Shown: positions 1-64,000, counted from the first letter of the stretch. The stretch: 64,000 bases of DNA from an uncultured delta proteobacterium (GCA_963832165.1 CAWHTE010000011.1:1-64000), one strand, 5' to 3'. Program-made: numbers and translations. Notes: generated by a model from the letters alone, not told the origin.

Positions 1-1413
1 GGCAACATGTACGGCGTCCTCGACTTCTACAAGGCGACCGCGAGGCCGGACGTCACGCCGATCATGGGGCTGGAGGGTACATCATCAAGACGTCGCGGAT
101 CAAGCGGGCCAGGCGCGACCGAACACGAGATCTTCCATCTCACGATGCTCGCCGAGTCGACGAGGGCTATCGCAACCTCATCAAGGTGTCGTCGTACGCG
201 TACCTCGACGGCTACTACCAGAAGCCCCGCGGCGACTGGGGGCTGCTCGAGCGGTACCACGAGGGGATCATCGCCACCACCGGCTGCCTCGGCGGCGCGG
301 TCTCCAGGCGCTCCTGCGCGGGCGACAACGAAAGGCGCGCGCGAGGCCGCGGCACGTTCCAGGAGGTGTTCGGGCACGACTACTTCTTCGTCGAGCTCCA
401 GGACCACGGCCTCGCCGAGCAGCGACGCAGGTGCAACCCGCTCCTGATCGAGCATCGCCCGCGAAGCTCGGCGCGCCGCTGCTCGCCACCAACGACAGCC
501 ACTACACGCACCGGACGAGGCCGAGTCACACGCCGCGCTGCTCTGCGTGCAGACCGGCACCACGCTCGACGACCGAAGCGGTTCAAGTTCGACGCCGACG
601 AGTTCTACCTGAAGTCGGCAGCCGAGATGCGCGCCTGTTCGCGCGAGCTACCCGGGGGCGTGCGATAACACGCTGCTCGTCGCCGAGCACGCCAACGTCG
701 AGATCGAGTTCGGGAAGACGTGCTCCCCGCGTTCCCCATGCCCAAGGGCACGACGAGAACTGGTACCTGCACGAGCTCACCTCGAGGGTGGGCAAGCGAG
801 CGGTACGGCGCAGCCGTCGCGCCGAGGTCCTCAAGCGCGTCGAGCTCGAGTTCGGTGTCATCAAGTCGATGGGGTTCTCGGCGTACTTCCTCGTCGTCTG
901 GGACCTCGTGCGCTACCGAAGTCGCGCGGCATCCAGGTCGGCCCCGGGCGCGAGAGCGCCGCCGGATCGTGCGTCGCGTACTGCCTGCGCATCACCGACG
1001 TCGACCCCATCAGCTACGACCTGCTGTTCGAGCGCATGCTCAACCCCGGTCGCCGGCAGATGCCCGACATCGACATGGACTTCAACTCGCGCTCCCGGGG
1101 CGAGATGATCCGGTACGCCGCGCGAGCAGTACGGGCGGGACCACGTCGCGCAGATCGTGACGTTCTCGACGATCAAGGCGCGGGCCACGGTGCACGACGC
1201 GGCGAGGGTGCTGGGCTACCCGTACCTCGGTCGGCGACAAGATCGCCAAGCTCATGCCGCCGCTCATCATCGGGCACGACGCGCCGGCTGCCGCGCCTGC
1301 CTGAGACGGTCCCGGGACGCGAGGACGGCTACAAGATGGCGGCCGACCTGCGGGGCGTTCTACGACAGCGACCCCGACGCCAAGCGGGTGATCGACGTCG
1401 CCCGGGGCCTCGA
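1..1413 (+). CDS. dnaE: DNA polymerase III alpha subunit, partial (5' cut by window edge, 3' cut at a junction, several frameshifts)
   Basis: Pieces in successive frames: [102 protein letters not shown]. Confidence 0.9.
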
Positions 1414-2210
1414 CGCGCACTCGGCGACGAGGCGGGCGAAGCTCGCCTCGAGCGCCGGGCCTGCTGGCTCGCGAAATCCACGATGTCGATCGCAGGGTCG
1501 ACCGCGCCGTCGAGCACGAGCCGGCCAAGCGGTCGGGGAAGTGCCGCGCATACGCGGTGCTGAACTTGGTCCCGTACGACCAGCCGAGGAAGTTGAGTCG
1601 CTCGTCACCCACCGCGGCGAGGATCCGGTCCAGGTCGCGGGCGACGTCCGCCGTGCCGACCTGGCCGAGCCGGGCGCCGTTGCGCCAACGCGCACTGGCG
1701 AGCGAAGCGGCGGCTGACGTCCGGCAGTCCTTCTGTTCGGACCGGTCGTCGGGCGTGGCGTCGAGGCCGTCGAAGTCGTCGAGACCGCGGGCACCGGCGC
1801 ACACGATCGGGGCGCTCCGGCCCACCCACCGCGGGTCGAATCCGACGATGTCGTAGACCCCCGGCCAGGTCCTGCCCCACGGGACCGCCGTTCACGAGCT
1901 GCGACTGGACGAAGTCGGCGCGTCGGAGGCCCGAGGCCCCGGGTCCGCCGGGGTCCACGACGATCGATCCCTCGCGTCAGGTCGGATCCGTGGCCGGGAC
2001 CCGGTCGAGCGCGAGGTCGATCGTGCGGCCATCCGGCTTCGAGTAGTCGAGCGGAACCTCGAGCGTCCCGCACTCACCGGGGCCGGGCCGGCAGGCCCGC
2101 CACACGATGGGCCCATCGGCCGGCCCGCTCGTTCGGGAGGCGGTGGCCGCCGAGACCAGCATCGCCGCGAGCAGCAGCACCAGCCACGCACCCAGAACCG
2201 ATCTCGGCAT
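1410..2210 (-). CDS. Secreted alpha/beta hydrolase (tripeptidyl aminopeptidase/TAP-like), frameshifted, 3' truncated
   Basis: Signal peptide [38 protein letters not shown]; nucleophile elbow GWSYG; LDGAVDP. Confidence 0.8.
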
Positions 2211-2219
2211 GGCCCATCG

Positions 2220-3025
2220 CTCGACGAGCTCCGCCGCTTCGCCACCATCCATCCGGCTCTCTCGACGCGAGCAGCGGTCTGCCTGCTTGGTGGGCGCGAT
2301 GCCTGGGTGCACGGAGCGATCTCAGACGTCGCCGCCGTCGGAGCGGAGCTCTCAGCGATCGCCGAACAACTGCCGCGGCCAGATGTGCGCTGGTGGCCCT
2401 TGGCGCTCGAGGCGTCGATCGAGCTGGCTGTCGGGCAGTCAGAGCGGGCGGCGACGGCGATCGAGGCCGCGGCGCGATTCGGGTCGTCAGCTCAAGATCG
2501 ACGTGGCGGAGCCGACAGCGCTCGTCCAACAGCTGCTCCTTCTGCTCGTCAACGGCGAGCTCGGGTCGGCGGCCGAGTCGCTTCGTCCGATGGCAATGTC
2601 GCCCGGCGCATCTGCGCCGCTGCTCGCCGGCTACGGCCTGGCCTGCGTCGAGGCCGGAGCGGTCGATGCAGTCGTCGAGGTGGCGGCCCTCCTCCGCGAG
2701 GACTGCCGCCTGCTCGTGAGCGTCGGGTCAGCGTGGCCTCAGGTCGCGATGTGCGCGTCGGAGATCGCCGCAGCAGCGGGGGATCGGGCGCTGGCGCAGG
2801 TGCTGTGGACACCGCTGCTGCGCCATCGCGGTACCGGCCTCGCACTGCATGCCGCCGGCTACCTCGGCACGGTCGACCGCTGCCTGGGGTTGCTGGCGGC
2901 GACGCAGGGCGATGTCGCAGGCGCCCGAGCGCTGCTCGCGTCGGCGATCGAGCAGGAGCGTCGGCGCGGCGCGGCGGCGTGGGAGCGGCGGGCGGTGGCC
3001 GACTCTCGGGCGGTCTGCCACGACA
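2220..3025 (+). CDS. C-terminal helical/TPR-like part of an actinobacterial ATP-dependent (SARP/LuxR-type) regulator, fragment
   Basis: Ala/Leu-rich helical sequence with GYLGTVDRCLGLLAATQGDVAGARALLASAIEQERRRGAAAWERR. No in-frame start or clear stop. Confidence 0.5.
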
Positions 3026-3026
3026 G

Positions 3027-3060
3027 CGAACTTGCGTTCGTAGAACTTCTGTTCGATACT
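3027..3060 (+). promoter_or_regulatory. Two tandem LexA (Cheo-type SOS) boxes overlapping a sigma70-type promoter
   Basis: CGAAC-TTGC-GTTCG (3027-3040) and AGAAC-TTCT-GTTCGA (3042-3056); TTGCGT-N17-GATACT (3032-3060); directly upstream of dnaE2. Confidence 0.85.
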
Positions 3061-3067
3061 GCGCGGG

Positions 3068-6000
3068 GTGGGCGTTCAACAACCCGTCGTGGACGTGGAG
3101 CGAGCTGGAGGCCGCGCTGTCCGGGCAAGCGGCCGCGACGGCCGAGCGCCCGGGCAGCCCGTCGTGGAACGCCGGCGGTGACGGGCCGGCGTGGAGCCGC
3201 CAGCGCCAGCCGTTCGAGGCCGACGGCGTCGAGCGCCGGCGCCGGCATCGGTGCCCTACGCCGAGCTGCACTGCCACTCCAACTTCTCGTTCCTCGACGG
3301 CGCCTCGCACCCCGAGGAGCTGGCCACCGAGGCCGCCCGGCTCGGGCTCGAGGCGCTCGCCCTCACCGACCACGACGGCTTCTACGGCGTCGTCCGCTTC
3401 GCCGAGGCGGCCCGGGCCGTCGGGATGCCGACCGTGTTCGGCACCGAGATCACGCTGACGCCGGGCCTCGCCGCCGACCAGCAGATGACGCTGCAGCGAG
3501 GAGGACGACCACGCACCCAGGTCGCCACCGGCCGGGTGCCCGACAGCCACGCCCCCGACCCGCACGGCGAGCACCTGCTGCTGCTCGCCGACGGCCCCGC
3601 CGGGCTACGCCCGCCTGGCCCGCACGCTGAGCCTCGGGCACCTGGCGGGGGAGAAGGGCGCGCCGCAGTTCACGCTCGGCGACGTCGCCCGCAACACCGC
3701 CGGCGACGTGTGGGTGCTCACCGGCTGCCGCAAGGGCGCCGTGCCCGCGGCGCTCGTCGCCGACGGCCCGGCCGCCGCCCGCCGCGAGCTGCAGCGGCTG
3801 ATCGAGGCGTTCGGGCGCGACCGCGTGCTCGTCGAGCTGTGGGACCACGGCGACCCGCTCGACTCGGCCCGCAACGACGCCCTCGCCGAGCTCGCCGCCC
3901 GCCACGACGTCGGCTGCGTCGCCACGACCAACGCCCACTACGCCACGCCGGCCCAGCGCCGCCTGGCCACCGCGCTGGCCGCCGTGCGGGCCCGCCGCAG
4001 CCTCGCCGAGCTCGACCCGTGGCTGCCGGCGGCGGCCGGCGCCCACCTGCGCTCGGGCGCCGAGCAGCGCGCGCCGCTTCGCCCGCTACCCGGGCGTCGT
4101 CGAGCTGGCCGCCGAGATCGGCCGGGCGGCGGCGTTCGACCTCTCGCTCGTCGCCCCGTCGCTGCCGCCGTTCCCGTGCCCGCGACGGGCGTCTGACCGA
4201 GATGGCAGTACCTGCGCCAGCTCGTCGAGGAGGGCGCCCGCCGCCGCTACGGCGAGCGCGCCGGCCGCCCACGAGGACCTCGTCGCTGCGGGCCAGGGCG
4301 TGGCGCACGATCGACCACGAGCTGGCGATCATCGAGCAGCTCGGCTTCGCCGGCTACTTCCTCGTCGTGTGGGACCTCGTCGAGTTCTGCCGGCGAGGCG
4401 AACATCTTCTGCCAGGGGCGGGGCAGCGCGGCCAACTCGGCCGTCTGCTACGCCCTCGGCGTCACCGCCGCCGACGCCGTGTCGCTCGGCCTGCTGTTCG
4501 AGCGCTTCCTGTCGCCCGAGCGCGACGGCCCGCCGGACATCGACATCGACATCGAGAGCGACCGCCGCGAGGAGGTCATCCAGTACGTCTACGCGCAAGC
4601 ACGGCCGCCACCACACCGCGCAGGTCGCCAACGTCATCACGTACCGGGCCCAGTCGGCGGTGCGCGACATGGCCAAGGCGCTCGGCCACGCGCCCGGCCA
4701 GCAGGACGCCTGGTCGAAGCGGGTCGACGGGTGGGGCACGGTCGCGACGACGGCGAAGACCAGCCCGAGCACGGCATCCCGGAGCCGGTGCTCGACCTGG
4801 CGCCTGCAGGTCGAGGACGCGCCGCGCCACCTCGGCATCCACTCCGGCGGGATGGTCATCTGCGACCGGCCGGTGATCGAGGTGTGCCCGGTCGAGTGGG
4901 GGCGGATGGAGGACCGCTCGGTGCTGCAGTGGGACAAGGACGACTGCGCCGCGGCCGGGCTCGTCAAGTTCGACCTGCTCGGGCTGGGGATGCTGTCGGC
5001 GCTGCACTACGCCGTCGACCTGATCCGCGAGCACCGCGGCTACGAGGTCGACCTGGCCACCATCCCGCAGGAGGACGAGGTCTACGCCATGCTCTGCCGG
5101 GCCGACACCGTCGGCGTGTTCCAGATCGAGTCGCGGGCCCAGATGGCGACGCTGCCCCGGCTCAAGCCGCGGCGGTTCTACGACCTCGTCGTCGAGGTCG
5201 CGCTGATCCGGCCCGGGCCCGATCCAGGGCGGCTCGGTGCACCCGTACATCCGCCGCCGCAACGGCCAGGAGCCGGTCACGTACCTCCACCCGCTGCTCG
5301 AGAACAGCCTCGGCAAGACGCTCGGCGTGCCGCTGTTCCAGGAGCAGCTGATGCAGATGGCGATCGACGTCGCCGGGTTCACGCCGGCCGAGTCCGACGA
5401 GCTGCGCCAGGCGATGGGCTCGAAGCGCTCGGCGGCGCGGATGGAGCGGCTGCAGCGAGCGGCTGTACGCCGGGATGGCCGAGCGCGGGATCACCGGCGA
5501 CATCGCCGACGAGCTGTACGTGAAGATGAAGGCGTTCGCCAACTACGGCTTCCCCGAGATCGCACTCGGTGTCGTTCGCCTACCTCGTGTACGCCTCGTC
5601 GTGGATCAAGTACCACGAGCCGGCGGCGTTCTGCGCGGCGCTGCTCAACGCCCAGCCGATGGGGTTCTGGAGCCCGCACACCCTGGTCCGGGACGCCCGC
5701 CGCCACGGCGTCGTCGTGCGCACCCCCGACCTCAACGCCTCGCTGGCCACGGCCACGCTGGAGCCCGACCCATCCGAGTGTTTCGGCGCATCGGAGTGTT
5801 CGTGCGGGGACGCCCGGCACGAGACACTCGGATGGGACGGCGGCCGCAGCCGGCGGTGCGGCTGGGGATCGGGTCGGTGCGCGGGATCGGCGACGAGCTG
5901 GCGAAGGAGATCGAGGCCGAGCGGGTCGAGCGACGGGCCGTACCGCGACCTCGGAGGACCTCGTGCGGCGGGTGCCGGCGCTCGACCTGGCGCCAGCTGG

Positions 6001-6570
6001 AGGCGATGGCCACCGGCGGGCTGTTCGGCGAGTGCTTCGGGCTGGAGCGGCGCGAGGCGCTGTGGGCGGTCGGCGCCGTCGCCCAGTCCCGGCCCGGACC
6101 GGCTGGCCGGCGTCGTCACCGGCGCCGACGCCCCGCCGCTGCCCGGGATGTCCCCGGTCGAGGAGGCCGTCGCCGACCTGTGGGCCACCGGCGTCGCGCC
6201 CGACGGCCACCCGACGCAGTTCCTGCGCGACGCAGCTCGACGAGCTCGGCGTCGTCACGTCGCAGGGCCTGTGGGACGTCGCGCCGGGGTCGCGGGTCAC
6301 CGTCGCCGGCGTCGTCACCCACCGCCAGCGGCCGATGACCGCCCAGGGCACGACGTTCCTCAACCTCGAGGACGAGACCGGGCTGATCAACGTCGTCGTG
6401 TCGAAGGGCTGCTGGGCCCGCTTCCGCCGCGTCGCCCGGGAGGCGCCGGCGATGACGATCCGCGGCCGCCTGGAGCGCAGCGAGGGCGTGATCAACATCG
6501 TCGCCGAGCACCTCGCACCCGCTCGCCCTCCCCGGCTAGCACGATCCACGCCAGCCGCGACTTCCGCTGA
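3068..6570 (+). CDS. dnaE2: Error-prone DNA polymerase DnaE2 (multiple frameshifts)
   Basis: N-terminus [85 protein letters not shown] fold [10 protein letters not shown]; diagnostic C-terminal SRDFR-stop. Confidence 0.93.
5769..5836. repeat. 68-bp palindromic element inside dnaE2
   Basis: CCCATCCGAGTGTTTCG ... CGAGACACTCGGATGGG, 16/17 inverted match; internal third arm GAGTGTTCGTGC. Confidence 0.75.
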
Positions 6571-6607
6571 CCCGGTGCGCCACCGCGAGGATCTGCCCAC
6601 GAGCGCC

Positions 6608-8228
6608 GTGACGACCACCACCGCCCGCCAGCCCTTCTCCCGCGAGCAGCGCTGGACGCTGCTCGCCACGAGCGTCGGGCTGTTCATGATCTACCTCGAC
6701 GCGACGATCATCAACGTCGCGCTGCCCGCCATCCAGGAGGACTTCTCCGCCGACGAGCAGGGCGTGCAGTGGGTCGTCGCCGCCTACAGCCTCACGATGG
6801 CCATGTTCATCATGTCGGCGGCGACGCTGGCCGACCAGCGGGGCCGGCGGAGGCGCGTTACCTCGGCGGTCTCGCCCTCTTCGCCGTCGCATCGGCACTG
6901 TGCGGGCTGGCGCCAGCCTGCCCGTGCTGGACATCGGGCGCGGTCTGCAGGGCGTCGGCGCCGGCCATCGTCAACGTCGCCTCGCTGGCCCTCGTCAGCG
7001 CCGCGTTCCCCGACCCGAAGGCGAAGGCGAAGGCGATCGGCCTGTGGACGGCCATCGCCTCCATCGGCTTGGCGCTCGGCCCGTCGTCGGCGGCGTTCTG
7101 ACCGAGACGCTCGGGTGGCGCAGCATCTTCTTCATCAACGTCGGCGTCGGTGCGGTCGGGCATCGTGCTGGCCCGGGCGGTCGTGGCTGAATCACGCGAC
7201 CCGCGGGCGCGGCAGCCTCGACCTCGCCGGGGCAGCTCTTGTTCATCGCCGGCATCGGTGCGCTCACGTATGCGCTCATCGAGGGGCCGCACTCCGGCTG
7301 GGCGTCACCGATGATCATCGGCCTGTTCGTCGGCGCTGCCGTGCTGATCGTGAGCTTCGTCGTCGTGGAGCTGCGCAGCGACGAGCCGATGATGGACGTC
7401 CGGCTGTTCAGCGACCGCGTGTACGACGTGGCCATCCTGACCCTGTTCGTCGTGTTGTTCTGCATCTACGGGATGACGCTCATCATCACCCAGTACCTGC
7501 AGAACGTCCGTGACTACGAGCCGGCGCAGGCGGGCTCGTGCTCGGCGTCTACACCCTGCCGGTCATGATCCTCTCGCCGATCGCCGGGGCGCTCGTCGTG
7601 CGGTCCGGCGGTCGCCCTCCGATCATCTGGGGGCTGTGCTCGCTGATCGTTGGTCTCCTCGTCCTCGCCGCGGGCATCGGCGGCTCGATCGCGTTCGTGG
7701 TGGTCGGCCTGCTTGTTCATCGGCGCCGGCGGGGGGCTCGTGTTGACGCCGACCACCAACGCGGCGATGGAGGCGGTGCCGCCTGATCGCGGCGGCATGG
7801 CGTCTGGAATCCTCAGCGCTCAACGAGCACTTGGGTCGACGGCCGGCTTCGCCATCATGGGCAGCATTCTGGCGGGCGTGATCGCCTCGACGTTGCCCGA
7901 CAAGTTCGCGCCGTACGTGCCGGAGCCGGACCTCACGACTGAGGTCGACGCAGTCGTCGACAGCGCCAATCCGCGAGCAGTCGTTTCGGTGATCGGTCGA
8001 GCCCAGCCGCTGCCCCAGCCGGTCAGAGATCGAGCCGAGCTCCTCGCCGCGGCCGACGACGCGTTCGTCCAGGGCATCCGGCTCGCACTGCTGATCGGCG
8101 CCGGCTTGGCGGTGGCCATTCTCGTGGCGGCGTTCGTGATCCTCCCGAGGCGTGTGGCCCGAGAGCGGAAGGACCTGTCGATTTCGCGGTCCATCGTTCG
8201 TCAGGAAGATGCCGGTCGCGCCCCGTGA
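6608..8228 (+). CDS. MFS drug:H+ antiporter (DHA2, EmrB/QacA-like), frameshifted
   Basis: [65 protein letters not shown]; many transmembrane segments. Confidence 0.88.
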
Positions 8229-8250
8229 CCGCCTGCGAGAGGATGACGAC

Positions 8251-8470
8251 ATGCCGAAGTACCTGATGATCATCGTCGAAGACCAGTCGGCGTACCAGAA
8301 CCCCGAGAGCGCCACCATGAACGACGTGATGCAGCAGCACGGCGATTTCGCCGCCGCCGTCGAGGCGGCCGGCGCCAAGATGCTCGGCGGTGAAGCGCTG
8401 CAGCCGACGTCCACCGCGACCTACCTCCGCGGTACGCGCTCGGGAAACGTCACCGTCGTCGACAACCCCG
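8251..8470 (+). CDS. YciI family protein, 3' truncated at junction
   Basis: MPKYLMII..AGAKMLGGEALQPTSTAT..VTVVDNP, then the sequence character changes abruptly. Confidence 0.75.
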
Positions 8471-8908
8471 CACCTGTATGGTCGCCGGCGGCTTGCCCAG
8501 CATTGCGCCCACAAGGGCTTCGGAAATATTGCAGCTTAACGCGGCCACGGCGCTGAAAGCCGGGCAAAACGGCCATTTCTTTGTGAAAGCCGAGATCAAC
8601 GGCCGAAGCGTCAAAGTGCTGGTCGACACGGGCGCTTCAGCGGTGGCCTTGAGCTATGAGGACGCCAAGGATATTGGCCTGCGCCCGGGCAGTCTTGACT
8701 TTAACGTTCCGGTTTCCACTGCCAATGGCGTGACCAAGGCTGCCGGGGTCAACCTGGACAAGATTGAGATTGATGGGGTGCGCGTTTCCGACGTGCAGGG
8801 CCTGGTAATGCCTGAAGGCGTCATGCGCGGCTCGCTGCTGGGCATGAGTTTCTGGGCAAACTCAAGAGTTTCAAAGTTGAAGACGGCGTGCTTTATCTGA
8901 AGAACTAG
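8471..8908 (+). CDS. Clan AA (retropepsin-like, TIGR02281-type) aspartic protease, 5' truncated, frameshift near the end
   Basis: GHFFVKAEING, VLVDTGASAVAL, VSTANG, SLLGMSF. Confidence 0.85.
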
Positions 8909-8938
8909 ACGCTTTTGCTTCAATAATGGCGCGTTCGG

Positions 8939-9211
8939 ATGGCCAATGACCAGCAAGATACCTATCTTCAAGGCATGAACGCCTTTGATTTGCCAGAAGT
9001 CGAGACGCCCTGCATCAAGGTTTGTGTGGTTGATCCGGAAACCGGTTTTTGCATCGGTTGCGGCCGCACACGCATGGAAATTGGCAGCTGGCTTGGACTC
9101 AGCCCGCCGGAGCGCCAGTCCATCATGGCGGGCCTCAACGAACGAGTTGAAACTCTGACGTTGCGCAAGCGGCGTCGCGGCGGACGCCAGGGACGGCTCG
9201 CATCATCCTAG
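8939..9211 (+). CDS. DUF1289 small Cys-rich protein
   Basis: [30 protein letters not shown]. Confidence 0.85.
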
Positions 9212-9326
9212 CGCACTTCCCGGCGAAGTAATTTCACTTCGCCGAAAAGGAATCGCGCCAATTCAATATTCTAGAGCATGTCCTTGTCGACGAAGTCATA
9301 CAACTTCGTCGGGACATGCTCTAGAA
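9208..9326. repeat. CTAG-bounded intergenic palindromic element (alphaproteobacterial RIME/BRU-RS-like)
   Basis: TTCTAGAGCATGTCC..GACGAAGT..ACTTCGTC..GGACATGCTCTAGAA hairpin (9269-9326), preceded by a CGGCGAAGT..ACTTCGCCG hairpin; lies between convergent genes. Confidence 0.75.
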
Positions 9327-10402
9327 CTGGAATGCAAAGTTGGCACCAGCCGTATAAGTTTCAGAATCCTTGACCAGCAGCCCGCTGATCTCGCCGGTCA
9401 GCGCGAGCTGCGCATTGGCCCCAAAGGCAAAGTTCAAGCCGGTTTGCAGGCGAAGATCGGCATAGGGATCATCAAGGATGGTTCCCGTGCCATCATCAAC
9501 AACCTTGTTTATTCCGACCCAATCCAGCTGTGCGCCAAGCCAGGGCTCAACGGTCGATGCGCCGCCGATGGAAATGGAATTGCCGACCTGGAAGCCGGGG
9601 GAAATGGTGCCTGTTTCAATTGTTTGAGCATTTAATGCAGCGCTTTCATCCTGCCATTCCTTGGACCACGCGACAGTGAGCGACGGCGAATAACGCCAGG
9701 TGCCGGAATACCAATAGCCGGTCAATCCGCTGCTGGCTTGAATCCGTTCGGAGTCAAAGCTGGTGCCATCATTTACATCGGTATCGAGATCGGTGCCCAG
9801 TACGGTTGCCGACAACACCCAATTTTCGGTCAGTGTCAGGCCCAGATAGGCGCCGCCACCCCAGCCATCGGTATCGTGGGTTACGCCTGATCCCTCCAAA
9901 TCGGAAGTTTCATAGGTTCCCATCAGGCCAAGCACCAACCGGTCCGCCACTTTGTAATCGAAACCAACCACACCATTTACAAGCGAACCGTCAAGGTTGG
10001 TAAAAGCCTCAGAATATCGAGCCAGCTGTATTTTCCGTCGATCCAGATATTCCACATGGGGTTGTCAGCGGGAGCTGCGACATCGGCGGTCGGCGCAATC
10101 GTAATTCGACCATTGCTCTTCAGGCGCTGCGAAATATCAGCGGGATCAGTCAATTCAAGACCGGCTGGTTCGGTCTGGCTGGGCCTCATATCAAACCTGT
10201 CGACAATGACACTGGTGATCGATGTCGAGGTATTGATAAGCGATTGGCGGTTCAGCAAAGACTTGGCACAGGCAGTGATGATTTCAGGCGAGGTATCATC
10301 GAGTTCGGAACAATCATCGCCGTAGGTGGACTGGGCATGCACCTGGGTACTGCCTGCGATGCACGCCAATGAAACAATGGCCGCAATTGCCTTTGCCCGC
10401 AT
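9321..10402 (-). CDS. Autotransporter-type outer-membrane beta-barrel protein (frameshift near 10010-10050)
   Basis: Signal peptide MRAKAIAAIVSLACIAGSTQVHA; WNIWIDG; GVVGFDYKV; amphipathic beta strands; C-terminal FAFQF. Confidence 0.75.
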
Positions 10403-10468
10403 GGTTTCCCTCGAACTCCCCGTCCGATCCGAGCCATATCACAAGATCACGTCACTGGGCCAGCGGCT

Positions 10469-11467
10469 TCATTCGGCTGCGATCAGGCGGTTCGATTGGG
10501 TTTCAATGGCCTCGAGTCCCCGGCGCAAAACATCAATGCCGGCACCCGGAAGATGGCTTTGTTCGGAAATAATTTGCCGCCAATGGCGCCCGCCGGGCCG
10601 GCCATGGAACAGGCCTAGCATGTGGCGCGATATTTTTGAGAGGAATTCGCCCCGGCGCAATTGCTCCTCAATGTAGGGAAACATACCGGTTACGGCATCA
10701 ATTCGATCCGTCAGCGGATTTGCCTTCTAAAAAAATACCCTATCGACATCGGCGAGAAGCCATGGGGTGTGATAGGCGGCACGGCCCAGCATGACGCCAT
10801 CAAGACCGCGCATTTCATCTCTGGCCTGCTCAAGCGTGGCCAGACCGCCGTTCAGGATAATATTGAGATGCGGAAAGTCTGCCTTCAGTTGATGAACGCG
10901 AAGGTAATTGAGCGGTGGAATTTCCCGATTTTCCTTTGGACTGAGTCCCTTCAGCCAGGCCTTGCGGGCATGGATTATGAAAGTATCACAGCCCGTTGCG
11001 GCAACAGTTTCAACAAAACGATGAAGTGCCTCAGCTTCGTCTTGATCATCGATGCCAATGCGGCTTTTCACCGTCACCGGAATTTTGACAGCTGAGCGCA
11101 TTGCCGCAACACAATCGGCCACAAGCTGCGGTTCGGCCATAAGGCAGGCCCCAAACCTTCCCTCTTGAACCCGGTCAGAGGGACAGCCAACGTTGAGATT
11201 GATTTCGCAATAGCCATAGTCCTCACCAATTTTAGCGGCATCGGAAAGCATGGCGGGATCGCTGCCTCCGACCTGGAGGGCTATGGGATGCTCAACGGGA
11301 TCAAAGCCAAGCAGGCGCTGGCGGTCGCCGTGGCGAATAGCCTGGGCGGTCACCATCTCCGTATAGAGCAGCGCCTGCCTGGTCAGATGCCGGTGAAAGA
11401 CACGGCAATGCCGGTCCGTCCAATCCATCATGGGTGCTACCGCGAATGTTTTTCCCTTTAAATTCAA
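10469..11467 (-). CDS. dusA: tRNA-dihydrouridine synthase A (frameshift near 10730)
   Basis: [66 protein letters not shown]. Confidence 0.95.
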
Positions 11468-11506
11468 TATTTTGACCTTATACTACAATGGACTAAATCG
11501 AGAACA

Positions 11507-11599
11507 TGTGCACAAAATTTGCACACGTTTTCACGGTTTGTACCGGGGCTACGCTCCGTTACTGCACACGATTTGCACACGAAAAGAGGAGTGCACACG
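11507..11599. repeat. Five TGCACA(C/A) direct repeats, probable integrase arm-type sites
   Basis: gtgcacaaaa, tttgcacacg, ctgcacacg, tttgcacacg and gtgcacacg between dusA and the integrase start. Confidence 0.65.
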
Positions 11600-11600
11600 T

Positions 11601-12718
11601 ATGGCCGCAATCGTCAAGCTCCCTTCTGGAAGTTGGCGCGCCCAGGTACGCCGAAAAGGCAAGTACGTCACTGCGACATTCCTCCGCCGTAAAGACGCTG
11701 ATGAGTGGTCCCTCGCCACTGAACGCAACATCGATCGAGGTGTTCTGCCGAACTCACCTGATCCGAAGAGTGTGCGGACGTTGGCTTCTATCATCGATCT
11801 TCATATCCGCGACCACAAGGAAGTCGGCAAGCCAATCCGGCGATCCAAGTCAAATGTACTGAGGCTCTCCGCATTTCACTCGGTGACACGCGTATACATG
11901 ATTTGAAGCGAAGCAAGTTGATCGAGTATGGAAAGCGGCGCGCAAAGGAAGGCGCTGGCCCTGCCACACTTTCTATCGACTTCTCTTTCTTAGGCACACT
12001 TCTCACGCACGCGGCAGCAGTTCACGGAATTGCGGTCTATCCTGAGGAGGTGAAGCTTGCCCGAGTTGCCCTGTCACGTCTCGGACTCGTTGGCAAAGGT
12101 GTTGAGAGAGATCGAAGACCAACCCAAGATGAACTGACCAGGCTAATCGTGTATTTCAACCACAAACCCCGACAGCTACTCCCTATGGCAAGGATCATTC
12201 GCTTCGCAGTGGCAACGGCAATGCGGCAAGAAGAAATCTGCAAATTTGAATGGACCGACGTTGATATTCAGAAACGGCTCGTTACTGTCCGGGATCGGAA
12301 GGACCCGCGCCGCAAGGAGGGAAATAATCAACGAGTCCCGATGCTCAATCTCACTGGCTACGACGCTTGGGAGGTATTGTTGGAGCAACGCATTGTAACC
12401 GGAGGGATAGGTCGTGTGTTTCCACATCATCACAAGTCAGTGGGAACGGCTTTTCGTCGTGCGTGTAAAGAACTAAAGATCCACGATCTTCACTTTCATG
12501 ATCTGCGTCATGAAGCGACTAGTCGACTATTTGAAGCTGGACTGACTATCGAACGCGTGGCACTTGTCACGGGGCACAAGGACTGGAAAATGTTGCGCCG
12601 CTACACAAACCTCCGACCCGAGTCTCTGCATTCGAAGAGCAAAGTTGTCAATTTTCAGAAAACTTCTTTGATACCGGAAGTTTTGAAAGATATGACCACC
12701 AAAGAGAAATCGGCATAG
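11601..12718 (+). mobile_element. Tyrosine recombinase, dusA-associated integrase type (frameshift ~11860-11900); edge of a genomic island
   Basis: N-terminus SWRAQVRRKG; TAMRQEEI, HFHDLRHEA, TGHKDW and LRRYTN give the R..HxxR..H..Y catalytic set; divergent from the dusA 5' end; lower GC. Confidence 0.9.
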
Positions 12719-13014
12719 CTCAACTTAGGCAGCTTCCCCCGACCAGATGAACTATTGCTCTCATTGCAATTGACGGGTGCATAGGCAATCCCAGTTGATG
12801 CCAAAACTCCACGTGTCGGTGGCTCAATTCGACGATTCTGAACAGTGGTGCGCTTCGAATTTATTAGGTAACGTCATACGAATGCTGATTGGGAGTGATA
12901 ATCGTCCAGTTGTTTTCGACATTCGGCGATTGTTCTGTTTCGTTGAATTCGGGAGGTTGAAATGTCCATTTTTAGCATTTTACTGCGGGCTGTGGCGTTT
13001 GTAGCCTTTTTCTC

Positions 13015-13459
13015 CTAGAAGTTCGCGCGCACGACCGGCCGCGAGGCCGCGTCCACACTGCGGTCCGCTATTTCAAAAACCGACGCGTCGAGCGAGACCT
13101 GGTCCCGCACTTTCCGCTCCTTTCGCAGAAAATCGTAGCAGGCGGAAACTGTGATCCGGGCCAGCCAATGGGCAAAGGGCGCTTCGCGCGCGAAACTTTC
13201 CAAGGTGGCGAAAGGCCCGCACAAAGACTTCCTGGCAGATGTCGTCAAGCTGATGATCGTCGCGCGCGAAACTCGCGGCGGTGGCAAAGACGCGCCGCTT
13301 GTGGCGTGTCACCAATTCTGCAAACGCATCATCATCCCCGCCGAGCGACGCGGCGACCAGCGCTTCATCGGAAGGCGGGAGACGTCGGCCATCGGCGGCG
13401 TCTTAGCGTCCGCCAGCGGCAAAGGCAACAAGGTCCAGGAAAGGGGTAGTAGTAGACAT
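13015..13459 (-). CDS. ECF sigma-70 factor, frameshifted, 3' truncated
   Basis: ELVTRHKRRVFATA..DDICQEVFVRAFRHLGKF..FAHWLARITVSACYDFLRK (region 2). Confidence 0.8.
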
Positions 13460-13637
13460 CGGCAGGTGGCGGCGCCGTTTCGAAGCGGGGCAATGAAACG
13501 AAGCACATCGTTCCTGCAGAGCGTGCTACTTTGGAAGGGTTACAGAAACTTCGGGGCGTGCCGCCTTCAGCCGACCTTTCGGCGGCAATTGACTTTCAGC
13601 TTGTGACTTCAGGGGCGTCCTCCTAGCACTGCACGCC

Positions 13638-14736
13638 ATGCGAGTCCCCCCCGTTCTCCGCCGTTTCGTGCTGCCCGCATTTTTGGCCCACTGCTGTCGT
13701 TTCCAGCCGTGCGGCCGATGACCCCGCGCGCCTGGCGCGCATCCGGGCCGCGAAGATGCCGCCCTTCAACGCGCCAGTGATGTTCGACACCCCGGAAGCC
13801 GACGCCATCCTCGCCGCGCTCGAAGTCTTTCCTCCCGACAATCCCTGGAACCAGCTCGTGACCGACTGGCCGCTCCATGCGCGCTCGAAAGAAATCGGTC
13901 GCGAGCATTGGCGATGCCGAAGCCGATGCGCGTCCAACGCGCGACATGGCTTTCATCCTTGTCCCGCCCAACCAGCCTTTGGTCCAAGTCGAAGCGCTAC
14001 GCGCTTATGCTAGGCGAATCCGACAAGGGGTCCCTTTCCGATTCCGCCCACCCATTTGCCAATTGAAGGCTGGCCAGCCCAATATCAAAGCGGTGATGCC
14101 AAAACCCGTTGAAGCTCACACTCGAAGACGTCCAGGCTGGACAAATTTTGAAACCGTGCGAGCGATCGACATGCCATTGTCGTCGATCCTGTCCGTGTCG
14201 CTTGCTTTTCGAATTCTATACGGCTTCCCGGAAGGGGACGGGCGGTTGGAACGTTTCCCAGAGCTTCCAATTTCGACCTCTCCAATCAAACAAGCTCCGT
14301 CCCGACGGGCTGGACCTCTAGCGATGCGGCGGCCGGCTGGCCTGCCGATCTTTCCGGCGGTCGTCCGCTACGACGAGATTCAGTCGCCCCGCGATCGACC
14401 ACGCCGCTCGCTTTTCACGATCAGCGCAAATTGCGCTAAGCGCTTATGTCTATCCGGCCACTCATTTCGCCAGCAAGTTGACCGACGACAACTGCCGAGG
14501 ATGGGCGAGCGCCTCCGGCTGCGCCACGATTTCGACACCTCAAAGTTCTTTTTCGCCCGACGTCCGCGACATCTTGAGGCGCTGAAACGCTACGGCATGT
14601 TCGTCGCGGAAACGGAATCGAGTGGGCCGTTTCCGTGGCGCCGGACGAGCGCATCCCCTCAATGGCGGAAGAACTTCGAAAAGTGAAAGGCTCCGATTTC
14701 GAAGTCGTCGTCGCACCCGGGAGTCCGAAGGACTGA
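13638..14736 (+). CDS. Conserved hypothetical, probably secreted protein, heavily frameshifted
   Basis: Protein-like pieces VFPPDNPWNQLV, MAFILVPPNQP, AGLPIFPAVVRYDE, PRMGERLRLR, EALKRYGMFVA across frames. Confidence 0.55.
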
Positions 14737-14742
14737 GGAAAT

Positions 14743-15434
14743 CTACGCCTCGAGCCGGTAACCCAGCCCGTGCACCGTCAGCAGATGCTGCGGCTCCCCG
14801 GGTTCCACTTCTATTTTCTGCCGCAACTTCACCACCAATTGATCCAGCGTCCGCGTCGTCCCGTAATACTCGATGCCCCACACCTCGGTTAGGATCGTCT
14901 CACGCGACACCGCGTTTCCGCGCTCGCGATGCAACAGCGCCAGCACCTTCAGCTCTCGCGGCGTGAGTTCAAAATGATCTTTTCCCCGCGTCCCCCGGAG
15001 CGCCTTGCAGTCCACCCGCACTTTCCCAAAGGTAATCTCATCCGGTACGTCCGGAGTGATGGCGTTCGGTGCGGCGCGTCGAAGGAGCGCTTGCACACGG
15101 GCGAGCAGTTCACGCAGGGAAAAGGGCTTTGTCACGTAATCGTCGGCACCCAGTTCAGCTCCACCACTTTGTCGAGCTCCCGCCCCTTGGCGGAGAGCAT
15201 GAGGATCGGGGTCCGATTCTTTTCCGCGCGCAGTTCACGGCAGAGGTCAAATCCGCTTTTCCCTGGCAGCATGATGTCCAGGATCAGTAGGTCTGGCCGG
15301 CGCTGGCGAATTATCGGCCCTGCCTGCGCGCCATCGCGGCATTCAGTGACTTCATAGCCTTCGCCGCGCAGCGCGTCGCAGAGGCCCAGCCGAATGTGAG
15401 CGTCGTCTTCCACGACAAGGAGATGTTTTTTCAA
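14743..15434 (-). CDS. OmpR/PhoB family response regulator (frameshift ~15150)
   Basis: LLVVEDD, PDLLILDIMLPG, TKPFSLRELLAR, winged helix LLTVHGLGYRL. Confidence 0.9.
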
Positions 15435-15534
15435 GGGGAGGGGAAATGAATGGTGGCTGCGCGGGCCGCCTTTGAGAATGGGAATCGTGCGCAGGCTGCC
15501 ATCTCATCGTGGGGAGGTGTGAAAGAGAGCGGGA

Positions 15535-16052
15535 TCATGCCTGGTCCAGGGGAAGCCGGAGCGTGAAGTTGCTGCCGCCGCCCGGGCGCGGCTGGTAAAG
15601 GATCTCACCGCCATGCTCGTGGGCCAATTGCTGGGCCAGGGAGTCGCCAGCCCGCTTCCCGTGATGCCGCTGCTCAGCGAATCGTGCGCGCGGTAGAAAG
15701 ATTCGAAGATTTTTCGCTCGTCGCCGGGCGGAACTCCGACCCCGCGGTCCAGGACGCTCACACATGCAAATTCCCCGTCGAGATAGCTGTGCAGCTCGAT
15801 CTCCTTTCGATCTCCGGAATACTTCTCCGCGTTGGAAAGCAGGTTGACCAGGATCTGGGCGAAGGCGTCTTCATCGCCGGTGACCGGATACGGCCCCGGC
15901 GCCGCCTGCCAGCGGGTGGTAAAGCCGTTTTCCTGCAGATGCAGTTCGTGCCCTTCCCAGGCCCGCTCCACCACCGCATGCAAATCGAGCGGGCGCTTGT
16001 CGAATTGCTTTTGCTTCCGTTCGAGGCGCGCGAAATCCAGCACGTTGTTGTA
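15535..16052 (-). CDS. Sensor histidine kinase, C-terminal HATPase fragment
   Basis: NNVLDFAR, NLLSNAEKY (N box), DRGVG (G1), FESFYR (F box), GSGL (G2). Confidence 0.85.
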
Positions 16053-16505
16053 GTACTGGAACTTGATCGACCACTCGGTCAGCAGCGCTCCGCCTTCGAC
16101 GGTGAAGCCCCAGGTGTAGACCGCCGGGTTGGCTGTCACGTCCGTGTAGCCAGCGGTGCACACGAAGTCGGACTCGCCGGCGCCGGTGCACAGGCCATTC
16201 GCGCTGATGCCCGCGAGCTTCGGATCGGACCAGCTCGCGTCCGGGGACACCGCGAGCGAGATGTCGGAATTGGTGATCCCGCTGATCGCCTTGAAGCCCG
16301 CCTGTACGACGCCGTCGGGCGAGCCGTCGTAGTTGGTCGTGTCGAGCGTGAGCGTCACGTCCCAGTTTCCGCCCCCCGCCGGATCCACGGAGAGGGAGAC
16401 GGTCGATCCCTGACACGACGCGCAGTTCTCGAGCGTGATCGTGGCGGCGCTGGCGGAAGCGCCGATCGAGAGCAGTGCGAGTAGTAGGGTGGCAAGTGAT
16501 CGCAT
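16053..16505 (-). CDS. Secreted protein N-terminal part (PEP-CTERM-like), truncated at junction
   Basis: Signal peptide MRSLATLLLALLSIGASASA; Thr/Gly/Ser-rich beta-type sequence; C-terminus absent. Confidence 0.55.
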
Positions 16506-16669
16506 AATTCGGTTTTCGAATTATGTGGGTTTTATAAAGGCACCACAAGCCCTTATAAAAGAGTTTGCCGGTCGCGTCCCCGGCGCGCGCGGGTTTCCCA
16601 CGGGGAGCCTGCCGTTTCGCGAGCCCTCGCCGAACGCTCGGCGGGCGGATCAATCGCGCCAATCGCCCG

Positions 16670-18505
16670 CTATTGGATCCACAGCCACAGGCAGGCCGCG
16701 CCGGCGATGCCGAGCATCTGCAGCGAGAGACCCGACGCGATCGCGAGCGAGCGCTCGCGGATCACGCCGAGGATCAGGCCTGCGAGCAGCGCGTTGGCGG
16801 CGACGAACCCGAGCGCGAACGGCGGCGTGATGCCGATCTGCGCGAGCTCTTCCGGCAGCACGCGCGCGGTCACGACCGTGGAGACGGCCGCGTAGGCCAG
16901 CGCCGAGATCACCGTTGCGCGCGAGAGGAAGCGCGGCCCGCCCGGGTACTGGATCTTGAAATCGAGCGAGAGCAGCCCGTGCACGAGGCCGCGGAACCAG
17001 AGCTCGACCGCCGCGATCGCGAGCAGCGCCGCGGTCAGGCCGAGCGCGAACTCGAGCGGCGTGGAGCCGAGCCGGGCCGGGATCCATCCGCGCAGCGGGA
17101 TCGCGCATAGCAAGAGCGCTGGCGTGAGCACCCACCAGCGCCCGGGCGCGGGCATCCGCCAGCCGAACACCCAGGGCCGCCAGCGCGAAGCGCCGCGCGT
17201 GGCGACGGTGCCGACCGCGAGCGCGAGCAGCGCGACGGTGCCGAGCTCGAACGCGGCGCGGATCGTCCGGCTCGCACCCGAGAGATCGAGTGAGGGCAGC
17301 GCCGCGGCGAGCGGCCAGAACGCGAGAAACGCGAGTCCCACGGCGAAGGCGCCGGCGCTGCGCACGGCGCGCCGCACGAGGCCCTGCTTGCGGTAGGCGC
17401 GCTCGAGGACCTCGATCACCTCGGCCGACGCGAGCTGTGTGCCGCGCGGCCGCGGAGAGCCGCCGATGTCCGCCGATCCGCCCCAGCGCTTGCCGGGCGG
17501 GCGGCCGTCCACCGCGGGGTCGATCCGGTTCAACAGCGCGTAGGCGATCTCGAGGTCGGGCCCATCGAGCGTGTTCACGCGCCGCAACGTGTAGTGACCG
17601 GGCTGGTTCTCGAGCGCGATCAGGCTGAGCTGATCGCCCCAGTGGGTCTTGAGGTGCTGCTCGACGGTGTAGATGCCCGATCTGTCGCGGCACACCACGG
17701 CGACCTGGCGCGGTCCGATCTCGACGTGGCCGTAGATCTCCTCGATACGCGTGTAGTCGCCGAAGTCCTCGAACTGGTAGACCATCGCGTCGATCGAGCG
17801 CAGCATCTCGGTCGTGTAGGCGTAGACGTCCTTCTTGGCCCACGCGCCCGCCTGCTTCAGCTCGCGCTCGCGCACGAGCAGCTCGTCGATGCGGCGCTGC
17901 GCGTCGGCGAGCACGCGCGTGGGAAGGCCGCACAGCCGCGCGAGCTCGGGTCCGTTCGCGTCGATCGCGCCCTCGAGGCGCAGGATCGGCAGCAGCACGT
18001 CGCGCGCCTCGGGCCGGAGCTCGCGCAGCCGCCGGTGGTTCAGCAGGCACCAGAGCGCGAGCACCGTGTCGAGGTCGGGGTCGTTCGCGTAGATCGTCCA
18101 GTCGTCTTCGGAGAGCTTGAGTCCGCTGTGCACGAGCAGGAGCGCCTGCTCGCAGGTCGCCAGCGTGAAGAGCCGCTCGCAGCCCGAGTGGTGGTCGAGG
18201 TTGAACAGCTTGCGCTCGCTGTCGACGAGCGGGCCGAACGAGCCGGCTCCATCCAGCAGGATCACGCGCTCCCCGAGGGAGGAGGCATCCGAGCGCGAAG
18301 CCGCCATGTCGGGGTCGAGCACCACGCGGATCCGCGGCGCCTCGTCGCATTCGAGGCTGCGGACGCCATCCTTCTCCCGCGTCGAGTAGCGCTCCGGGAT
18401 CACCGCGATCCTGCGAACGACTGCGGGCGGCGTGTCGAATCGAGCCTCGGCACCGCTAATTGGCGGATACCGGAGGCTCGCCAACTGGCGCGGGGGTTCC
18501 GCCAT
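16670..18505 (-). CDS. Permuted DHH-like phosphoesterase domain fused to a CPBP/Abi-like membrane domain
   Basis: NLDHH, NDPDLD and WGGSADIGGSPR in the soluble part; about 7 TM helices with AVELWFRG. Confidence 0.55.
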   Translation of the reverse strand: MAEPPRQLASLRYPPISGAEARFDTPPAVVRRIAVIPERYSTREKDGVRSLECDEAPRIRVVLDPDMAASRSDASSLGERVILLDGAGSFGPLVDSERKLFNLDHHSGCERLFTLATCEQALLLVHSGLKLSEDDWTIYANDPDLDTVLALWCLLNHRRLRELRPEARDVLLPILRLEGAIDANGPELARLCGLPTRVLADAQRRIDELLVRERELKQAGAWAKKDVYAYTTEMLRSIDAMVYQFEDFGDYTRIEEIYGHVEIGPRQVAVVCRDRSGIYTVEQHLKTHWGDQLSLIALENQPGHYTLRRVNTLDGPDLEIAYALLNRIDPAVDGRPPGKRWGGSADIGGSPRPRGTQLASAEVIEVLERAYRKQGLVRRAVRSAGAFAVGLAFLAFWPLAAALPSLDLSGASRTIRAAFELGTVALLALAVGTVATRGASRWRPWVFGWRMPAPGRWWVLTPALLLCAIPLRGWIPARLGSTPLEFALGLTAALLAIAAVELWFRGLVHGLLSLDFKIQYPGGPRFLSRATVISALAYAAVSTVVTARVLPEELAQIGITPPFALGFVAANALLAGLILGVIRERSLAIASGLSLQMLGIAGAACLWLWIQ

Positions 18506-18771
18506 TCGGCTGGGAGCTCCTGGGCGGTTGAATCTCGAAAGCGTGGCCCTGCCGTGAAGGGGCGGCAAGGGGTCCACGCCGTTCGGCTCAACCCACTGGA
18601 ATCATTGGATAAATATCTGTTTTCGCGCAGGGGAGTGCGCGCGGCGCGCATCCTCGCCCAACCCTTGGGGCCCCTCGGTTCCCAGCAACCCATCGGCGAA
18701 CGGGCGCGCGACTAGACCCGGAAATCGGCGCGACCAGACCCGGAAATCGGAGGCGCGGGCCGCGCGTCGCG

Positions 18772-20007
18772 TCAACCCGCGAACGCCCGCGCGATCCGGT
18801 CGATCGCCTCCTCGACGGCTTCGCGCGAGTTGAACGCGGAGATCCGGAAGTAGCCCTCGCCCGCGGCGCCGAACCCGCTGCCGGGCGTGCACACCACGTG
18901 CGCCTCCTGGAGCAGCCGGTCGAAGAAGTCCCAGCTCGAGAGCGCGTCCGGTGTGCGCACCCAGACGTAGGGAGCGTGCTCACCGCCGGTACAGCGGAAC
19001 CCCGACGCTGCAAGCCCAACCCTCAGGGTCTGTGCGTTGGCCATGTAGTAGGCCACCTGCTCTGCGGTCTGCTTGCGACCCTCGGGCGTGTATACGGCCG
19101 CGGCCGCGCGCTGGATCGGGTAGGGCACGCTGTTGAACTTCGTCGCGTGCCGACGCGCCCACAGCCCGTGCAGCGGCACGCGCTCGCCGCTCGCTGTGGT
19201 GCCGGTCACCTGCTTCGGGATCACCGTGTACGCGCAGCGCACACCCGTGAAGCCCGCGCGCTTCGAGTAGCTGCGCATCTCGATCGCGCACTCGCGCGCG
19301 CCCGCGATCTCGTAGATCGAGCGCGGCAGCGCCGGGTCCTGGATGAACGCGTCGTAGGCGGCGTCGAAGATCAGCACCGCATCGCTGCGGCGCGCCCACG
19401 CCACCCACGCCTCGAGATGCGCGCGCGTCATCACGGCGCCGGTCGGGTTGTTGGGCGAGCACAGGTACGCGATCTCGACCGGCGCAGCGGGCGGGTCCGG
19501 CACGAAACCGTTGCGCTCGGTGCCGGGAAGGTAGGTAATGCCCGCATAACGCCCCTGCGCGTCGGCCGTGCCGGTGCGCCCCGCCATCACGTTCGTGTCG
19601 ACGTAGACGGGATAGACCGGATCGGTGACGGCGATCGTGGCGCTCTGGCCGAAGATCTCCTGGAGGTTCCCGCTGTCCTGCTTGCTGCCGTCGGAGACGA
19701 AGATCTCGTCGGCAGCGACGTCGACGCCGCGCGCGCGGTAGTCGCCCTCGCGGATCGCGTCGAGCAGGAAGTCGTAGCCGTTCTCGGGGCCGTAGCCGCG
19801 AAAGCCCTTCGCGCTCCCCATCTCGACGCTCGCGTCGCGCATCGCTTCGACGATCGCGGGCGCGAGCGGCAGCGTGACGTCGCCGATCCCGAGCCGGATC
19901 ACGCGCGCATCGGGGTGTGCCTCGGAAAACGCGCGCACGCGCCGGCCGATTTCGGGGAACAGGTAGCCGGCCTGGAGCTTTCGGTAGTGCTCGTTGATCC
20001 TGGCCAT
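18772..20007 (-). CDS. dapL: LL-diaminopimelate aminotransferase
   Basis: [55 protein letters not shown]. Confidence 0.95.
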
Positions 20008-20741
20008 CAATCCTCGAGTAGATAGTCGACCGTGGACACCACGCGCACGGTCTTTTCGAGCTGGTTGTCCTCGGAAGCGCCCGGCACGCGGTCGCGCGGC
20101 AGGATCTCGAACGTACCCTGGTTCGCGCGCCGGATCGCTCCCACGCGGCTGCCCGAATCACGCGCGAACTGCTCGGCGCCCTCGCGCGCGCGCGCGGTCG
20201 CCTCGGCGATCATCTCGGGCTTGATCGCGTTGAGGCCCGAATAGATGTAGGTAGCGCCGCTCGAACGGTAGTCGTCGCTGCCCGAGGAGAGCACGACTCC
20301 CGCCTCGACGAGCTCGCCCACCTTCTCGGTCGCCGCATGGATCTTGTCGGGCTCCGTCGAGCGCACGACGAGCGTCTCGTTGATCACGTACCGGCTCCCC
20401 ACCGCGCGCTCGCTGCGGTACTGGTCCGCGTTGGCGTCGCGTACCGAGAACGCCTGCACCTGTGCGCTCTTGGGGTCGAGGCCGTGCCGGCCCAGGAACT
20501 CGCGGATCTTCTCGACGCTGCGCTGCAGGTCGCCGTGCGCCTTCGCGAGATCGTCGGCCGCCACCGAGAGACGCAGCGGCCAGATCGCGAGATCCGCGCG
20601 CACGTCGCGCTCCGAGACGCCCTTCACGGTCACGAAGCGATCGCCTGCGCGTGCCTGTGCGAAACCGTTCCCCACGAACCAGCCCGCCGCGGCGATCGCC
20701 GCGGCGAGCACGAGCGCGGCGAGCCGCCCGATCGAATCCAT
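20007..20741 (-). CDS. SIMPL (DUF541) domain protein
   Basis: [60 protein letters not shown]. Confidence 0.88.
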
Positions 20742-20767
20742 TGCTTCCCCCCGACCTTCGAAGTTGG

Positions 20768-22381
20768 CTAGCGCGGCGCGTCGATCAATACGCCCGGGTT
20801 CAGGATACCGGCCGGATCGAGCGCCGACTTCGCGGCGCGCAGCGCGGCTGCGAACGGGTCGGGGCGCTGGCGGTCGTACCAGGGACGGTGGTCGCGACCG
20901 ACCGCGTGGTGGTGGGTGATCGTGCCGCCGTGGCGCAAGAGCGCCTCGCTCGCGGCGTGCTTGATCTCGGCCCATTGATCGAGCTCGCTGCCTCGGCGGC
21001 CCGGCGCCATCACGGTGTAGTAGGGCGCGGGTCCGTCGGGATAGACGTGAGTGAAGCGGCACGTGACCGTGCCCGTGCCGCACACGCGCTTCACGGCGTC
21101 GCGCGTCGCTTCCATCACCGCGGCGTGGAAGGTCTCGAACGCGTCCCAGGGGATCGCGGTCTCGAACGTCTCGGAGACGAACGCCGCGCGCACGAGCGCA
21201 TCGCGCAGATAGGGAGCGTTCAGGAACGCGTTGCGCCACGCGCCCGCGGCGCCCTCGCGCGTCGCCACGTCGTCGGTGCGCGTGCGCAGCGCGTCGTCGG
21301 GTACGATGCCGCCCGCGTCGCGGCACAGCTCCGCCGCGCGCGCGATCCACGCGTCGAGCGCGTGGTCGGCGCTCTCGAAGCCGAGCACGAGCACGGCGGC
21401 CGTGCCGTCGCCGGCGCCCGCCGTGCGCGCTTCACCCGCATCGAGCAGGCGGCAGTTGCTCGGCGCGAGTCCCGACTGCGAGAGCGCGCGCACCGCCGCG
21501 GCGCCGCGCCCGAATCCGGCCTCGCCCTCGAAGCGCACCGACGCCGACGCGCGCATGCGCGGCCGGTCCTGCAGCCGCATCCACGCCTCGGTGATGATGC
21601 CGAGCGCTCCCTCCGAGCCCAGGAACATCCGGTCCGGGCTCGGCCCCGCGCCGGATCCGGGCAGCCGGCGGCTCTCCGCGACACCGGATGGGGTCACGAC
21701 GCGCATCGACTCGACGAAGTCGTCGATGTGGGTGTAGAGCGTGGCGTAGTGCCCGCCCGAGCGCGTGGCGAGCCAGCCGCCCAGCGTCGAGAACTCGAAC
21801 GACTGCGGGAAGTGGCGCAGCGTGAGGCCGTGCGGGCGCAACGCGTCTTCGAGCGCGGGGCCGTAGATACCCGCTTCGATGCGCGCGGCGCGCGACGTGC
21901 GGTCGATCTCGAGCACGCGCGAAAGGCGTCCGAGGTCGATCGAGATTGCTCCGGCGTAGCCTTCACCGACGCGCGCCTCGACGCCGCCCACCACGCTCGA
22001 TCCGCCGCCATACGGAATCGCTGCGACTCCGCGCTCGCCGCACCAGTCGAGCAGCGCCGACACCTCGGCCTCGTCGCGCGGCTCGGCCACGAAGTCGGGT
22101 GCGGGCGCGAAGTCGCCGCGCGCACCGCGCACGATGTCGCGATAGGACTTCCCGTAGGTGTGCGACGCGCGCGCGTGCGGGTCGGTCTTGCACAGCGCGG
22201 CGAGCGCACTCGGCGGCGCGACGCGCGGCGACGGCAGCGCGATGTCTTCGAGACGTGGCTCGGGCGCGAGCTCGACGGGCGCATCGAAGCGCTCCGCGAG
22301 CGTGTGCGCGATCCCGCGCGACTGCTCCTCGTTCGGGCCGTCCCCTTCGTTTCCCCAACCCCAGAACTTGCGGCGCGCCAT
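20768..22381 (-). CDS. FAD-binding oxidoreductase (alkyl-DHAP synthase-like)
   Basis: PYGGGSSVVGG, RHFPQSFEFSTLGGW, GSEGALG, HHHAVG, LNPG. Confidence 0.9.
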   Translation of the reverse strand: MARRKFWGWGNEGDGPNEEQSRGIAHTLAERFDAPVELAPEPRLEDIALPSPRVAPPSALAALCKTDPHARASHTYGKSYRDIVRGARGDFAPAPDFVAEPRDEAEVSALLDWCGERGVAAIPYGGGSSVVGGVEARVGEGYAGAISIDLGRLSRVLEIDRTSRAARIEAGIYGPALEDALRPHGLTLRHFPQSFEFSTLGGWLATRSGGHYATLYTHIDDFVESMRVVTPSGVAESRRLPGSGAGPSPDRMFLGSEGALGIITEAWMRLQDRPRMRASASVRFEGEAGFGRGAAAVRALSQSGLAPSNCRLLDAGEARTAGAGDGTAAVLVLGFESADHALDAWIARAAELCRDAGGIVPDDALRTRTDDVATREGAAGAWRNAFLNAPYLRDALVRAAFVSETFETAIPWDAFETFHAAVMEATRDAVKRVCGTGTVTCRFTHVYPDGPAPYYTVMAPGRRGSELDQWAEIKHAASEALLRHGGTITHHHAVGRDHRPWYDRQRPDPFAAALRAAKSALDPAGILNPGVLIDAPR

Positions 22382-22390
22382 CGGGACCGA

Positions 22391-23278
22391 CTACTGCCGC
22401 GCGGGAGCGAACGCCTCGAGCGCGTGCGTGTCGAAGCCCTGCAAGCCGTCGGGGCGGAACGGCTGGATGCACACGTGGTCGGCGCCCGCGTCGAAGTGGG
22501 CCTGGATGCGATCTCCGATCACCTTCTCGTCGCCCCAGGCCACGATCGCATCGACGAGCCGATCGCTGCCGCCGTTCGCGAAATCGCTGTCGCTGAACCC
22601 GAGCCACTTCAGGTTGTTCTGGTAGTTCGGGAGTCCGAGATAGATCTGGATGTTCTGGCGCGCGACCGCGCGTGCCTTCGTGGGGTCGGTCTCGAGCAGC
22701 ACCATCTGCTCCGGACACAGCCATGCGTCCTTGCCGAGGATCTCCCGCGCGCGCGCCGTGTGCTCGGGCGGAACGAAGTAGGGATGGGCGCCGCGCGCCG
22801 CATCGCGCGACAGCGCGAGCATGCGCGGGCGCAGCGCCGCGAGCACGACGGGCGCAGGCTGCGACGCGTGCCGGCCCACGTAGGTCGCGTTCTCCATCGC
22901 CTCGAGGTAGCTCTTCATCGTCTCGATCGGCTTCTGGTACGTGTGATGGCGCACGCCCGTGACGAGCCGCTCGTGTGACACGCCGAGCCCGAGCACGAAG
23001 CGCCCGTTCGATGCCTCGCCGAGCGTCTCGCGGATCGCACGCATCGAGATGGGATCGCGCGCGTAGATGTTGGCGATCCCGGTCGCGAGCACGAGCCGCT
23101 CGGTGCGCGCGGCGAGAAAGCCGATCATCGCGAACGGGTCGCGCCCCACCGCCTCGGGCAGCCAGAGCGCCCCGTAGCCCCACAGCTCGAGCTGGTTGGC
23201 GAAGTCGGCCGCCTCGGGCGCCGAGAGGTGATCGATCCACGTCCAGACCCCGAGCTTGCCGAGCTTGGCGATCTCCAT
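22391..23278 (-). CDS. LLM-class, probably F420-dependent oxidoreductase
   Basis: ATGIANIYARD, GRFVLGLGVSH, GAHPYFVPPEHT, AGADHVCIQ. Confidence 0.85.
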   Translation of the reverse strand: MEIAKLGKLGVWTWIDHLSAPEAADFANQLELWGYGALWLPEAVGRDPFAMIGFLAARTERLVLATGIANIYARDPISMRAIRETLGEASNGRFVLGLGVSHERLVTGVRHHTYQKPIETMKSYLEAMENATYVGRHASQPAPVVLAALRPRMLALSRDAARGAHPYFVPPEHTARAREILGKDAWLCPEQMVLLETDPTKARAVARQNIQIYLGLPNYQNNLKWLGFSDSDFANGGSDRLVDAIVAWGDEKVIGDRIQAHFDAGADHVCIQPFRPDGLQGFDTHALEAFAPARQ

Positions 23279-23349
23279 GGGGGCCTCCAGATGGGAGCGG
23301 CGCGTCCGAGGCAGGGTACACCCGAGTTGCGTACTCTGCGCCGGCAAGC

Positions 23350-23387
23350 GGCCGGAGGCCGCGCGCAGCGAGCCGAAGGCGAGCGGA
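23350..23387. repeat. Intergenic REP-like palindrome, family 2, copy 1
   Basis: CGCGCAGCGAG-CCGAAGG-CGAGCG; related copy in reverse at 31553-31597. Confidence 0.6.
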
Positions 23388-23397
23388 GATCGAACAG

Positions 23398-25563
23398 GTG
23401 GATATTCGAGGGAAGACTCTCTCCGAGCACGCCTCGAAGGCGCTGCTCCTGCAGTACGGCGTACCGATCGCGGCCGAGCGGCTCGTGCGCAGCGCGAGCG
23501 AGGCGCGCGCGGCGGCAGGCGAGATCGGGTTCCCCGTCGTCGTGAAGCTCTGCGGAGACGCAATCGCGCACAAGACCGAGCGCGATCTCGTTCGGCTCGG
23601 GCTGCGCGACGCCGACGCGGTGGCGAGCGCAGCCGAGGAGCTGCTCGCGAAGGCCCGGCCCGAGGACGGCGAGGTCGGGCTGCTCGTGGCCGAGCAGGTG
23701 CGCGGCTCGCGCGAGCTGATCGCGGGTCTCGTGCGCGATCCGCAGTTCGGTCCTTGCGTGATGCTGGGTGTAGGCGGCGTGCTCGCGGAGGCGCTGCGCG
23801 ACGTGGTGTTCGCGTCGGTACCGCTCGACGAGGCGTCCGCGCGCGCGCTGCCGGATCGCCTCGCCACGCGCGCGCTGCTCGGCGCGTTCCGCGGCGAGCC
23901 CGCGATCGATCGCGATGCGCTCGCGCGCGTCCTGCTGGGTCTCTCGCGCCTCGCGCTCGAGCGCAGCGACGTCGCGTCGGTCGACCTCAATCCCCTGATC
24001 GTGCGCGGCGGAATTCCGCTCGCGGTCGACGCGCTGGTCGAGCTCGAGAGCGACCCGGCGCCGGCGCCTCCTGCGCGCGCGCGGATCTCCGACGCCGAGG
24101 TGCTCGAGCGCTTCCGGCCGCTCTTCTACCCGCGCGGCATCATCGTGGCGGGCGCGTCGACACACCCGGGCAAGTTCGGCTTCGTCACGCTGCACAACCT
24201 GCGGCGCTTCGGCTACGCGGGGCAGATCTTCCCCGTGAATCGCGAGGGCGAGGAGGTGCTCGGCCAGCCGAGCTTCCGCACCGTCGACGAGATCCCGCAC
24301 GGCGCCGCCGACCTCGTGTTCGTGTGCACGCCCAACCAGGCGAACGTGGACCTCTTGCGCGCGTGTGCGAAGAAGGGCGTGCGCGCGGCGTTCGTCGCGA
24401 GCGGGGGCTACGGCGAGGCCGGTGAGTCGGGCCGCGCGCTCGAGCGCGAGCTCGTGGCCCTGGCGAACTCGCTCGGGATCGTGCTCGCGGGGCCGAACGG
24501 GCAGGGCGTGATCTCGACGCCGGTCTCGATGTGCGCGCAGATCGTCGCGCCGTATCCGCCGCCGGGCCGGATCTCGGTGGCGAGCCAGAGCGGCAATCTC
24601 GTCTCCTCGTTCCTGAACTACGCGGTCGCGTCCGGGGTCGGGATCAGCAAGGCGATCTCGTGCGGCAACTCGGCGCAGACCACGCTCGCCGACTACCTCG
24701 ACTACTTCGGTGCGGATCCCGAGACCGCGGTGGTGCTCTCCTATCTCGAGGGCGTCGCCGACGGCGCGCACTTCATCGACGCGCTGCGCGCGTTCACGGC
24801 GCGCAAGCCGCTCGTGTTCGTGAAGGGCGGCGTCGCGGCCGAGGGCAAACGCGCCGCCGCGAGCCACACCGGGTCGCTCGCGAGCGACGACAGCGTGTTC
24901 GACGGCATCTGCCAGCAGTGGGGCGCGGTGCGCGCTCCGTCGGTGGAAGAGGCCTACGAATGGGCCGCGACGTTCGCGACCCAGCCGCTGCCGCGCGGCC
25001 GGCGCGTCGTGGTGTTCACCACCGCGGGCGGCTGGGGCGTGCTCGCGGCCGACGCCTGCGCCGCCGCCGGGCTCGATCTGATTGCGCTGCCCGACGCCGT
25101 GCGCGAGAAGATCGACGGGCTCGTGCCCGCGCGCTGGAGCAAGAGCAACCCGATCGACCTCGCGGGCGGCGAGACGCGCGACACGATCCCCGAGGTGCTC
25201 GACATCATCTGCAGCCACCCCGACGTCGACGCGGTCATCCATCTCGGCATCGGCATCCAGGCCGCGAGCGCAAACGTGCTCAAGTCCGGCGAGTTCTACC
25301 CCGGATTCGGGCTCGAGCGCATCGTCTCCTACCACGAGCGCCAGGACCGCCGCTATGCGGAGGCCGCGCGCGAGGCGTCCGAGCGCCACGGCAAGCCCGT
25401 GCTCACGGCGACCGAGCTCGTGAACTGCGATCGCCACTACGGCAACAGCGGTCCGCTCGGCGTTCGCGAGGAGGGCCGGCTGTGCTATGCGAGCGCGCAC
25501 CGCGCGGTGCGGGCGCTTCGCGCGCTGGTCGACTACGCGGAGTATCGCGCGGCGCGCCGCTAG
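23398..25563 (+). CDS. ADP-forming acyl-CoA synthetase (acetate-CoA ligase family; ATP-grasp domain first, CoA-binding domain second)
   Basis: GFPVVVK..HKTE, DPQFGP, DLNPL, GPNGQG, SQSG, AAASHTGSLA, NPIDL. Confidence 0.9.
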   Translation: MDIRGKTLSEHASKALLLQYGVPIAAERLVRSASEARAAAGEIGFPVVVKLCGDAIAHKTERDLVRLGLRDADAVASAAEELLAKARPEDGEVGLLVAEQVRGSRELIAGLVRDPQFGPCVMLGVGGVLAEALRDVVFASVPLDEASARALPDRLATRALLGAFRGEPAIDRDALARVLLGLSRLALERSDVASVDLNPLIVRGGIPLAVDALVELESDPAPAPPARARISDAEVLERFRPLFYPRGIIVAGASTHPGKFGFVTLHNLRRFGYAGQIFPVNREGEEVLGQPSFRTVDEIPHGAADLVFVCTPNQANVDLLRACAKKGVRAAFVASGGYGEAGESGRALERELVALANSLGIVLAGPNGQGVISTPVSMCAQIVAPYPPPGRISVASQSGNLVSSFLNYAVASGVGISKAISCGNSAQTTLADYLDYFGADPETAVVLSYLEGVADGAHFIDALRAFTARKPLVFVKGGVAAEGKRAAASHTGSLASDDSVFDGICQQWGAVRAPSVEEAYEWAATFATQPLPRGRRVVVFTTAGGWGVLAADACAAAGLDLIALPDAVREKIDGLVPARWSKSNPIDLAGGETRDTIPEVLDIICSHPDVDAVIHLGIGIQAASANVLKSGEFYPGFGLERIVSYHERQDRRYAEAAREASERHGKPVLTATELVNCDRHYGNSGPLGVREEGRLCYASAHRAVRALRALVDYAEYRAARR

Positions 25564-25573
25564 ACTCGGTGAG

Positions 25574-26753
25574 ATGCCGCGCCGGACCACTCTTGCAATC
25601 GCCGCCCTGGCGGCAAGTGCCGCGCTCGCGCTCGGCGCCACGTGGCTGCTGCGCGGGCGCGATCCCGGCGCGTTCGTCACGGCGCCCGCCGCCCGCACCG
25701 ACCTCGTGCGCTCGATCTCGGCGACCGGCGCGGTAAACCCGGTCGTGACGGTGCAGGTCGGAACGTACGTGTCGGGTCCGATCCAGGAGATCACCTGCGA
25801 CTTCAACACGAAGGTCGTGGCCGGTCAGCGCTGCGCGCGGATCGACCCGCGGCCGTACCAGGTGGCGCTCGAACAGGCGCGCGCCAATCTGCTCGCGGCC
25901 GAGGCACAGCTCGTCAAGGACCGCGCCAGCCTCGGGTACGCGGAGCGCGTGCACGAGAGCAACGAGGGGCTGGTCGAGGACGGCGCCGTTTCGCAGCGCG
26001 AGACCGACAACAGCTTGAGCAACTACGATCAGGCGCGCGCGCAGATCCGCGTCGACGAGGCGACGATCGCGCAGCGCAAGGCCGCGCTGAGCGCCGCCCA
26101 GGTGAACCTGGACTACACCGAGATCAAGTCACCCGTCGACGGGATCGTCGTGTCGCGCAACGTGGACGTCGGTCAGACCGTCGCGGCGAGCTTCCAGACG
26201 CCGACCTTGTTCCTGATCGCGCGCGACCTGACCCAGATGCAGGTGAACGCGAGCGTGAGTGAAGCCGACGTCGGCGGCGTGAAGATCGGTCAGCAAGCGG
26301 AGTTCAGCGTGGAAGCGTTTCCAGGGCGGACCTTCACGGGGCGCGTCACCCAGCTGCGCCAGGCGCCGATCACGGTGCAGAACGTGGTCACGTACGACGT
26401 CGTGGTCGGCGTGCAGAACGACGACCTCGCTCTGCTGCCGGGAATGACCGCGAACGTGCGCATCGTGGCCGATGCCCGCACGGACGTGCTCGTCGTTCCG
26501 GTCCAGGCGCTGCGATTCGAACTGGACGGCGCCGCCGACGGAGACGGCGATCCCCGGCATCCCGACGCGAGACAGGTCTGGGTGATGCGCGGCGGCGCGC
26601 CTCGTCGCGGTGGCCGTGCAGGTCGGCATCGACGACGGGAAGTCGGTCGAGATCACCGGCGGCGAGCTGTCGGAAGGCGATATCGTGATCGTCGACCGCG
26701 CCGGCGAGTTCGAGCGCGGCAGCCAGCCGCGGCGCTCGCCCTTCGCGTTCTGA
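25574..26753 (+). CDS. MacA-like periplasmic adaptor subunit (frameshift ~26600)
   Basis: VQVGTYVSG, IKSPVDGIVVSRNVDVGQTVAASFQTPTLF, LLPGMTA; natural end VQVGIDDGKSVEI..PFAF-stop in a shifted frame. Confidence 0.88.
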
Positions 26754-26761
26754 GTCGCGCC

Positions 26762-28834
<2,073 letters not shown>

Positions 28835-28895
28835 TCCCCATCGCGGGCGGGCCGCGTGGTAGTCTGCAACCCCTTTCGTGCTGGAGGTCGATTCG

Positions 28896-29360
28896 ATGCG
28901 CCGCACATTCGCCGGACTCCTGCTGTCGATGATCGCGATCGCACAACCGTCGGCGGCGCAATCGGAGCCCCCGTCGCTCGCGCCGTGTCCCGACAAGCCG
29001 AACTGCGTGTCGAGCCTTGCTCCCGACGACGACCACCGCGTGGCGTCGTTCGCACTCGCGGAAGACTCCGCGGCCGCGTGGGCGAAGCTGCGCAACGCCG
29101 CGGCGGCGATGCCGCGCACCGCGATCGTCGAGGAGAAGCCGGGCTATCTGCACGCCGAGTGCACGAGCCGCATCTTCCGCTTCGTCGACGACCTCGAGCT
29201 CTTGCGCAGCGCGGACGGCGCTCGCGTCGACGTGCGCTCGGCCTCGCGCGTGGGCCATGGCGACATGGGCGTGAACCGCGAGCGCGTCGAGTCGCTGCGC
29301 GAAGCGGGGGTCGCGGCGGGCGCGATCGCGGGGACGGCGGGTGGAGCGCCTTCGAAGTGA
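28896..29360 (+). CDS. DUF1499 domain protein
   Basis: LAPCPDKPNCVSS, FRFVDDLE, RSASRVGHGDMGVNRERVE. Confidence 0.88.
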   Translation: MRRTFAGLLLSMIAIAQPSAAQSEPPSLAPCPDKPNCVSSLAPDDDHRVASFALAEDSAAAWAKLRNAAAAMPRTAIVEEKPGYLHAECTSRIFRFVDDLELLRSADGARVDVRSASRVGHGDMGVNRERVESLREAGVAAGAIAGTAGGAPSK

Positions 29361-29932
29361 CTCGCGGCGGGGTGTTGGCCGAGATCGCGCGGCACGCGCG
29401 TGCGCACCCCGAAGACGCGGACGTGGTCGCGCGCTTCGCGCAGCTGCTCGAGCAGACACCCGATCCGTTCTCGCGTGGCCAGTACCAGCCGGGACACCTG
29501 ACCTGCTCCGCGTGCGTGCTCGATTCCGCGCGCACGCGGGTGCTGCTGCTGCACCACGCGCGGCTCGGGCGCTGGCTGCAGCCGGGCGGCCACGCCGAGC
29601 CCGGCGACGCCACGCCGCTCGCGGGCGCGCTGCGCGAGCTGCTCGAGGAGTCGGGGATCGCGGAGCCCGCGCCGCTGCTCGGCCCCGGCGGCAGCGCGCT
29701 CGTCGATCTCGATGTGCACGAGATCCCCGCGCGCGGCGCGGAGCCGGCCCATCTGCACTACGACCTGCGCTACGGGTTCGTGGTCGAAGCGGAATCGGAG
29801 CTGCGCAAGAGCGCCGAGTCGACTGCGCTGCGCTGGGTCGCGATCGATCGACTCGACGAGCTCACCGACGAATTGAGCGTGACGCGTCTGGTGGCGCGCG
29901 CGCTCGCGGCCGCGCGAGGAGACGAGGCGTGA
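29357..29932 (+). CDS. NUDIX hydrolase
   Basis: GHLTCS, WLQPGGHAEPGD..ALRELLEESG Nudix box, HLHYDLRY. Confidence 0.88.
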   Translation: MTRGGVLAEIARHARAHPEDADVVARFAQLLEQTPDPFSRGQYQPGHLTCSACVLDSARTRVLLLHHARLGRWLQPGGHAEPGDATPLAGALRELLEESGIAEPAPLLGPGGSALVDLDVHEIPARGAEPAHLHYDLRYGFVVEAESELRKSAESTALRWVAIDRLDELTDELSVTRLVARALAAARGDEA

Positions 29933-30522
29933 AGCGATGCCACTGGGTGGGGTCCGAGCCGATCTACATCGAGTACCACGACCGCGAGTGGGGCGTACCG
30001 CTGCACGACGATCGCATGCTGTTCGAGTTCCTGGTGCTCGAGGGCGCGCAGGCCGGGCTTTCGTGGCTCACGATCCTGCGCAAGCGCGAGAACTACCGCG
30101 CGGCGTTCGCCGAATTCGATCCCGAGGCGGTCGCGCGCTTCAACCGGCGCAGCATCGAGCGCCTGCTGCGCAACGAGGGCATCGTGCGCAACCGCCAGAA
30201 GGTCGTGGCCGCGGTCTCCAACGCGCGCGCGTTCCTGGCCGTGCAGGAGGAGTTCGGGTCGTTCGATCGCTACGTCTGGCGTTTCGTCGACGGCAAGCCG
30301 CTCCAGGGCCGCTGGCGCACCACGCGAGACGTGCCCGCGAAGACGCGCGAGTCCGAGGCGATGTCGAAAGACATGATCCGGCGCGGCTTCCGCTTCGTGG
30401 GCCCGACGATCTGCTATGCGCACATGCAGGCGACCGGCATGGTCAACGATCACCAGCTCGACTGCTTCCGCTGCACCCCCGTTCGCAAGATGGGTACGAA
30501 GGTCAAGCGCGCAGCGCCTTGA
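29929..30522 (+). CDS. tag: DNA-3-methyladenine glycosylase I
   Basis: RCHW, YHDREWG, LEGAQAGLSW, GFRFVGPTICYAHMQATGMVNDH. Confidence 0.95.
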   Translation: MKRCHWVGSEPIYIEYHDREWGVPLHDDRMLFEFLVLEGAQAGLSWLTILRKRENYRAAFAEFDPEAVARFNRRSIERLLRNEGIVRNRQKVVAAVSNARAFLAVQEEFGSFDRYVWRFVDGKPLQGRWRTTRDVPAKTRESEAMSKDMIRRGFRFVGPTICYAHMQATGMVNDHQLDCFRCTPVRKMGTKVKRAAP

Positions 30523-30570
30523 CCGCCACCTCCACGCGCGCGCCGTACTCGGGATCCGGTCCGGTCCTGG

Positions 30571-30617
30571 ATAACTTCCAATGACTATTTATTGGAGATC
30601 TGATAACCATTGGTTCA
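30571..30617 (+). promoter_or_regulatory. AT-rich palindromic site, probable LysR/OxyR autoregulatory operator
   Basis: TCCAAT-N9-ATTGGA dyad and T-N11-A spacing in an AT-rich patch just before the oxyR start. Confidence 0.5.
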
Positions 30618-31508
30618 ATGGTCCAGACGCCCACGCTGCGCCAGCTCGAGTACCTCGTCGCGATCGCGGACCTCGGCAGCTTCCACCGCGCCGCGCGCGC
30701 GTGCGGTGTCTCGCAGCCGGGGCTCTCGGCGCAGATCCGCCAGCTCGAGGCGCTGCTCGACCTCCGCCTGCTCGAGCGCGACCGCCGCCGCGTGCTGCTC
30801 ACGCCCGCGGGCGAGGAGCTCGTGCGGCGCGCGCGCGCGGTGCTCGCGGAGGCGCGCGGCCTCGTCGAGACCGCGAGTGCGCTGCAGCGCCCGCTGTGCG
30901 GGACGCTGCGACTCGGCGTGATTCCGACCGTGGCGCCCTATCTGCTTCCGCGCGCGTTGCCGCGCGTGCGCCGCCGCCATCCCGAGCTGCGGTTGTGGCT
31001 GCGCGAGGCGCAGACGGGCGACCTCGTCAGCGCGCTCGAGCGCGGCGAGCTCGACGTGGTGCTGCTCGCGCTCGAGGCGCCGCTCGGCGATCTCGAGACA
31101 CGCGCGCTGTTCCGCGACCCGTTTCACGTCGCGCTGCCGGCCGGTCACCGCCTCGCGCGCCGGCGCCGCCTGCGCGAGCAGGACCTCGCCGGCGAGGCAG
31201 TGCTGCTGCTCGACGATGGCCACTGCCTGCGCGCGCAGGCACTCGCGGTGTGCCGCGAGGCCGGGGCCGAGGAGCAGAGCGATTTTCGCGCCACGAGCCT
31301 GGGCACACTGATCGAGATGGTGTGCGGTGGCGCGGGCGTGACGCTGCTTCCTGAGCTCGCGCTGCGCAGCGAGGCGCGGCGTTCGGGCCTGGCCGTGCTG
31401 CCGTTCGCGAAGCCGCAGCCGTACCGCACGATCGGGCTCGCGTGGCGACGCACCTCGGGCCGCGCGGCCGAGTTCGCGCTGCTGGCGGGGTCGCTCGCTC
31501 CCACCTAG
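30618..31508 (+). CDS. oxyR: Hydrogen peroxide-sensing LysR regulator OxyR
   Basis: LysR HTH; LGVIPTVAPYLLP; DDGHCLRAQALAVC keeps both redox cysteines nine residues apart; RATSLGTL. Confidence 0.85.
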   Translation: MVQTPTLRQLEYLVAIADLGSFHRAARACGVSQPGLSAQIRQLEALLDLRLLERDRRRVLLTPAGEELVRRARAVLAEARGLVETASALQRPLCGTLRLGVIPTVAPYLLPRALPRVRRRHPELRLWLREAQTGDLVSALERGELDVVLLALEAPLGDLETRALFRDPFHVALPAGHRLARRRRLREQDLAGEAVLLLDDGHCLRAQALAVCREAGAEEQSDFRATSLGTLIEMVCGGAGVTLLPELALRSEARRSGLAVLPFAKPQPYRTIGLAWRRTSGRAAEFALLAGSLAPT

Positions 31509-31552
31509 CCGGGCCTTCGCATTCGCTGATCGCTCGCGCTCGGGCCCCGGCC

Positions 31553-31597
31553 TTCGCTCGGCTTCGCCTCGCTGCGCGTCGGCCGACTTCGTCGGCC
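31553..31597. repeat. Intergenic REP-like palindrome, family 2, copy 2
   Basis: Reverse complement GGCCGACGAAGTCGGCC-GA-CGCGCAGCGAG-GCGAAGC-CGAGCG; lies between convergent genes. Confidence 0.6.
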
Positions 31598-31603
31598 TCC
31601 TTG

Positions 31604-31951
31604 CTAATTCGGGTCTTCGTAGAACACGTACGACGTCGAGTAGTCGCTGATCTCGAAGTAGATCTGGCGCGCGCCCGGATCCGGTACGCCGTCGAGGTTG
31701 GCGTCGAGCACGCCGTAGCCGAATCGGTACGGGCGCGACTCGTCGACCTTGGTGCCGGTCGCCGTCGTGAGCTTGTCGATCTTCATGAAGCGCTTCACGA
31801 GCTTGTCTCCCGCGTAGACCTCGAGGATGCCGTTGGTGCCGGTCCAATTGCGCACGGTGCGGCCGATCTCGTTCTGGGTCTCCTGGGTGCAGCCTGTGAG
31901 CGCTGCGGCGACGACGGACGAGCGTGGCGCGATGAGGTCGTTGCGGATCAT
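31604..31951 (-). CDS. Hypothetical lipoprotein
   Basis: GGAGGA RBS; lipobox-like ALTGC; clean codon usage. Confidence 0.7.
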   Translation of the reverse strand: MIRNDLIAPRSSVVAAALTGCTQETQNEIGRTVRNWTGTNGILEVYAGDKLVKRFMKIDKLTTATGTKVDESRPYRFGYGVLDANLDGVPDPGARQIYFEISDYSTSYVFYEDPN

Positions 31952-32018
31952 GGGATCCTCCTGAGGAAAGTGCGCGCGAAGCATGCCACAGCGGCGCGCG
32001 CGGCCTACATTCGGCGAC

Positions 32019-32873
32019 ATGGCGACATACCACGGGAGCTGTCTGTGCGGCGAGGTCGCGTACGAGATCGACGGCCCGCTCGAGCACGCACACCACTGCG
32101 ACTGCTCGTACTGCCGCAAGTTCCACGGGACGCCCTATGCGAGCTATGCGATGGCGCCGGTCGCGGGGCGTCGCTGGCTGCGCGGCGAGCGCAGCATCGC
32201 GCGCTACGAGTCGTCGCCGGGCTTCCACCGCTGCTTCTGCGCGCGCTGCGGCTCCGCGGTGCCCGGCGATCCGTTCGAGCAGTCGACGTTCGTCCCGCTC
32301 GGGAATCTCGACGGCGATCTGGGCGTGCGACCCGAGTTCCATATTTTCGCCGCGGCGCGTGCACCCTGGTACGACTTCCGCGACGGGCTGCCCGCGTTCG
32401 ACGGGTTCCCGCCCGGCATCGATGCGCCGATCGCCGCGGATCTCGCGCCGCGCGATCCGGCCGGCACGCCGCGCGGGAGCTGTCTGTGCGGCGCGGTCGC
32501 GTTCCGCCTCGAGGCGAAGCCGCGCGTCGCGCGGAACTGCCACTGCGGGCGTTGTCGCAAGGCGCGCGTCGCTCCGCACGCGACGAACATGGTCGTGCCG
32601 ATCGACGGCGTGCGCTTCACGCGCGGCGAGGGCGAGCTCGCGAGCTTCAAGATCCCCGAGGCGAAGTTCTACCGGCAGGTGTTCTGCTCGACGTGCGGAG
32701 GCAAGCTGCCGCGTCTGGACCCCGCTCGCGAGCTCGCGATCGTGCCGATGGGATCGCTCGACGACGATCCCGGCATCCGTCCGAGCCAGCACATCTGGGT
32801 CGGATCGATGGCGACCTGGGACGAGATCTCCGACGACCTGCCGCGCTACGACGAGGGTCCGCCGCCGGCGTAG
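32019..32873 (+). CDS. GFA (CENP-V-like) family protein with two tandem domains
   Basis: GSCLCG..HCDCSYCRK..FCARCG repeated as GSCLCG..NCHCGRCRK..FCSTCG. Confidence 0.9.
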   Translation: MATYHGSCLCGEVAYEIDGPLEHAHHCDCSYCRKFHGTPYASYAMAPVAGRRWLRGERSIARYESSPGFHRCFCARCGSAVPGDPFEQSTFVPLGNLDGDLGVRPEFHIFAAARAPWYDFRDGLPAFDGFPPGIDAPIAADLAPRDPAGTPRGSCLCGAVAFRLEAKPRVARNCHCGRCRKARVAPHATNMVVPIDGVRFTRGEGELASFKIPEAKFYRQVFCSTCGGKLPRLDPARELAIVPMGSLDDDPGIRPSQHIWVGSMATWDEISDDLPRYDEGPPPA

Positions 32874-32888
32874 CGGCTGGAACAACGA

Positions 32889-32928
32889 GGAAGGCGGGAT
32901 CCGCCTTCGGCTCCTCCCGCCCTACGAG
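32889..32928 (-). repeat. GTAG-type REP, family 1, copy 1
   Basis: Reverse complement CGTAGGGCGGGAGGAGCCGAAGGCGGATCCCGCCTTCC; near identical to 47916-47953. Confidence 0.8.
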
Positions 32929-32942
32929 TTATTGTCGGCGCC

Positions 32943-35018
32943 GTGGAGTCCGGCAGCGAGCAGCGCGTGTCGATCGCCGCGCCGCCGCTCGCGGCGGTGG
33001 CGATGTTGCTCGTGCTCCTGTGCGCGGCCCTGTACACGAACCGCTGCGCGGGCGACTTCGTCGGCGCAGACGATTCGGAGATCGCCGCGGACGCGGGCGT
33101 GCGCTGGCACGAGCTCTCGCTCTCGAATCTCGAAGCCGCGCTCGTGCGAGAGCATCCCGTCGCGCAGCTCTCCTTCGGCCTCAACTACCGCTTCGGGCGG
33201 CTCGACGCGTACGGCTACCACGGGCTGAACATCGCGATCCACTTCGCGAACGCTCTGCTCGTGTACGCGCTCGCGCTCGCGCTGTTCCGGCGCACGAAGC
33301 TCTCCGACGAGGCGGTGCCCTGGGCCGCGTTGGCGGGCGCGGCGCTGTTCGCCGCGCATCCGCTCCAGACCGAAGCGGTGAGCTGGGCGGCGCAGCGCGG
33401 GAGCCTGCTCGCGGCGCTGTTCGGTCTCGCGGCCGTGCTCTGCTGGCTGCGCGGTCGCGCCGGCGAGGCGCGCGTGCGCGCCGCGTGGTGGAGCGCGGCC
33501 GGTGTGTGCTGGCTGCTCGCGGTTGGAGCGCGGGAGAGCGCGCTCGGGCTCCCGCTCGCGGTCTGGCTCTGCACATGGCTGTGGAGCGGCTCCGCGCGCC
33601 GGGTCCCGATCGCGCTCGCGCTCTGCGTTGCGGCGGCAGTCGTCTGGCTCGGGTCGGCGCCGGCGCTCACGCTTCACGAGAGCCTCGTGGTGTGGCCGCT
33701 GCCGGCGCGTTTGAGTCTGGTCCACGAGCTCGGTGTCTCGCGGCTCGCGCTCGGCGCCGCGCTCGCGCTCCAGGCGCTGCTGCTCGGTGCAGCGGTCGCG
33801 GGGGCGCAGCGCCATCGCGTCGTGTCGTTCGCGGTGCTCTGGTTCCTGCTCTTCCACGCGCTCGACGCGGCGCTCGTGCCCGGGCCGCTCGCGGCCGAGC
33901 ACCGCAACTATCTGGCGCTCGCGGGTCCCGCGCTCTGCGCCGGCTATGCGCTGTTCTCGGCGCTTCCGCGCCGGCTCGGGCTCGCCACCGCGCTCTGCGT
34001 GCTCGCCGTGACCGCGGAAAGTCTCGCGACCCACGCGCGGGGCGAGCTGTGGCGCAGCCCGCTCGCGCTCTGGGACGACGCGATCGCGAAGAGCCCGCGC
34101 TCGGAGCGCGCGCTCGTCGAGCGCGGAGAGCTGCTCGAACGGAAGGGGCGCGCCGACGAGGCGCTCGCCGACTTCGAGCGCGCCGTGCAGTCGGCGCCGG
34201 ACTCCGCGCATGCGCGCGCGCGTCTCGCCGCGAGCCTCGCCGGCTTCGGCCGCGAGCGCGAGGCGCTTCCGCACGCGCAGCAGGGCGTCGCGCTCGATCC
34301 CGAGAGCGCCTCCGCGTACGCACTGCTCGGCCGGATCCAGGCGTCGCTGGGCGAGCTCGAGCCGGCGGCGGTCGCCTACGAGCGCGCGCTCGCACTCGGA
34401 GGCGAGACGGGCCTCGAGCGGCGGCTCGGCGATGTGCTCGTGCGGCTGGGCCGGTTCGAGGACGCGCTTCCCCACTACCGCGCCGCCATCGAGAGCGACC
34501 CCGGCGACGACGAAGCGCGCACGGGCGCCGGCGCGGCGCTCGTCGAGCTGCACCGCGAGCGCGACGCGCTCGCCTATCTCGAGCCGGCCGTCGAGAGCCA
34601 GCCGAATCCGCACTACCTCGTGCATTTCGCCGACGCGCTCTGGCAGCTCGGCGATGCGAACGGCGCGATCGACGCCGTTACGGTCGCGGTGCGCGTCGCA
34701 CCCGAGTGGCCCGGCGCGACCAGCCGGCTCGCGTGGATGCTTTCGGTGACGCGCGACGAAAAGCGCCGCGATCCCGCGCGCGCGCTGCGCATCGCCGATA
34801 CCGCGCTCGCGCGGGCGCCGAACGCGCTCGTGCTCGACGCGCGCGCGGCTGCGCTCGCGGCCGCCGGCCGCTTCGCGGACGCGCGCGCCGACGCCGAGCG
34901 CGCGGCATCGCTCGCGGGCGACGCGGCGCTCGCGGCGCGCATTCGCGTGCACGCCGAGTCCTATGCGCGGCACGAGCTCGTGCGCGAGCCCCCACGCCCC
35001 TTCGATCCGGGCTCGTGA
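32943..35018 (+). CDS. Polytopic membrane protein with C-terminal TPRs (TMTC-like putative glycosyltransferase)
   Basis: YHGLNIAIHFAN, LFAAHPLQTEAVSW, AEHRNYL, LWDDAIAKSP, followed by TPR repeats. Confidence 0.8.
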   Translation: MESGSEQRVSIAAPPLAAVAMLLVLLCAALYTNRCAGDFVGADDSEIAADAGVRWHELSLSNLEAALVREHPVAQLSFGLNYRFGRLDAYGYHGLNIAIHFANALLVYALALALFRRTKLSDEAVPWAALAGAALFAAHPLQTEAVSWAAQRGSLLAALFGLAAVLCWLRGRAGEARVRAAWWSAAGVCWLLAVGARESALGLPLAVWLCTWLWSGSARRVPIALALCVAAAVVWLGSAPALTLHESLVVWPLPARLSLVHELGVSRLALGAALALQALLLGAAVAGAQRHRVVSFAVLWFLLFHALDAALVPGPLAAEHRNYLALAGPALCAGYALFSALPRRLGLATALCVLAVTAESLATHARGELWRSPLALWDDAIAKSPRSERALVERGELLERKGRADEALADFERAVQSAPDSAHARARLAASLAGFGREREALPHAQQGVALDPESASAYALLGRIQASLGELEPAAVAYERALALGGETGLERRLGDVLVRLGRFEDALPHYRAAIESDPGDDEARTGAGAALVELHRERDALAYLEPAVESQPNPHYLVHFADALWQLGDANGAIDAVTVAVRVAPEWPGATSRLAWMLSVTRDEKRRDPARALRIADTALARAPNALVLDARAAALAAAGRFADARADAERAASLAGDAALAARIRVHAESYARHELVREPPRPFDPGS

Positions 35019-35828
<810 letters not shown>

Positions 35829-35832
35829 GCGC

Positions 35833-36567
35833 TCAGCGTACCGCGGCGAGCTCCCGTTCGTACGCGGCCACCTCCGAGAGCCCGACTTGCTCGAGCAGCT
35901 CGGCGCGCTGCGCGCGTGCCGCTGAATCCTCGGGCGTCGCGGCGATGCGGGACGAGAGCGCGCGGATCGCGTCGTACCAGAGTCCGCTCTGAGCGTAGAC
36001 GGAAGCCTCGTTCGCTCCGCCGGCGGACAGACGCGCACCCAGTGTCTCGTCGGCGGCACGTCGTTCGATCCATGCTCCCGACGTGAAGTCGCGTGAGCGG
36101 CGTTCGGGGCTGGACACGAGCGAGACGAACCAGAGATACCGCGTACCGGTCTGGAGCTTCACTCCTAGATCCGCGAGACGCACGGCTTGGATGCCCGCCC
36201 GCGCGGGCGCCGGCAGGGCTACCTCGACGAGCGGCTCGATCGACGTCTCGTCGCGGATCGTGAACTCGATCTGCGTGGATGTGGGCTCGGCCAGATACCA
36301 GAACAAGGTGGGCTGATCCGAGGTGGTGTAGCCGAGGTGATCGGGCGCGAGGATCTGGACCCCGCTGAAGCGGCCCATGCCGCGAATCCCCGCGCCGATC
36401 CGCCGCGCCGGGAAGTCGGCCGGCGGGGCGACGTAGGTGAGGGTGGGCTTGCTCGCCGCGTTCGGCGATGGCTGCTCGCAGCCGGACCGGCTCGGCGCCA
36501 ACACCGACGATGCGATGACCAGGCCGACCGCGAACAGCAGTACGCGCGATCGATGTGTGGTGCTCAT
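35833..36567 (-). CDS. Exported DUF928-domain protein
   Basis: Signal-like N-terminus; RRIGAGIRG; LAPDHLGYTTSDQPTLFWY; YLWFVSL; YAQSGLWYDAI; LLEQVGL. Confidence 0.8.
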   Translation of the reverse strand: MSTTHRSRVLLFAVGLVIASSVLAPSRSGCEQPSPNAASKPTLTYVAPPADFPARRIGAGIRGMGRFSGVQILAPDHLGYTTSDQPTLFWYLAEPTSTQIEFTIRDETSIEPLVEVALPAPARAGIQAVRLADLGVKLQTGTRYLWFVSLVSSPERRSRDFTSGAWIERRAADETLGARLSAGGANEASVYAQSGLWYDAIRALSSRIAATPEDSAARAQRAELLEQVGLSEVAAYERELAAVR

Positions 36568-36890
36568 ATGCGCCTCACCCACCGCCCGTGGCTCGGTATA
36601 CCGCGCCTCGCTCCGACTGGCTCCTGAATACCGCCCCGCATCCGAGGCGGCGCGAGCCGGCCGCAGGCGCGCTCCTCGCCGCGGTCTCTCGCGCGGAGGG
36701 ATCCTCCTCGGTATTGGAAACAGTGGGACCACCTTCTTTTCTGTCAGGGAGGTCGTGACGCCGCGGCCTGCCTAGCGCGGCGGCCGCACGCGGAACTCCT
36801 GCGTTACTGGCGCAGCGGGTTGGAAGCGTGAGTCGCCCGGCTGGGACGCCGTCACGCGGCAGATGCCGACACCGCGTTTTGTCACAAGCC

Positions 36891-37874
36891 TCACGAGTGA
36901 AGACCTCGCTTCCGGGATGAGCGCAGCATTGCCAAGGCGACGATTCCCACGCCGAGCAGCGCCCCCGCGCCGGGCTCGGGAATGAAGGCGAGCCCGCGCG
37001 GACCATCGAGGCCGCCTCCGACGGCAAAGGAATCGATGAATGCGCCGGTGGTTCCGTCGTAGCGCAGCACCCGATCATTCTGGAAGTCGCTTAGGTACAG
37101 GTGGGCATCGGGATCGGGTCCAAATGCCAGGAAGCCGTTGGGATCTCCCGGGTGAGGATCTACCGGCAGGAGGAACGAGCCGAGTGGTGCGCCGGTCGTG
37201 CCGTCGAAACGCAGGACGTCGCCTTGGACAAACGCCAACAGATCTCCGTTCGGTGCAAAGATCACGTCACCGATATTGATGCCGGGTGCCGTCGTCGCGA
37301 AGACACCGAGATACGCGCCGCTCGTTCCGTCGAAGCGCAAGACCTGGAAGGTGTTCCAGCTGCCCACGTAGAGATTCCCGTCGCTTCCGAAGGCGAGACC
37401 GGCGGGGCCGTCCAAAGGCGATCCTGCGCCGATGGTTCCAAGCAACGTTCCAGTAGCGACATCGACGCGGAACACGTGGTCGTTGCTGAAGACGGACCCG
37501 TAGAGGTCGCCATCGGGGCCGAAGAGGATGTCGTTGATTTGGGGCGGGTAACCCGAAGTGACGACGTCGATGAAGGCCCCGGTGCTCCCGTCGAAGCGCT
37601 TGACGCTTGGGTTCGAGCCTCCGCCGCCCACGTAGAGGTTGCCGTCGGGCCCGAAAGTCAAGCCGCGGGGGGCCGCCTGAGCGGAGGCACCACTGACGAA
37701 ATTGCCGATGTACGCCCCGGTCGTTCCGTCATAGCGCTTCACCTCGTTGGTGAGATCGCTGTTGACCAGCAGATCGATCGGCGCTGCCTCCGCGGCACGG
37801 ACGACTCCGCCGACGCCGACCAGCACGGCCACCGCGACGACCCGTGACCTCCAGTTGGAATTCATTCGCGACAT
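36891..37874 (-). CDS. PEP-CTERM-sorted beta-propeller (NHL-like repeat) protein
   Basis: Signal peptide; six repeats of the type [YF]DGTTGA plus FGPDGNLY; C-terminal IPEPG + TM helix + basic tail. Confidence 0.85.
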   Translation of the reverse strand: MSRMNSNWRSRVVAVAVLVGVGGVVRAAEAAPIDLLVNSDLTNEVKRYDGTTGAYIGNFVSGASAQAAPRGLTFGPDGNLYVGGGGSNPSVKRFDGSTGAFIDVVTSGYPPQINDILFGPDGDLYGSVFSNDHVFRVDVATGTLLGTIGAGSPLDGPAGLAFGSDGNLYVGSWNTFQVLRFDGTSGAYLGVFATTAPGINIGDVIFAPNGDLLAFVQGDVLRFDGTTGAPLGSFLLPVDPHPGDPNGFLAFGPDPDAHLYLSDFQNDRVLRYDGTTGAFIDSFAVGGGLDGPRGLAFIPEPGAGALLGVGIVALAMLRSSRKRGLHS

Positions 37875-37932
37875 GGTTCCCTCCTCTGCAAGGAGGTCGT
37901 GGCTTCTCCGCGATCTGGATCAGCAGATCGCG

Positions 37933-40900
37933 CTACGGACACCCGGCAGACGCGAGCATCGGACCGGGCACCCCGGCGATCGGCGCCGCGGCCGCGACCA
38001 CGGGCGCCGGCAGCCACCCGTCGGGCTCGGCAGGAATCCCGCCCGCGCCGCGCATCGCGAACGTGCCCGCGCGTTCGCCACCGCGTGTGGCGCAGCGCTG
38101 CTGCATCTGCGACGCGGCGTCGAGGACCGAAGAGGGCAGGGGTGTAAGCGATCCCGCGAGATCGGCATCGGGGCTCGCGATCTCGACCGTGCCCGAGAGC
38201 TCCGGATTGCCGGAGGACGCGCTCACGATGCTGCCCGGGAATGCGAAGAAGTGGTCCGCGGCGATCCGGATGTGGCCGCCGGATCCCTCACCGGCCTGCG
38301 CCGTGATCCGGCTTCCGTTCTGGAGGATCACGACCTCGGGGTCGATCGCGATGTTGCCGCCGGTGCCTCCGGTCACGGAGGCGGTGATCGAGCCGTCGTC
38401 GAGGTGGACCCGGTTCTTCGCCTGAACCGTGATGTCACCTCCGTCCGCACTCACGGCGCTGGTCGCGATCGCGCCACCCACGACTCGGAGGGTGTCGCTC
38501 ACGAGCGTTACCCTTCCCGCGTCTCCGGTGGGGACTTCGGGAGGTTCCGCGAGGTAGCCGCGGAAGAAGTCGACCCACACGTCCAGCTCGCCGAAGCCCT
38601 GGGCGCTCTCCGCCGACACCGCGCCGCCGTCCGCGATCTCGATGTGCGGCGCGCGCAACGTCACGTCTCCGCCCGCTCCGTCGGCGCCGGTTCGGCTCGT
38701 GATGACGGAGTGCTCGCCTTCGACGCGGATCCGCTCGCCGGCCTCGATGTCGACGCTGCCCCCGTGCCCCGAGCCCAAGGTGCTCGCGGAGACCGCGCCC
38801 GCGCCGCGCACGATCACCTGGCCACCGGCGCTAGGAGCGATCAGTGTGACCTCGCCCGCTGCGCCCCCCCTTCCACCCTCGATCAGCGCTGCGGCTCCCG
38901 AGTTCACCGATCCACCGTCGATCAGGATGCGCGGCGCTGACAAGGTCACATGCCCCGCCGGTCCCTCGTTCGTGGTGTTCGAGCTCACTGCGCTCACGTC
39001 GCCGAAGCGCGAGTGCCCGACGACCTCGATCGACTCGCGGGCGTCGAGCGTGACCGCACCACCTTGTGCCGGCGTGAACATGGTGACGCCGGACACGACA
39101 CCGCCCGAGGCGATGCGGATGCGATCGCCCCGCAGCAGGATCGAGCCCCCGTCGCTCCCTCGGACCGTCGCCGAGGTCACCCAGGCGCCTTCTTCGACGG
39201 TAATCTCCGGGGCGTACAGCTCGATCGATCCGCCAAAGCCGCCGCGGGTTCCCGAGCCGATCCCCGTCAAGAGCACGGGCTCGTCCCGAAGGAGCGGGGT
39301 CCAGTCGAAGCGCGGGCCGTTCTCATCGGTGATCCGGATCGACTGTGATGCGTCGATCAGGACATTTCCGGCGTTTCCGGATCCGATGGCGGTCACGAAG
39401 ATTCCGGCCCCTTCCTCGCCGTCTTCGCGACCGGGACCGATCTGCACCGTGTCCGCACGGATGAGAACGTCCCCACCGTCACCCCCCGCCCCGAAGTTTG
39501 AACGAGCCACGATCTGGCCGCCGTCGCGGAGCTCGAGTGCACCCGCGTCGATCGTGATCGACCCGCGTGGGCCTGGACCGTTGTTGGCGGTGCTGATCGA
39601 GCCGTCGCGAACGGTCACCGTACCCTCGGTGCGGATAGCGATCGCGCCCGCGCCGCCCTGCGTGCCGGAATCGGCGCTGATCGTTCCGCCATCGACGCGG
39701 AGAGAGCCGGCATCGATCGCGATCGTGCCCGCGTCGCCGACGGAAGCGCGCGCACCGATGGAGGCGGAGTTCACGAGCTCGATCTCACCCAGGGCGCCGA
39801 TCGAGATCGCGCCGGCATCGCCAGTCCCCCCGGATTCGACGCCGATCGCGCCGTTCTCGACGCGCACGGAACCGGCATCGATCGCGATGCTGCCGCCCCG
39901 GCCTTCCCCGCCCGATATCGCGCTGATCGACGCGTTGTGGAGGCGGACGGAGTCCGCATCGACGGTGATCGTGCCGGCATCGCCCGATCGCCCCGACCGC
40001 GCGCTGACCGACCCAACGTCGATCGAGAGCGCGCCCGTGTCGATCGCGATCACACCGCCATCGCCGGATCCGCCGCCTCCCGCACTGATCGTGCCGTTTC
40101 TGAGCTCGAGCGAGCCGGCTTCGACTGCGATCGTGCCCGCATCGCCCAGTCGAGAATCGGCGAGGAGCAATCCCCGGTTCACGAGCTCGATCGGGCCGCC
40201 GCTCACGATTTCGATCGCTCCCGCGCTGCCCGCTGCCGAGCTGCTCACGGAGACCCGGCTGCTGTCGAAGCGCAGGGAATCGTTCGCGTCGATCTCGAGG
40301 CGCCCTGGGGTGGCGGAGTCGATGTTCTCCGCGAGCACCTGTGAGTGATCGATCACGATCTGGCCGCCGCGGATCGCGATCGTCCCTGCCGGCGCGCCGA
40401 GCGTGGTGCCGGTCAGCGCGATGTCGCCGCCGGCGAGCTCCAGTGTCTTTCCGGGCAGAACCGACAGCGCGCTGCCCGTCACATCGATGGGGGCCGCCAC
40501 AATCGTCTCGGGCAGGAAGCCGAACGCCGACGGTCGTGCTGTCGAGAGCACGCTCGAGAGCTGGAGCCTGGCGTCGAATCGGTCACCGCCCTCCTCGAAG
40601 CCGAGGTAGTCGGCGGTCGCAGCGTGGAACGAGCCCGGCACTTCGAGCCGGGCGCCCTCGCCGAATACGATGCCGCGCGGATTGAGCAGCCAGATGTCGG
40701 CGTCGGGCATCGTCGAGCGCAGCGTGCCGTCGATGTTGGACGGATCGCCTCCCGTGACGCGCGAGATCACGTTCTTGACGTGGTCGGGCCCCGTGAAGCT
40801 GGCGATCTCGCCGGTGCCGATCCCGAAGCGCGCGAAGCTGTGGAAGAGATTGTCTCCGCGCAGTGAGCCGAGGTCGTCGCTGATCAGGTAGTCGACCGTC

Positions 40901-41046
40901 TGGCCGGTCGGATCGATCCCCACGCCCACGTCGACGGCCGCACCGCCGAGCGATCCGTCGGTGGCGATCGCGTTCTGGGCTTCCGCCGGCGGCGATGCCA
41001 GGCCTACTACCCCAAACAACGCGAGCGATCGCGAGACGAGCTTCAT
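37933..41046 (-). CDS. Two-partner secretion exoprotein (TpsA, filamentous-haemagglutinin N-terminal domain)
   Basis: Signal peptide; NLFHSF, NVISRVTGG, LLNPRGIVFG TPS motifs; long GDAGTIAI-type beta-helix repeats. Confidence 0.9.
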   Translation of the reverse strand: MKLVSRSLALFGVVGLASPPAEAQNAIATDGSLGGAAVDVGVGIDPTGQTVDYLISDDLGSLRGDNLFHSFARFGIGTGEIASFTGPDHVKNVISRVTGGDPSNIDGTLRSTMPDADIWLLNPRGIVFGEGARLEVPGSFHAATADYLGFEEGGDRFDARLQLSSVLSTARPSAFGFLPETIVAAPIDVTGSALSVLPGKTLELAGGDIALTGTTLGAPAGTIAIRGGQIVIDHSQVLAENIDSATPGRLEIDANDSLRFDSSRVSVSSSAAGSAGAIEIVSGGPIELVNRGLLLADSRLGDAGTIAVEAGSLELRNGTISAGGGGSGDGGVIAIDTGALSIDVGSVSARSGRSGDAGTITVDADSVRLHNASISAISGGEGRGGSIAIDAGSVRVENGAIGVESGGTGDAGAISIGALGEIELVNSASIGARASVGDAGTIAIDAGSLRVDGGTISADSGTQGGAGAIAIRTEGTVTVRDGSISTANNGPGPRGSITIDAGALELRDGGQIVARSNFGAGGDGGDVLIRADTVQIGPGREDGEEGAGIFVTAIGSGNAGNVLIDASQSIRITDENGPRFDWTPLLRDEPVLLTGIGSGTRGGFGGSIELYAPEITVEEGAWVTSATVRGSDGGSILLRGDRIRIASGGVVSGVTMFTPAQGGAVTLDARESIEVVGHSRFGDVSAVSSNTTNEGPAGHVTLSAPRILIDGGSVNSGAAALIEGGRGGAAGEVTLIAPSAGGQVIVRGAGAVSASTLGSGHGGSVDIEAGERIRVEGEHSVITSRTGADGAGGDVTLRAPHIEIADGGAVSAESAQGFGELDVWVDFFRGYLAEPPEVPTGDAGRVTLVSDTLRVVGGAIATSAVSADGGDITVQAKNRVHLDDGSITASVTGGTGGNIAIDPEVVILQNGSRITAQAGEGSGGHIRIAADHFFAFPGSIVSASSGNPELSGTVEIASPDADLAGSLTPLPSSVLDAASQMQQRCATRGGERAGTFAMRGAGGIPAEPDGWLPAPVVAAAAPIAGVPGPMLASAGCP

Positions 41047-41162
41047 CCACGAATCCTGGTGGCGCCATTCTAAACCGGGTCGGTTGCAAAGAGATCCCTT
41101 GAAAAGGTCGTTAAATCTCGACGATTCGGATCACGCGCCTGACTCCGCATCATCCGTAATTC

Positions 41163-41192
41163 TTGACCGGCCGGATTTCGCGGCCTTAGCAT
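41163..41192 (+). promoter_or_regulatory. Possible sigma70 promoter of the CHAT gene
   Basis: TTGACC-N18-TAGCAT; favours the ATG at 41209 as the start. Confidence 0.4.
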
Positions 41193-41208
41193 GCTCGGGG
41201 GTTGCTCG

Positions 41209-43362
41209 ATGCATCGAATTGGCCCGCTCGCGGCCGCCTTCTGCCTGCTCGCCGGGATGAATGCCGCTGGCGCGGACGGCGAGCCCACACGAGAGGTGTC
41301 GCCGCTGATCCGCGAGGCCGAAGCCCTGCAGGCGCTCGGCCGCTATGCGGATTCACTCGACAAGCTCGCGGAGGCCGACGCGGCCGCAGGCGCGAAGGCC
41401 GACCCCGCTCAGCGAGCCGCGATCGAAGGCGCGATCGGCAACGCCTACATCGCACTGGGCCCACCTGCGGCGGCGCGCGAGCACCTGACGAAGGCGCTCG
41501 ATCTGGCGCGCCGCGCCGCGGCCGAGCCGCTTGCCGCGGCGCTGCTCGTCAACCTCGGAAACCTCGACGCGTCGCAGGGGTCGTACGCCGAAGCGGCGCG
41601 CGGCTACACCGAAGCCGCAGCGCTGGCCGAGAAGTCGGGCGACCGCGCCCTCGCCGCGCGCGCCCATGCGAACCGAGCGCAGGCCGCGCAGCGCGGCGGA
41701 GCGCGGGACGGCGAGGTGCGCACGGCGCTCTCCCGCGCGACCGAGCTCGCAGACAACCTGCCCGAGTCGTCGGCGAAGGCCGATGTGTTGATCAACGCCG
41801 GCCGGACCTACGCCCGGCTCGGCGACCTGGAGCCGGCGCATGCAACGCTGCGTCGTGCGCAGAGTGCCGCTGAGGCGATCGACGACACGCGCACGCAATC
41901 GTACGCACTCGGATACCTCGGGGCCCTCTACTACGACCAGGGCAGGCTCGAGGAAGCGCTCGATCTCTCCCGCCGCGCGCTCTTCCTCGCGCAGCGCGCG
42001 AATGCACCCGAGTCGCTCTATCGCTGGCACTGGCAGGTGGGCCGGATCCTCGCCCGTCAACGCAAGCCCGCAGAGGCGATCGCGTCCTATCAGCAGGCGC
42101 TGACGGTGCTATCGACGATCCGCTTCGACATGGCACACGGCTACGCGACCGGCGGCGCGTCGTTCCGCGAGACGGTCGGGCCGGTCTTCTTCGAGCTCGT
42201 GGACCTGCTGCTCGCGACGGCACCGAGCAGCGAGAAGACCGACGCCTATCAGGCGCGTCTGCACGAGGTGCGCGACACGCTCGAGCGGCTCAAGGCCGCG
42301 GAGCTGCGCGACTACTTCGGCGACGAGTGCGTCGACGCGCTCCAGGCGAAGGTCGAGAGCCTCGATCGGGTCGCGCGCGCCGAGGTCGTGATCTACCCGG
42401 TCGTACTGCCGGACCGGCTCGAGCTCCTGCTCACGTTCCCGAACGGCATACGGCGCGCGACCGTGCCGGTCGGCGCCGAGACGCTCTCGGCGGAAGTGCG
42501 GACGCTGCGCCGCCTCCTCGAGAAGCGCACAACGCTGCAATTCCTTCCGCACGCCCAGAAGGTCTACGACTGGCTCGTGCGTCCCTTCGCATCCGATCTC
42601 GAGAGCGTTTCCACCAGCACGCTCGTCTTCGTTCCGGACGGTCCGCTTCGCACGATCCCGATCGGCGCGCTGCACGACGGGAAGCGCTTCCTGATCGAGA
42701 CATACGCCGTTGCCACGTCGCCGGGGCTCAGCCTCACCGATCCACGACCGCTCGAACGGCACGAGCTGAGCGCGCTCCTGATAGGCCTGAGTCGATCGGT
42801 GCAGGGTTTCCCGCCGCTCGCGCACGTGCCCGATGAGCTCGACTCGATTCGCGCGCTCTACGGCGGCGAGGTACTGCTGAATCAGCAGTTCCTGATCCCG
42901 CGTGTCGAGGCGGAGCTCAGCGGGCGTGAGTTCAGCGTGGTCCACGTGGCCACGCACGGCGAATTTTCGGAGGACGCCGAGCGCTCGTTCCTGCTCGCCT
43001 GGGACGGCCGGATCAGCATGGATCGCCTGGGCGAGGTGATCGGAGCGGGCCGCTTTCGCGATCGGCCGATCGAGCTGCTCACGCTATCGGCCTGCGAGAC
43101 GGCGGAGGGCAGCGAGCGCGCCGCGCTCGGCCTGGCGGGTGTGACGGTCCGCGCCGGCGCGCGCAGCGCGGTCGGGACGCTCTGGAGCGTGAACGACGCC
43201 GCGGCAGCCGACCTGATCGGCGAGTTCTATGGGCAGCTGCATTCGAGCCCGGTCTCGAAGGCGGTGGCGCTGCAGCGTGCGCAGCAGAAGGTATTGCGCG
43301 ACGTGAACCACGCGCATCCGTACTACTGGGCGCCGTTCTTGTTGATCGGGAACTGGTTGTGA
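41209..43362 (+). CDS. TPR-CHAT (caspase-like, clan CD) protease with signal peptide
   Basis: MHRIGPLAAAFCLLAGMNAAGA; TPR array; FVPDGPL; catalytic HVATHG and LSACETA; TLWSVND; HPYYWAPF. Confidence 0.92.
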   Translation: MHRIGPLAAAFCLLAGMNAAGADGEPTREVSPLIREAEALQALGRYADSLDKLAEADAAAGAKADPAQRAAIEGAIGNAYIALGPPAAAREHLTKALDLARRAAAEPLAAALLVNLGNLDASQGSYAEAARGYTEAAALAEKSGDRALAARAHANRAQAAQRGGARDGEVRTALSRATELADNLPESSAKADVLINAGRTYARLGDLEPAHATLRRAQSAAEAIDDTRTQSYALGYLGALYYDQGRLEEALDLSRRALFLAQRANAPESLYRWHWQVGRILARQRKPAEAIASYQQALTVLSTIRFDMAHGYATGGASFRETVGPVFFELVDLLLATAPSSEKTDAYQARLHEVRDTLERLKAAELRDYFGDECVDALQAKVESLDRVARAEVVIYPVVLPDRLELLLTFPNGIRRATVPVGAETLSAEVRTLRRLLEKRTTLQFLPHAQKVYDWLVRPFASDLESVSTSTLVFVPDGPLRTIPIGALHDGKRFLIETYAVATSPGLSLTDPRPLERHELSALLIGLSRSVQGFPPLAHVPDELDSIRALYGGEVLLNQQFLIPRVEAELSGREFSVVHVATHGEFSEDAERSFLLAWDGRISMDRLGEVIGAGRFRDRPIELLTLSACETAEGSERAALGLAGVTVRAGARSAVGTLWSVNDAAAADLIGEFYGQLHSSPVSKAVALQRAQQKVLRDVNHAHPYYWAPFLLIGNWL

Positions 43363-43371
43363 AGCTGCAAT

Positions 43372-43404
43372 GGCGGGATGCGCTTCGCTTTCCCGCCCTA
43401 CGAG
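43372..43404 (-). repeat. GTAG-type REP, family 1, copy 2
   Basis: GGCGGGATGCGCTTCGCTTTCCCGCCCTACGAG between convergent genes; near identical to 47970-48002. Confidence 0.8.
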
Positions 43405-43405
43405 A

Positions 43406-44701
43406 TCAACGACTTCGCTCGAACGCCGCCGCGTCGGTAAGGCCGACCTGGTCGAGCAATGCCGCCCTGTGCGCGTGAAGCCGCGCCGCTTCGGGCTCGG
43501 CGGTGATCCAGCTGCACAGCTGATCGAACGCATCGTACCAGTAGCCCGACTCGGCATAGAGATGTGCGGCGCTCCCCGGAGCGGGCGCCGAGAGGCGCGC
43601 GGCGATCTCACCGGTGGGCGGCGCATAGCGGATCGCCCCCCCCGACACCACATCCTGCGAACGTCGCTCGGGGTTGCGCACGAGCGCGACGAACCATCGA
43701 TAGTCGACGCCCGATCGCAGCTGGACCGCGCGCGCAGCCAGGTCCAAACGGTGCACACCGGCCTCGTGCGGCCCGGGCAGCATCGCTTCCAGCAGCGGCT
43801 CCGACGCACTCGGGTCGACGATCGTCACCTCGACCGACAGCGGTGTCGGATCCGACAGGAACCAGTAGAGGGATGGAGATCCGTGCGAGGTCGCTCCTAC
43901 CTGCGCGGGGCTCAATGCCAGGGGAGGCGCGATCTCGGCTGCGGCGTTCCGCGTGGCATCCCCGACGCGAACGGAGGGTCCAGCCGCGAGCGCGCCGGGC
44001 GCGTAGAGCGGAGGTTCCGCGGGGACCAGCGCGGCGATCTGGATCGCGCCAGGCGGCTCGGCCGGCTCCGTCGTCTCCTCCGCGACGACCGCGGGCGCGG
44101 GGCGGGCCGGCAGGGCAGGCAGCTGTGGCGGCGCGGGTAGCGTCGTTAGTTCGGGTTCGGGTGGTGCTGGAGAGGGCGCTACCTCGGGCGGTGCTGCCGG
44201 CGGGCCGGGCTCGACCTTCGCCACGGGCGCAGGGGAAACCGGCGGAGTCTCGCGCGCCGGGCGCGAGAGCAGCACGGCCACCGGGATCGCGATCACCGCG
44301 ATGACGGCGGCCGCGAGTGCAGGCCACCACCGCGCCGTGGCGCGCCTATCGCGCGCGCGTGGGCGCGCCGCGGAAACCGCGGCGAAGTCGAAGCGCTGCA
44401 ACACGGCGAGCTCGGTGCGGCAGGCCGGGCAATTCGCGAGATGCGTTTCGAGCCGCGCACGTTCGTTCGGGGCCAGATGCGACGACGGCGATGCCAACGC
44501 GATGAGCTCGGCCTCGGATGCATGCGCCGCGCCCGCGCCGTCGGGCGATCCCAGGGCCGCCTTCAACGCCGCGAAGTCGCCTACCGCGCGCGAGCAGTCC
44601 GGGCAGATCGGATAGTGATCGCGGAATTCCGTCCACGCCGCCGCGTGCGGGTCGACGGCGAACTCAGCGAGATCGATGTCCCGAGCCCTGGTGCAGCGCA
44701 C
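43406..44701 (-). CDS. Putative anti-sigma factor: two HxxxCxxC zinc motifs, one TM helix, Pro-rich linker, C-terminal DUF928 domain
   Basis: HYPICPDC and HLANCPAC; WWPALAAAVIAVIAIPVAVLL; PSLYWFL..YRWFVAL..YAESGYWYDAF..LLDQVGL; directly downstream of an ECF sigma gene. Confidence 0.82.
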   Translation of the reverse strand: MRCTRARDIDLAEFAVDPHAAAWTEFRDHYPICPDCSRAVGDFAALKAALGSPDGAGAAHASEAELIALASPSSHLAPNERARLETHLANCPACRTELAVLQRFDFAAVSAARPRARDRRATARWWPALAAAVIAVIAIPVAVLLSRPARETPPVSPAPVAKVEPGPPAAPPEVAPSPAPPEPELTTLPAPPQLPALPARPAPAVVAEETTEPAEPPGAIQIAALVPAEPPLYAPGALAAGPSVRVGDATRNAAAEIAPPLALSPAQVGATSHGSPSLYWFLSDPTPLSVEVTIVDPSASEPLLEAMLPGPHEAGVHRLDLAARAVQLRSGVDYRWFVALVRNPERRSQDVVSGGAIRYAPPTGEIAARLSAPAPGSAAHLYAESGYWYDAFDQLCSWITAEPEAARLHAHRAALLDQVGLTDAAAFERSR

Positions 44702-44774
44702 CCGGCCCCCTCCCCATCACTCGGATGCAGTGTCGTTTCCACCCATGGAGGCCGTGGGCGGCGGCCGAATCAGA

Positions 44775-45329
44775 TCACTTTTCATCGCGGTGCTCCCGGA
44801 GAGCCTCCCGGAGCTCCGCGAGGCCATCCCGCAGGTACCGCTTGAGCGTCCCCAGCGGGATGCCGTTCGCCAGGGCCGCCTCCTCATAGGTCTGGCCTGC
44901 CCCATAGACGGCCACCACGAGATCGCGCTTCTTGTCGGAAATCTTTGCGAGCGCGCGCCGGAGGTCTTCGCGCGCTTCGGCTTCGAGCTGAACGGCGCGC
45001 GGGCTCTCGTCGCTGGCGATCACCTCTTCCCATGCGAGGTCCTTGCGTTGATTCAGCACGATTCTGAGTCGGTCTAAATACTTGAATCGTGCCGTCGTCT
45101 TGAGGAAGGCGACGATCGCCTGCGGGTCTCGCAGTCTGCCCGCGCGCACCGCCAAGGCTGCGGCGGCAATCACCTCTTGCACGACGTCCTCCCATTCGTC
45201 GCGAAAGTCGTAGGCGTTCCAGCGCACGAGGAAACCGTTCACGAGGCGGCTCGTCTGCGCGAGAGCCAGTCGATCGCCGGCGATCACCCGGTTCACCACC
45301 GCGATCCAGTCCCGCTCCTGCACCGACAC
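44775..45329 (-). CDS. ECF sigma-70 factor
   Basis: EDVVQEV, FKYLDRLR (region 2); TYEEAALANGIPLGTLKRYLRDGLAELR (region 4). Confidence 0.88.
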   Translation of the reverse strand: MSVQERDWIAVVNRVIAGDRLALAQTSRLVNGFLVRWNAYDFRDEWEDVVQEVIAAAALAVRAGRLRDPQAIVAFLKTTARFKYLDRLRIVLNQRKDLAWEEVIASDESPRAVQLEAEAREDLRRALAKISDKKRDLVVAVYGAGQTYEEAALANGIPLGTLKRYLRDGLAELREALREHRDEK

Positions 45330-45390
45330 CCGGCCAGCCTATCAAAAGGCCTTGCCGGACCGAGGATCGATCGTGTGATAATGCGGCTTC

Positions 45391-47124
45391 GTGTCCGCGG
45401 CGTGGCACAGGCGTCGATCCACGTGCGTGTCGGCGCTGTTCGCGGCGGCGTTCGCGTCGACGCCGGCCCGGGGACAGGTACCTCGCATCCCGTTCGAGCG
45501 CCCGGGAGATGTCCGACCCGAGGCCGAGTTACGGACACCCGAAGAGCGGCCGCACTTCACGCTTCCTCCAGTACCGCCGCCGACCGGCGAGGGGCCTCTT
45601 TCGGAGCACGCGCGCGTGGTCGCGCGCCAGTTCGTGGTGATCGGCAGCACGGTCTTCTCGGATCAAGAGCTCGCCGCCGTCACGGCGCCATACATCGGGC
45701 GTCCCCTGGCGGCCGAAGACCTCGAACATCTCCGCCAGCAGCTGACATTGCTCTACGTGAACGAGGGCTACCTGAATTCCGGAGCGCTGCTTCCCGATCA
45801 GCAGATCGAGGACGGGGTGATCCGATATCAGATCGTCGAGGGTCGGCTCACCGACGCCACCATCGAGGGGAACCGCCGGTTCCGCGATCGCTATCTCGAA
45901 AGTCGCATCCTGCGCGGCGCCGACACACCGCTCGACGTCTCGAAGCTCGCGGAACAGCTCGAGCTGCTCCAGCAGGACGCGCGCATCCGCCACATCGAGG
46001 CGGAGCTCTTGCCCGGCGAGCGCCCCGGCGAAGCGCGTCTGCGGACGACCTTCGAAGAGGAGTCTCCGCTGTTCGCTGCGCTGGAATTCAGCAACCACGA
46101 CTCACCGAGCGTCGGCCAGACCCGAATGCAAATTGACCTGGGCAATCACAACCTGACGGGCTGGGGCGACGCGCTTCGCGCCATGGGGGCGTGGAACCTG
46201 GGGCTGTGGGAGGGAGAGGTCGAATACGAGATCCCGATTACGCGGTGGGACACGAAGATCGGCGCGCGATTCCACTACGGCTCGAGCGAAGTCGTCGAGG
46301 AGCCTTTCGACGCGATCGACATCACGAGTCGGGAGCGCACGATCGCGATCGACGTGAGCCAGCCCCTGTACGAATCCGTGCGAAACCGGCTCGGCATCGG
46401 GCTCACTGCCGAATATCGCGAGACCAAGACCTATCTGCTGGACGAACTGTTTCCATTCGAGGAAGGAACCGACGACGGCCAGGTCGTCGTGAGCGTGATT
46501 CGCGCGAGCCAGGTATGGCTCTATCGCGACCTCAGACAGGTGATTTCCGCGCGGTCACAATTCAGCCTGGGCGTCGACGCGCTCGGTGCGACCACCGATC
46601 GGTGCGCATTCGATCTGAGCGGCGTGTGCACGAAGCGCGCTGGCATCCCGGATGCACACTTTCTCGCGTGGCTCGGCCAACTCCAGCTCGTGCGCCGCTT
46701 CGATCCATGGGGAATCGAGCCGGTCTTCCGCACCGATGTCCAGCTCGCAACGGAGCCGCTCTTCTCGCTCGAGCAATACGCCGTGGGTGGTCATCACACC
46801 GTTCGCGGCTACCGCGAGAACCAGCTCGTGCGCGACAACGGGCTTACGTCGTCGCTCGAGGTGCGCATTCCCGTCTGGACCGATGCCGCGCGCGAGCTGA
46901 CCGTGCAGCTCGCCCCGTTCTGCGACGCCGGCCGCTCGTGGAACCGCAAACGCGACGAGGTCAGCCCGCGCACGCTCGCGAGCGTGGGCGTCGGACTGCG
47001 CACGTCCTGGCGGCGCCTGCACGGAGAGCTCTTCTGGGGGCATCGCATCGAGCGAGTCGACAAGCCCGACGATCACACCCTCCACGACGAGGGCGTGCAC
47101 TTCGCGATCGCGGCGCGCTTCTGA
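45391..47124 (+). CDS. TpsB transporter (ShlB/FhaC/HecB family)
   Basis: POTRA domain GSTVFS..LYVNEGYLNSGA..IVEG; VRGY loop motif (TVRGYREN); C-terminal F. Confidence 0.92.
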   Translation: MSAAWHRRRSTCVSALFAAAFASTPARGQVPRIPFERPGDVRPEAELRTPEERPHFTLPPVPPPTGEGPLSEHARVVARQFVVIGSTVFSDQELAAVTAPYIGRPLAAEDLEHLRQQLTLLYVNEGYLNSGALLPDQQIEDGVIRYQIVEGRLTDATIEGNRRFRDRYLESRILRGADTPLDVSKLAEQLELLQQDARIRHIEAELLPGERPGEARLRTTFEEESPLFAALEFSNHDSPSVGQTRMQIDLGNHNLTGWGDALRAMGAWNLGLWEGEVEYEIPITRWDTKIGARFHYGSSEVVEEPFDAIDITSRERTIAIDVSQPLYESVRNRLGIGLTAEYRETKTYLLDELFPFEEGTDDGQVVVSVIRASQVWLYRDLRQVISARSQFSLGVDALGATTDRCAFDLSGVCTKRAGIPDAHFLAWLGQLQLVRRFDPWGIEPVFRTDVQLATEPLFSLEQYAVGGHHTVRGYRENQLVRDNGLTSSLEVRIPVWTDAARELTVQLAPFCDAGRSWNRKRDEVSPRTLASVGVGLRTSWRRLHGELFWGHRIERVDKPDDHTLHDEGVHFAIAARF

Positions 47125-47234
47125 GGCAGCCGCCGTCGCGTTTTCCAAAACATTGCTGACGCAATGACCGGATCTGTCACACGCGCCTGCGATCTTCGTT
47201 TTGCGCTCACCCACTCGGTCCCGACGAGGTCGGT

Positions 47235-48965
47235 GTGGAAGCACTCGCGGTGGTCCGGGCGTTCGACGCGCCCGATGCAGAGGATCGCCTCATCGAGCTG
47301 GCGCGCTCGGGAGCGCCGCTGCGCAGAGTGCTCGCGGCATTGGCCGGGCGGCTCGCCGCGACGCGCGCGTGGGATCGGCTCGGCTACGTGCGGCTGCGCG
47401 ACTACGCGGTCGAGCGGCTCGGTCTGTCAGCCCGCCAGGTGCAGGATCTCGCGCACGTCGATCGCGAGCTGCGTGGGCTGTCCGGCATCGACGCCGAGTT
47501 CGTCGCCGGACGGATCACGTGGACGAAGGCGCGGCTCCTGTGCCGGGTCGCGACGCCCGAGGACGAGGAGGCGTGGCTGGATCTGGCCCAGCGCCTGACC
47601 GCGCGCGCTCTCGCACGCGAGGTGCGCGCGGTGGATGCGCGGTCACTCGAAGCGGGCGGGTTGCTCGACAGCGACGAGGACGGCGTCGAAGACGTGCCGC
47701 GCGAGACGATCTGGCTATCCGTGACTCCGCGCGTGCGCGCGCGCTGGAGTCGCGCGCGGCTGCTCGCGCGCCGGGTCGCTGGGGAGGCGCTGTCGCAAGC
47801 CGCGGTGGCCGAGGTGATTTCTGCGGAAGTGATCTCGGCGATCGGCGTCGATGGGGATCCCAGGCTCGCCACGCCGCTTTACCTTTCGCGACCTGCAGTT
47901 CCGGGGCACGGTAGTCGTAGGGCGGGAGGAGCGGAAGGCGGATCCCGCCTTCCGCGGCTGGTACCTGATGACGGGATGCGCTGCGCTTTCCCGCCTTACG
48001 AGCTGCCGGCATTCCTCGCACCGCTCGTCGAGGGCCTCGAGTCCTGCGACGCGATCGAACTCGACGCGCGGCTGCGGCGGGCGCTGCGGATCGAACAGCG
48101 GTGGCTCGCGGAGATCGGCCCGCTGCTGCGCGAGGTCGCGCGCACGCGGAGCTACCGGTTCCGCGGCAGTCCGAATCTGGCGGTGTTCGCACGCGAGCGG
48201 CTCGGCGTGTCTCCGCGCAAGGCGCAGGCGCTGCTGCGGCTCGAGCGAGCCTGCGCGAATTCGCCGGAGCTGCGCGCCGCGTTCTCGAGCGGTCGCCTGT
48301 CCTGGGTACAGGCCCACGCGTTGATACCGATCGTCGTGCTCGAGCACGCCGAGCCGTGGCGCGCGGCGTGGGTGGCACACGCTGAGTCGGTCTCGGTGCG
48401 CCGCCTCGAGGAGGACGTGGAGCGCGCGATCGTCACCGGCGATCTCGAGGTGCAAACGGGTGCGCACTCCACGGTCGAAAAATCACAAGAGGAGTGCCTC
48501 GCGAATCAGAAAGGCATGGCCAGCCTGTTCTTTGCCGCATCCGCCGACGGGGCGCGCCTGTTCAAGGCGGTCCTCGCGACCGCACAGCGGCGGATCGAGC
48601 GGCGGAACGGCCGCACGGCGAGCGAGAGCGAGGCGCTCGACGCGATGCTCGAGCACTGCTTCGAGACCTGGACGCTGCCGAACGCAAAGGTGCAGCGCGA
48701 GCATCGCGTGTTCGAGCGCGACGGCTGGCGCTGCACGGTGCCAGGTTGCTCGTCCTTCCGGAACCTGCACGACCACCACGTCCAGTTCCGATCGGCGGGT
48801 GGCTCCAACGAGCTCTGGAATCGCACCACGCTTTGCGCGGCGCACCATCAGCGCAGCGTGCACGCGGGAATCGGGCGGATTCGCATCCGCGGCCGCGCGC
48901 CCGACGGGCTGCGCTTCGAGCTGCCGCTCCTAACTTATGGCCCGGGAGAACGGATTCTCCGCTGA
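47235..48965 (+). CDS. HNH endonuclease with a duplicated DUF222-like N-terminal domain
   Basis: RDGWRCTVPGC..HDHH..GGSNELWNRTTLCAAHH; two homologous blocks ERLGLSAR..GRITW and ERLGVSPR..GRLSW. Confidence 0.85.
   Translation: MEALAVVRAFDAPDAEDRLIELARSGAPLRRVLAALAGRLAATRAWDRLGYVRLRDYAVERLGLSARQVQDLAHVDRELRGLSGIDAEFVAGRITWTKARLLCRVATPEDEEAWLDLAQRLTARALAREVRAVDARSLEAGGLLDSDEDGVEDVPRETIWLSVTPRVRARWSRARLLARRVAGEALSQAAVAEVISAEVISAIGVDGDPRLATPLYLSRPAVPGHGSRRAGGAEGGSRLPRLVPDDGMRCAFPPYELPAFLAPLVEGLESCDAIELDARLRRALRIEQRWLAEIGPLLREVARTRSYRFRGSPNLAVFARERLGVSPRKAQALLRLERACANSPELRAAFSSGRLSWVQAHALIPIVVLEHAEPWRAAWVAHAESVSVRRLEEDVERAIVTGDLEVQTGAHSTVEKSQEECLANQKGMASLFFAASADGARLFKAVLATAQRRIERRNGRTASESEALDAMLEHCFETWTLPNAKVQREHRVFERDGWRCTVPGCSSFRNLHDHHVQFRSAGGSNELWNRTTLCAAHHQRSVHAGIGRIRIRGRAPDGLRFELPLLTYGPGERILR
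47915..48001. repeat. 87-bp REP doublet (REPIN/BIME-like) within the HNH reading frame
   Basis: TCGTAGGGCGGGA ... TCCCGCCTTACGA, 12/13 inverted match; each half matches an intergenic REP elsewhere in the window. Confidence 0.85.
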
Positions 48966-48974
48966 GGGGCTCCG

Positions 48975-50876
48975 CTACTCGTCGCGCGACAGGTAGGTGT
49001 ACTCCTGGAGCCCCTGGTCGTAGCGCTTGACCAGCCGAGCGCTCTCCTCCGAGGTCATCTCGCCCTTGCGCAGCGCCTGCTCGATCGTGCGGCGCACCTT
49101 CTCGACGAGCGCGCGGCGGTCGTACTGGACGTAGGCGAGCACCTCGTCGACCCCGTCGCCCTCGACCACGTGCTCCACCGTGTAGCCGCCCTCCTCGGAG
49201 AGCCGCACGTGCACGGCGTCGGTGTCGCCGAACAGGTTGTGCAGGTCGCCCAGGATCTCCTGATAGGCGCCGACCAGGAACATGCCGATGTAGTACGGCT
49301 GCCCATTCCAGCTGTGCAGCTCGAGCACGTCCTTGACGTCGTGGAGGTCGATGAACTGGTCGATCTTGCCGTCGCTGTCGCAGGTCAGGTCGGCGAACAC
49401 GCCGCGCCGGGTCGGCTTCTCGTCGAGCCGGTGGATCGGCAGGATCGGGAACAGCTGCTTCACGGCCCAGTGGTCGGGCGCCGACTGGAACACCGAGAGG
49501 TTGGCGTAGTAGGTGTCGGCCAGGCTCTTCTCGAGATCCTCGAGCTCTTCGGGCACCTCGGGCAGCTCGCGCAGGATGCGCAGGATCTTCGCGCAGCAGC
49601 AGTAGAACAGCCGCTCCACGCTCGCGCGCGCGCGCAGGTCGAGGTAGCCGAGCGCGAACAGCGTCGCGGCCTCCTCCTTGAGCTGGAGCGCGTCGTGGTA
49701 GGCCTCGGGCAGGTTCTTCTTGGTGATCGAATCCATCACCTCGCCGAGGTTCTTGACCACCCTGTGGTCGGCGTCGGTGACCGGCGGCGGCGCTTGGCTC
49801 GACAGCACCTCGTTCACACCGAGCACGTCGAATACGAGCACCGAGTGGTGCGCCACCATCGCGCGCCCGGCCTCGGTCACGATGTCGGGGTGCGGCACGC
49901 GCGCGGCGTCGCACGCCTCCTGGATCACCGCCACCACGTCGTTCGCGTACTCCTGGGTGGAGTAGTTCTTCGAGGAGTGGAAGTTGGTGCGCGAGCCGTC
50001 GTAGTCGACGCCGAGCCCGCCGCCGACGTCGAGGATGGTCGGGCGCGCGCCGAGCTGGTGCAGGCCCACGAAGATCCGGCTCGCCTCGGCGAGCGCGTCC
50101 TTGTGGGCGCGGATCGCGGTGATCTGCGAGCCGATGTGGAAGTGCAGCAGCTCCAGGCAGTCGAGCATGTCCTCGTCGCGCAGCCGGTCGACCGCCTCGA
50201 CGATCTCGAGCGCGGACAGGCCGAACTTCGAGCGGTCTCCCGTCGAATCCACCCACTTGCCCGCGCCCTTCGCGGTGAGCCGAGCCCGCACGCCGATGTG
50301 CGGGCGGATGCCGAGCTCGCGCGAGGTCTTGATCAGGAGGTCGATCTCGTGGAAGCGGTCGATCACGATGATCGGAGTGCGGCCGATCCGCTGGGCCAGG
50401 AGCGCCGTCTCGATGTAGGCGCGGTCCTTGTAACCGTTGCAGACGATCAGTGCGCCGGGCGTGTCGAGCAGCGCGAGCGCGATCAGGAGCTCGGGCTTGC
50501 TGCCGGCCTCGAGGCCGACCCGGCCCTCCGCCCCGTACTGCACGATCTCCTCGACCACGTGCCGCTGCTGGTTCACCTTGATCGGGTAGACGCCGCGGAA
50601 CGCGCCCCGGTAGCCGTACTCGCGGATCGCGTTGCCGAACGCGTGCGAGATGCCGCGCACGCGCGCGGAGAGGATGTCGGAGAAGCGGATCAAGAGCGGT
50701 GCGCGCAGGCCGCGCTGCTCGAGGTCGCGCACGAGGTCGAGCAGGTCGATGCCGCCGTTCGCGGGGCCCTGCGGGCGCACTTCCACGTGACCGCGATCGT
50801 TCACGGTGAAGAAGCCCGCGCCCCAGGCCTCGAGGTTGTAGAGCTCGAGGCTGTCGCGGTGGGTCCAACCATGCAT
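48975..50876 (-). CDS. speA: Biosynthetic arginine decarboxylase
   Basis: VYPIKVNQ, GLEAGSKPEL, HFHIGSQI, DVGGGLGVDYDG, DLTCDSDG, GAYQEILGDLHNLFG. Confidence 0.96.
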   Translation of the reverse strand: MHGWTHRDSLELYNLEAWGAGFFTVNDRGHVEVRPQGPANGGIDLLDLVRDLEQRGLRAPLLIRFSDILSARVRGISHAFGNAIREYGYRGAFRGVYPIKVNQQRHVVEEIVQYGAEGRVGLEAGSKPELLIALALLDTPGALIVCNGYKDRAYIETALLAQRIGRTPIIVIDRFHEIDLLIKTSRELGIRPHIGVRARLTAKGAGKWVDSTGDRSKFGLSALEIVEAVDRLRDEDMLDCLELLHFHIGSQITAIRAHKDALAEASRIFVGLHQLGARPTILDVGGGLGVDYDGSRTNFHSSKNYSTQEYANDVVAVIQEACDAARVPHPDIVTEAGRAMVAHHSVLVFDVLGVNEVLSSQAPPPVTDADHRVVKNLGEVMDSITKKNLPEAYHDALQLKEEAATLFALGYLDLRARASVERLFYCCCAKILRILRELPEVPEELEDLEKSLADTYYANLSVFQSAPDHWAVKQLFPILPIHRLDEKPTRRGVFADLTCDSDGKIDQFIDLHDVKDVLELHSWNGQPYYIGMFLVGAYQEILGDLHNLFGDTDAVHVRLSEEGGYTVEHVVEGDGVDEVLAYVQYDRRALVEKVRRTIEQALRKGEMTSEESARLVKRYDQGLQEYTYLSRDE

Positions 50877-50959
50877 GGGCGACGCTCCCCTGGTCAGAAT
50901 CGCGCGCATTGTAGGGACAAACAACCGCTTCGCGTCAGCGAAAATCGTGCCGAGTCCCT

Positions 50960-52264
50960 TCAGTCGGTCGGCAGCGGCTCCTCGCTCTGTTCGCCGCTGG
51001 CCAGATCGCGGACGAGCACGACGCCTCGCGCGAGCTCTTCCGGACCCAGCAGATAGATGAACCGTGCGCCCGCGCGATCGGCATCGGCGAGCGCGCGCTT
51101 GAGCTTCATCGGCGCGAGCACGAGCTCCGCGGACCGTCCGCCCGCGCGCAGGCGCTGCGCCACCCGGATCGCCGCGGGTCGTTCTGCCTCAGTGAACGGG
51201 AACACCACGGCGTCCAACGCGCGCGCGCACGCGGGCCGCACGCCCTCGTCGCGGAGCAGCTCTTCGATCACCGCGTCGCCGAAGCCGAACCCCACCGCGG
51301 GCATCGCGGGGCCGCCGAGCGCCTCGAGCAGGCGGTCGTAGCGTCCGCCGCCGCAGATCGCGCGCAGCTTGCGGCCCGCGTCGAACGCCTCGAACACGAT
51401 CCCGGTGTAGTACGCGAGGCCGCGCACGATCGAGGCGTCGAACTCCACGCGGTCGGAGAGGCCGTAGGCGTCGAGCAGCTCGAACAGGCGCAGCAGGTCG
51501 CGGCGCGCGGCCGAGTCCGCGGGCAGCCCCGCGGCCGCGGTCTGCACATCGCGCACCGCGAGCCACTCGACCACCTCGCGCGCGGACGCCGCGGAGAGCC
51601 GGATCGCGCCGTTCGGGTCCGTGAGCTGCTCCTGGACTGCGTCGGCTCCGATCTTGTCGATCTTGTCGATCGCGATGCAGAGCGCCGGGAACGCCTCGCC
51701 GCGGCCGCGCAGCGCGCCCGCGGAGAGCGTCTCTTCGAGCAGCGCGCGGCTGCTGATCCCGATCCGCACCGCACCCCGCGCGAGCCCGAGCCGGTCGATC
51801 AGCGCGAACACCGAAGCGATCAGCTCGGCCTCGGCCGCGACCCCGGGCTCGCCCCAGATGTCCATGTTCCACTGGTAGTGCTCGCGGCGACGCCCGCGCG
51901 TCATGCGCTCGTAGCGCCAGCACTGCGCGATCGTCGTCCAGCGCAGTGGCAGCCGCAGGCTGCCCGCTCGCGCCATCACCATGCGCGCGAGCGAGGGCGT
52001 GAACTCCGGGCGCAGCGCATAGCGGCGTTCGTGCAGCTCGAAGTGGAACAGCTGCTCCGTGATCTCCTCGCCGGCCTTGCGCGTGAACAGCTCTGCGAAC
52101 TCGAGCACGGGCGCGTCGACGCCCTCGAAGCCGAACTCGCGCGAGACCGCGCGAAAGTGCTCGAACAGCCAGTCGCGGAAGCGCAGGTCTTCGGGGTAGA
52201 AGTCGCGCGTACCGCGCGGCGGCTGCAGGGGAGATCCGCTCTTCTCGCTCACGGCGCGTTCCAT
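50960..52264 (-). CDS. hisS: Histidine--tRNA ligase
   Basis: PRGTRDFYP, LRPEFT, WRYER..GRRREHYQ, RGLAYYTG, GGGRYD, anticodon-binding domain. Confidence 0.94.
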   Translation of the reverse strand: MERAVSEKSGSPLQPPRGTRDFYPEDLRFRDWLFEHFRAVSREFGFEGVDAPVLEFAELFTRKAGEEITEQLFHFELHERRYALRPEFTPSLARMVMARAGSLRLPLRWTTIAQCWRYERMTRGRRREHYQWNMDIWGEPGVAAEAELIASVFALIDRLGLARGAVRIGISSRALLEETLSAGALRGRGEAFPALCIAIDKIDKIGADAVQEQLTDPNGAIRLSAASAREVVEWLAVRDVQTAAAGLPADSAARRDLLRLFELLDAYGLSDRVEFDASIVRGLAYYTGIVFEAFDAGRKLRAICGGGRYDRLLEALGGPAMPAVGFGFGDAVIEELLRDEGVRPACARALDAVVFPFTEAERPAAIRVAQRLRAGGRSAELVLAPMKLKRALADADRAGARFIYLLGPEELARGVVLVRDLASGEQSEEPLPTD

Positions 52265-52328
52265 ACCACAGGGCCCCCGTACGTGCCTTTTGCTAGACAA
52301 GCCCCGCTTGCGAATCCGCGGAGGAACC

Positions 52329-53621
52329 ATGACGGGCAGGAACGCGATCACAGCTCTCGGGGCCGCACTCGCGGCATGCGCGCTCGGCTGCGGGTCGGGC
52401 GAGGAGTCGAAGCCCGCCGCGGCGCAGGCGCCGCCGGCCGCGGCTCCGGCGCCGCGCGCGACGCCCGCCGACCTGCCCACGGGCCTCGTGCTCTCGCTCG
52501 CGCAGTTCGAGATGAAGGACGGCAAGTCGGTACCGGGCGCGGCGCGGCTCGAGTTTCTCGCGCGCAGCGGCGGCGCCTGGCGCATGACCGCGCTCGAGGA
52601 CCCGCAGAGCAACGTCTTCCACAAGGCGATGCTCTACCCGGCCGAGGACGGCGCGCGCCTGCTCACGCTCGGCGGCAGCGCCGCGATCGTGAAGGCTTGG
52701 AAGAAGACCGCAGCCGGCGCGCTCGAGGGCGCGGTCCTGTGGCAGAAGGACTTCGGCGGCAAGTTCAGCCGGATGCGCGACGCCGAGATCGCCGACCTGT
52801 ACGGCGACGGGAAGCAGGACATCGCGGTGGCCACGCACGACCAGGGCGTGGTCGCGGTGCTGCGCCCGAGCGAGTCCGGCTTCACTGCGGTGGAGCTCGA
52901 CCGCCAGAAGGACATCTTCGTGCACGAGGTCGAGGTCGGAGATCTCGATCGCGACGGGAAGCCCGAGGTGTACGCGACGCCGAGCGAGCCGAACCGGCTC
53001 ACCGCGGGTGCATCACAGGCCGGCCACGTGGTCCGCTACGTGCCCGCGGCGGACAAGAAGCGCGAAGTGGTCGCGGACCTCGGCGACCGCCACGCCAAGG
53101 AGATCCTGGTCGCCGACGTGGACGGCGATGGAACCGACGAGCTCTACGTCTCGGTCGAAGGGCACGTGAACGAGGCGAAGGAGCTCGTGAACGCGGTAGA
53201 GATCCGGCGCTACGACGCGGGCACGCCGCCGGACGCGGGCGCGCTGATCGCGACGATCGACGATCGACTGTCGCGCTTCCTCACCGCCGGCGACGTGGAC
53301 GGCGACGGCAAGAAGGAGCTCGTGGCAGCCGCGTTCAGCAGCGGGCTCTGGCTGCTCCGGCCCGGAGCCGACGCGAAGGCGCGCTGGTCGGTCGAGTCGA
53401 TCGATCGCGACTCCGCGGGCTTCGAGCACGCGTCGATCCTGTGCGACCTCGACGGCGACGGAACCGACGAGCTCTACGTGGCGAGCGACAAGCACAAGCA
53501 GGTGCGGCGCTACGCCTGGGACGGCCGCAAGCTCGCGCGCGAAGTGATCTATTCGCGTCCCGACGACCGCCCCATCTTTACATGGAACGTCATGCCGATC
53601 CCGCGGGAACTGATCCCGTAG
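52329..53621 (+). CDS. FG-GAP/VCBS repeat lipoprotein
   Basis: Lipobox CALGC; five D[LV][DY]GDGxx[ED] repeats. Confidence 0.82.
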   Translation: MTGRNAITALGAALAACALGCGSGEESKPAAAQAPPAAAPAPRATPADLPTGLVLSLAQFEMKDGKSVPGAARLEFLARSGGAWRMTALEDPQSNVFHKAMLYPAEDGARLLTLGGSAAIVKAWKKTAAGALEGAVLWQKDFGGKFSRMRDAEIADLYGDGKQDIAVATHDQGVVAVLRPSESGFTAVELDRQKDIFVHEVEVGDLDRDGKPEVYATPSEPNRLTAGASQAGHVVRYVPAADKKREVVADLGDRHAKEILVADVDGDGTDELYVSVEGHVNEAKELVNAVEIRRYDAGTPPDAGALIATIDDRLSRFLTAGDVDGDGKKELVAAAFSSGLWLLRPGADAKARWSVESIDRDSAGFEHASILCDLDGDGTDELYVASDKHKQVRRYAWDGRKLAREVIYSRPDDRPIFTWNVMPIPRELIP

Positions 53622-53791
53622 GCCACGCCGCGATCCCCCCGACATCCACAGGTTGGCTCAAGTTCTGCACAGGTTTCCCCGACCCCGATGGCCGCGCCTC
53701 GGACGGCTGCGGTTGTCAGGGTCCCATGGCTTGGGCTAATCCGGGGGGTCTCCGAAACCGGGCCCCAGGGCCCCGGGGGTAGACGAGGCAG

Positions 53792-56548
<2,757 letters not shown>

Positions 56549-56571
56549 TTGCCAGCGCGCGTTCGAGCTTG

Positions 56572-57738
56572 CTAGTTGGAGCGCCGCGACGCCCAGTGGC
56601 AGCCCGCGAGGACTAGCAGCGCGGCGATCGCGCCCGCACTCGCCCCCGGCTCCGGCACCTCGAGCGTGACGATCCCGCGCCCCGCATTCCCCCCGAACAG
56701 CGAGCGCCGGCCCAGCGAGCCGGAGACGAGCTGGATCTTCCCGGCGCCCATCGCCGTGCGCTTGTCGTAGCCGGTGAGCATGTACGACTCGATTCCGGCC
56801 ACGGTGTTGACCTTGACCGTCAGCATGCCCTGCGTCCATGGCCCGCCGAAGGTCGCGGTCGTGCGGTTCGAAAGCGCTTTGGGTTGGACCACGTTACCGA
56901 CCTTGTTGATGACCCCGCACACGTTGTGGATGGCGGATCGGAGAGGTCCTTTTCCAGCGTTATGCTGGGAGTACCAGCCGAACTCCATCCCCTGGGCCAG
57001 GTTGGGCGGCGAGATCGCATTCGGAAAGAACACAAAGCCGGGGACCGTAGCCGCAACCGCGACCGCGAACTTCCCCTGATTCGTCACGCTGCCGGCACCA
57101 CCGAGCATCTTTCCGGTCCGCGTGTACTTCATGAATCCGGGGATCACGGCCATCTGGGTTCCCGGTCCCGGACACGGATTCGGGGAGGAGAAGCAGCTCG
57201 GGACCGTCACGAAGCCGCTTCCAGCGCATCCTGGGTTCAGCCCCATCGTCACCGTCGAGGTAGAGCCCGGGCAAAACGAGACGACGTCGGGGCCGGTGCG
57301 GCCCTTGCCGCCGCCGCCGCCGGGCACCTTCCCGGAGCCGGGCTTGATCGTCCAGCCCGGCTTCGCAGGGACTTGGACGATCAAGTTCGTGTAGACCTGC
57401 CGCAGAATCGGCGCTTGCGAAAGGGAACCGCGAACCTGGGGAAGCTGCGGGTTGCCGGGGCCGCGCAACGTGAACTGGCTGGCCGGAATCATGATCGACC
57501 CGCCGACCCCGCTGGTGGTGGTGATCATCGCGCCGGCCACCGCCTTGATCCCGTCGATGCCACCGTTCGGGACGCACGCCTTCGTACCCGGTTGGATCGG
57601 CATCCCGATGTCCTGCCGCCCGGCGATGTCGAACTGAACCTTGCCCGACAGCGAACGGGTCACCTGAGCCTGCGCGGAGCCCGAACCGGCCACCCACGCC
57701 AGCACGCATACGCACACGAGCGATCGCCTGTGCACCAT
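56572..57738 (-). CDS. Secreted PEP-CTERM-type surface protein
   Basis: Signal peptide ending AQA; Gly/Pro/Thr-rich body; VPEPG + TM helix + RR. Confidence 0.75.
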   Translation of the reverse strand: MVHRRSLVCVCVLAWVAGSGSAQAQVTRSLSGKVQFDIAGRQDIGMPIQPGTKACVPNGGIDGIKAVAGAMITTTSGVGGSIMIPASQFTLRGPGNPQLPQVRGSLSQAPILRQVYTNLIVQVPAKPGWTIKPGSGKVPGGGGGKGRTGPDVVSFCPGSTSTVTMGLNPGCAGSGFVTVPSCFSSPNPCPGPGTQMAVIPGFMKYTRTGKMLGGAGSVTNQGKFAVAVAATVPGFVFFPNAISPPNLAQGMEFGWYSQHNAGKGPLRSAIHNVCGVINKVGNVVQPKALSNRTTATFGGPWTQGMLTVKVNTVAGIESYMLTGYDKRTAMGAGKIQLVSGSLGRRSLFGGNAGRGIVTLEVPEPGASAGAIAALLVLAGCHWASRRSN

Positions 57739-57993
57739 GGCTGCGACCTCGAAGCGGCCACCCACCCTATCACCGTCCCGAGACGTTGGGGCAATAATCC
57801 CGATCGAAGGGCGAGGGATGACCTCGCGCCCACCCGGGGGTATAAAGGTCCCAGCAACGGACCCCCCGTTGGGTAACGGCAACTGCTGCGTGCCAGGGGA
57901 TTCGTTCGAGGGCTCCGACAGCCCGGTGCGGCCGGTCGGCGGCGCGCGTCTGCGCCGCACGGATCGCTTCGCGCCGCGGGGCTCTCGCTCGCG

Positions 57994-60900
57994 TTGGGCA
58001 TGCTCGCGGCGCCGGGTGCGCGCGCCGTCGACGCGCTCGACGGCCGCGTGGAGCTGCACGGCCACGTCGAGACCCAGATGCGCGGGATCAGCGAGAAGTT
58101 CTCGCAGGAGCTCGACCTCGCGCAGTGGTACAACATCCTCGAGCTCGAGATCGACGCCCACGTGCTGCCGGACGGTTGGGGCCCGATCAACGTGATGAGC
58201 GCGCACGTGCGCGCCGAGGGTCGCTACGACGCGATCTACTCCGAGGGCTTCCGGATGTTCCCGAGCATCAACACCTACGGGAACCACGCGCGCCGGCTGC
58301 CCAAGCGGCTGCGCGACGCGAAGGACCCCGACCTCGCGGGCGTGACGCAGGGCCCGGAGGGCAGCGCTGCGCGGATCGCGGACGAGAAGCCGGCGCCGCT
58401 CGCGCCGGTCGGCGAGCGCCGCGGCATCCCCGACTACGACATCTTCTTCCGCCAGGCCGGCGGCGACGACGTGATCGGCACCGCCGACGATCCGGCGCGT
58501 TATGCGAACGCGCGCATCCTCGACTACCGCTATGCGCTCACCGACGTGCACGGACCGGGCGGACCCGGCAGCACGCGCGTGCTCGGTCCCTGGCTGCCCA
58601 AGAACATCCTCGTGGCCTCGGCGCTCGGGCTCGACCGGGCCAATCCGCTGCGCGGCCGGATTCCCGCCGTGGCGATCCCGTCGGGGTGGACCGGCAGCGC
58701 GGGCGGCGAGTTCAGCGATCCGGCCGCGGTGCGCTTCTACGCGGGCGATCCCCAGCTCGCGGGGTTCTCCGCCGGAGAGCTCGCGGGCTTCTCGATCGAC
58801 GCGCTCGATCCGAGCAGCGCGGTCGCGATCGCGCTGTTCGCGCCCGACACCGTGATCAGCGATCTATCGCGCAGCAAGTGCGAGCGCGCCGGCATCGCGA
58901 ACTGCACGGTCGGCACGGCCTTCACCGATCCGGACACAGGTCGCCTTTACACGGTGAGAGCACTCAACGGCTTTGCGGCGACGCCGGTCGCGGGTGCGGG
59001 CGACTTCTCGCGGGGCACCTCGACCGACCTCGACGGCAACTTCGTGCCCGCGTTCGCGTTCGGCGGCGACTCCAGCGGGGTCGTGCCCTGCGTCGATCCG
59101 GCCGATCCCGAGCTCGCACCAGCCCAGCGCGGCGGGCTCGCCGAGAACACGGGCTGTCTGCCGGGCTCGCTCGAGACGGTGACCGAGGGCGGTGTCACGC
59201 GCTACGGCGAGCGCGTGACGAGCCCGCAGAACCTGCGCCTGATCGGCGGCCGCGGCGAGGCGCCGTTCCGCCCCGCGCCGGACCTCGCGAGCACCGCGCT
59301 CGGCAACGCGGCGCTGCTCGACGCGCAGGGGCTCTACCTGCCGAGCGTCGGGCTGCGCCACACGCTGCGCTCGGGCGATCTCGACCCGCTGATGTTCAAC
59401 TTCAGCGAGTCCGAGCGCGCGTGGAACCGCGGCGCGAGCCAGCAGCGCACCAAGGAGCTCAAGGAGGCCTATCTCGACTTCGAGACGCTCGACCACCGGC
59501 TCTGGATGCGGCTCGGGCTGCAGAACATCGTGTGGGGCAAGACCGAGATCTTCCGCACCACCGATCAGTGGAATCCTCAGGATCTCGCACTCTCGTCGCT
59601 GCCCACGCTCGAGGAGTCGCGCATCGCGCTCTGGTCGGCGCGCGCGATCTACTCGCTCTACGACGTGGGTCCGCTCCAGGACGTGCGGCTCGAGGTCGCG
59701 GCGAATCTCGACAAGTTCGAGCCGGCCGACCTCGGCGCGTGCGGCGAGCCCTACGCAGCCGACACCGTGTGCGCGCTCACGTACGCGATCGCGACGCACT
59801 CGTATCTGGGCGTCGGGATCGCGGGCGTCGACCGGCCCGAGAGCCCGTGGAAGGAGCCCTCCGACCTCGAGATCGGCGGGAGGATCGAGTGGCGCTGGGA
59901 TCGCTTCACGTTCGCGCTCACCGACTTCTGGGGCCACGGCGATCTCCCGTACGCGGATGCGATCTTCTTCTACGACCGCGGCGTCGACGTCGCGACCGGG
60001 CGACCCGTGGTGGCGCGCCTGCCAGGCCAGGCGCTCGGCACCTGCGCGCGCGGCGGACAGATCGCTCCCGATCCCCTGAACAAGCCGACCCCGACGTCAC
60101 CCGGGCTCGCGTACAGCACCGCGTTCGCGTCGCATCCCTACTCGGTGACGACCGCGCAGAAGCCGTACGCGCTCTCGGGCGCGGGTACCGACGCGCTTCC
60201 CAACGGAGGGGGACCGCTCGACGGAACGACCGCGATCCGCGGCGGCATCGGCAGCGATCCGGACTGCCTGCGGCCCGGCGGCGCGCCCGGCTTCGCAAAC
60301 GCGTTCTCGCTCGATCCGACCGCGCTCGTCGCGGTCACCAACGCACTGCAGTTCCAGTCGTCGAATCAGCAGCTGTTCGCGTGGACGTGCCTCGCGACGG
60401 TCGGGATCGCGGCCGCGCTCGAGCCCGGCGCGTGCGCGTGGACGTTCTTCGCGAGCGGCGACAATCTGCGCAGCGCGGGAGTGCCCGCCGGCGAGGCGTT
60501 CGCGACGATCTTCGCGGGCGATCCCGACGGACCGACCACCGTGCGCCGGATGCAGGTCGTGCACAACTTCCAGAAGGACCCGGCGCGCAACGGTCCGCTG
60601 ATCGCGTTTCCGGTCGCATCGATCAACCGGCTCGCGAACGACCCGCAGGCGCCGTTCGACCGGAACGGCGACGGCGTCGTCGACGACGGTGCGGGCTGCG
60701 CCGATGACGATCCGGCCACGCCGTGCGACCTCGGCGGCTTCGACGGCTTCGACACGCGCACGATCCGCGCGCGCGCGCAGGACGCGGGTGCGCCCACGCT
60801 CGACAGCTCGCTCACGAACGAGCAGCGCGCGCTGCTGGGCTGCGGGCCGTTCTACGGCGTGCGCTGCGACAGCGCGGTACGCGAGACCACCACGCTGCAG

Positions 60901-62631
60901 TTCCCGCAGTCGGGTCCGTTCGGCGGCCTCGACTTCCTGAACACGGAAGCGTCGGTGCTCGTGCAGTCGTGGCTCGGCGTCGAGGGCACGCTGCCCGGGC
61001 AGACGCTCTCCGACAACCTGCCGCAGCCGGGCACGATCGGACCGCTCGGCCCCGCGCAGGCGCTCGGCGGGGGCTCGTCGCTGCGCACCAACGTGCCGTT
61101 CCTGGGCGGACCGGCCTGCACGCGCTTCGTCGCGAGTGCCGGGCTCGTGAAGCTGCCGGGCTGTCGCGGGATCGAGGCGCTGTCGGTGGTGTACGCCGAT
61201 CCGAACGGGATCCCCGGCGACGGCGACGACGTTCCGACGCGCGTGCAGGTCGCGTTCGAGGCCGGCTATCTGCCCTCGATCGACGGCTGCATCCTCGGCG
61301 ATGTGATCCGCCAGCGCGGCGCCGGCGCGCCGAGCGTGCCCGTGACCGCGGTGGGCGCGTCGGCCGACCTCGCGCGCGAGCTCGCGCTGTGCAGCGGCGC
61401 GACCGCGCGGCGCGCGGTTCCCGCCACGGTGATCACCGGCTTCGACGCAAACCAGAATCCGATCCAGGCCCCGAATCCGGATCCGACCTGCATCCCCCGC
61501 AACCTGGGCGGCGCCTTCATCACCGAGAACGGCGCCACGCGCAACGTGTTCGTGTGTCGCTCGCAGCAGGTCACGCTGGCCGACCTGCCCCTGATCCACC
61601 CGACCGCGGGCTGCATCGACTCGCCGACCAACCCGCGCGGCGTGCCGAGCTGCTTCGAGTGGGCGAATCGCGACCTCGTCGCGGAGCTGTTCGCGGGCAC
61701 CGCCCAGCTGTTCCAGAACGAGCTCGCCGCGTTCTCGTACAACTTCCTCACCTTCCTCGCGATCTCGTCGTGCGATCTGCACACGAAGGATCTCGACGGC
61801 AAGGACCACGACGCCGATGGCGCACTCGCGGCCGATCCCGAGTGCTTCCTGCCCACGGCGCCCTATCAGCCCGGGCGCTGCTCGCTGTCCACGCCGCAGC
61901 TGTGCGCGAACGTGAAGAACTTCCTCGCCGCGGTCGGCGTCACGCGCAACACCGTGCGCGCGGCGGGCAACGAGCGCTTCGGGCGCCGCACCTTCATCTG
62001 GCACAGCGGCGGAGAGGTGGTGCTGCGCTACGACCAGCACAACGTGCTCGGCTTCGCGACCGACTTCGCGGAGGACCGCACGCAGACGAGCTGGGGCCTC
62101 GAGTTCACGTGGGTCGAGGGGGTGCCCTACTCCGACGCCGACGAGCCGAGTGGACTCAGCGACACGGACGAGCTCAACTTCGCTCTCTCGGTCGACCGGC
62201 CCACCTTCGTGCGCTTCTTGAACGCGAACCGCGCCGTGCTGTTCAACACGCAGTGGTTCCTCCGCTACCTGCCCGAATATCGCGATGGCTTCACCGTGAA
62301 CGGTCCCGTGAACGTGTTCTTCAGCTTTGCGGTCTCGACGGGCTACTACCAGGATCGCGTGATCCCCGAGCTGCTCACCGTCTACGAGTTCGCGTCGCGC
62401 TCCGGCGGTGTGCTTCCCTCGGTGCAGTACCGCTTCACCGACTCGCTCTCGGTCACGTTCGGCGTGCTCTACTTCTTCGGGCGCACCGAGCTCTCCGACA
62501 TGGCGGTGCAGGAGGTCTCGCCCGTGATCAACCGGGCTCCGCCCCACGCCTATCGCCAGCCGGTCGAGAACGGCTTCTCGGACATCCGCAAGCGCGACGA
62601 GGTGTTCGTGAAGCTGCGCTGGACGTTCTGA
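57994..62631 (+). CDS. Very large DUF1302-like outer-membrane protein with Cys-rich insertions (true start probably slightly upstream)
   Basis: LKEAYLDF..MRLGLQNIVWGKTE..DQWNPQD; C-terminal beta strands ending FVKLRWTF. Confidence 0.7.
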   Translation: MGMLAAPGARAVDALDGRVELHGHVETQMRGISEKFSQELDLAQWYNILELEIDAHVLPDGWGPINVMSAHVRAEGRYDAIYSEGFRMFPSINTYGNHARRLPKRLRDAKDPDLAGVTQGPEGSAARIADEKPAPLAPVGERRGIPDYDIFFRQAGGDDVIGTADDPARYANARILDYRYALTDVHGPGGPGSTRVLGPWLPKNILVASALGLDRANPLRGRIPAVAIPSGWTGSAGGEFSDPAAVRFYAGDPQLAGFSAGELAGFSIDALDPSSAVAIALFAPDTVISDLSRSKCERAGIANCTVGTAFTDPDTGRLYTVRALNGFAATPVAGAGDFSRGTSTDLDGNFVPAFAFGGDSSGVVPCVDPADPELAPAQRGGLAENTGCLPGSLETVTEGGVTRYGERVTSPQNLRLIGGRGEAPFRPAPDLASTALGNAALLDAQGLYLPSVGLRHTLRSGDLDPLMFNFSESERAWNRGASQQRTKELKEAYLDFETLDHRLWMRLGLQNIVWGKTEIFRTTDQWNPQDLALSSLPTLEESRIALWSARAIYSLYDVGPLQDVRLEVAANLDKFEPADLGACGEPYAADTVCALTYAIATHSYLGVGIAGVDRPESPWKEPSDLEIGGRIEWRWDRFTFALTDFWGHGDLPYADAIFFYDRGVDVATGRPVVARLPGQALGTCARGGQIAPDPLNKPTPTSPGLAYSTAFASHPYSVTTAQKPYALSGAGTDALPNGGGPLDGTTAIRGGIGSDPDCLRPGGAPGFANAFSLDPTALVAVTNALQFQSSNQQLFAWTCLATVGIAAALEPGACAWTFFASGDNLRSAGVPAGEAFATIFAGDPDGPTTVRRMQVVHNFQKDPARNGPLIAFPVASINRLANDPQAPFDRNGDGVVDDGAGCADDDPATPCDLGGFDGFDTRTIRARAQDAGAPTLDSSLTNEQRALLGCGPFYGVRCDSAVRETTTLQFPQSGPFGGLDFLNTEASVLVQSWLGVEGTLPGQTLSDNLPQPGTIGPLGPAQALGGGSSLRTNVPFLGGPACTRFVASAGLVKLPGCRGIEALSVVYADPNGIPGDGDDVPTRVQVAFEAGYLPSIDGCILGDVIRQRGAGAPSVPVTAVGASADLARELALCSGATARRAVPATVITGFDANQNPIQAPNPDPTCIPRNLGGAFITENGATRNVFVCRSQQVTLADLPLIHPTAGCIDSPTNPRGVPSCFEWANRDLVAELFAGTAQLFQNELAAFSYNFLTFLAISSCDLHTKDLDGKDHDADGALAADPECFLPTAPYQPGRCSLSTPQLCANVKNFLAAVGVTRNTVRAAGNERFGRRTFIWHSGGEVVLRYDQHNVLGFATDFAEDRTQTSWGLEFTWVEGVPYSDADEPSGLSDTDELNFALSVDRPTFVRFLNANRAVLFNTQWFLRYLPEYRDGFTVNGPVNVFFSFAVSTGYYQDRVIPELLTVYEFASRSGGVLPSVQYRFTDSLSVTFGVLYFFGRTELSDMAVQEVSPVINRAPPHAYRQPVENGFSDIRKRDEVFVKLRWTF

Positions 62632-62772
62632 CGGAGCGCTCGAAGCTACTCGGTCCCATTAGAAGACCGGTGTCGTGCGGGCGCGGGTTTTGGCTTTGAG
62701 GGATGTGATGGATTCGATTCCTTCCCTCAATGCCCAACAGCGGGCCGATCGGGCATCGAGCGCCGTGTTGTA

Positions 62773-63447
62773 CTACGCGCTCCCCGGCACCTCCGCGGGA
62801 TCCACCAGCCCCCGCCGTCGCCATCCTTCCCTCAAGAGCCAGAACCGCGGCCGCGCCACTGGCGATGAGCCCTGTGGGCCCGCGATCGGTGGCGGCCGCT
62901 TCCATCCGTCGAACCAGGCGCCGGACGAAGCGATGTCGAGCACCACTGGCGGGGCGATCCCATTCCGCTGGCGCCAGTGCTTTCGCGCGTTCAGAAGCAC
63001 GTACGCCAGCGCATTCCGCACTTCGCGGGGGGTCCGCAGCACGCGCAGGTGGTAACGACCGAATAGAACAGGGCCTACGCCTCCGAACACCCGGTTCACC
63101 GTCCGCGCGAGCCGGATTCCCACCGACTTCATGCCGCGCCCCAGGGCCTCCTTGCCGGCGGCCTCGACCACGAAGTGCACGTGGTCGCGCTGGATCGAGT
63201 ACTGGCAGACGCGGAACTCGCCGCGCTCGCAGCCGACGCGCATTCGCGACTGAAAGTCGCGGAGAAAGCGGCGGCTGCGCAGCGACGGAACATCCTGCCG
63301 CACACGCAGCGTGACGTGCGCCGGGCTGCCCTTGGGCACTTTCGGCCGCCGGACGTGATGAACGGGCGGCCGCGCTGACGCTGGTTTCCGCCCCGCGCCT
63401 TCGCGCTTGCCACCGTGGCCGCGAAACTTCATTTCGAGCTGAGCCAT
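62773..63447 (-). mobile_element. HUH Y1 transposase-like protein (IS200/RAYT superfamily)
   Basis: HVTLR, DHVHFVVEA (HUH), GRYH, AYVLLNARKH (catalytic Tyr helix). Confidence 0.8.
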
Positions 63448-63678
63448 CAACTTGAATATAGCTATATATTAATGTTAGGTCAATGCGCGTGAGGCGGGAA
63501 GATCAAAGAAACGAGAAGTGAAGGCGCCGGGCGGCCTCGCCGCTGACGTAGAACCGCGCCGGCCCCTTCCCTAAAAGTGCAAAACAGCGTTCCGGGTCCG
63601 GCTCCGAGAGCGGGAGAAGGACTGACGTCAAAATCTCTGGCATGAGCCTTGCGCCCCTCTCATTCAGCGGGGCGTCTG

Positions 63679-64000
63679 CTAACGCCGAGGCACGATTAGT
63701 ACTTCGCAACCTTCGGTTATGGACTTGTAGTGCCCATCGGAAAGCCTTTGGGTCTCGACACCGCACCAATAAGCATTCTCAATCGAGGCCGGATAGCCGG
63801 GGTCTGGGTCTTTGTTGAAGCGCAGATAGTGGCCGTGCACCTCCCAAGCCCTGAGGCGAGGGACATACTCCTCACCTTCCCGATCCTGTTCGAGATGAGT
63901 GCAACAGCGGCAGCCACCTTCGGTGACGGTCTTGCCGTCCTCATCCACAACCCGGAATGACCCTTCCCGAATTGCCCCAACCCTTCGGAGGAACTGACAT
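63679..64000 (-). CDS. Hypothetical protein, 5' end beyond the window
   Basis: Frame open to the window edge; lower GC than neighbours; no recognisable motif. Confidence 0.3.
   Translation of the reverse strand, partial: CQFLRRVGAIREGSFRVVDEDGKTVTEGGCRCCTHLEQDREGEEYVPRLRAWEVHGHYLRFNKDPDPGYPASIENAYWCGVETQRLSDGHYKSITEGCEVLIVPRR

Follow-up and report, generated by a model that had tools for sequence, protein, structure and literature searches.

The DegS/RseA/RseP and Prc/RseP pathways are established pathways of anti-sigma proteolysis. In the consulted sections of PMC10028731, sigma-E and cell-surface signalling of this kind proceed by stepwise, outside-in proteolysis of a single-pass anti-sigma factor, as proposed below for the locus studied here, and the genome carrying that locus likewise encodes a full-length RseP-type M50 protease (210 bits). 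The site-1 protease of the sigma-E pathway is a serine enzyme, DegS, and these systems respond to misfolded porins or a TonB-dependent transducer, whereas in the present locus the candidate site-1 enzyme is a caspase-fold CHAT protease, the candidate sensor is DUF928 and the partners are a TpsB/TpsA pair.

In Myxococcus xanthus, the transmembrane anti-sigma factor DdvA carries its own periplasmic TPR-CHAT domain and controls a CBASS/CRISPR defence island; in the proposed model, where cleavage is unproven, CHAT-mediated clipping is followed by RseP, and the active site is described as incomplete, without the three-helix motif (PMC11506125, consulted sections). In the type III-E Craspase, which is cytoplasmic, part of a CRISPR system and activated by RNA via Cas7-11, the TPR-CHAT protease Csx29 cleaves Csx30, the inhibitor of the ECF-like factor CASP-sigma (PMC10028731, consulted sections). 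CHAT/caspase genes also recur beside ECF sigma genes, with a regulatory link proposed in print, in group ECF54 (PMC7826278 supplement, for the groups covered in the portion consulted) and in EACC2-caspase neighbourhoods, which contain an ECF sigma factor and DUF1822 (excerpt of PMC8195603). In contrast to our locus, ECF54 is actinobacterial, is found with subtilases and has no recognised anti-sigma factor in that portion of the supplement, the EACC2 caspases combine several domains and have another constant module, and neither has DUF928 or two-partner secretion in the parts of the two sources consulted.

The window analysed here is a stretch of 64,000 nucleotides of DNA from an uncultured soil myxobacterium, in which seven genes at 35833-47124 form a cassette. 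As in DdvS/DdvA, which belong to the same phylum, an ECF sigma factor would be held by a single-pass zinc-finger anti-sigma factor, and the site-1 step proposed ahead of RseP falls to a periplasmic TPR-CHAT module of the separase/craspase type, as far as the consulted DdvA sections go. The structural model of the window's CHAT protein matches the DdvA cryo-EM chains 8rw5/8rot over its whole length (E 2.2e-11, TM 0.50), and the C-H-C-C pattern that these sections give for DdvA is that of the first zinc module of our anti-sigma factor; by sequence, this protein and the DdvA N-terminal domain match only at E 0.41. The two systems differ in that the TPR-CHAT domain lies inside DdvA, whereas the window encodes a separate exported protease and an anti-sigma factor bearing DUF928, and in that DdvA is tied to a defence island, whereas the partners here are TpsA/TpsB and a propeller protein, with no defence genes near the cassette. 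Since DdvA has its TPR-CHAT fused to the anti-sigma factor, the window cassette is a split variant of DdvA/DdvS-type, protease-gated sigma signalling with a secretion arm. We found no description of such a split CHAT/anti-sigma-DUF928 pathway in the literature, and yet the CRISPR-independent caspase-to-sigma relay put forward in a preliminary description of this DNA is less unprecedented than implied there, DdvA having been published. Among fold matches over the whole length, the window's protease scores best against Csx29 (E 5.4e-17), and separase is matched as well; unlike Craspase, the cassette is periplasmic and free of cas genes, and it relies on a canonical zinc-finger transmembrane anti-sigma factor.

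Organisation of the cassette

Pfam and NCBIfam searches agree with the preliminary description on the positions and families of the seven contiguous genes, on the flanking xth (Exo_endo_phos E 1.4e-33) and speA (three arginine decarboxylase domains), on two divergent intergenic regions (41047-41208 and 45330-45390), on DUF928 as the C-terminal domain of the anti-sigma factor (E 7.7e-29) and on the absence of a CHASE2 gene from the window. Two of its points stand in part. The gene at the right edge is present (47235-48965), but its HNH character is weak (Pfam HNH E 0.039; HNH portion of NCBIfam IscB E 3.7e-8, under the cut-off), and while all seven genes of the supposed unit are there, only five are kept together in other loci. 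The cassette genes of the window fall into four transcription units, and the DUF928, propeller, TpsA, CHAT and TpsB proteins have signal-like N-termini.

The ECF sigma gene (44775-45329, minus strand; TIGR02937 57.3 bits against a cut-off of 42.9, Pfam Sigma70_r4 and Sigma70_r2) lies 73 bp upstream of the anti-sigma gene (43406-44701, minus strand; zf-HC2 E 9.6e-5). Its product has no hydrophobic transmembrane stretch and, among solved structures, is closest to R. sphaeroides RpoE (2q1z_A, E 4.7e-9). The anti-sigma factor consists of a zinc-binding domain of ChrR/RslA type with two tandem zinc-finger (H-x3-C-x2-C) modules, one transmembrane helix, a Pro-rich linker and a periplasmic DUF928 domain. 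All eight zinc-ligand positions (C3, H29, C33, C36, H60, H87, C91 and C94) are invariant in 25/25 sequences, from a family of about 55-65 full-length zf-HC2+DUF928 proteins found. As there is a single membrane helix (one hydrophobic 19-mer at 128-146; AF2 helix 126-146), DUF928 is placed outside the cytoplasm. This domain is modelled with a pLDDT of 94-98 (AF2), and its nearest fold is the C-terminal domain of Magnetospirillum MtxA (4z29, E 2.6e-4, target TM 0.60), described in the consulted part of the MtxA paper as an Ig-like plus TPR-like fold (PMC4439547).

The exported TPR-CHAT (caspase-fold) protease is encoded on the plus strand at 41209-43362 (Pfam CHAT E 6.3e-56, besides TPR families); the open reading frame begins at 41191, and the 717 aa of the protein called in the database put the start at 41209. 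His583 and Cys629 are invariant in 67/67 aligned homologues, and the His-Cys dyad is intact as judged from this alignment. The AF2 model has a pLDDT of 86.9 and a pTM of 0.85.

TpsA (37933-41046, minus strand; Pfam TPS domain E 1.4e-30, TIGR01901 69 bits against a cut-off of 29) combines the TPS domain with beta-helix repeats and a conserved C-terminal segment containing two cysteines, the first present in 11/11 aligned sequences and the second, near the end, in 10/11; the segment is common to loci of the sigma and CHASE2 types. The adhesin CdrA carries a 'cysteine hook'. The TpsB outer-membrane transporter is encoded at 45391-47124 on the plus strand (ShlB E 4.6e-24, POTRA_2 E 1.1e-17). The beta-propeller gene (36891-37874, minus strand; Pfam DUF6923 E 3e-10, NHL E 3.8e-5) ends in a PEP-CTERM-like tail that scores 16.7 bits, under the Pfam cut-off of 20.7, although an IPEP motif, a hydrophobic stretch and a basic tail can be made out by eye; the genome encodes exosortases. 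The free-standing exported DUF928 protein (35833-36567, minus strand; E 2.5e-35) has an open reading frame extending to 36732, with ATG 36567 as the likely start and a signal peptide following.

The tpsA-CHAT intergenic region contains a sigma-70-like site, TTGACC-18-TAGCAT (41163-41192), the sole such site in 12 kb, where 0.7 are expected by chance. TTGACC and a ATTCGGATCA-type box, at 41124-41133 in the window, are found again ahead of the CHAT gene at locus L001, as is the box at L003. In the 61-bp region between the sigma gene and tpsB, TGATAGGCT (45336-45344, minus strand) stands 6 nt ahead of the sigma start codon and TGTGATAAT (45374-45382, plus strand) 8 nt ahead of the tpsB start, and this proximity suggests that both transcripts may be leaderless. 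A -10-like box comparable to TGATAGGCT is found some 6-14 nt from the sigma start in 13/14 loci inspected, L004 being the one in which it was not seen. The boxes ahead of the sigma, CHAT and tpsB genes have a housekeeping-like appearance, and no ECF-type promoter common to the cassette genes was found.

Conservation across loci and apparent exchange with CHASE2 receptors

The conserved core comprises the ECF sigma factor, the zinc-finger anti-sigma-DUF928 protein, the exported TPR-CHAT protease, TpsA and TpsB. CHAT and/or TPS genes occur at 12 of the 15 other sigma/anti-sigma-DUF928 loci (CHAT at 10, TpsA at 10, TpsB at 6), so that the co-occurrence on which the preliminary description staked its case is borne out, and at several loci all the cassette genes are codirectional and closely spaced. 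The association holds as sigma identity declines from 68% to 44%, and the anti-sigma, CHAT and TpsB identities drop in parallel with it; from these comparisons of sequence, the cassette genes are inherited together within one order of Myxococcota. Three loci (L014, L020 and L041) have the sigma and anti-sigma-DUF928 genes but, within the available DNA, neither CHAT nor TPS genes, showing that the pair can persist without a linked protease; L014, with a full 10 kb on each side, resembles L016 minus tpsA-tpsB-CHAT. The propeller is less constant, as no match to that of the window was found at 14/15 other fused loci and L003 contains two, although propeller or FG-GAP proteins neighbour the cassette at 7/15 (L003, L004, L005, L007, L008, L020 and L042).

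Clusters of TPS, CHAT, DUF928 and CHASE2 genes, which the preliminary description took to be known, were indeed seen in the loci examined, but we found no paper describing them. They share the CHAT, DUF928, TpsA and TpsB families of the window cassette, which differs in lacking the CHASE2 receptor and in having DUF928 fused to an anti-sigma factor, so that its output would be transcription rather than a cyclic nucleotide. CHASE2 adjoins 12/17 free-standing DUF928 loci and 0/16 fused loci. Across this set, fused anti-sigma factors and CHASE2 receptors are mutually exclusive beside DUF928, and the anti-sigma factor thus seems to replace the CHASE2 receptor as the output, in support of the earlier suggestion. 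The window's genome further encodes a CHASE2-cyclase/DUF928 pair and, on another contig, a second TpsB-TpsA-CHAT cluster.

Predicted docking on DUF928 and its interpretation

Modelling of CHAT with DUF928, a check proposed in the preliminary description, predicted a complex, with a score of 0.81 (runs 0.81, 0.82 and 0.81) against 0.03 for the best control. The score is the model's own confidence, and its mark was reached by 116/157 solved complexes and 2/215 mismatched pairs, a calibration that is only rough because the alignments were self-made. At least 74% of contacts are common to the runs, and the partner pLDDT is 87. In the model, most of the interface is formed by the conserved CHAT loop 438-447, which rests on the beta-sandwich of DUF928. 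Contacts on the CHAT side include E438-K-R-T-T442 (88-97% conserved), W659 and D663 (both 100%) and E630 and E633, which adjoin the catalytic C629; those of DUF928 include R245 (99%), P302 (97%), R347 (96%) and D350 (97%). H583 and C629 themselves are absent from the list of confident contacts, and conservation at the interface is not above that of the rest of the protein (Mann-Whitney p 0.15 for CHAT, 0.37 for DUF928). The exported protease is predicted by the model to dock on the DUF928 domain of the anti-sigma factor.

Our preferred reading, to which we assign a probability of roughly 45%, is that the protease docks on DUF928 and clips or unmasks the anti-sigma factor, whereupon intramembrane proteolysis frees the sigma factor. 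TpsA would be threaded through TpsB with its two-cysteine C-terminal segment staying in the periplasm, where it may serve as the input or as a second substrate of the protease. The docked CHAT protease would then clip or unmask the anti-sigma factor, a cut near the conserved Arg245 loop constituting the site-1 step, and the RseP-type protease would complete release of the sigma factor. If this pathway is true, events at a secreted surface filament would be likely to activate a sigma factor.

One could instead look to Pseudomonas aeruginosa, where, in the consulted part of PMC4694147, the periplasmic cysteine protease LapG cleaves the TPS adhesin CdrA (partner CdrB) off the cell, the inner-membrane protein LapD sequesters LapG through its periplasmic domain, and surface retention of CdrA, a TpsA-type protein, depends on its C-terminal end. 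By analogy, CHAT would act on the C-terminal segment of TpsA in the periplasm as its true substrate, cutting of that segment would free the filament from TpsB, and DUF928 would be an uncut docking or sequestering receptor, with the anti-sigma factor reporting the protease-bound state, for example if it is thereby shielded from other proteases or made accessible to them. The conserved two-cysteine segment at both types of locus fits this proposal, as do the docking-like contact of loop 438-447 and the free-standing DUF928 proteins, which have no anchor to be cut from. We nevertheless consider it unlikely, if deserving of some weight: LapD relays its signal outward from the cytoplasm, which is not obviously possible for an anti-sigma factor, and contacts reaching residues 630 and 633, beside the catalytic Cys, and the invariant W659 and D663 fit a substrate or pseudo-substrate better than remote docking. 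LapD is a receptor for c-di-GMP, LapG does not belong to the CHAT proteases, and neither family was found to have a member in the cassette.

Pseudo-substrate contacts would also suit a DUF928 that acts as a securin-like inhibitor or chaperone, through which the anti-sigma factor holds the protease inactive at the inner membrane, while the sigma/anti-sigma pair responds to a signal in the cytoplasm by way of its zinc fingers (redox, as in ChrR/RsrA) and only sets expression levels. Separase is held by pseudo-substrate securin (PMC11506125, consulted sections), the loop with invariant R245 sits in the interface near neighbours of the active site, the ChrR/RslA-type zinc module is duplicated in tandem, and the sigma factor is nearest to R. 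sphaeroides RpoE. We regard this as distinctly improbable, given that the exchange of CHASE2 for the anti-sigma factor suggests that DUF928 feeds a membrane transducer rather than only inhibiting a protease, and that a long disordered Pro-rich linker with a single transmembrane helix is the usual build of an outside-in anti-sigma factor. That an ordinary ECF pair merely adjoins an ordinary TPS system and protease, with no shared mechanism, would account for the 3/15 loci without CHAT and TPS genes, the four transcription units and the want of a common ECF-type promoter, but seems very improbable indeed in view of the co-occurrence at 12/15 loci over falling sigma and partner identities, the mutual exclusion with CHASE2 and a complex score of 0.81 against controls of at most 0.03.

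The free-standing DUF928 protein of the cassette is a paralogue of the outer domain of the anti-sigma factor (42.6% identity), and groups in the tree with the CHASE2-adjacent DUF928 of the same genome (support 87/91). Such an extra copy is specific to the window, being found elsewhere at only 1/15 other fused loci (L041). Free-standing DUF928 proteins retain the same Arg loop, yet have no membrane anchor from which they could be cut, and binding rather than cleavage may therefore be the ancestral function of DUF928.

Gene content and predicted topology of the cassette

Because the region is about 70% G+C, genes were picked by third-position G+C content and cross-checked with Pfam and NCBIfam. 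These analyses confirmed all genes and coordinates of the seven-gene set seen in the preliminary description, with two start codons corrected. Beside the flanking xth gene (35019-36059, minus strand), the set consists of a free-standing DUF928 gene (35833-36567, minus; E 2.5e-35), a gene for an NHL/DUF6923 beta-propeller with a PEP-CTERM tail (36891-37874, minus), tpsA (37933-41046, minus; 1037 aa; TPS E 1.4e-30 in Pfam, TIGR01901 69 bits in NCBIfam), the TPR-CHAT protease gene (41209-43362, plus; CHAT E 6.3e-56 in Pfam), the gene for a 431-aa anti-sigma factor joining zf-HC2 to DUF928 (43406-44701, minus; E 9.6e-5 and 7.7e-29), the ECF sigma factor gene (44775-45329, minus; TIGR02937 57.3 bits versus a cut-off of 42.9, with Sigma70_r4 and r2 in Pfam) and tpsB (45391-47124, plus; ShlB E 4.6e-24 and POTRA_2 E 1.1e-17 in Pfam). 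Both DUF928 domains lie above the Pfam gathering score (122.3 and 101.2 bits versus 26, PF06051). On the right flank, before speA, a 576-aa open reading frame (47235-48965, plus) has coding-type composition (GC3 0.83) and matches no Pfam family at E <= 0.01; its weak HNH signal (residues 490-545) reaches E 0.039 in Pfam and E 3.7e-8, below the cut-off, for the IscB HNH part in NCBIfam. The earlier HNH and PEP-CTERM labels both correspond to sub-threshold scores. The GC3 of the cassette genes (0.77-0.86) is below that of the flanking housekeeping genes (0.88-0.96), which may reflect a different history or lower expression.

The sigma factor, with regions 2 and 4 only and an adjacent H-x3-C-x2-C anti-sigma factor, fits the ECF sigma/class I zinc-finger (ZAS) type. 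The two genes are separated by 73 bp, and the nearest solved relative of the sigma factor is RpoE of R. sphaeroides, which pairs with ChrR; judged by sequence, the window proteins are a putative pair in which the anti-sigma factor would hold the sigma factor. Ordinary ZAS anti-sigma factors have one zinc-finger module. Here, two tandem H-x3-C-x2-C modules occupy residues 1-100 (44400-44701, minus), and the putative zinc ligands C3, H29, C33, C36, H60, H87, C91 and C94 are invariant in 25 of 25 aligned anti-sigma sequences. AlphaFold2 predicts these modules as two small helical bundles, the second of which aligns with the anti-sigma domains of ChrR and RslA and weakly with DdvA; a sequence search of solved structures gave the same proteins as weak matches (RslA E 0.018, ChrR E 0.11, DdvA E 0.41) and returned none for the DUF928 domain. 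In the model (mean pLDDT 84), a disordered Pro-rich linker at about 150-215 leads to a DUF928 domain of pLDDT 94-98, whose closest match among solved folds is the C-terminal domain of MtxA (4z29; E 2.6e-4, target TM 0.60), described as an Ig-like sandwich with a helical bundle (PMC4439547). Most of the 72 database matches to the anti-sigma factor are full-length zf-HC2-DUF928 proteins of 430-510 aa, and the few carrying a name are labelled Myxococcota. In other genomes of the phylum, some proteins that lack DUF928 likewise match the N-terminal part (model positions 1 to about 250).

In the DUF928, propeller, TpsA, CHAT and TpsB proteins, a hydrophobic stretch follows basic residues at the N-terminus, a signal-like arrangement that the sigma factor does not have. 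The anti-sigma factor is also without an N-terminal signal and contains a single strongly hydrophobic 19-mer (residues 128-146), modelled by AlphaFold2 as a helix at 126-146. To our knowledge, class I anti-sigma factors all keep the zinc-finger domain in the cytoplasm. With that domain cytoplasmic and one hydrophobic stretch, the DUF928 domain is predicted to be periplasmic, and the CHAT protease would share that compartment with it.

Conservation of the gene set and the two settings of DUF928

We then compared DUF928 loci using tblastn with the window proteins and Pfam scans of their neighbours. The sample comprised 31 loci returned by a scan of one genome per species, together with three stretches from relatives in the phylum survey, one of which duplicated locus L004 and was dropped. 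This comparison revealed 15 other loci in which the sigma gene lies directly upstream of the anti-sigma-DUF928 gene, and a 16th fused locus, L002, with the anti-sigma gene only on a 1,960-bp contig. Of the 15, 10 have a CHAT gene (counting a partial one at the contig end of L013), 10 have tpsA and 6 have tpsB; 12 have one or more of these genes, so that the co-occurrence of the sigma/anti-sigma pair with CHAT/TPS genes anticipated in the preliminary description is found elsewhere. The identities of the sigma factor, anti-sigma factor, CHAT and TpsB to the window proteins drop in parallel, locus by locus, which fits a set inherited as a unit.

The arrangement varies between loci. A single strand carries sigma, anti-sigma, tpsA, tpsB and CHAT, in that order, in L016 and L017 and, as far as its contig extends, in L013. 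L005, L008 and L042 also start with sigma and anti-sigma but continue with CHAT, an FG-GAP gene and tpsA; L007 follows this pattern until its contig ends, without tpsA. Three of the 15 loci have no CHAT, tpsA or tpsB gene: L014, whose flanks are complete, L020, on a contig of 7 kb, and L041, on a contig of 11.7 kb from the same genus. The Myxococcota loci L014 (9305-11581) and L016 (9286-18107) have common flanks, with a trypsin-like protease, a subtilase and an HDOD protein upstream and a Zip transporter downstream, and L014 has sigma and anti-sigma alone where L016 has all five genes; the contrast points to a protease/secretion arm that was naturally lost or gained, and in L014 it looks like a deletion. 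Full-length fusions were found in 17 of 401 sampled genomes of the phylum, including that of the window, all 17 in one order. The best tree for the origin of the fusion needs four changes, and a tree that forces the fused domains together is not rejected (p-AU 0.134). Longer fused DUF928 forms (756-2155 aa) were not found, which is weak evidence.

The free-standing DUF928 loci have a different setting. A search by tblastn with the CHASE2-cyclase of the window's own genome detected a CHASE2 receptor in 12 of 17 free-standing loci and in none of the 16 fused loci, and gave zero matches in the window, in line with the earlier observation that no CHASE2 gene is present there. The free-standing loci belong to Nitrospirales, several Gammaproteobacteria, Thiomargarita, a cyanobacterium and some Myxococcota, and CHAT and/or TPS genes are also present in 9 of the 17 free-standing loci. 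The window's genome holds both forms, the fused one in the window and a CHASE2-adjacent one on contig 7, where a DUF928 gene directly follows a CHASE2-guanylate cyclase gene (L039:4864-7662). A second cluster encoding TpsB, a PPC-domain protein, TpsA and TPR-CHAT lies on the same contig (L038:7820-15306), about 465 kb from the CHASE2-DUF928 pair, and a fourth DUF928 gene of this genome is at L040:7950-8288. The presence of two protease/DUF928 sets in one genome raises the question of how they are kept apart. From these gene neighbourhoods we infer that DUF928 may serve as a portable module in the periplasm, providing the input of a membrane transducer that is CHASE2 (in trans) in some cases and an anti-sigma factor (in cis) in others.

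Predicted docking of the protease and its possible meanings

The CHAT family is large and conserved, with at least 1,492 matches at E <= 1e-30 among 8,000 candidates scored, and the His583-Cys629 dyad of the 717-aa window protein is invariant in 67 of 67 aligned CHAT sequences. Its AlphaFold2 model (pLDDT 86.9, pTM 0.85) has an N-terminal TPR superhelix and a CHAT domain, and over the whole length Foldseek matched Csx29 (E 5.4e-17), separase (1.4e-11) and DdvA (2.2e-11). When solved structures were searched with the CHAT profile, the best 60 of 110 matches were TPR proteins only. By sequence and model, the window protein is a putative clan CD caspase-fold protease of the separase-craspase TPR-CHAT type, with predicted activity.

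Following the suggestion in the preliminary description, we modelled mature CHAT with residues 215-431 of the anti-sigma factor. A complex was predicted with a score of 0.81 (0.81, 0.82 and 0.81 in the individual runs) versus 0.03 for the best control, with at least 74% of contacts in common between runs and a partner pLDDT of 87. The score mark is reached by 116 of 157 solved complexes versus 2 of 215 mismatched pairs, counts that are only a rough guide here because our own alignments were used. In the model, the core of the interface is a well-ordered, conserved CHAT loop (E438-K-R-T-T-L-Q-F-L-P447) linking helices 423-438 and 446-456 and packing on one face of the DUF928 beta-sandwich (residues 291-305 and 337-352, among them R347 and D350, both nearly invariant). 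Another patch brings the DUF928 loop 242-247, in which R245 is 99% conserved, against CHAT residues 630, 633, 659-661 and 663, that is, neighbours of the catalytic Cys and the invariant W659 and D663. Neither side of the interface is more conserved than the rest of its protein (p 0.15 for CHAT, 0.37 for DUF928), and the catalytic H583 and C629 are absent from the confident contact list. The CHAT-DUF928 contact is strongly predicted, and the complex model supports binding near the active-site face in a manner compatible with DUF928 as substrate, pseudo-substrate or docking partner.

TpsA and TpsB fit two-partner (type Vb) secretion, with a TPS domain and signal-like N-terminus in one and POTRA and an Omp85-type barrel in the other. 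Comparison of the TpsA C-termini of the window (37933-38350, minus) and loci L003, L004, L005, L008, L013, L016-L019 and L021 identified a segment conserved in both sigma-type and CHASE2-type loci, in which all 11 sequences have a first Cys in C-A-x-R-like surroundings and 10 of 11, all but L018, have a second one within a few residues of the end. The two cysteines may pair in a disulfide, making a loop that remains periplasmic. FhaB and CdrA are models for a TpsA C-terminal end that is kept in the periplasm. By analogy with them (for CdrA and LapG, see PMC4694147), the window TpsA end could remain periplasmic and within reach of the protease. A reading of TpsA as a contact-dependent toxin was dropped, as the 1037-aa protein contains no recognisable toxin domain and its C-terminus is the module-wide conserved segment.

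Our main reading, to which we assign a probability of roughly 0.45, is that the protease docks on the DUF928 domain of the anti-sigma factor, as the model predicts, and would then clip or unmask the anti-sigma factor near the R245 loop. By analogy with the DegS/RseA and DdvA models, the genome's RseP-type protease and cytoplasmic proteases would free the sigma factor, and TpsA/TpsB would supply the input or a second substrate. The caspase-to-sigma relay first proposed for this locus is partly supported, by the conserved gene set and the predicted CHAT-DUF928 contact. The conserved TpsA tail, possibly within protease reach, would also suit the main rival, a LapD/LapG-like arrangement in which that tail is the protease's true substrate and DUF928 merely binds the protease; Pfam scans of the window genes found no LapG-family protease or LapD-type receptor, the resemblance to LapD/LapG-CdrAB is functional only, and we consider this rival less likely than the main reading. 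A securin-like inhibitor role for DUF928 would be compatible with a pseudo-substrate placed near the active-site face; such a role seems to us rather unlikely. That the genes are simply adjacent could accommodate the loci with sigma and anti-sigma alone, and is very improbable beside the recurrence of the set in 12 of 15 loci.

A broader reading, which we regard as doubtful, makes DUF928 the dedicated receiver of exported TPR-CHAT proteases and the TPS-CHAT-DUF928 family one protease-gated trans-envelope pathway whose output can be swapped, being a CHASE2 cyclase in many phyla but a zinc-finger anti-sigma factor with an ECF sigma factor in this Myxococcota order. The TpsA surface filament, retained in TpsB through the C-terminal segment with the two cysteines, would inform the protease in the periplasm of events at the surface, and cutting of the DUF928 Arg245 loop would be the site-1 step of sigma release. 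Such a pathway would be the caspase-type counterpart of DegS-RseA.

The closest published system is DdvS/DdvA, also from Myxococcota, whose sigma factor and zinc-finger anti-sigma factor are of the kind seen here, and for which a periplasmic TPR-CHAT is proposed to cut the linker ahead of RseP (PMC11506125). In DdvA, TPR-CHAT is within the anti-sigma polypeptide, whereas in the window it is a separate gene product with its own signal peptide and the anti-sigma factor carries DUF928. The window cassette is a split variant, because the protease is not part of the anti-sigma factor, DdvA's defining feature, and a predicted DUF928 docking domain and a secretion arm are added. Craspase (Csx29-Csx30-CASP-sigma) shares the logic, although in the account of PMC10028731 it is cytoplasmic and RNA-guided. 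A caspase-sigma gene link is already in print for ECF54 with CHAT-TPR neighbours (supplement of PMC7826278) and for EACC2-caspase/ECF sigma neighbourhoods (PMC8195603), in neither case with DUF928 or TPS genes. The main text of the ECF re-classification mentions no CHAT, DUF928, POTRA or ShlB, and a late-numbered ECF group could still match this sigma factor. The CHASE2-DUF928-CHAT-TPS module is defined by a CHASE2 gene beside DUF928, which was not encountered in the window. Our literature searches found no paper joining DUF928 with CHAT, CHASE2 or two-partner secretion, none combining CHASE2, CHAT and hemagglutinin, and none combining a CHAT domain with two-partner secretion; the paper listed for DUF928 by itself concerns WD40 proteins. 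The cassette is a new variant of protease-gated anti-sigma signalling, of which we found no description in the literature searched.

If the docking is real, DUF928 would gain its first concrete partner and exported bacterial CHAT proteases their first concrete job, and the mechanism proposed for DdvA, with a caspase-like site-1 protease, would also exist in split form, wired to a secreted surface filament. The wider CHASE2 version of the module would likewise become easier to study, because a sigma-dependent reporter is a far simpler readout than a cyclic-nucleotide signal of unknown trigger. The predicted contact is easy to test by ordinary binding, cleavage and reporter assays.

Putative promoters and variable genes

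In 13 of 14 loci inspected, drawn from L001-L020, a -10-like box (TGATAGGCT in the window, 45336-45344, minus) lies about 6-14 nt from the sigma start codon; it was not seen in L004, and its pattern, TGWTAGSYT, occurs once in the window versus 0.49 expected by chance. A TGTGATAAT box stands 8 nt before the tpsB start (45374-45382, plus), so that the 61-bp sigma/tpsB spacer has back-to-back boxes. The window, L001 and L003 share a ATTCGGATCA-type box ahead of the CHAT gene; the ATTCGGATCA box has five exact copies in the genome, none near other module genes. The arrangement in the spacer suggests back-to-back promoters giving leaderless mRNAs, since the boxes ahead of the sigma, CHAT and tpsB genes are so near the start codons, and these boxes look housekeeping-like. 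A search for an ECF-type promoter common to the cassette genes found none, nor was a consistent pair of the ECF11 motif (GTGATC / CGTA; supplement of PMC7826278) found at these genes.

A gene for a secreted beta-propeller-type protein adjoins the cassette in the window and in 7 of the 15 other loci (L003:4580-7519, L003:18997-21240, L004:3583-5571, L005:14096-16855, L007:14936-16705, L008:14206-16977, L020:3736-7029 and L042:14138-18139). These neighbours are recurrent, variable and large: elsewhere they are FG-GAP proteins (some with ASPIC/UnbV or TSP_3) or a propeller-carboxylesterase fusion, and in the window NHL with PEP-CTERM. Small mobile-type genes also occur within the cassettes of relatives, namely HEPN, a MazE-like antitoxin, an AAA/DUF4143 ATPase and HicA/HicB, with insertions at L001:3636-4043, 6482-6787 and 7242-8384 and at L004:5637-6311. 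In L001, the CHAT promoter region is present twice, flanking the HEPN insertion.
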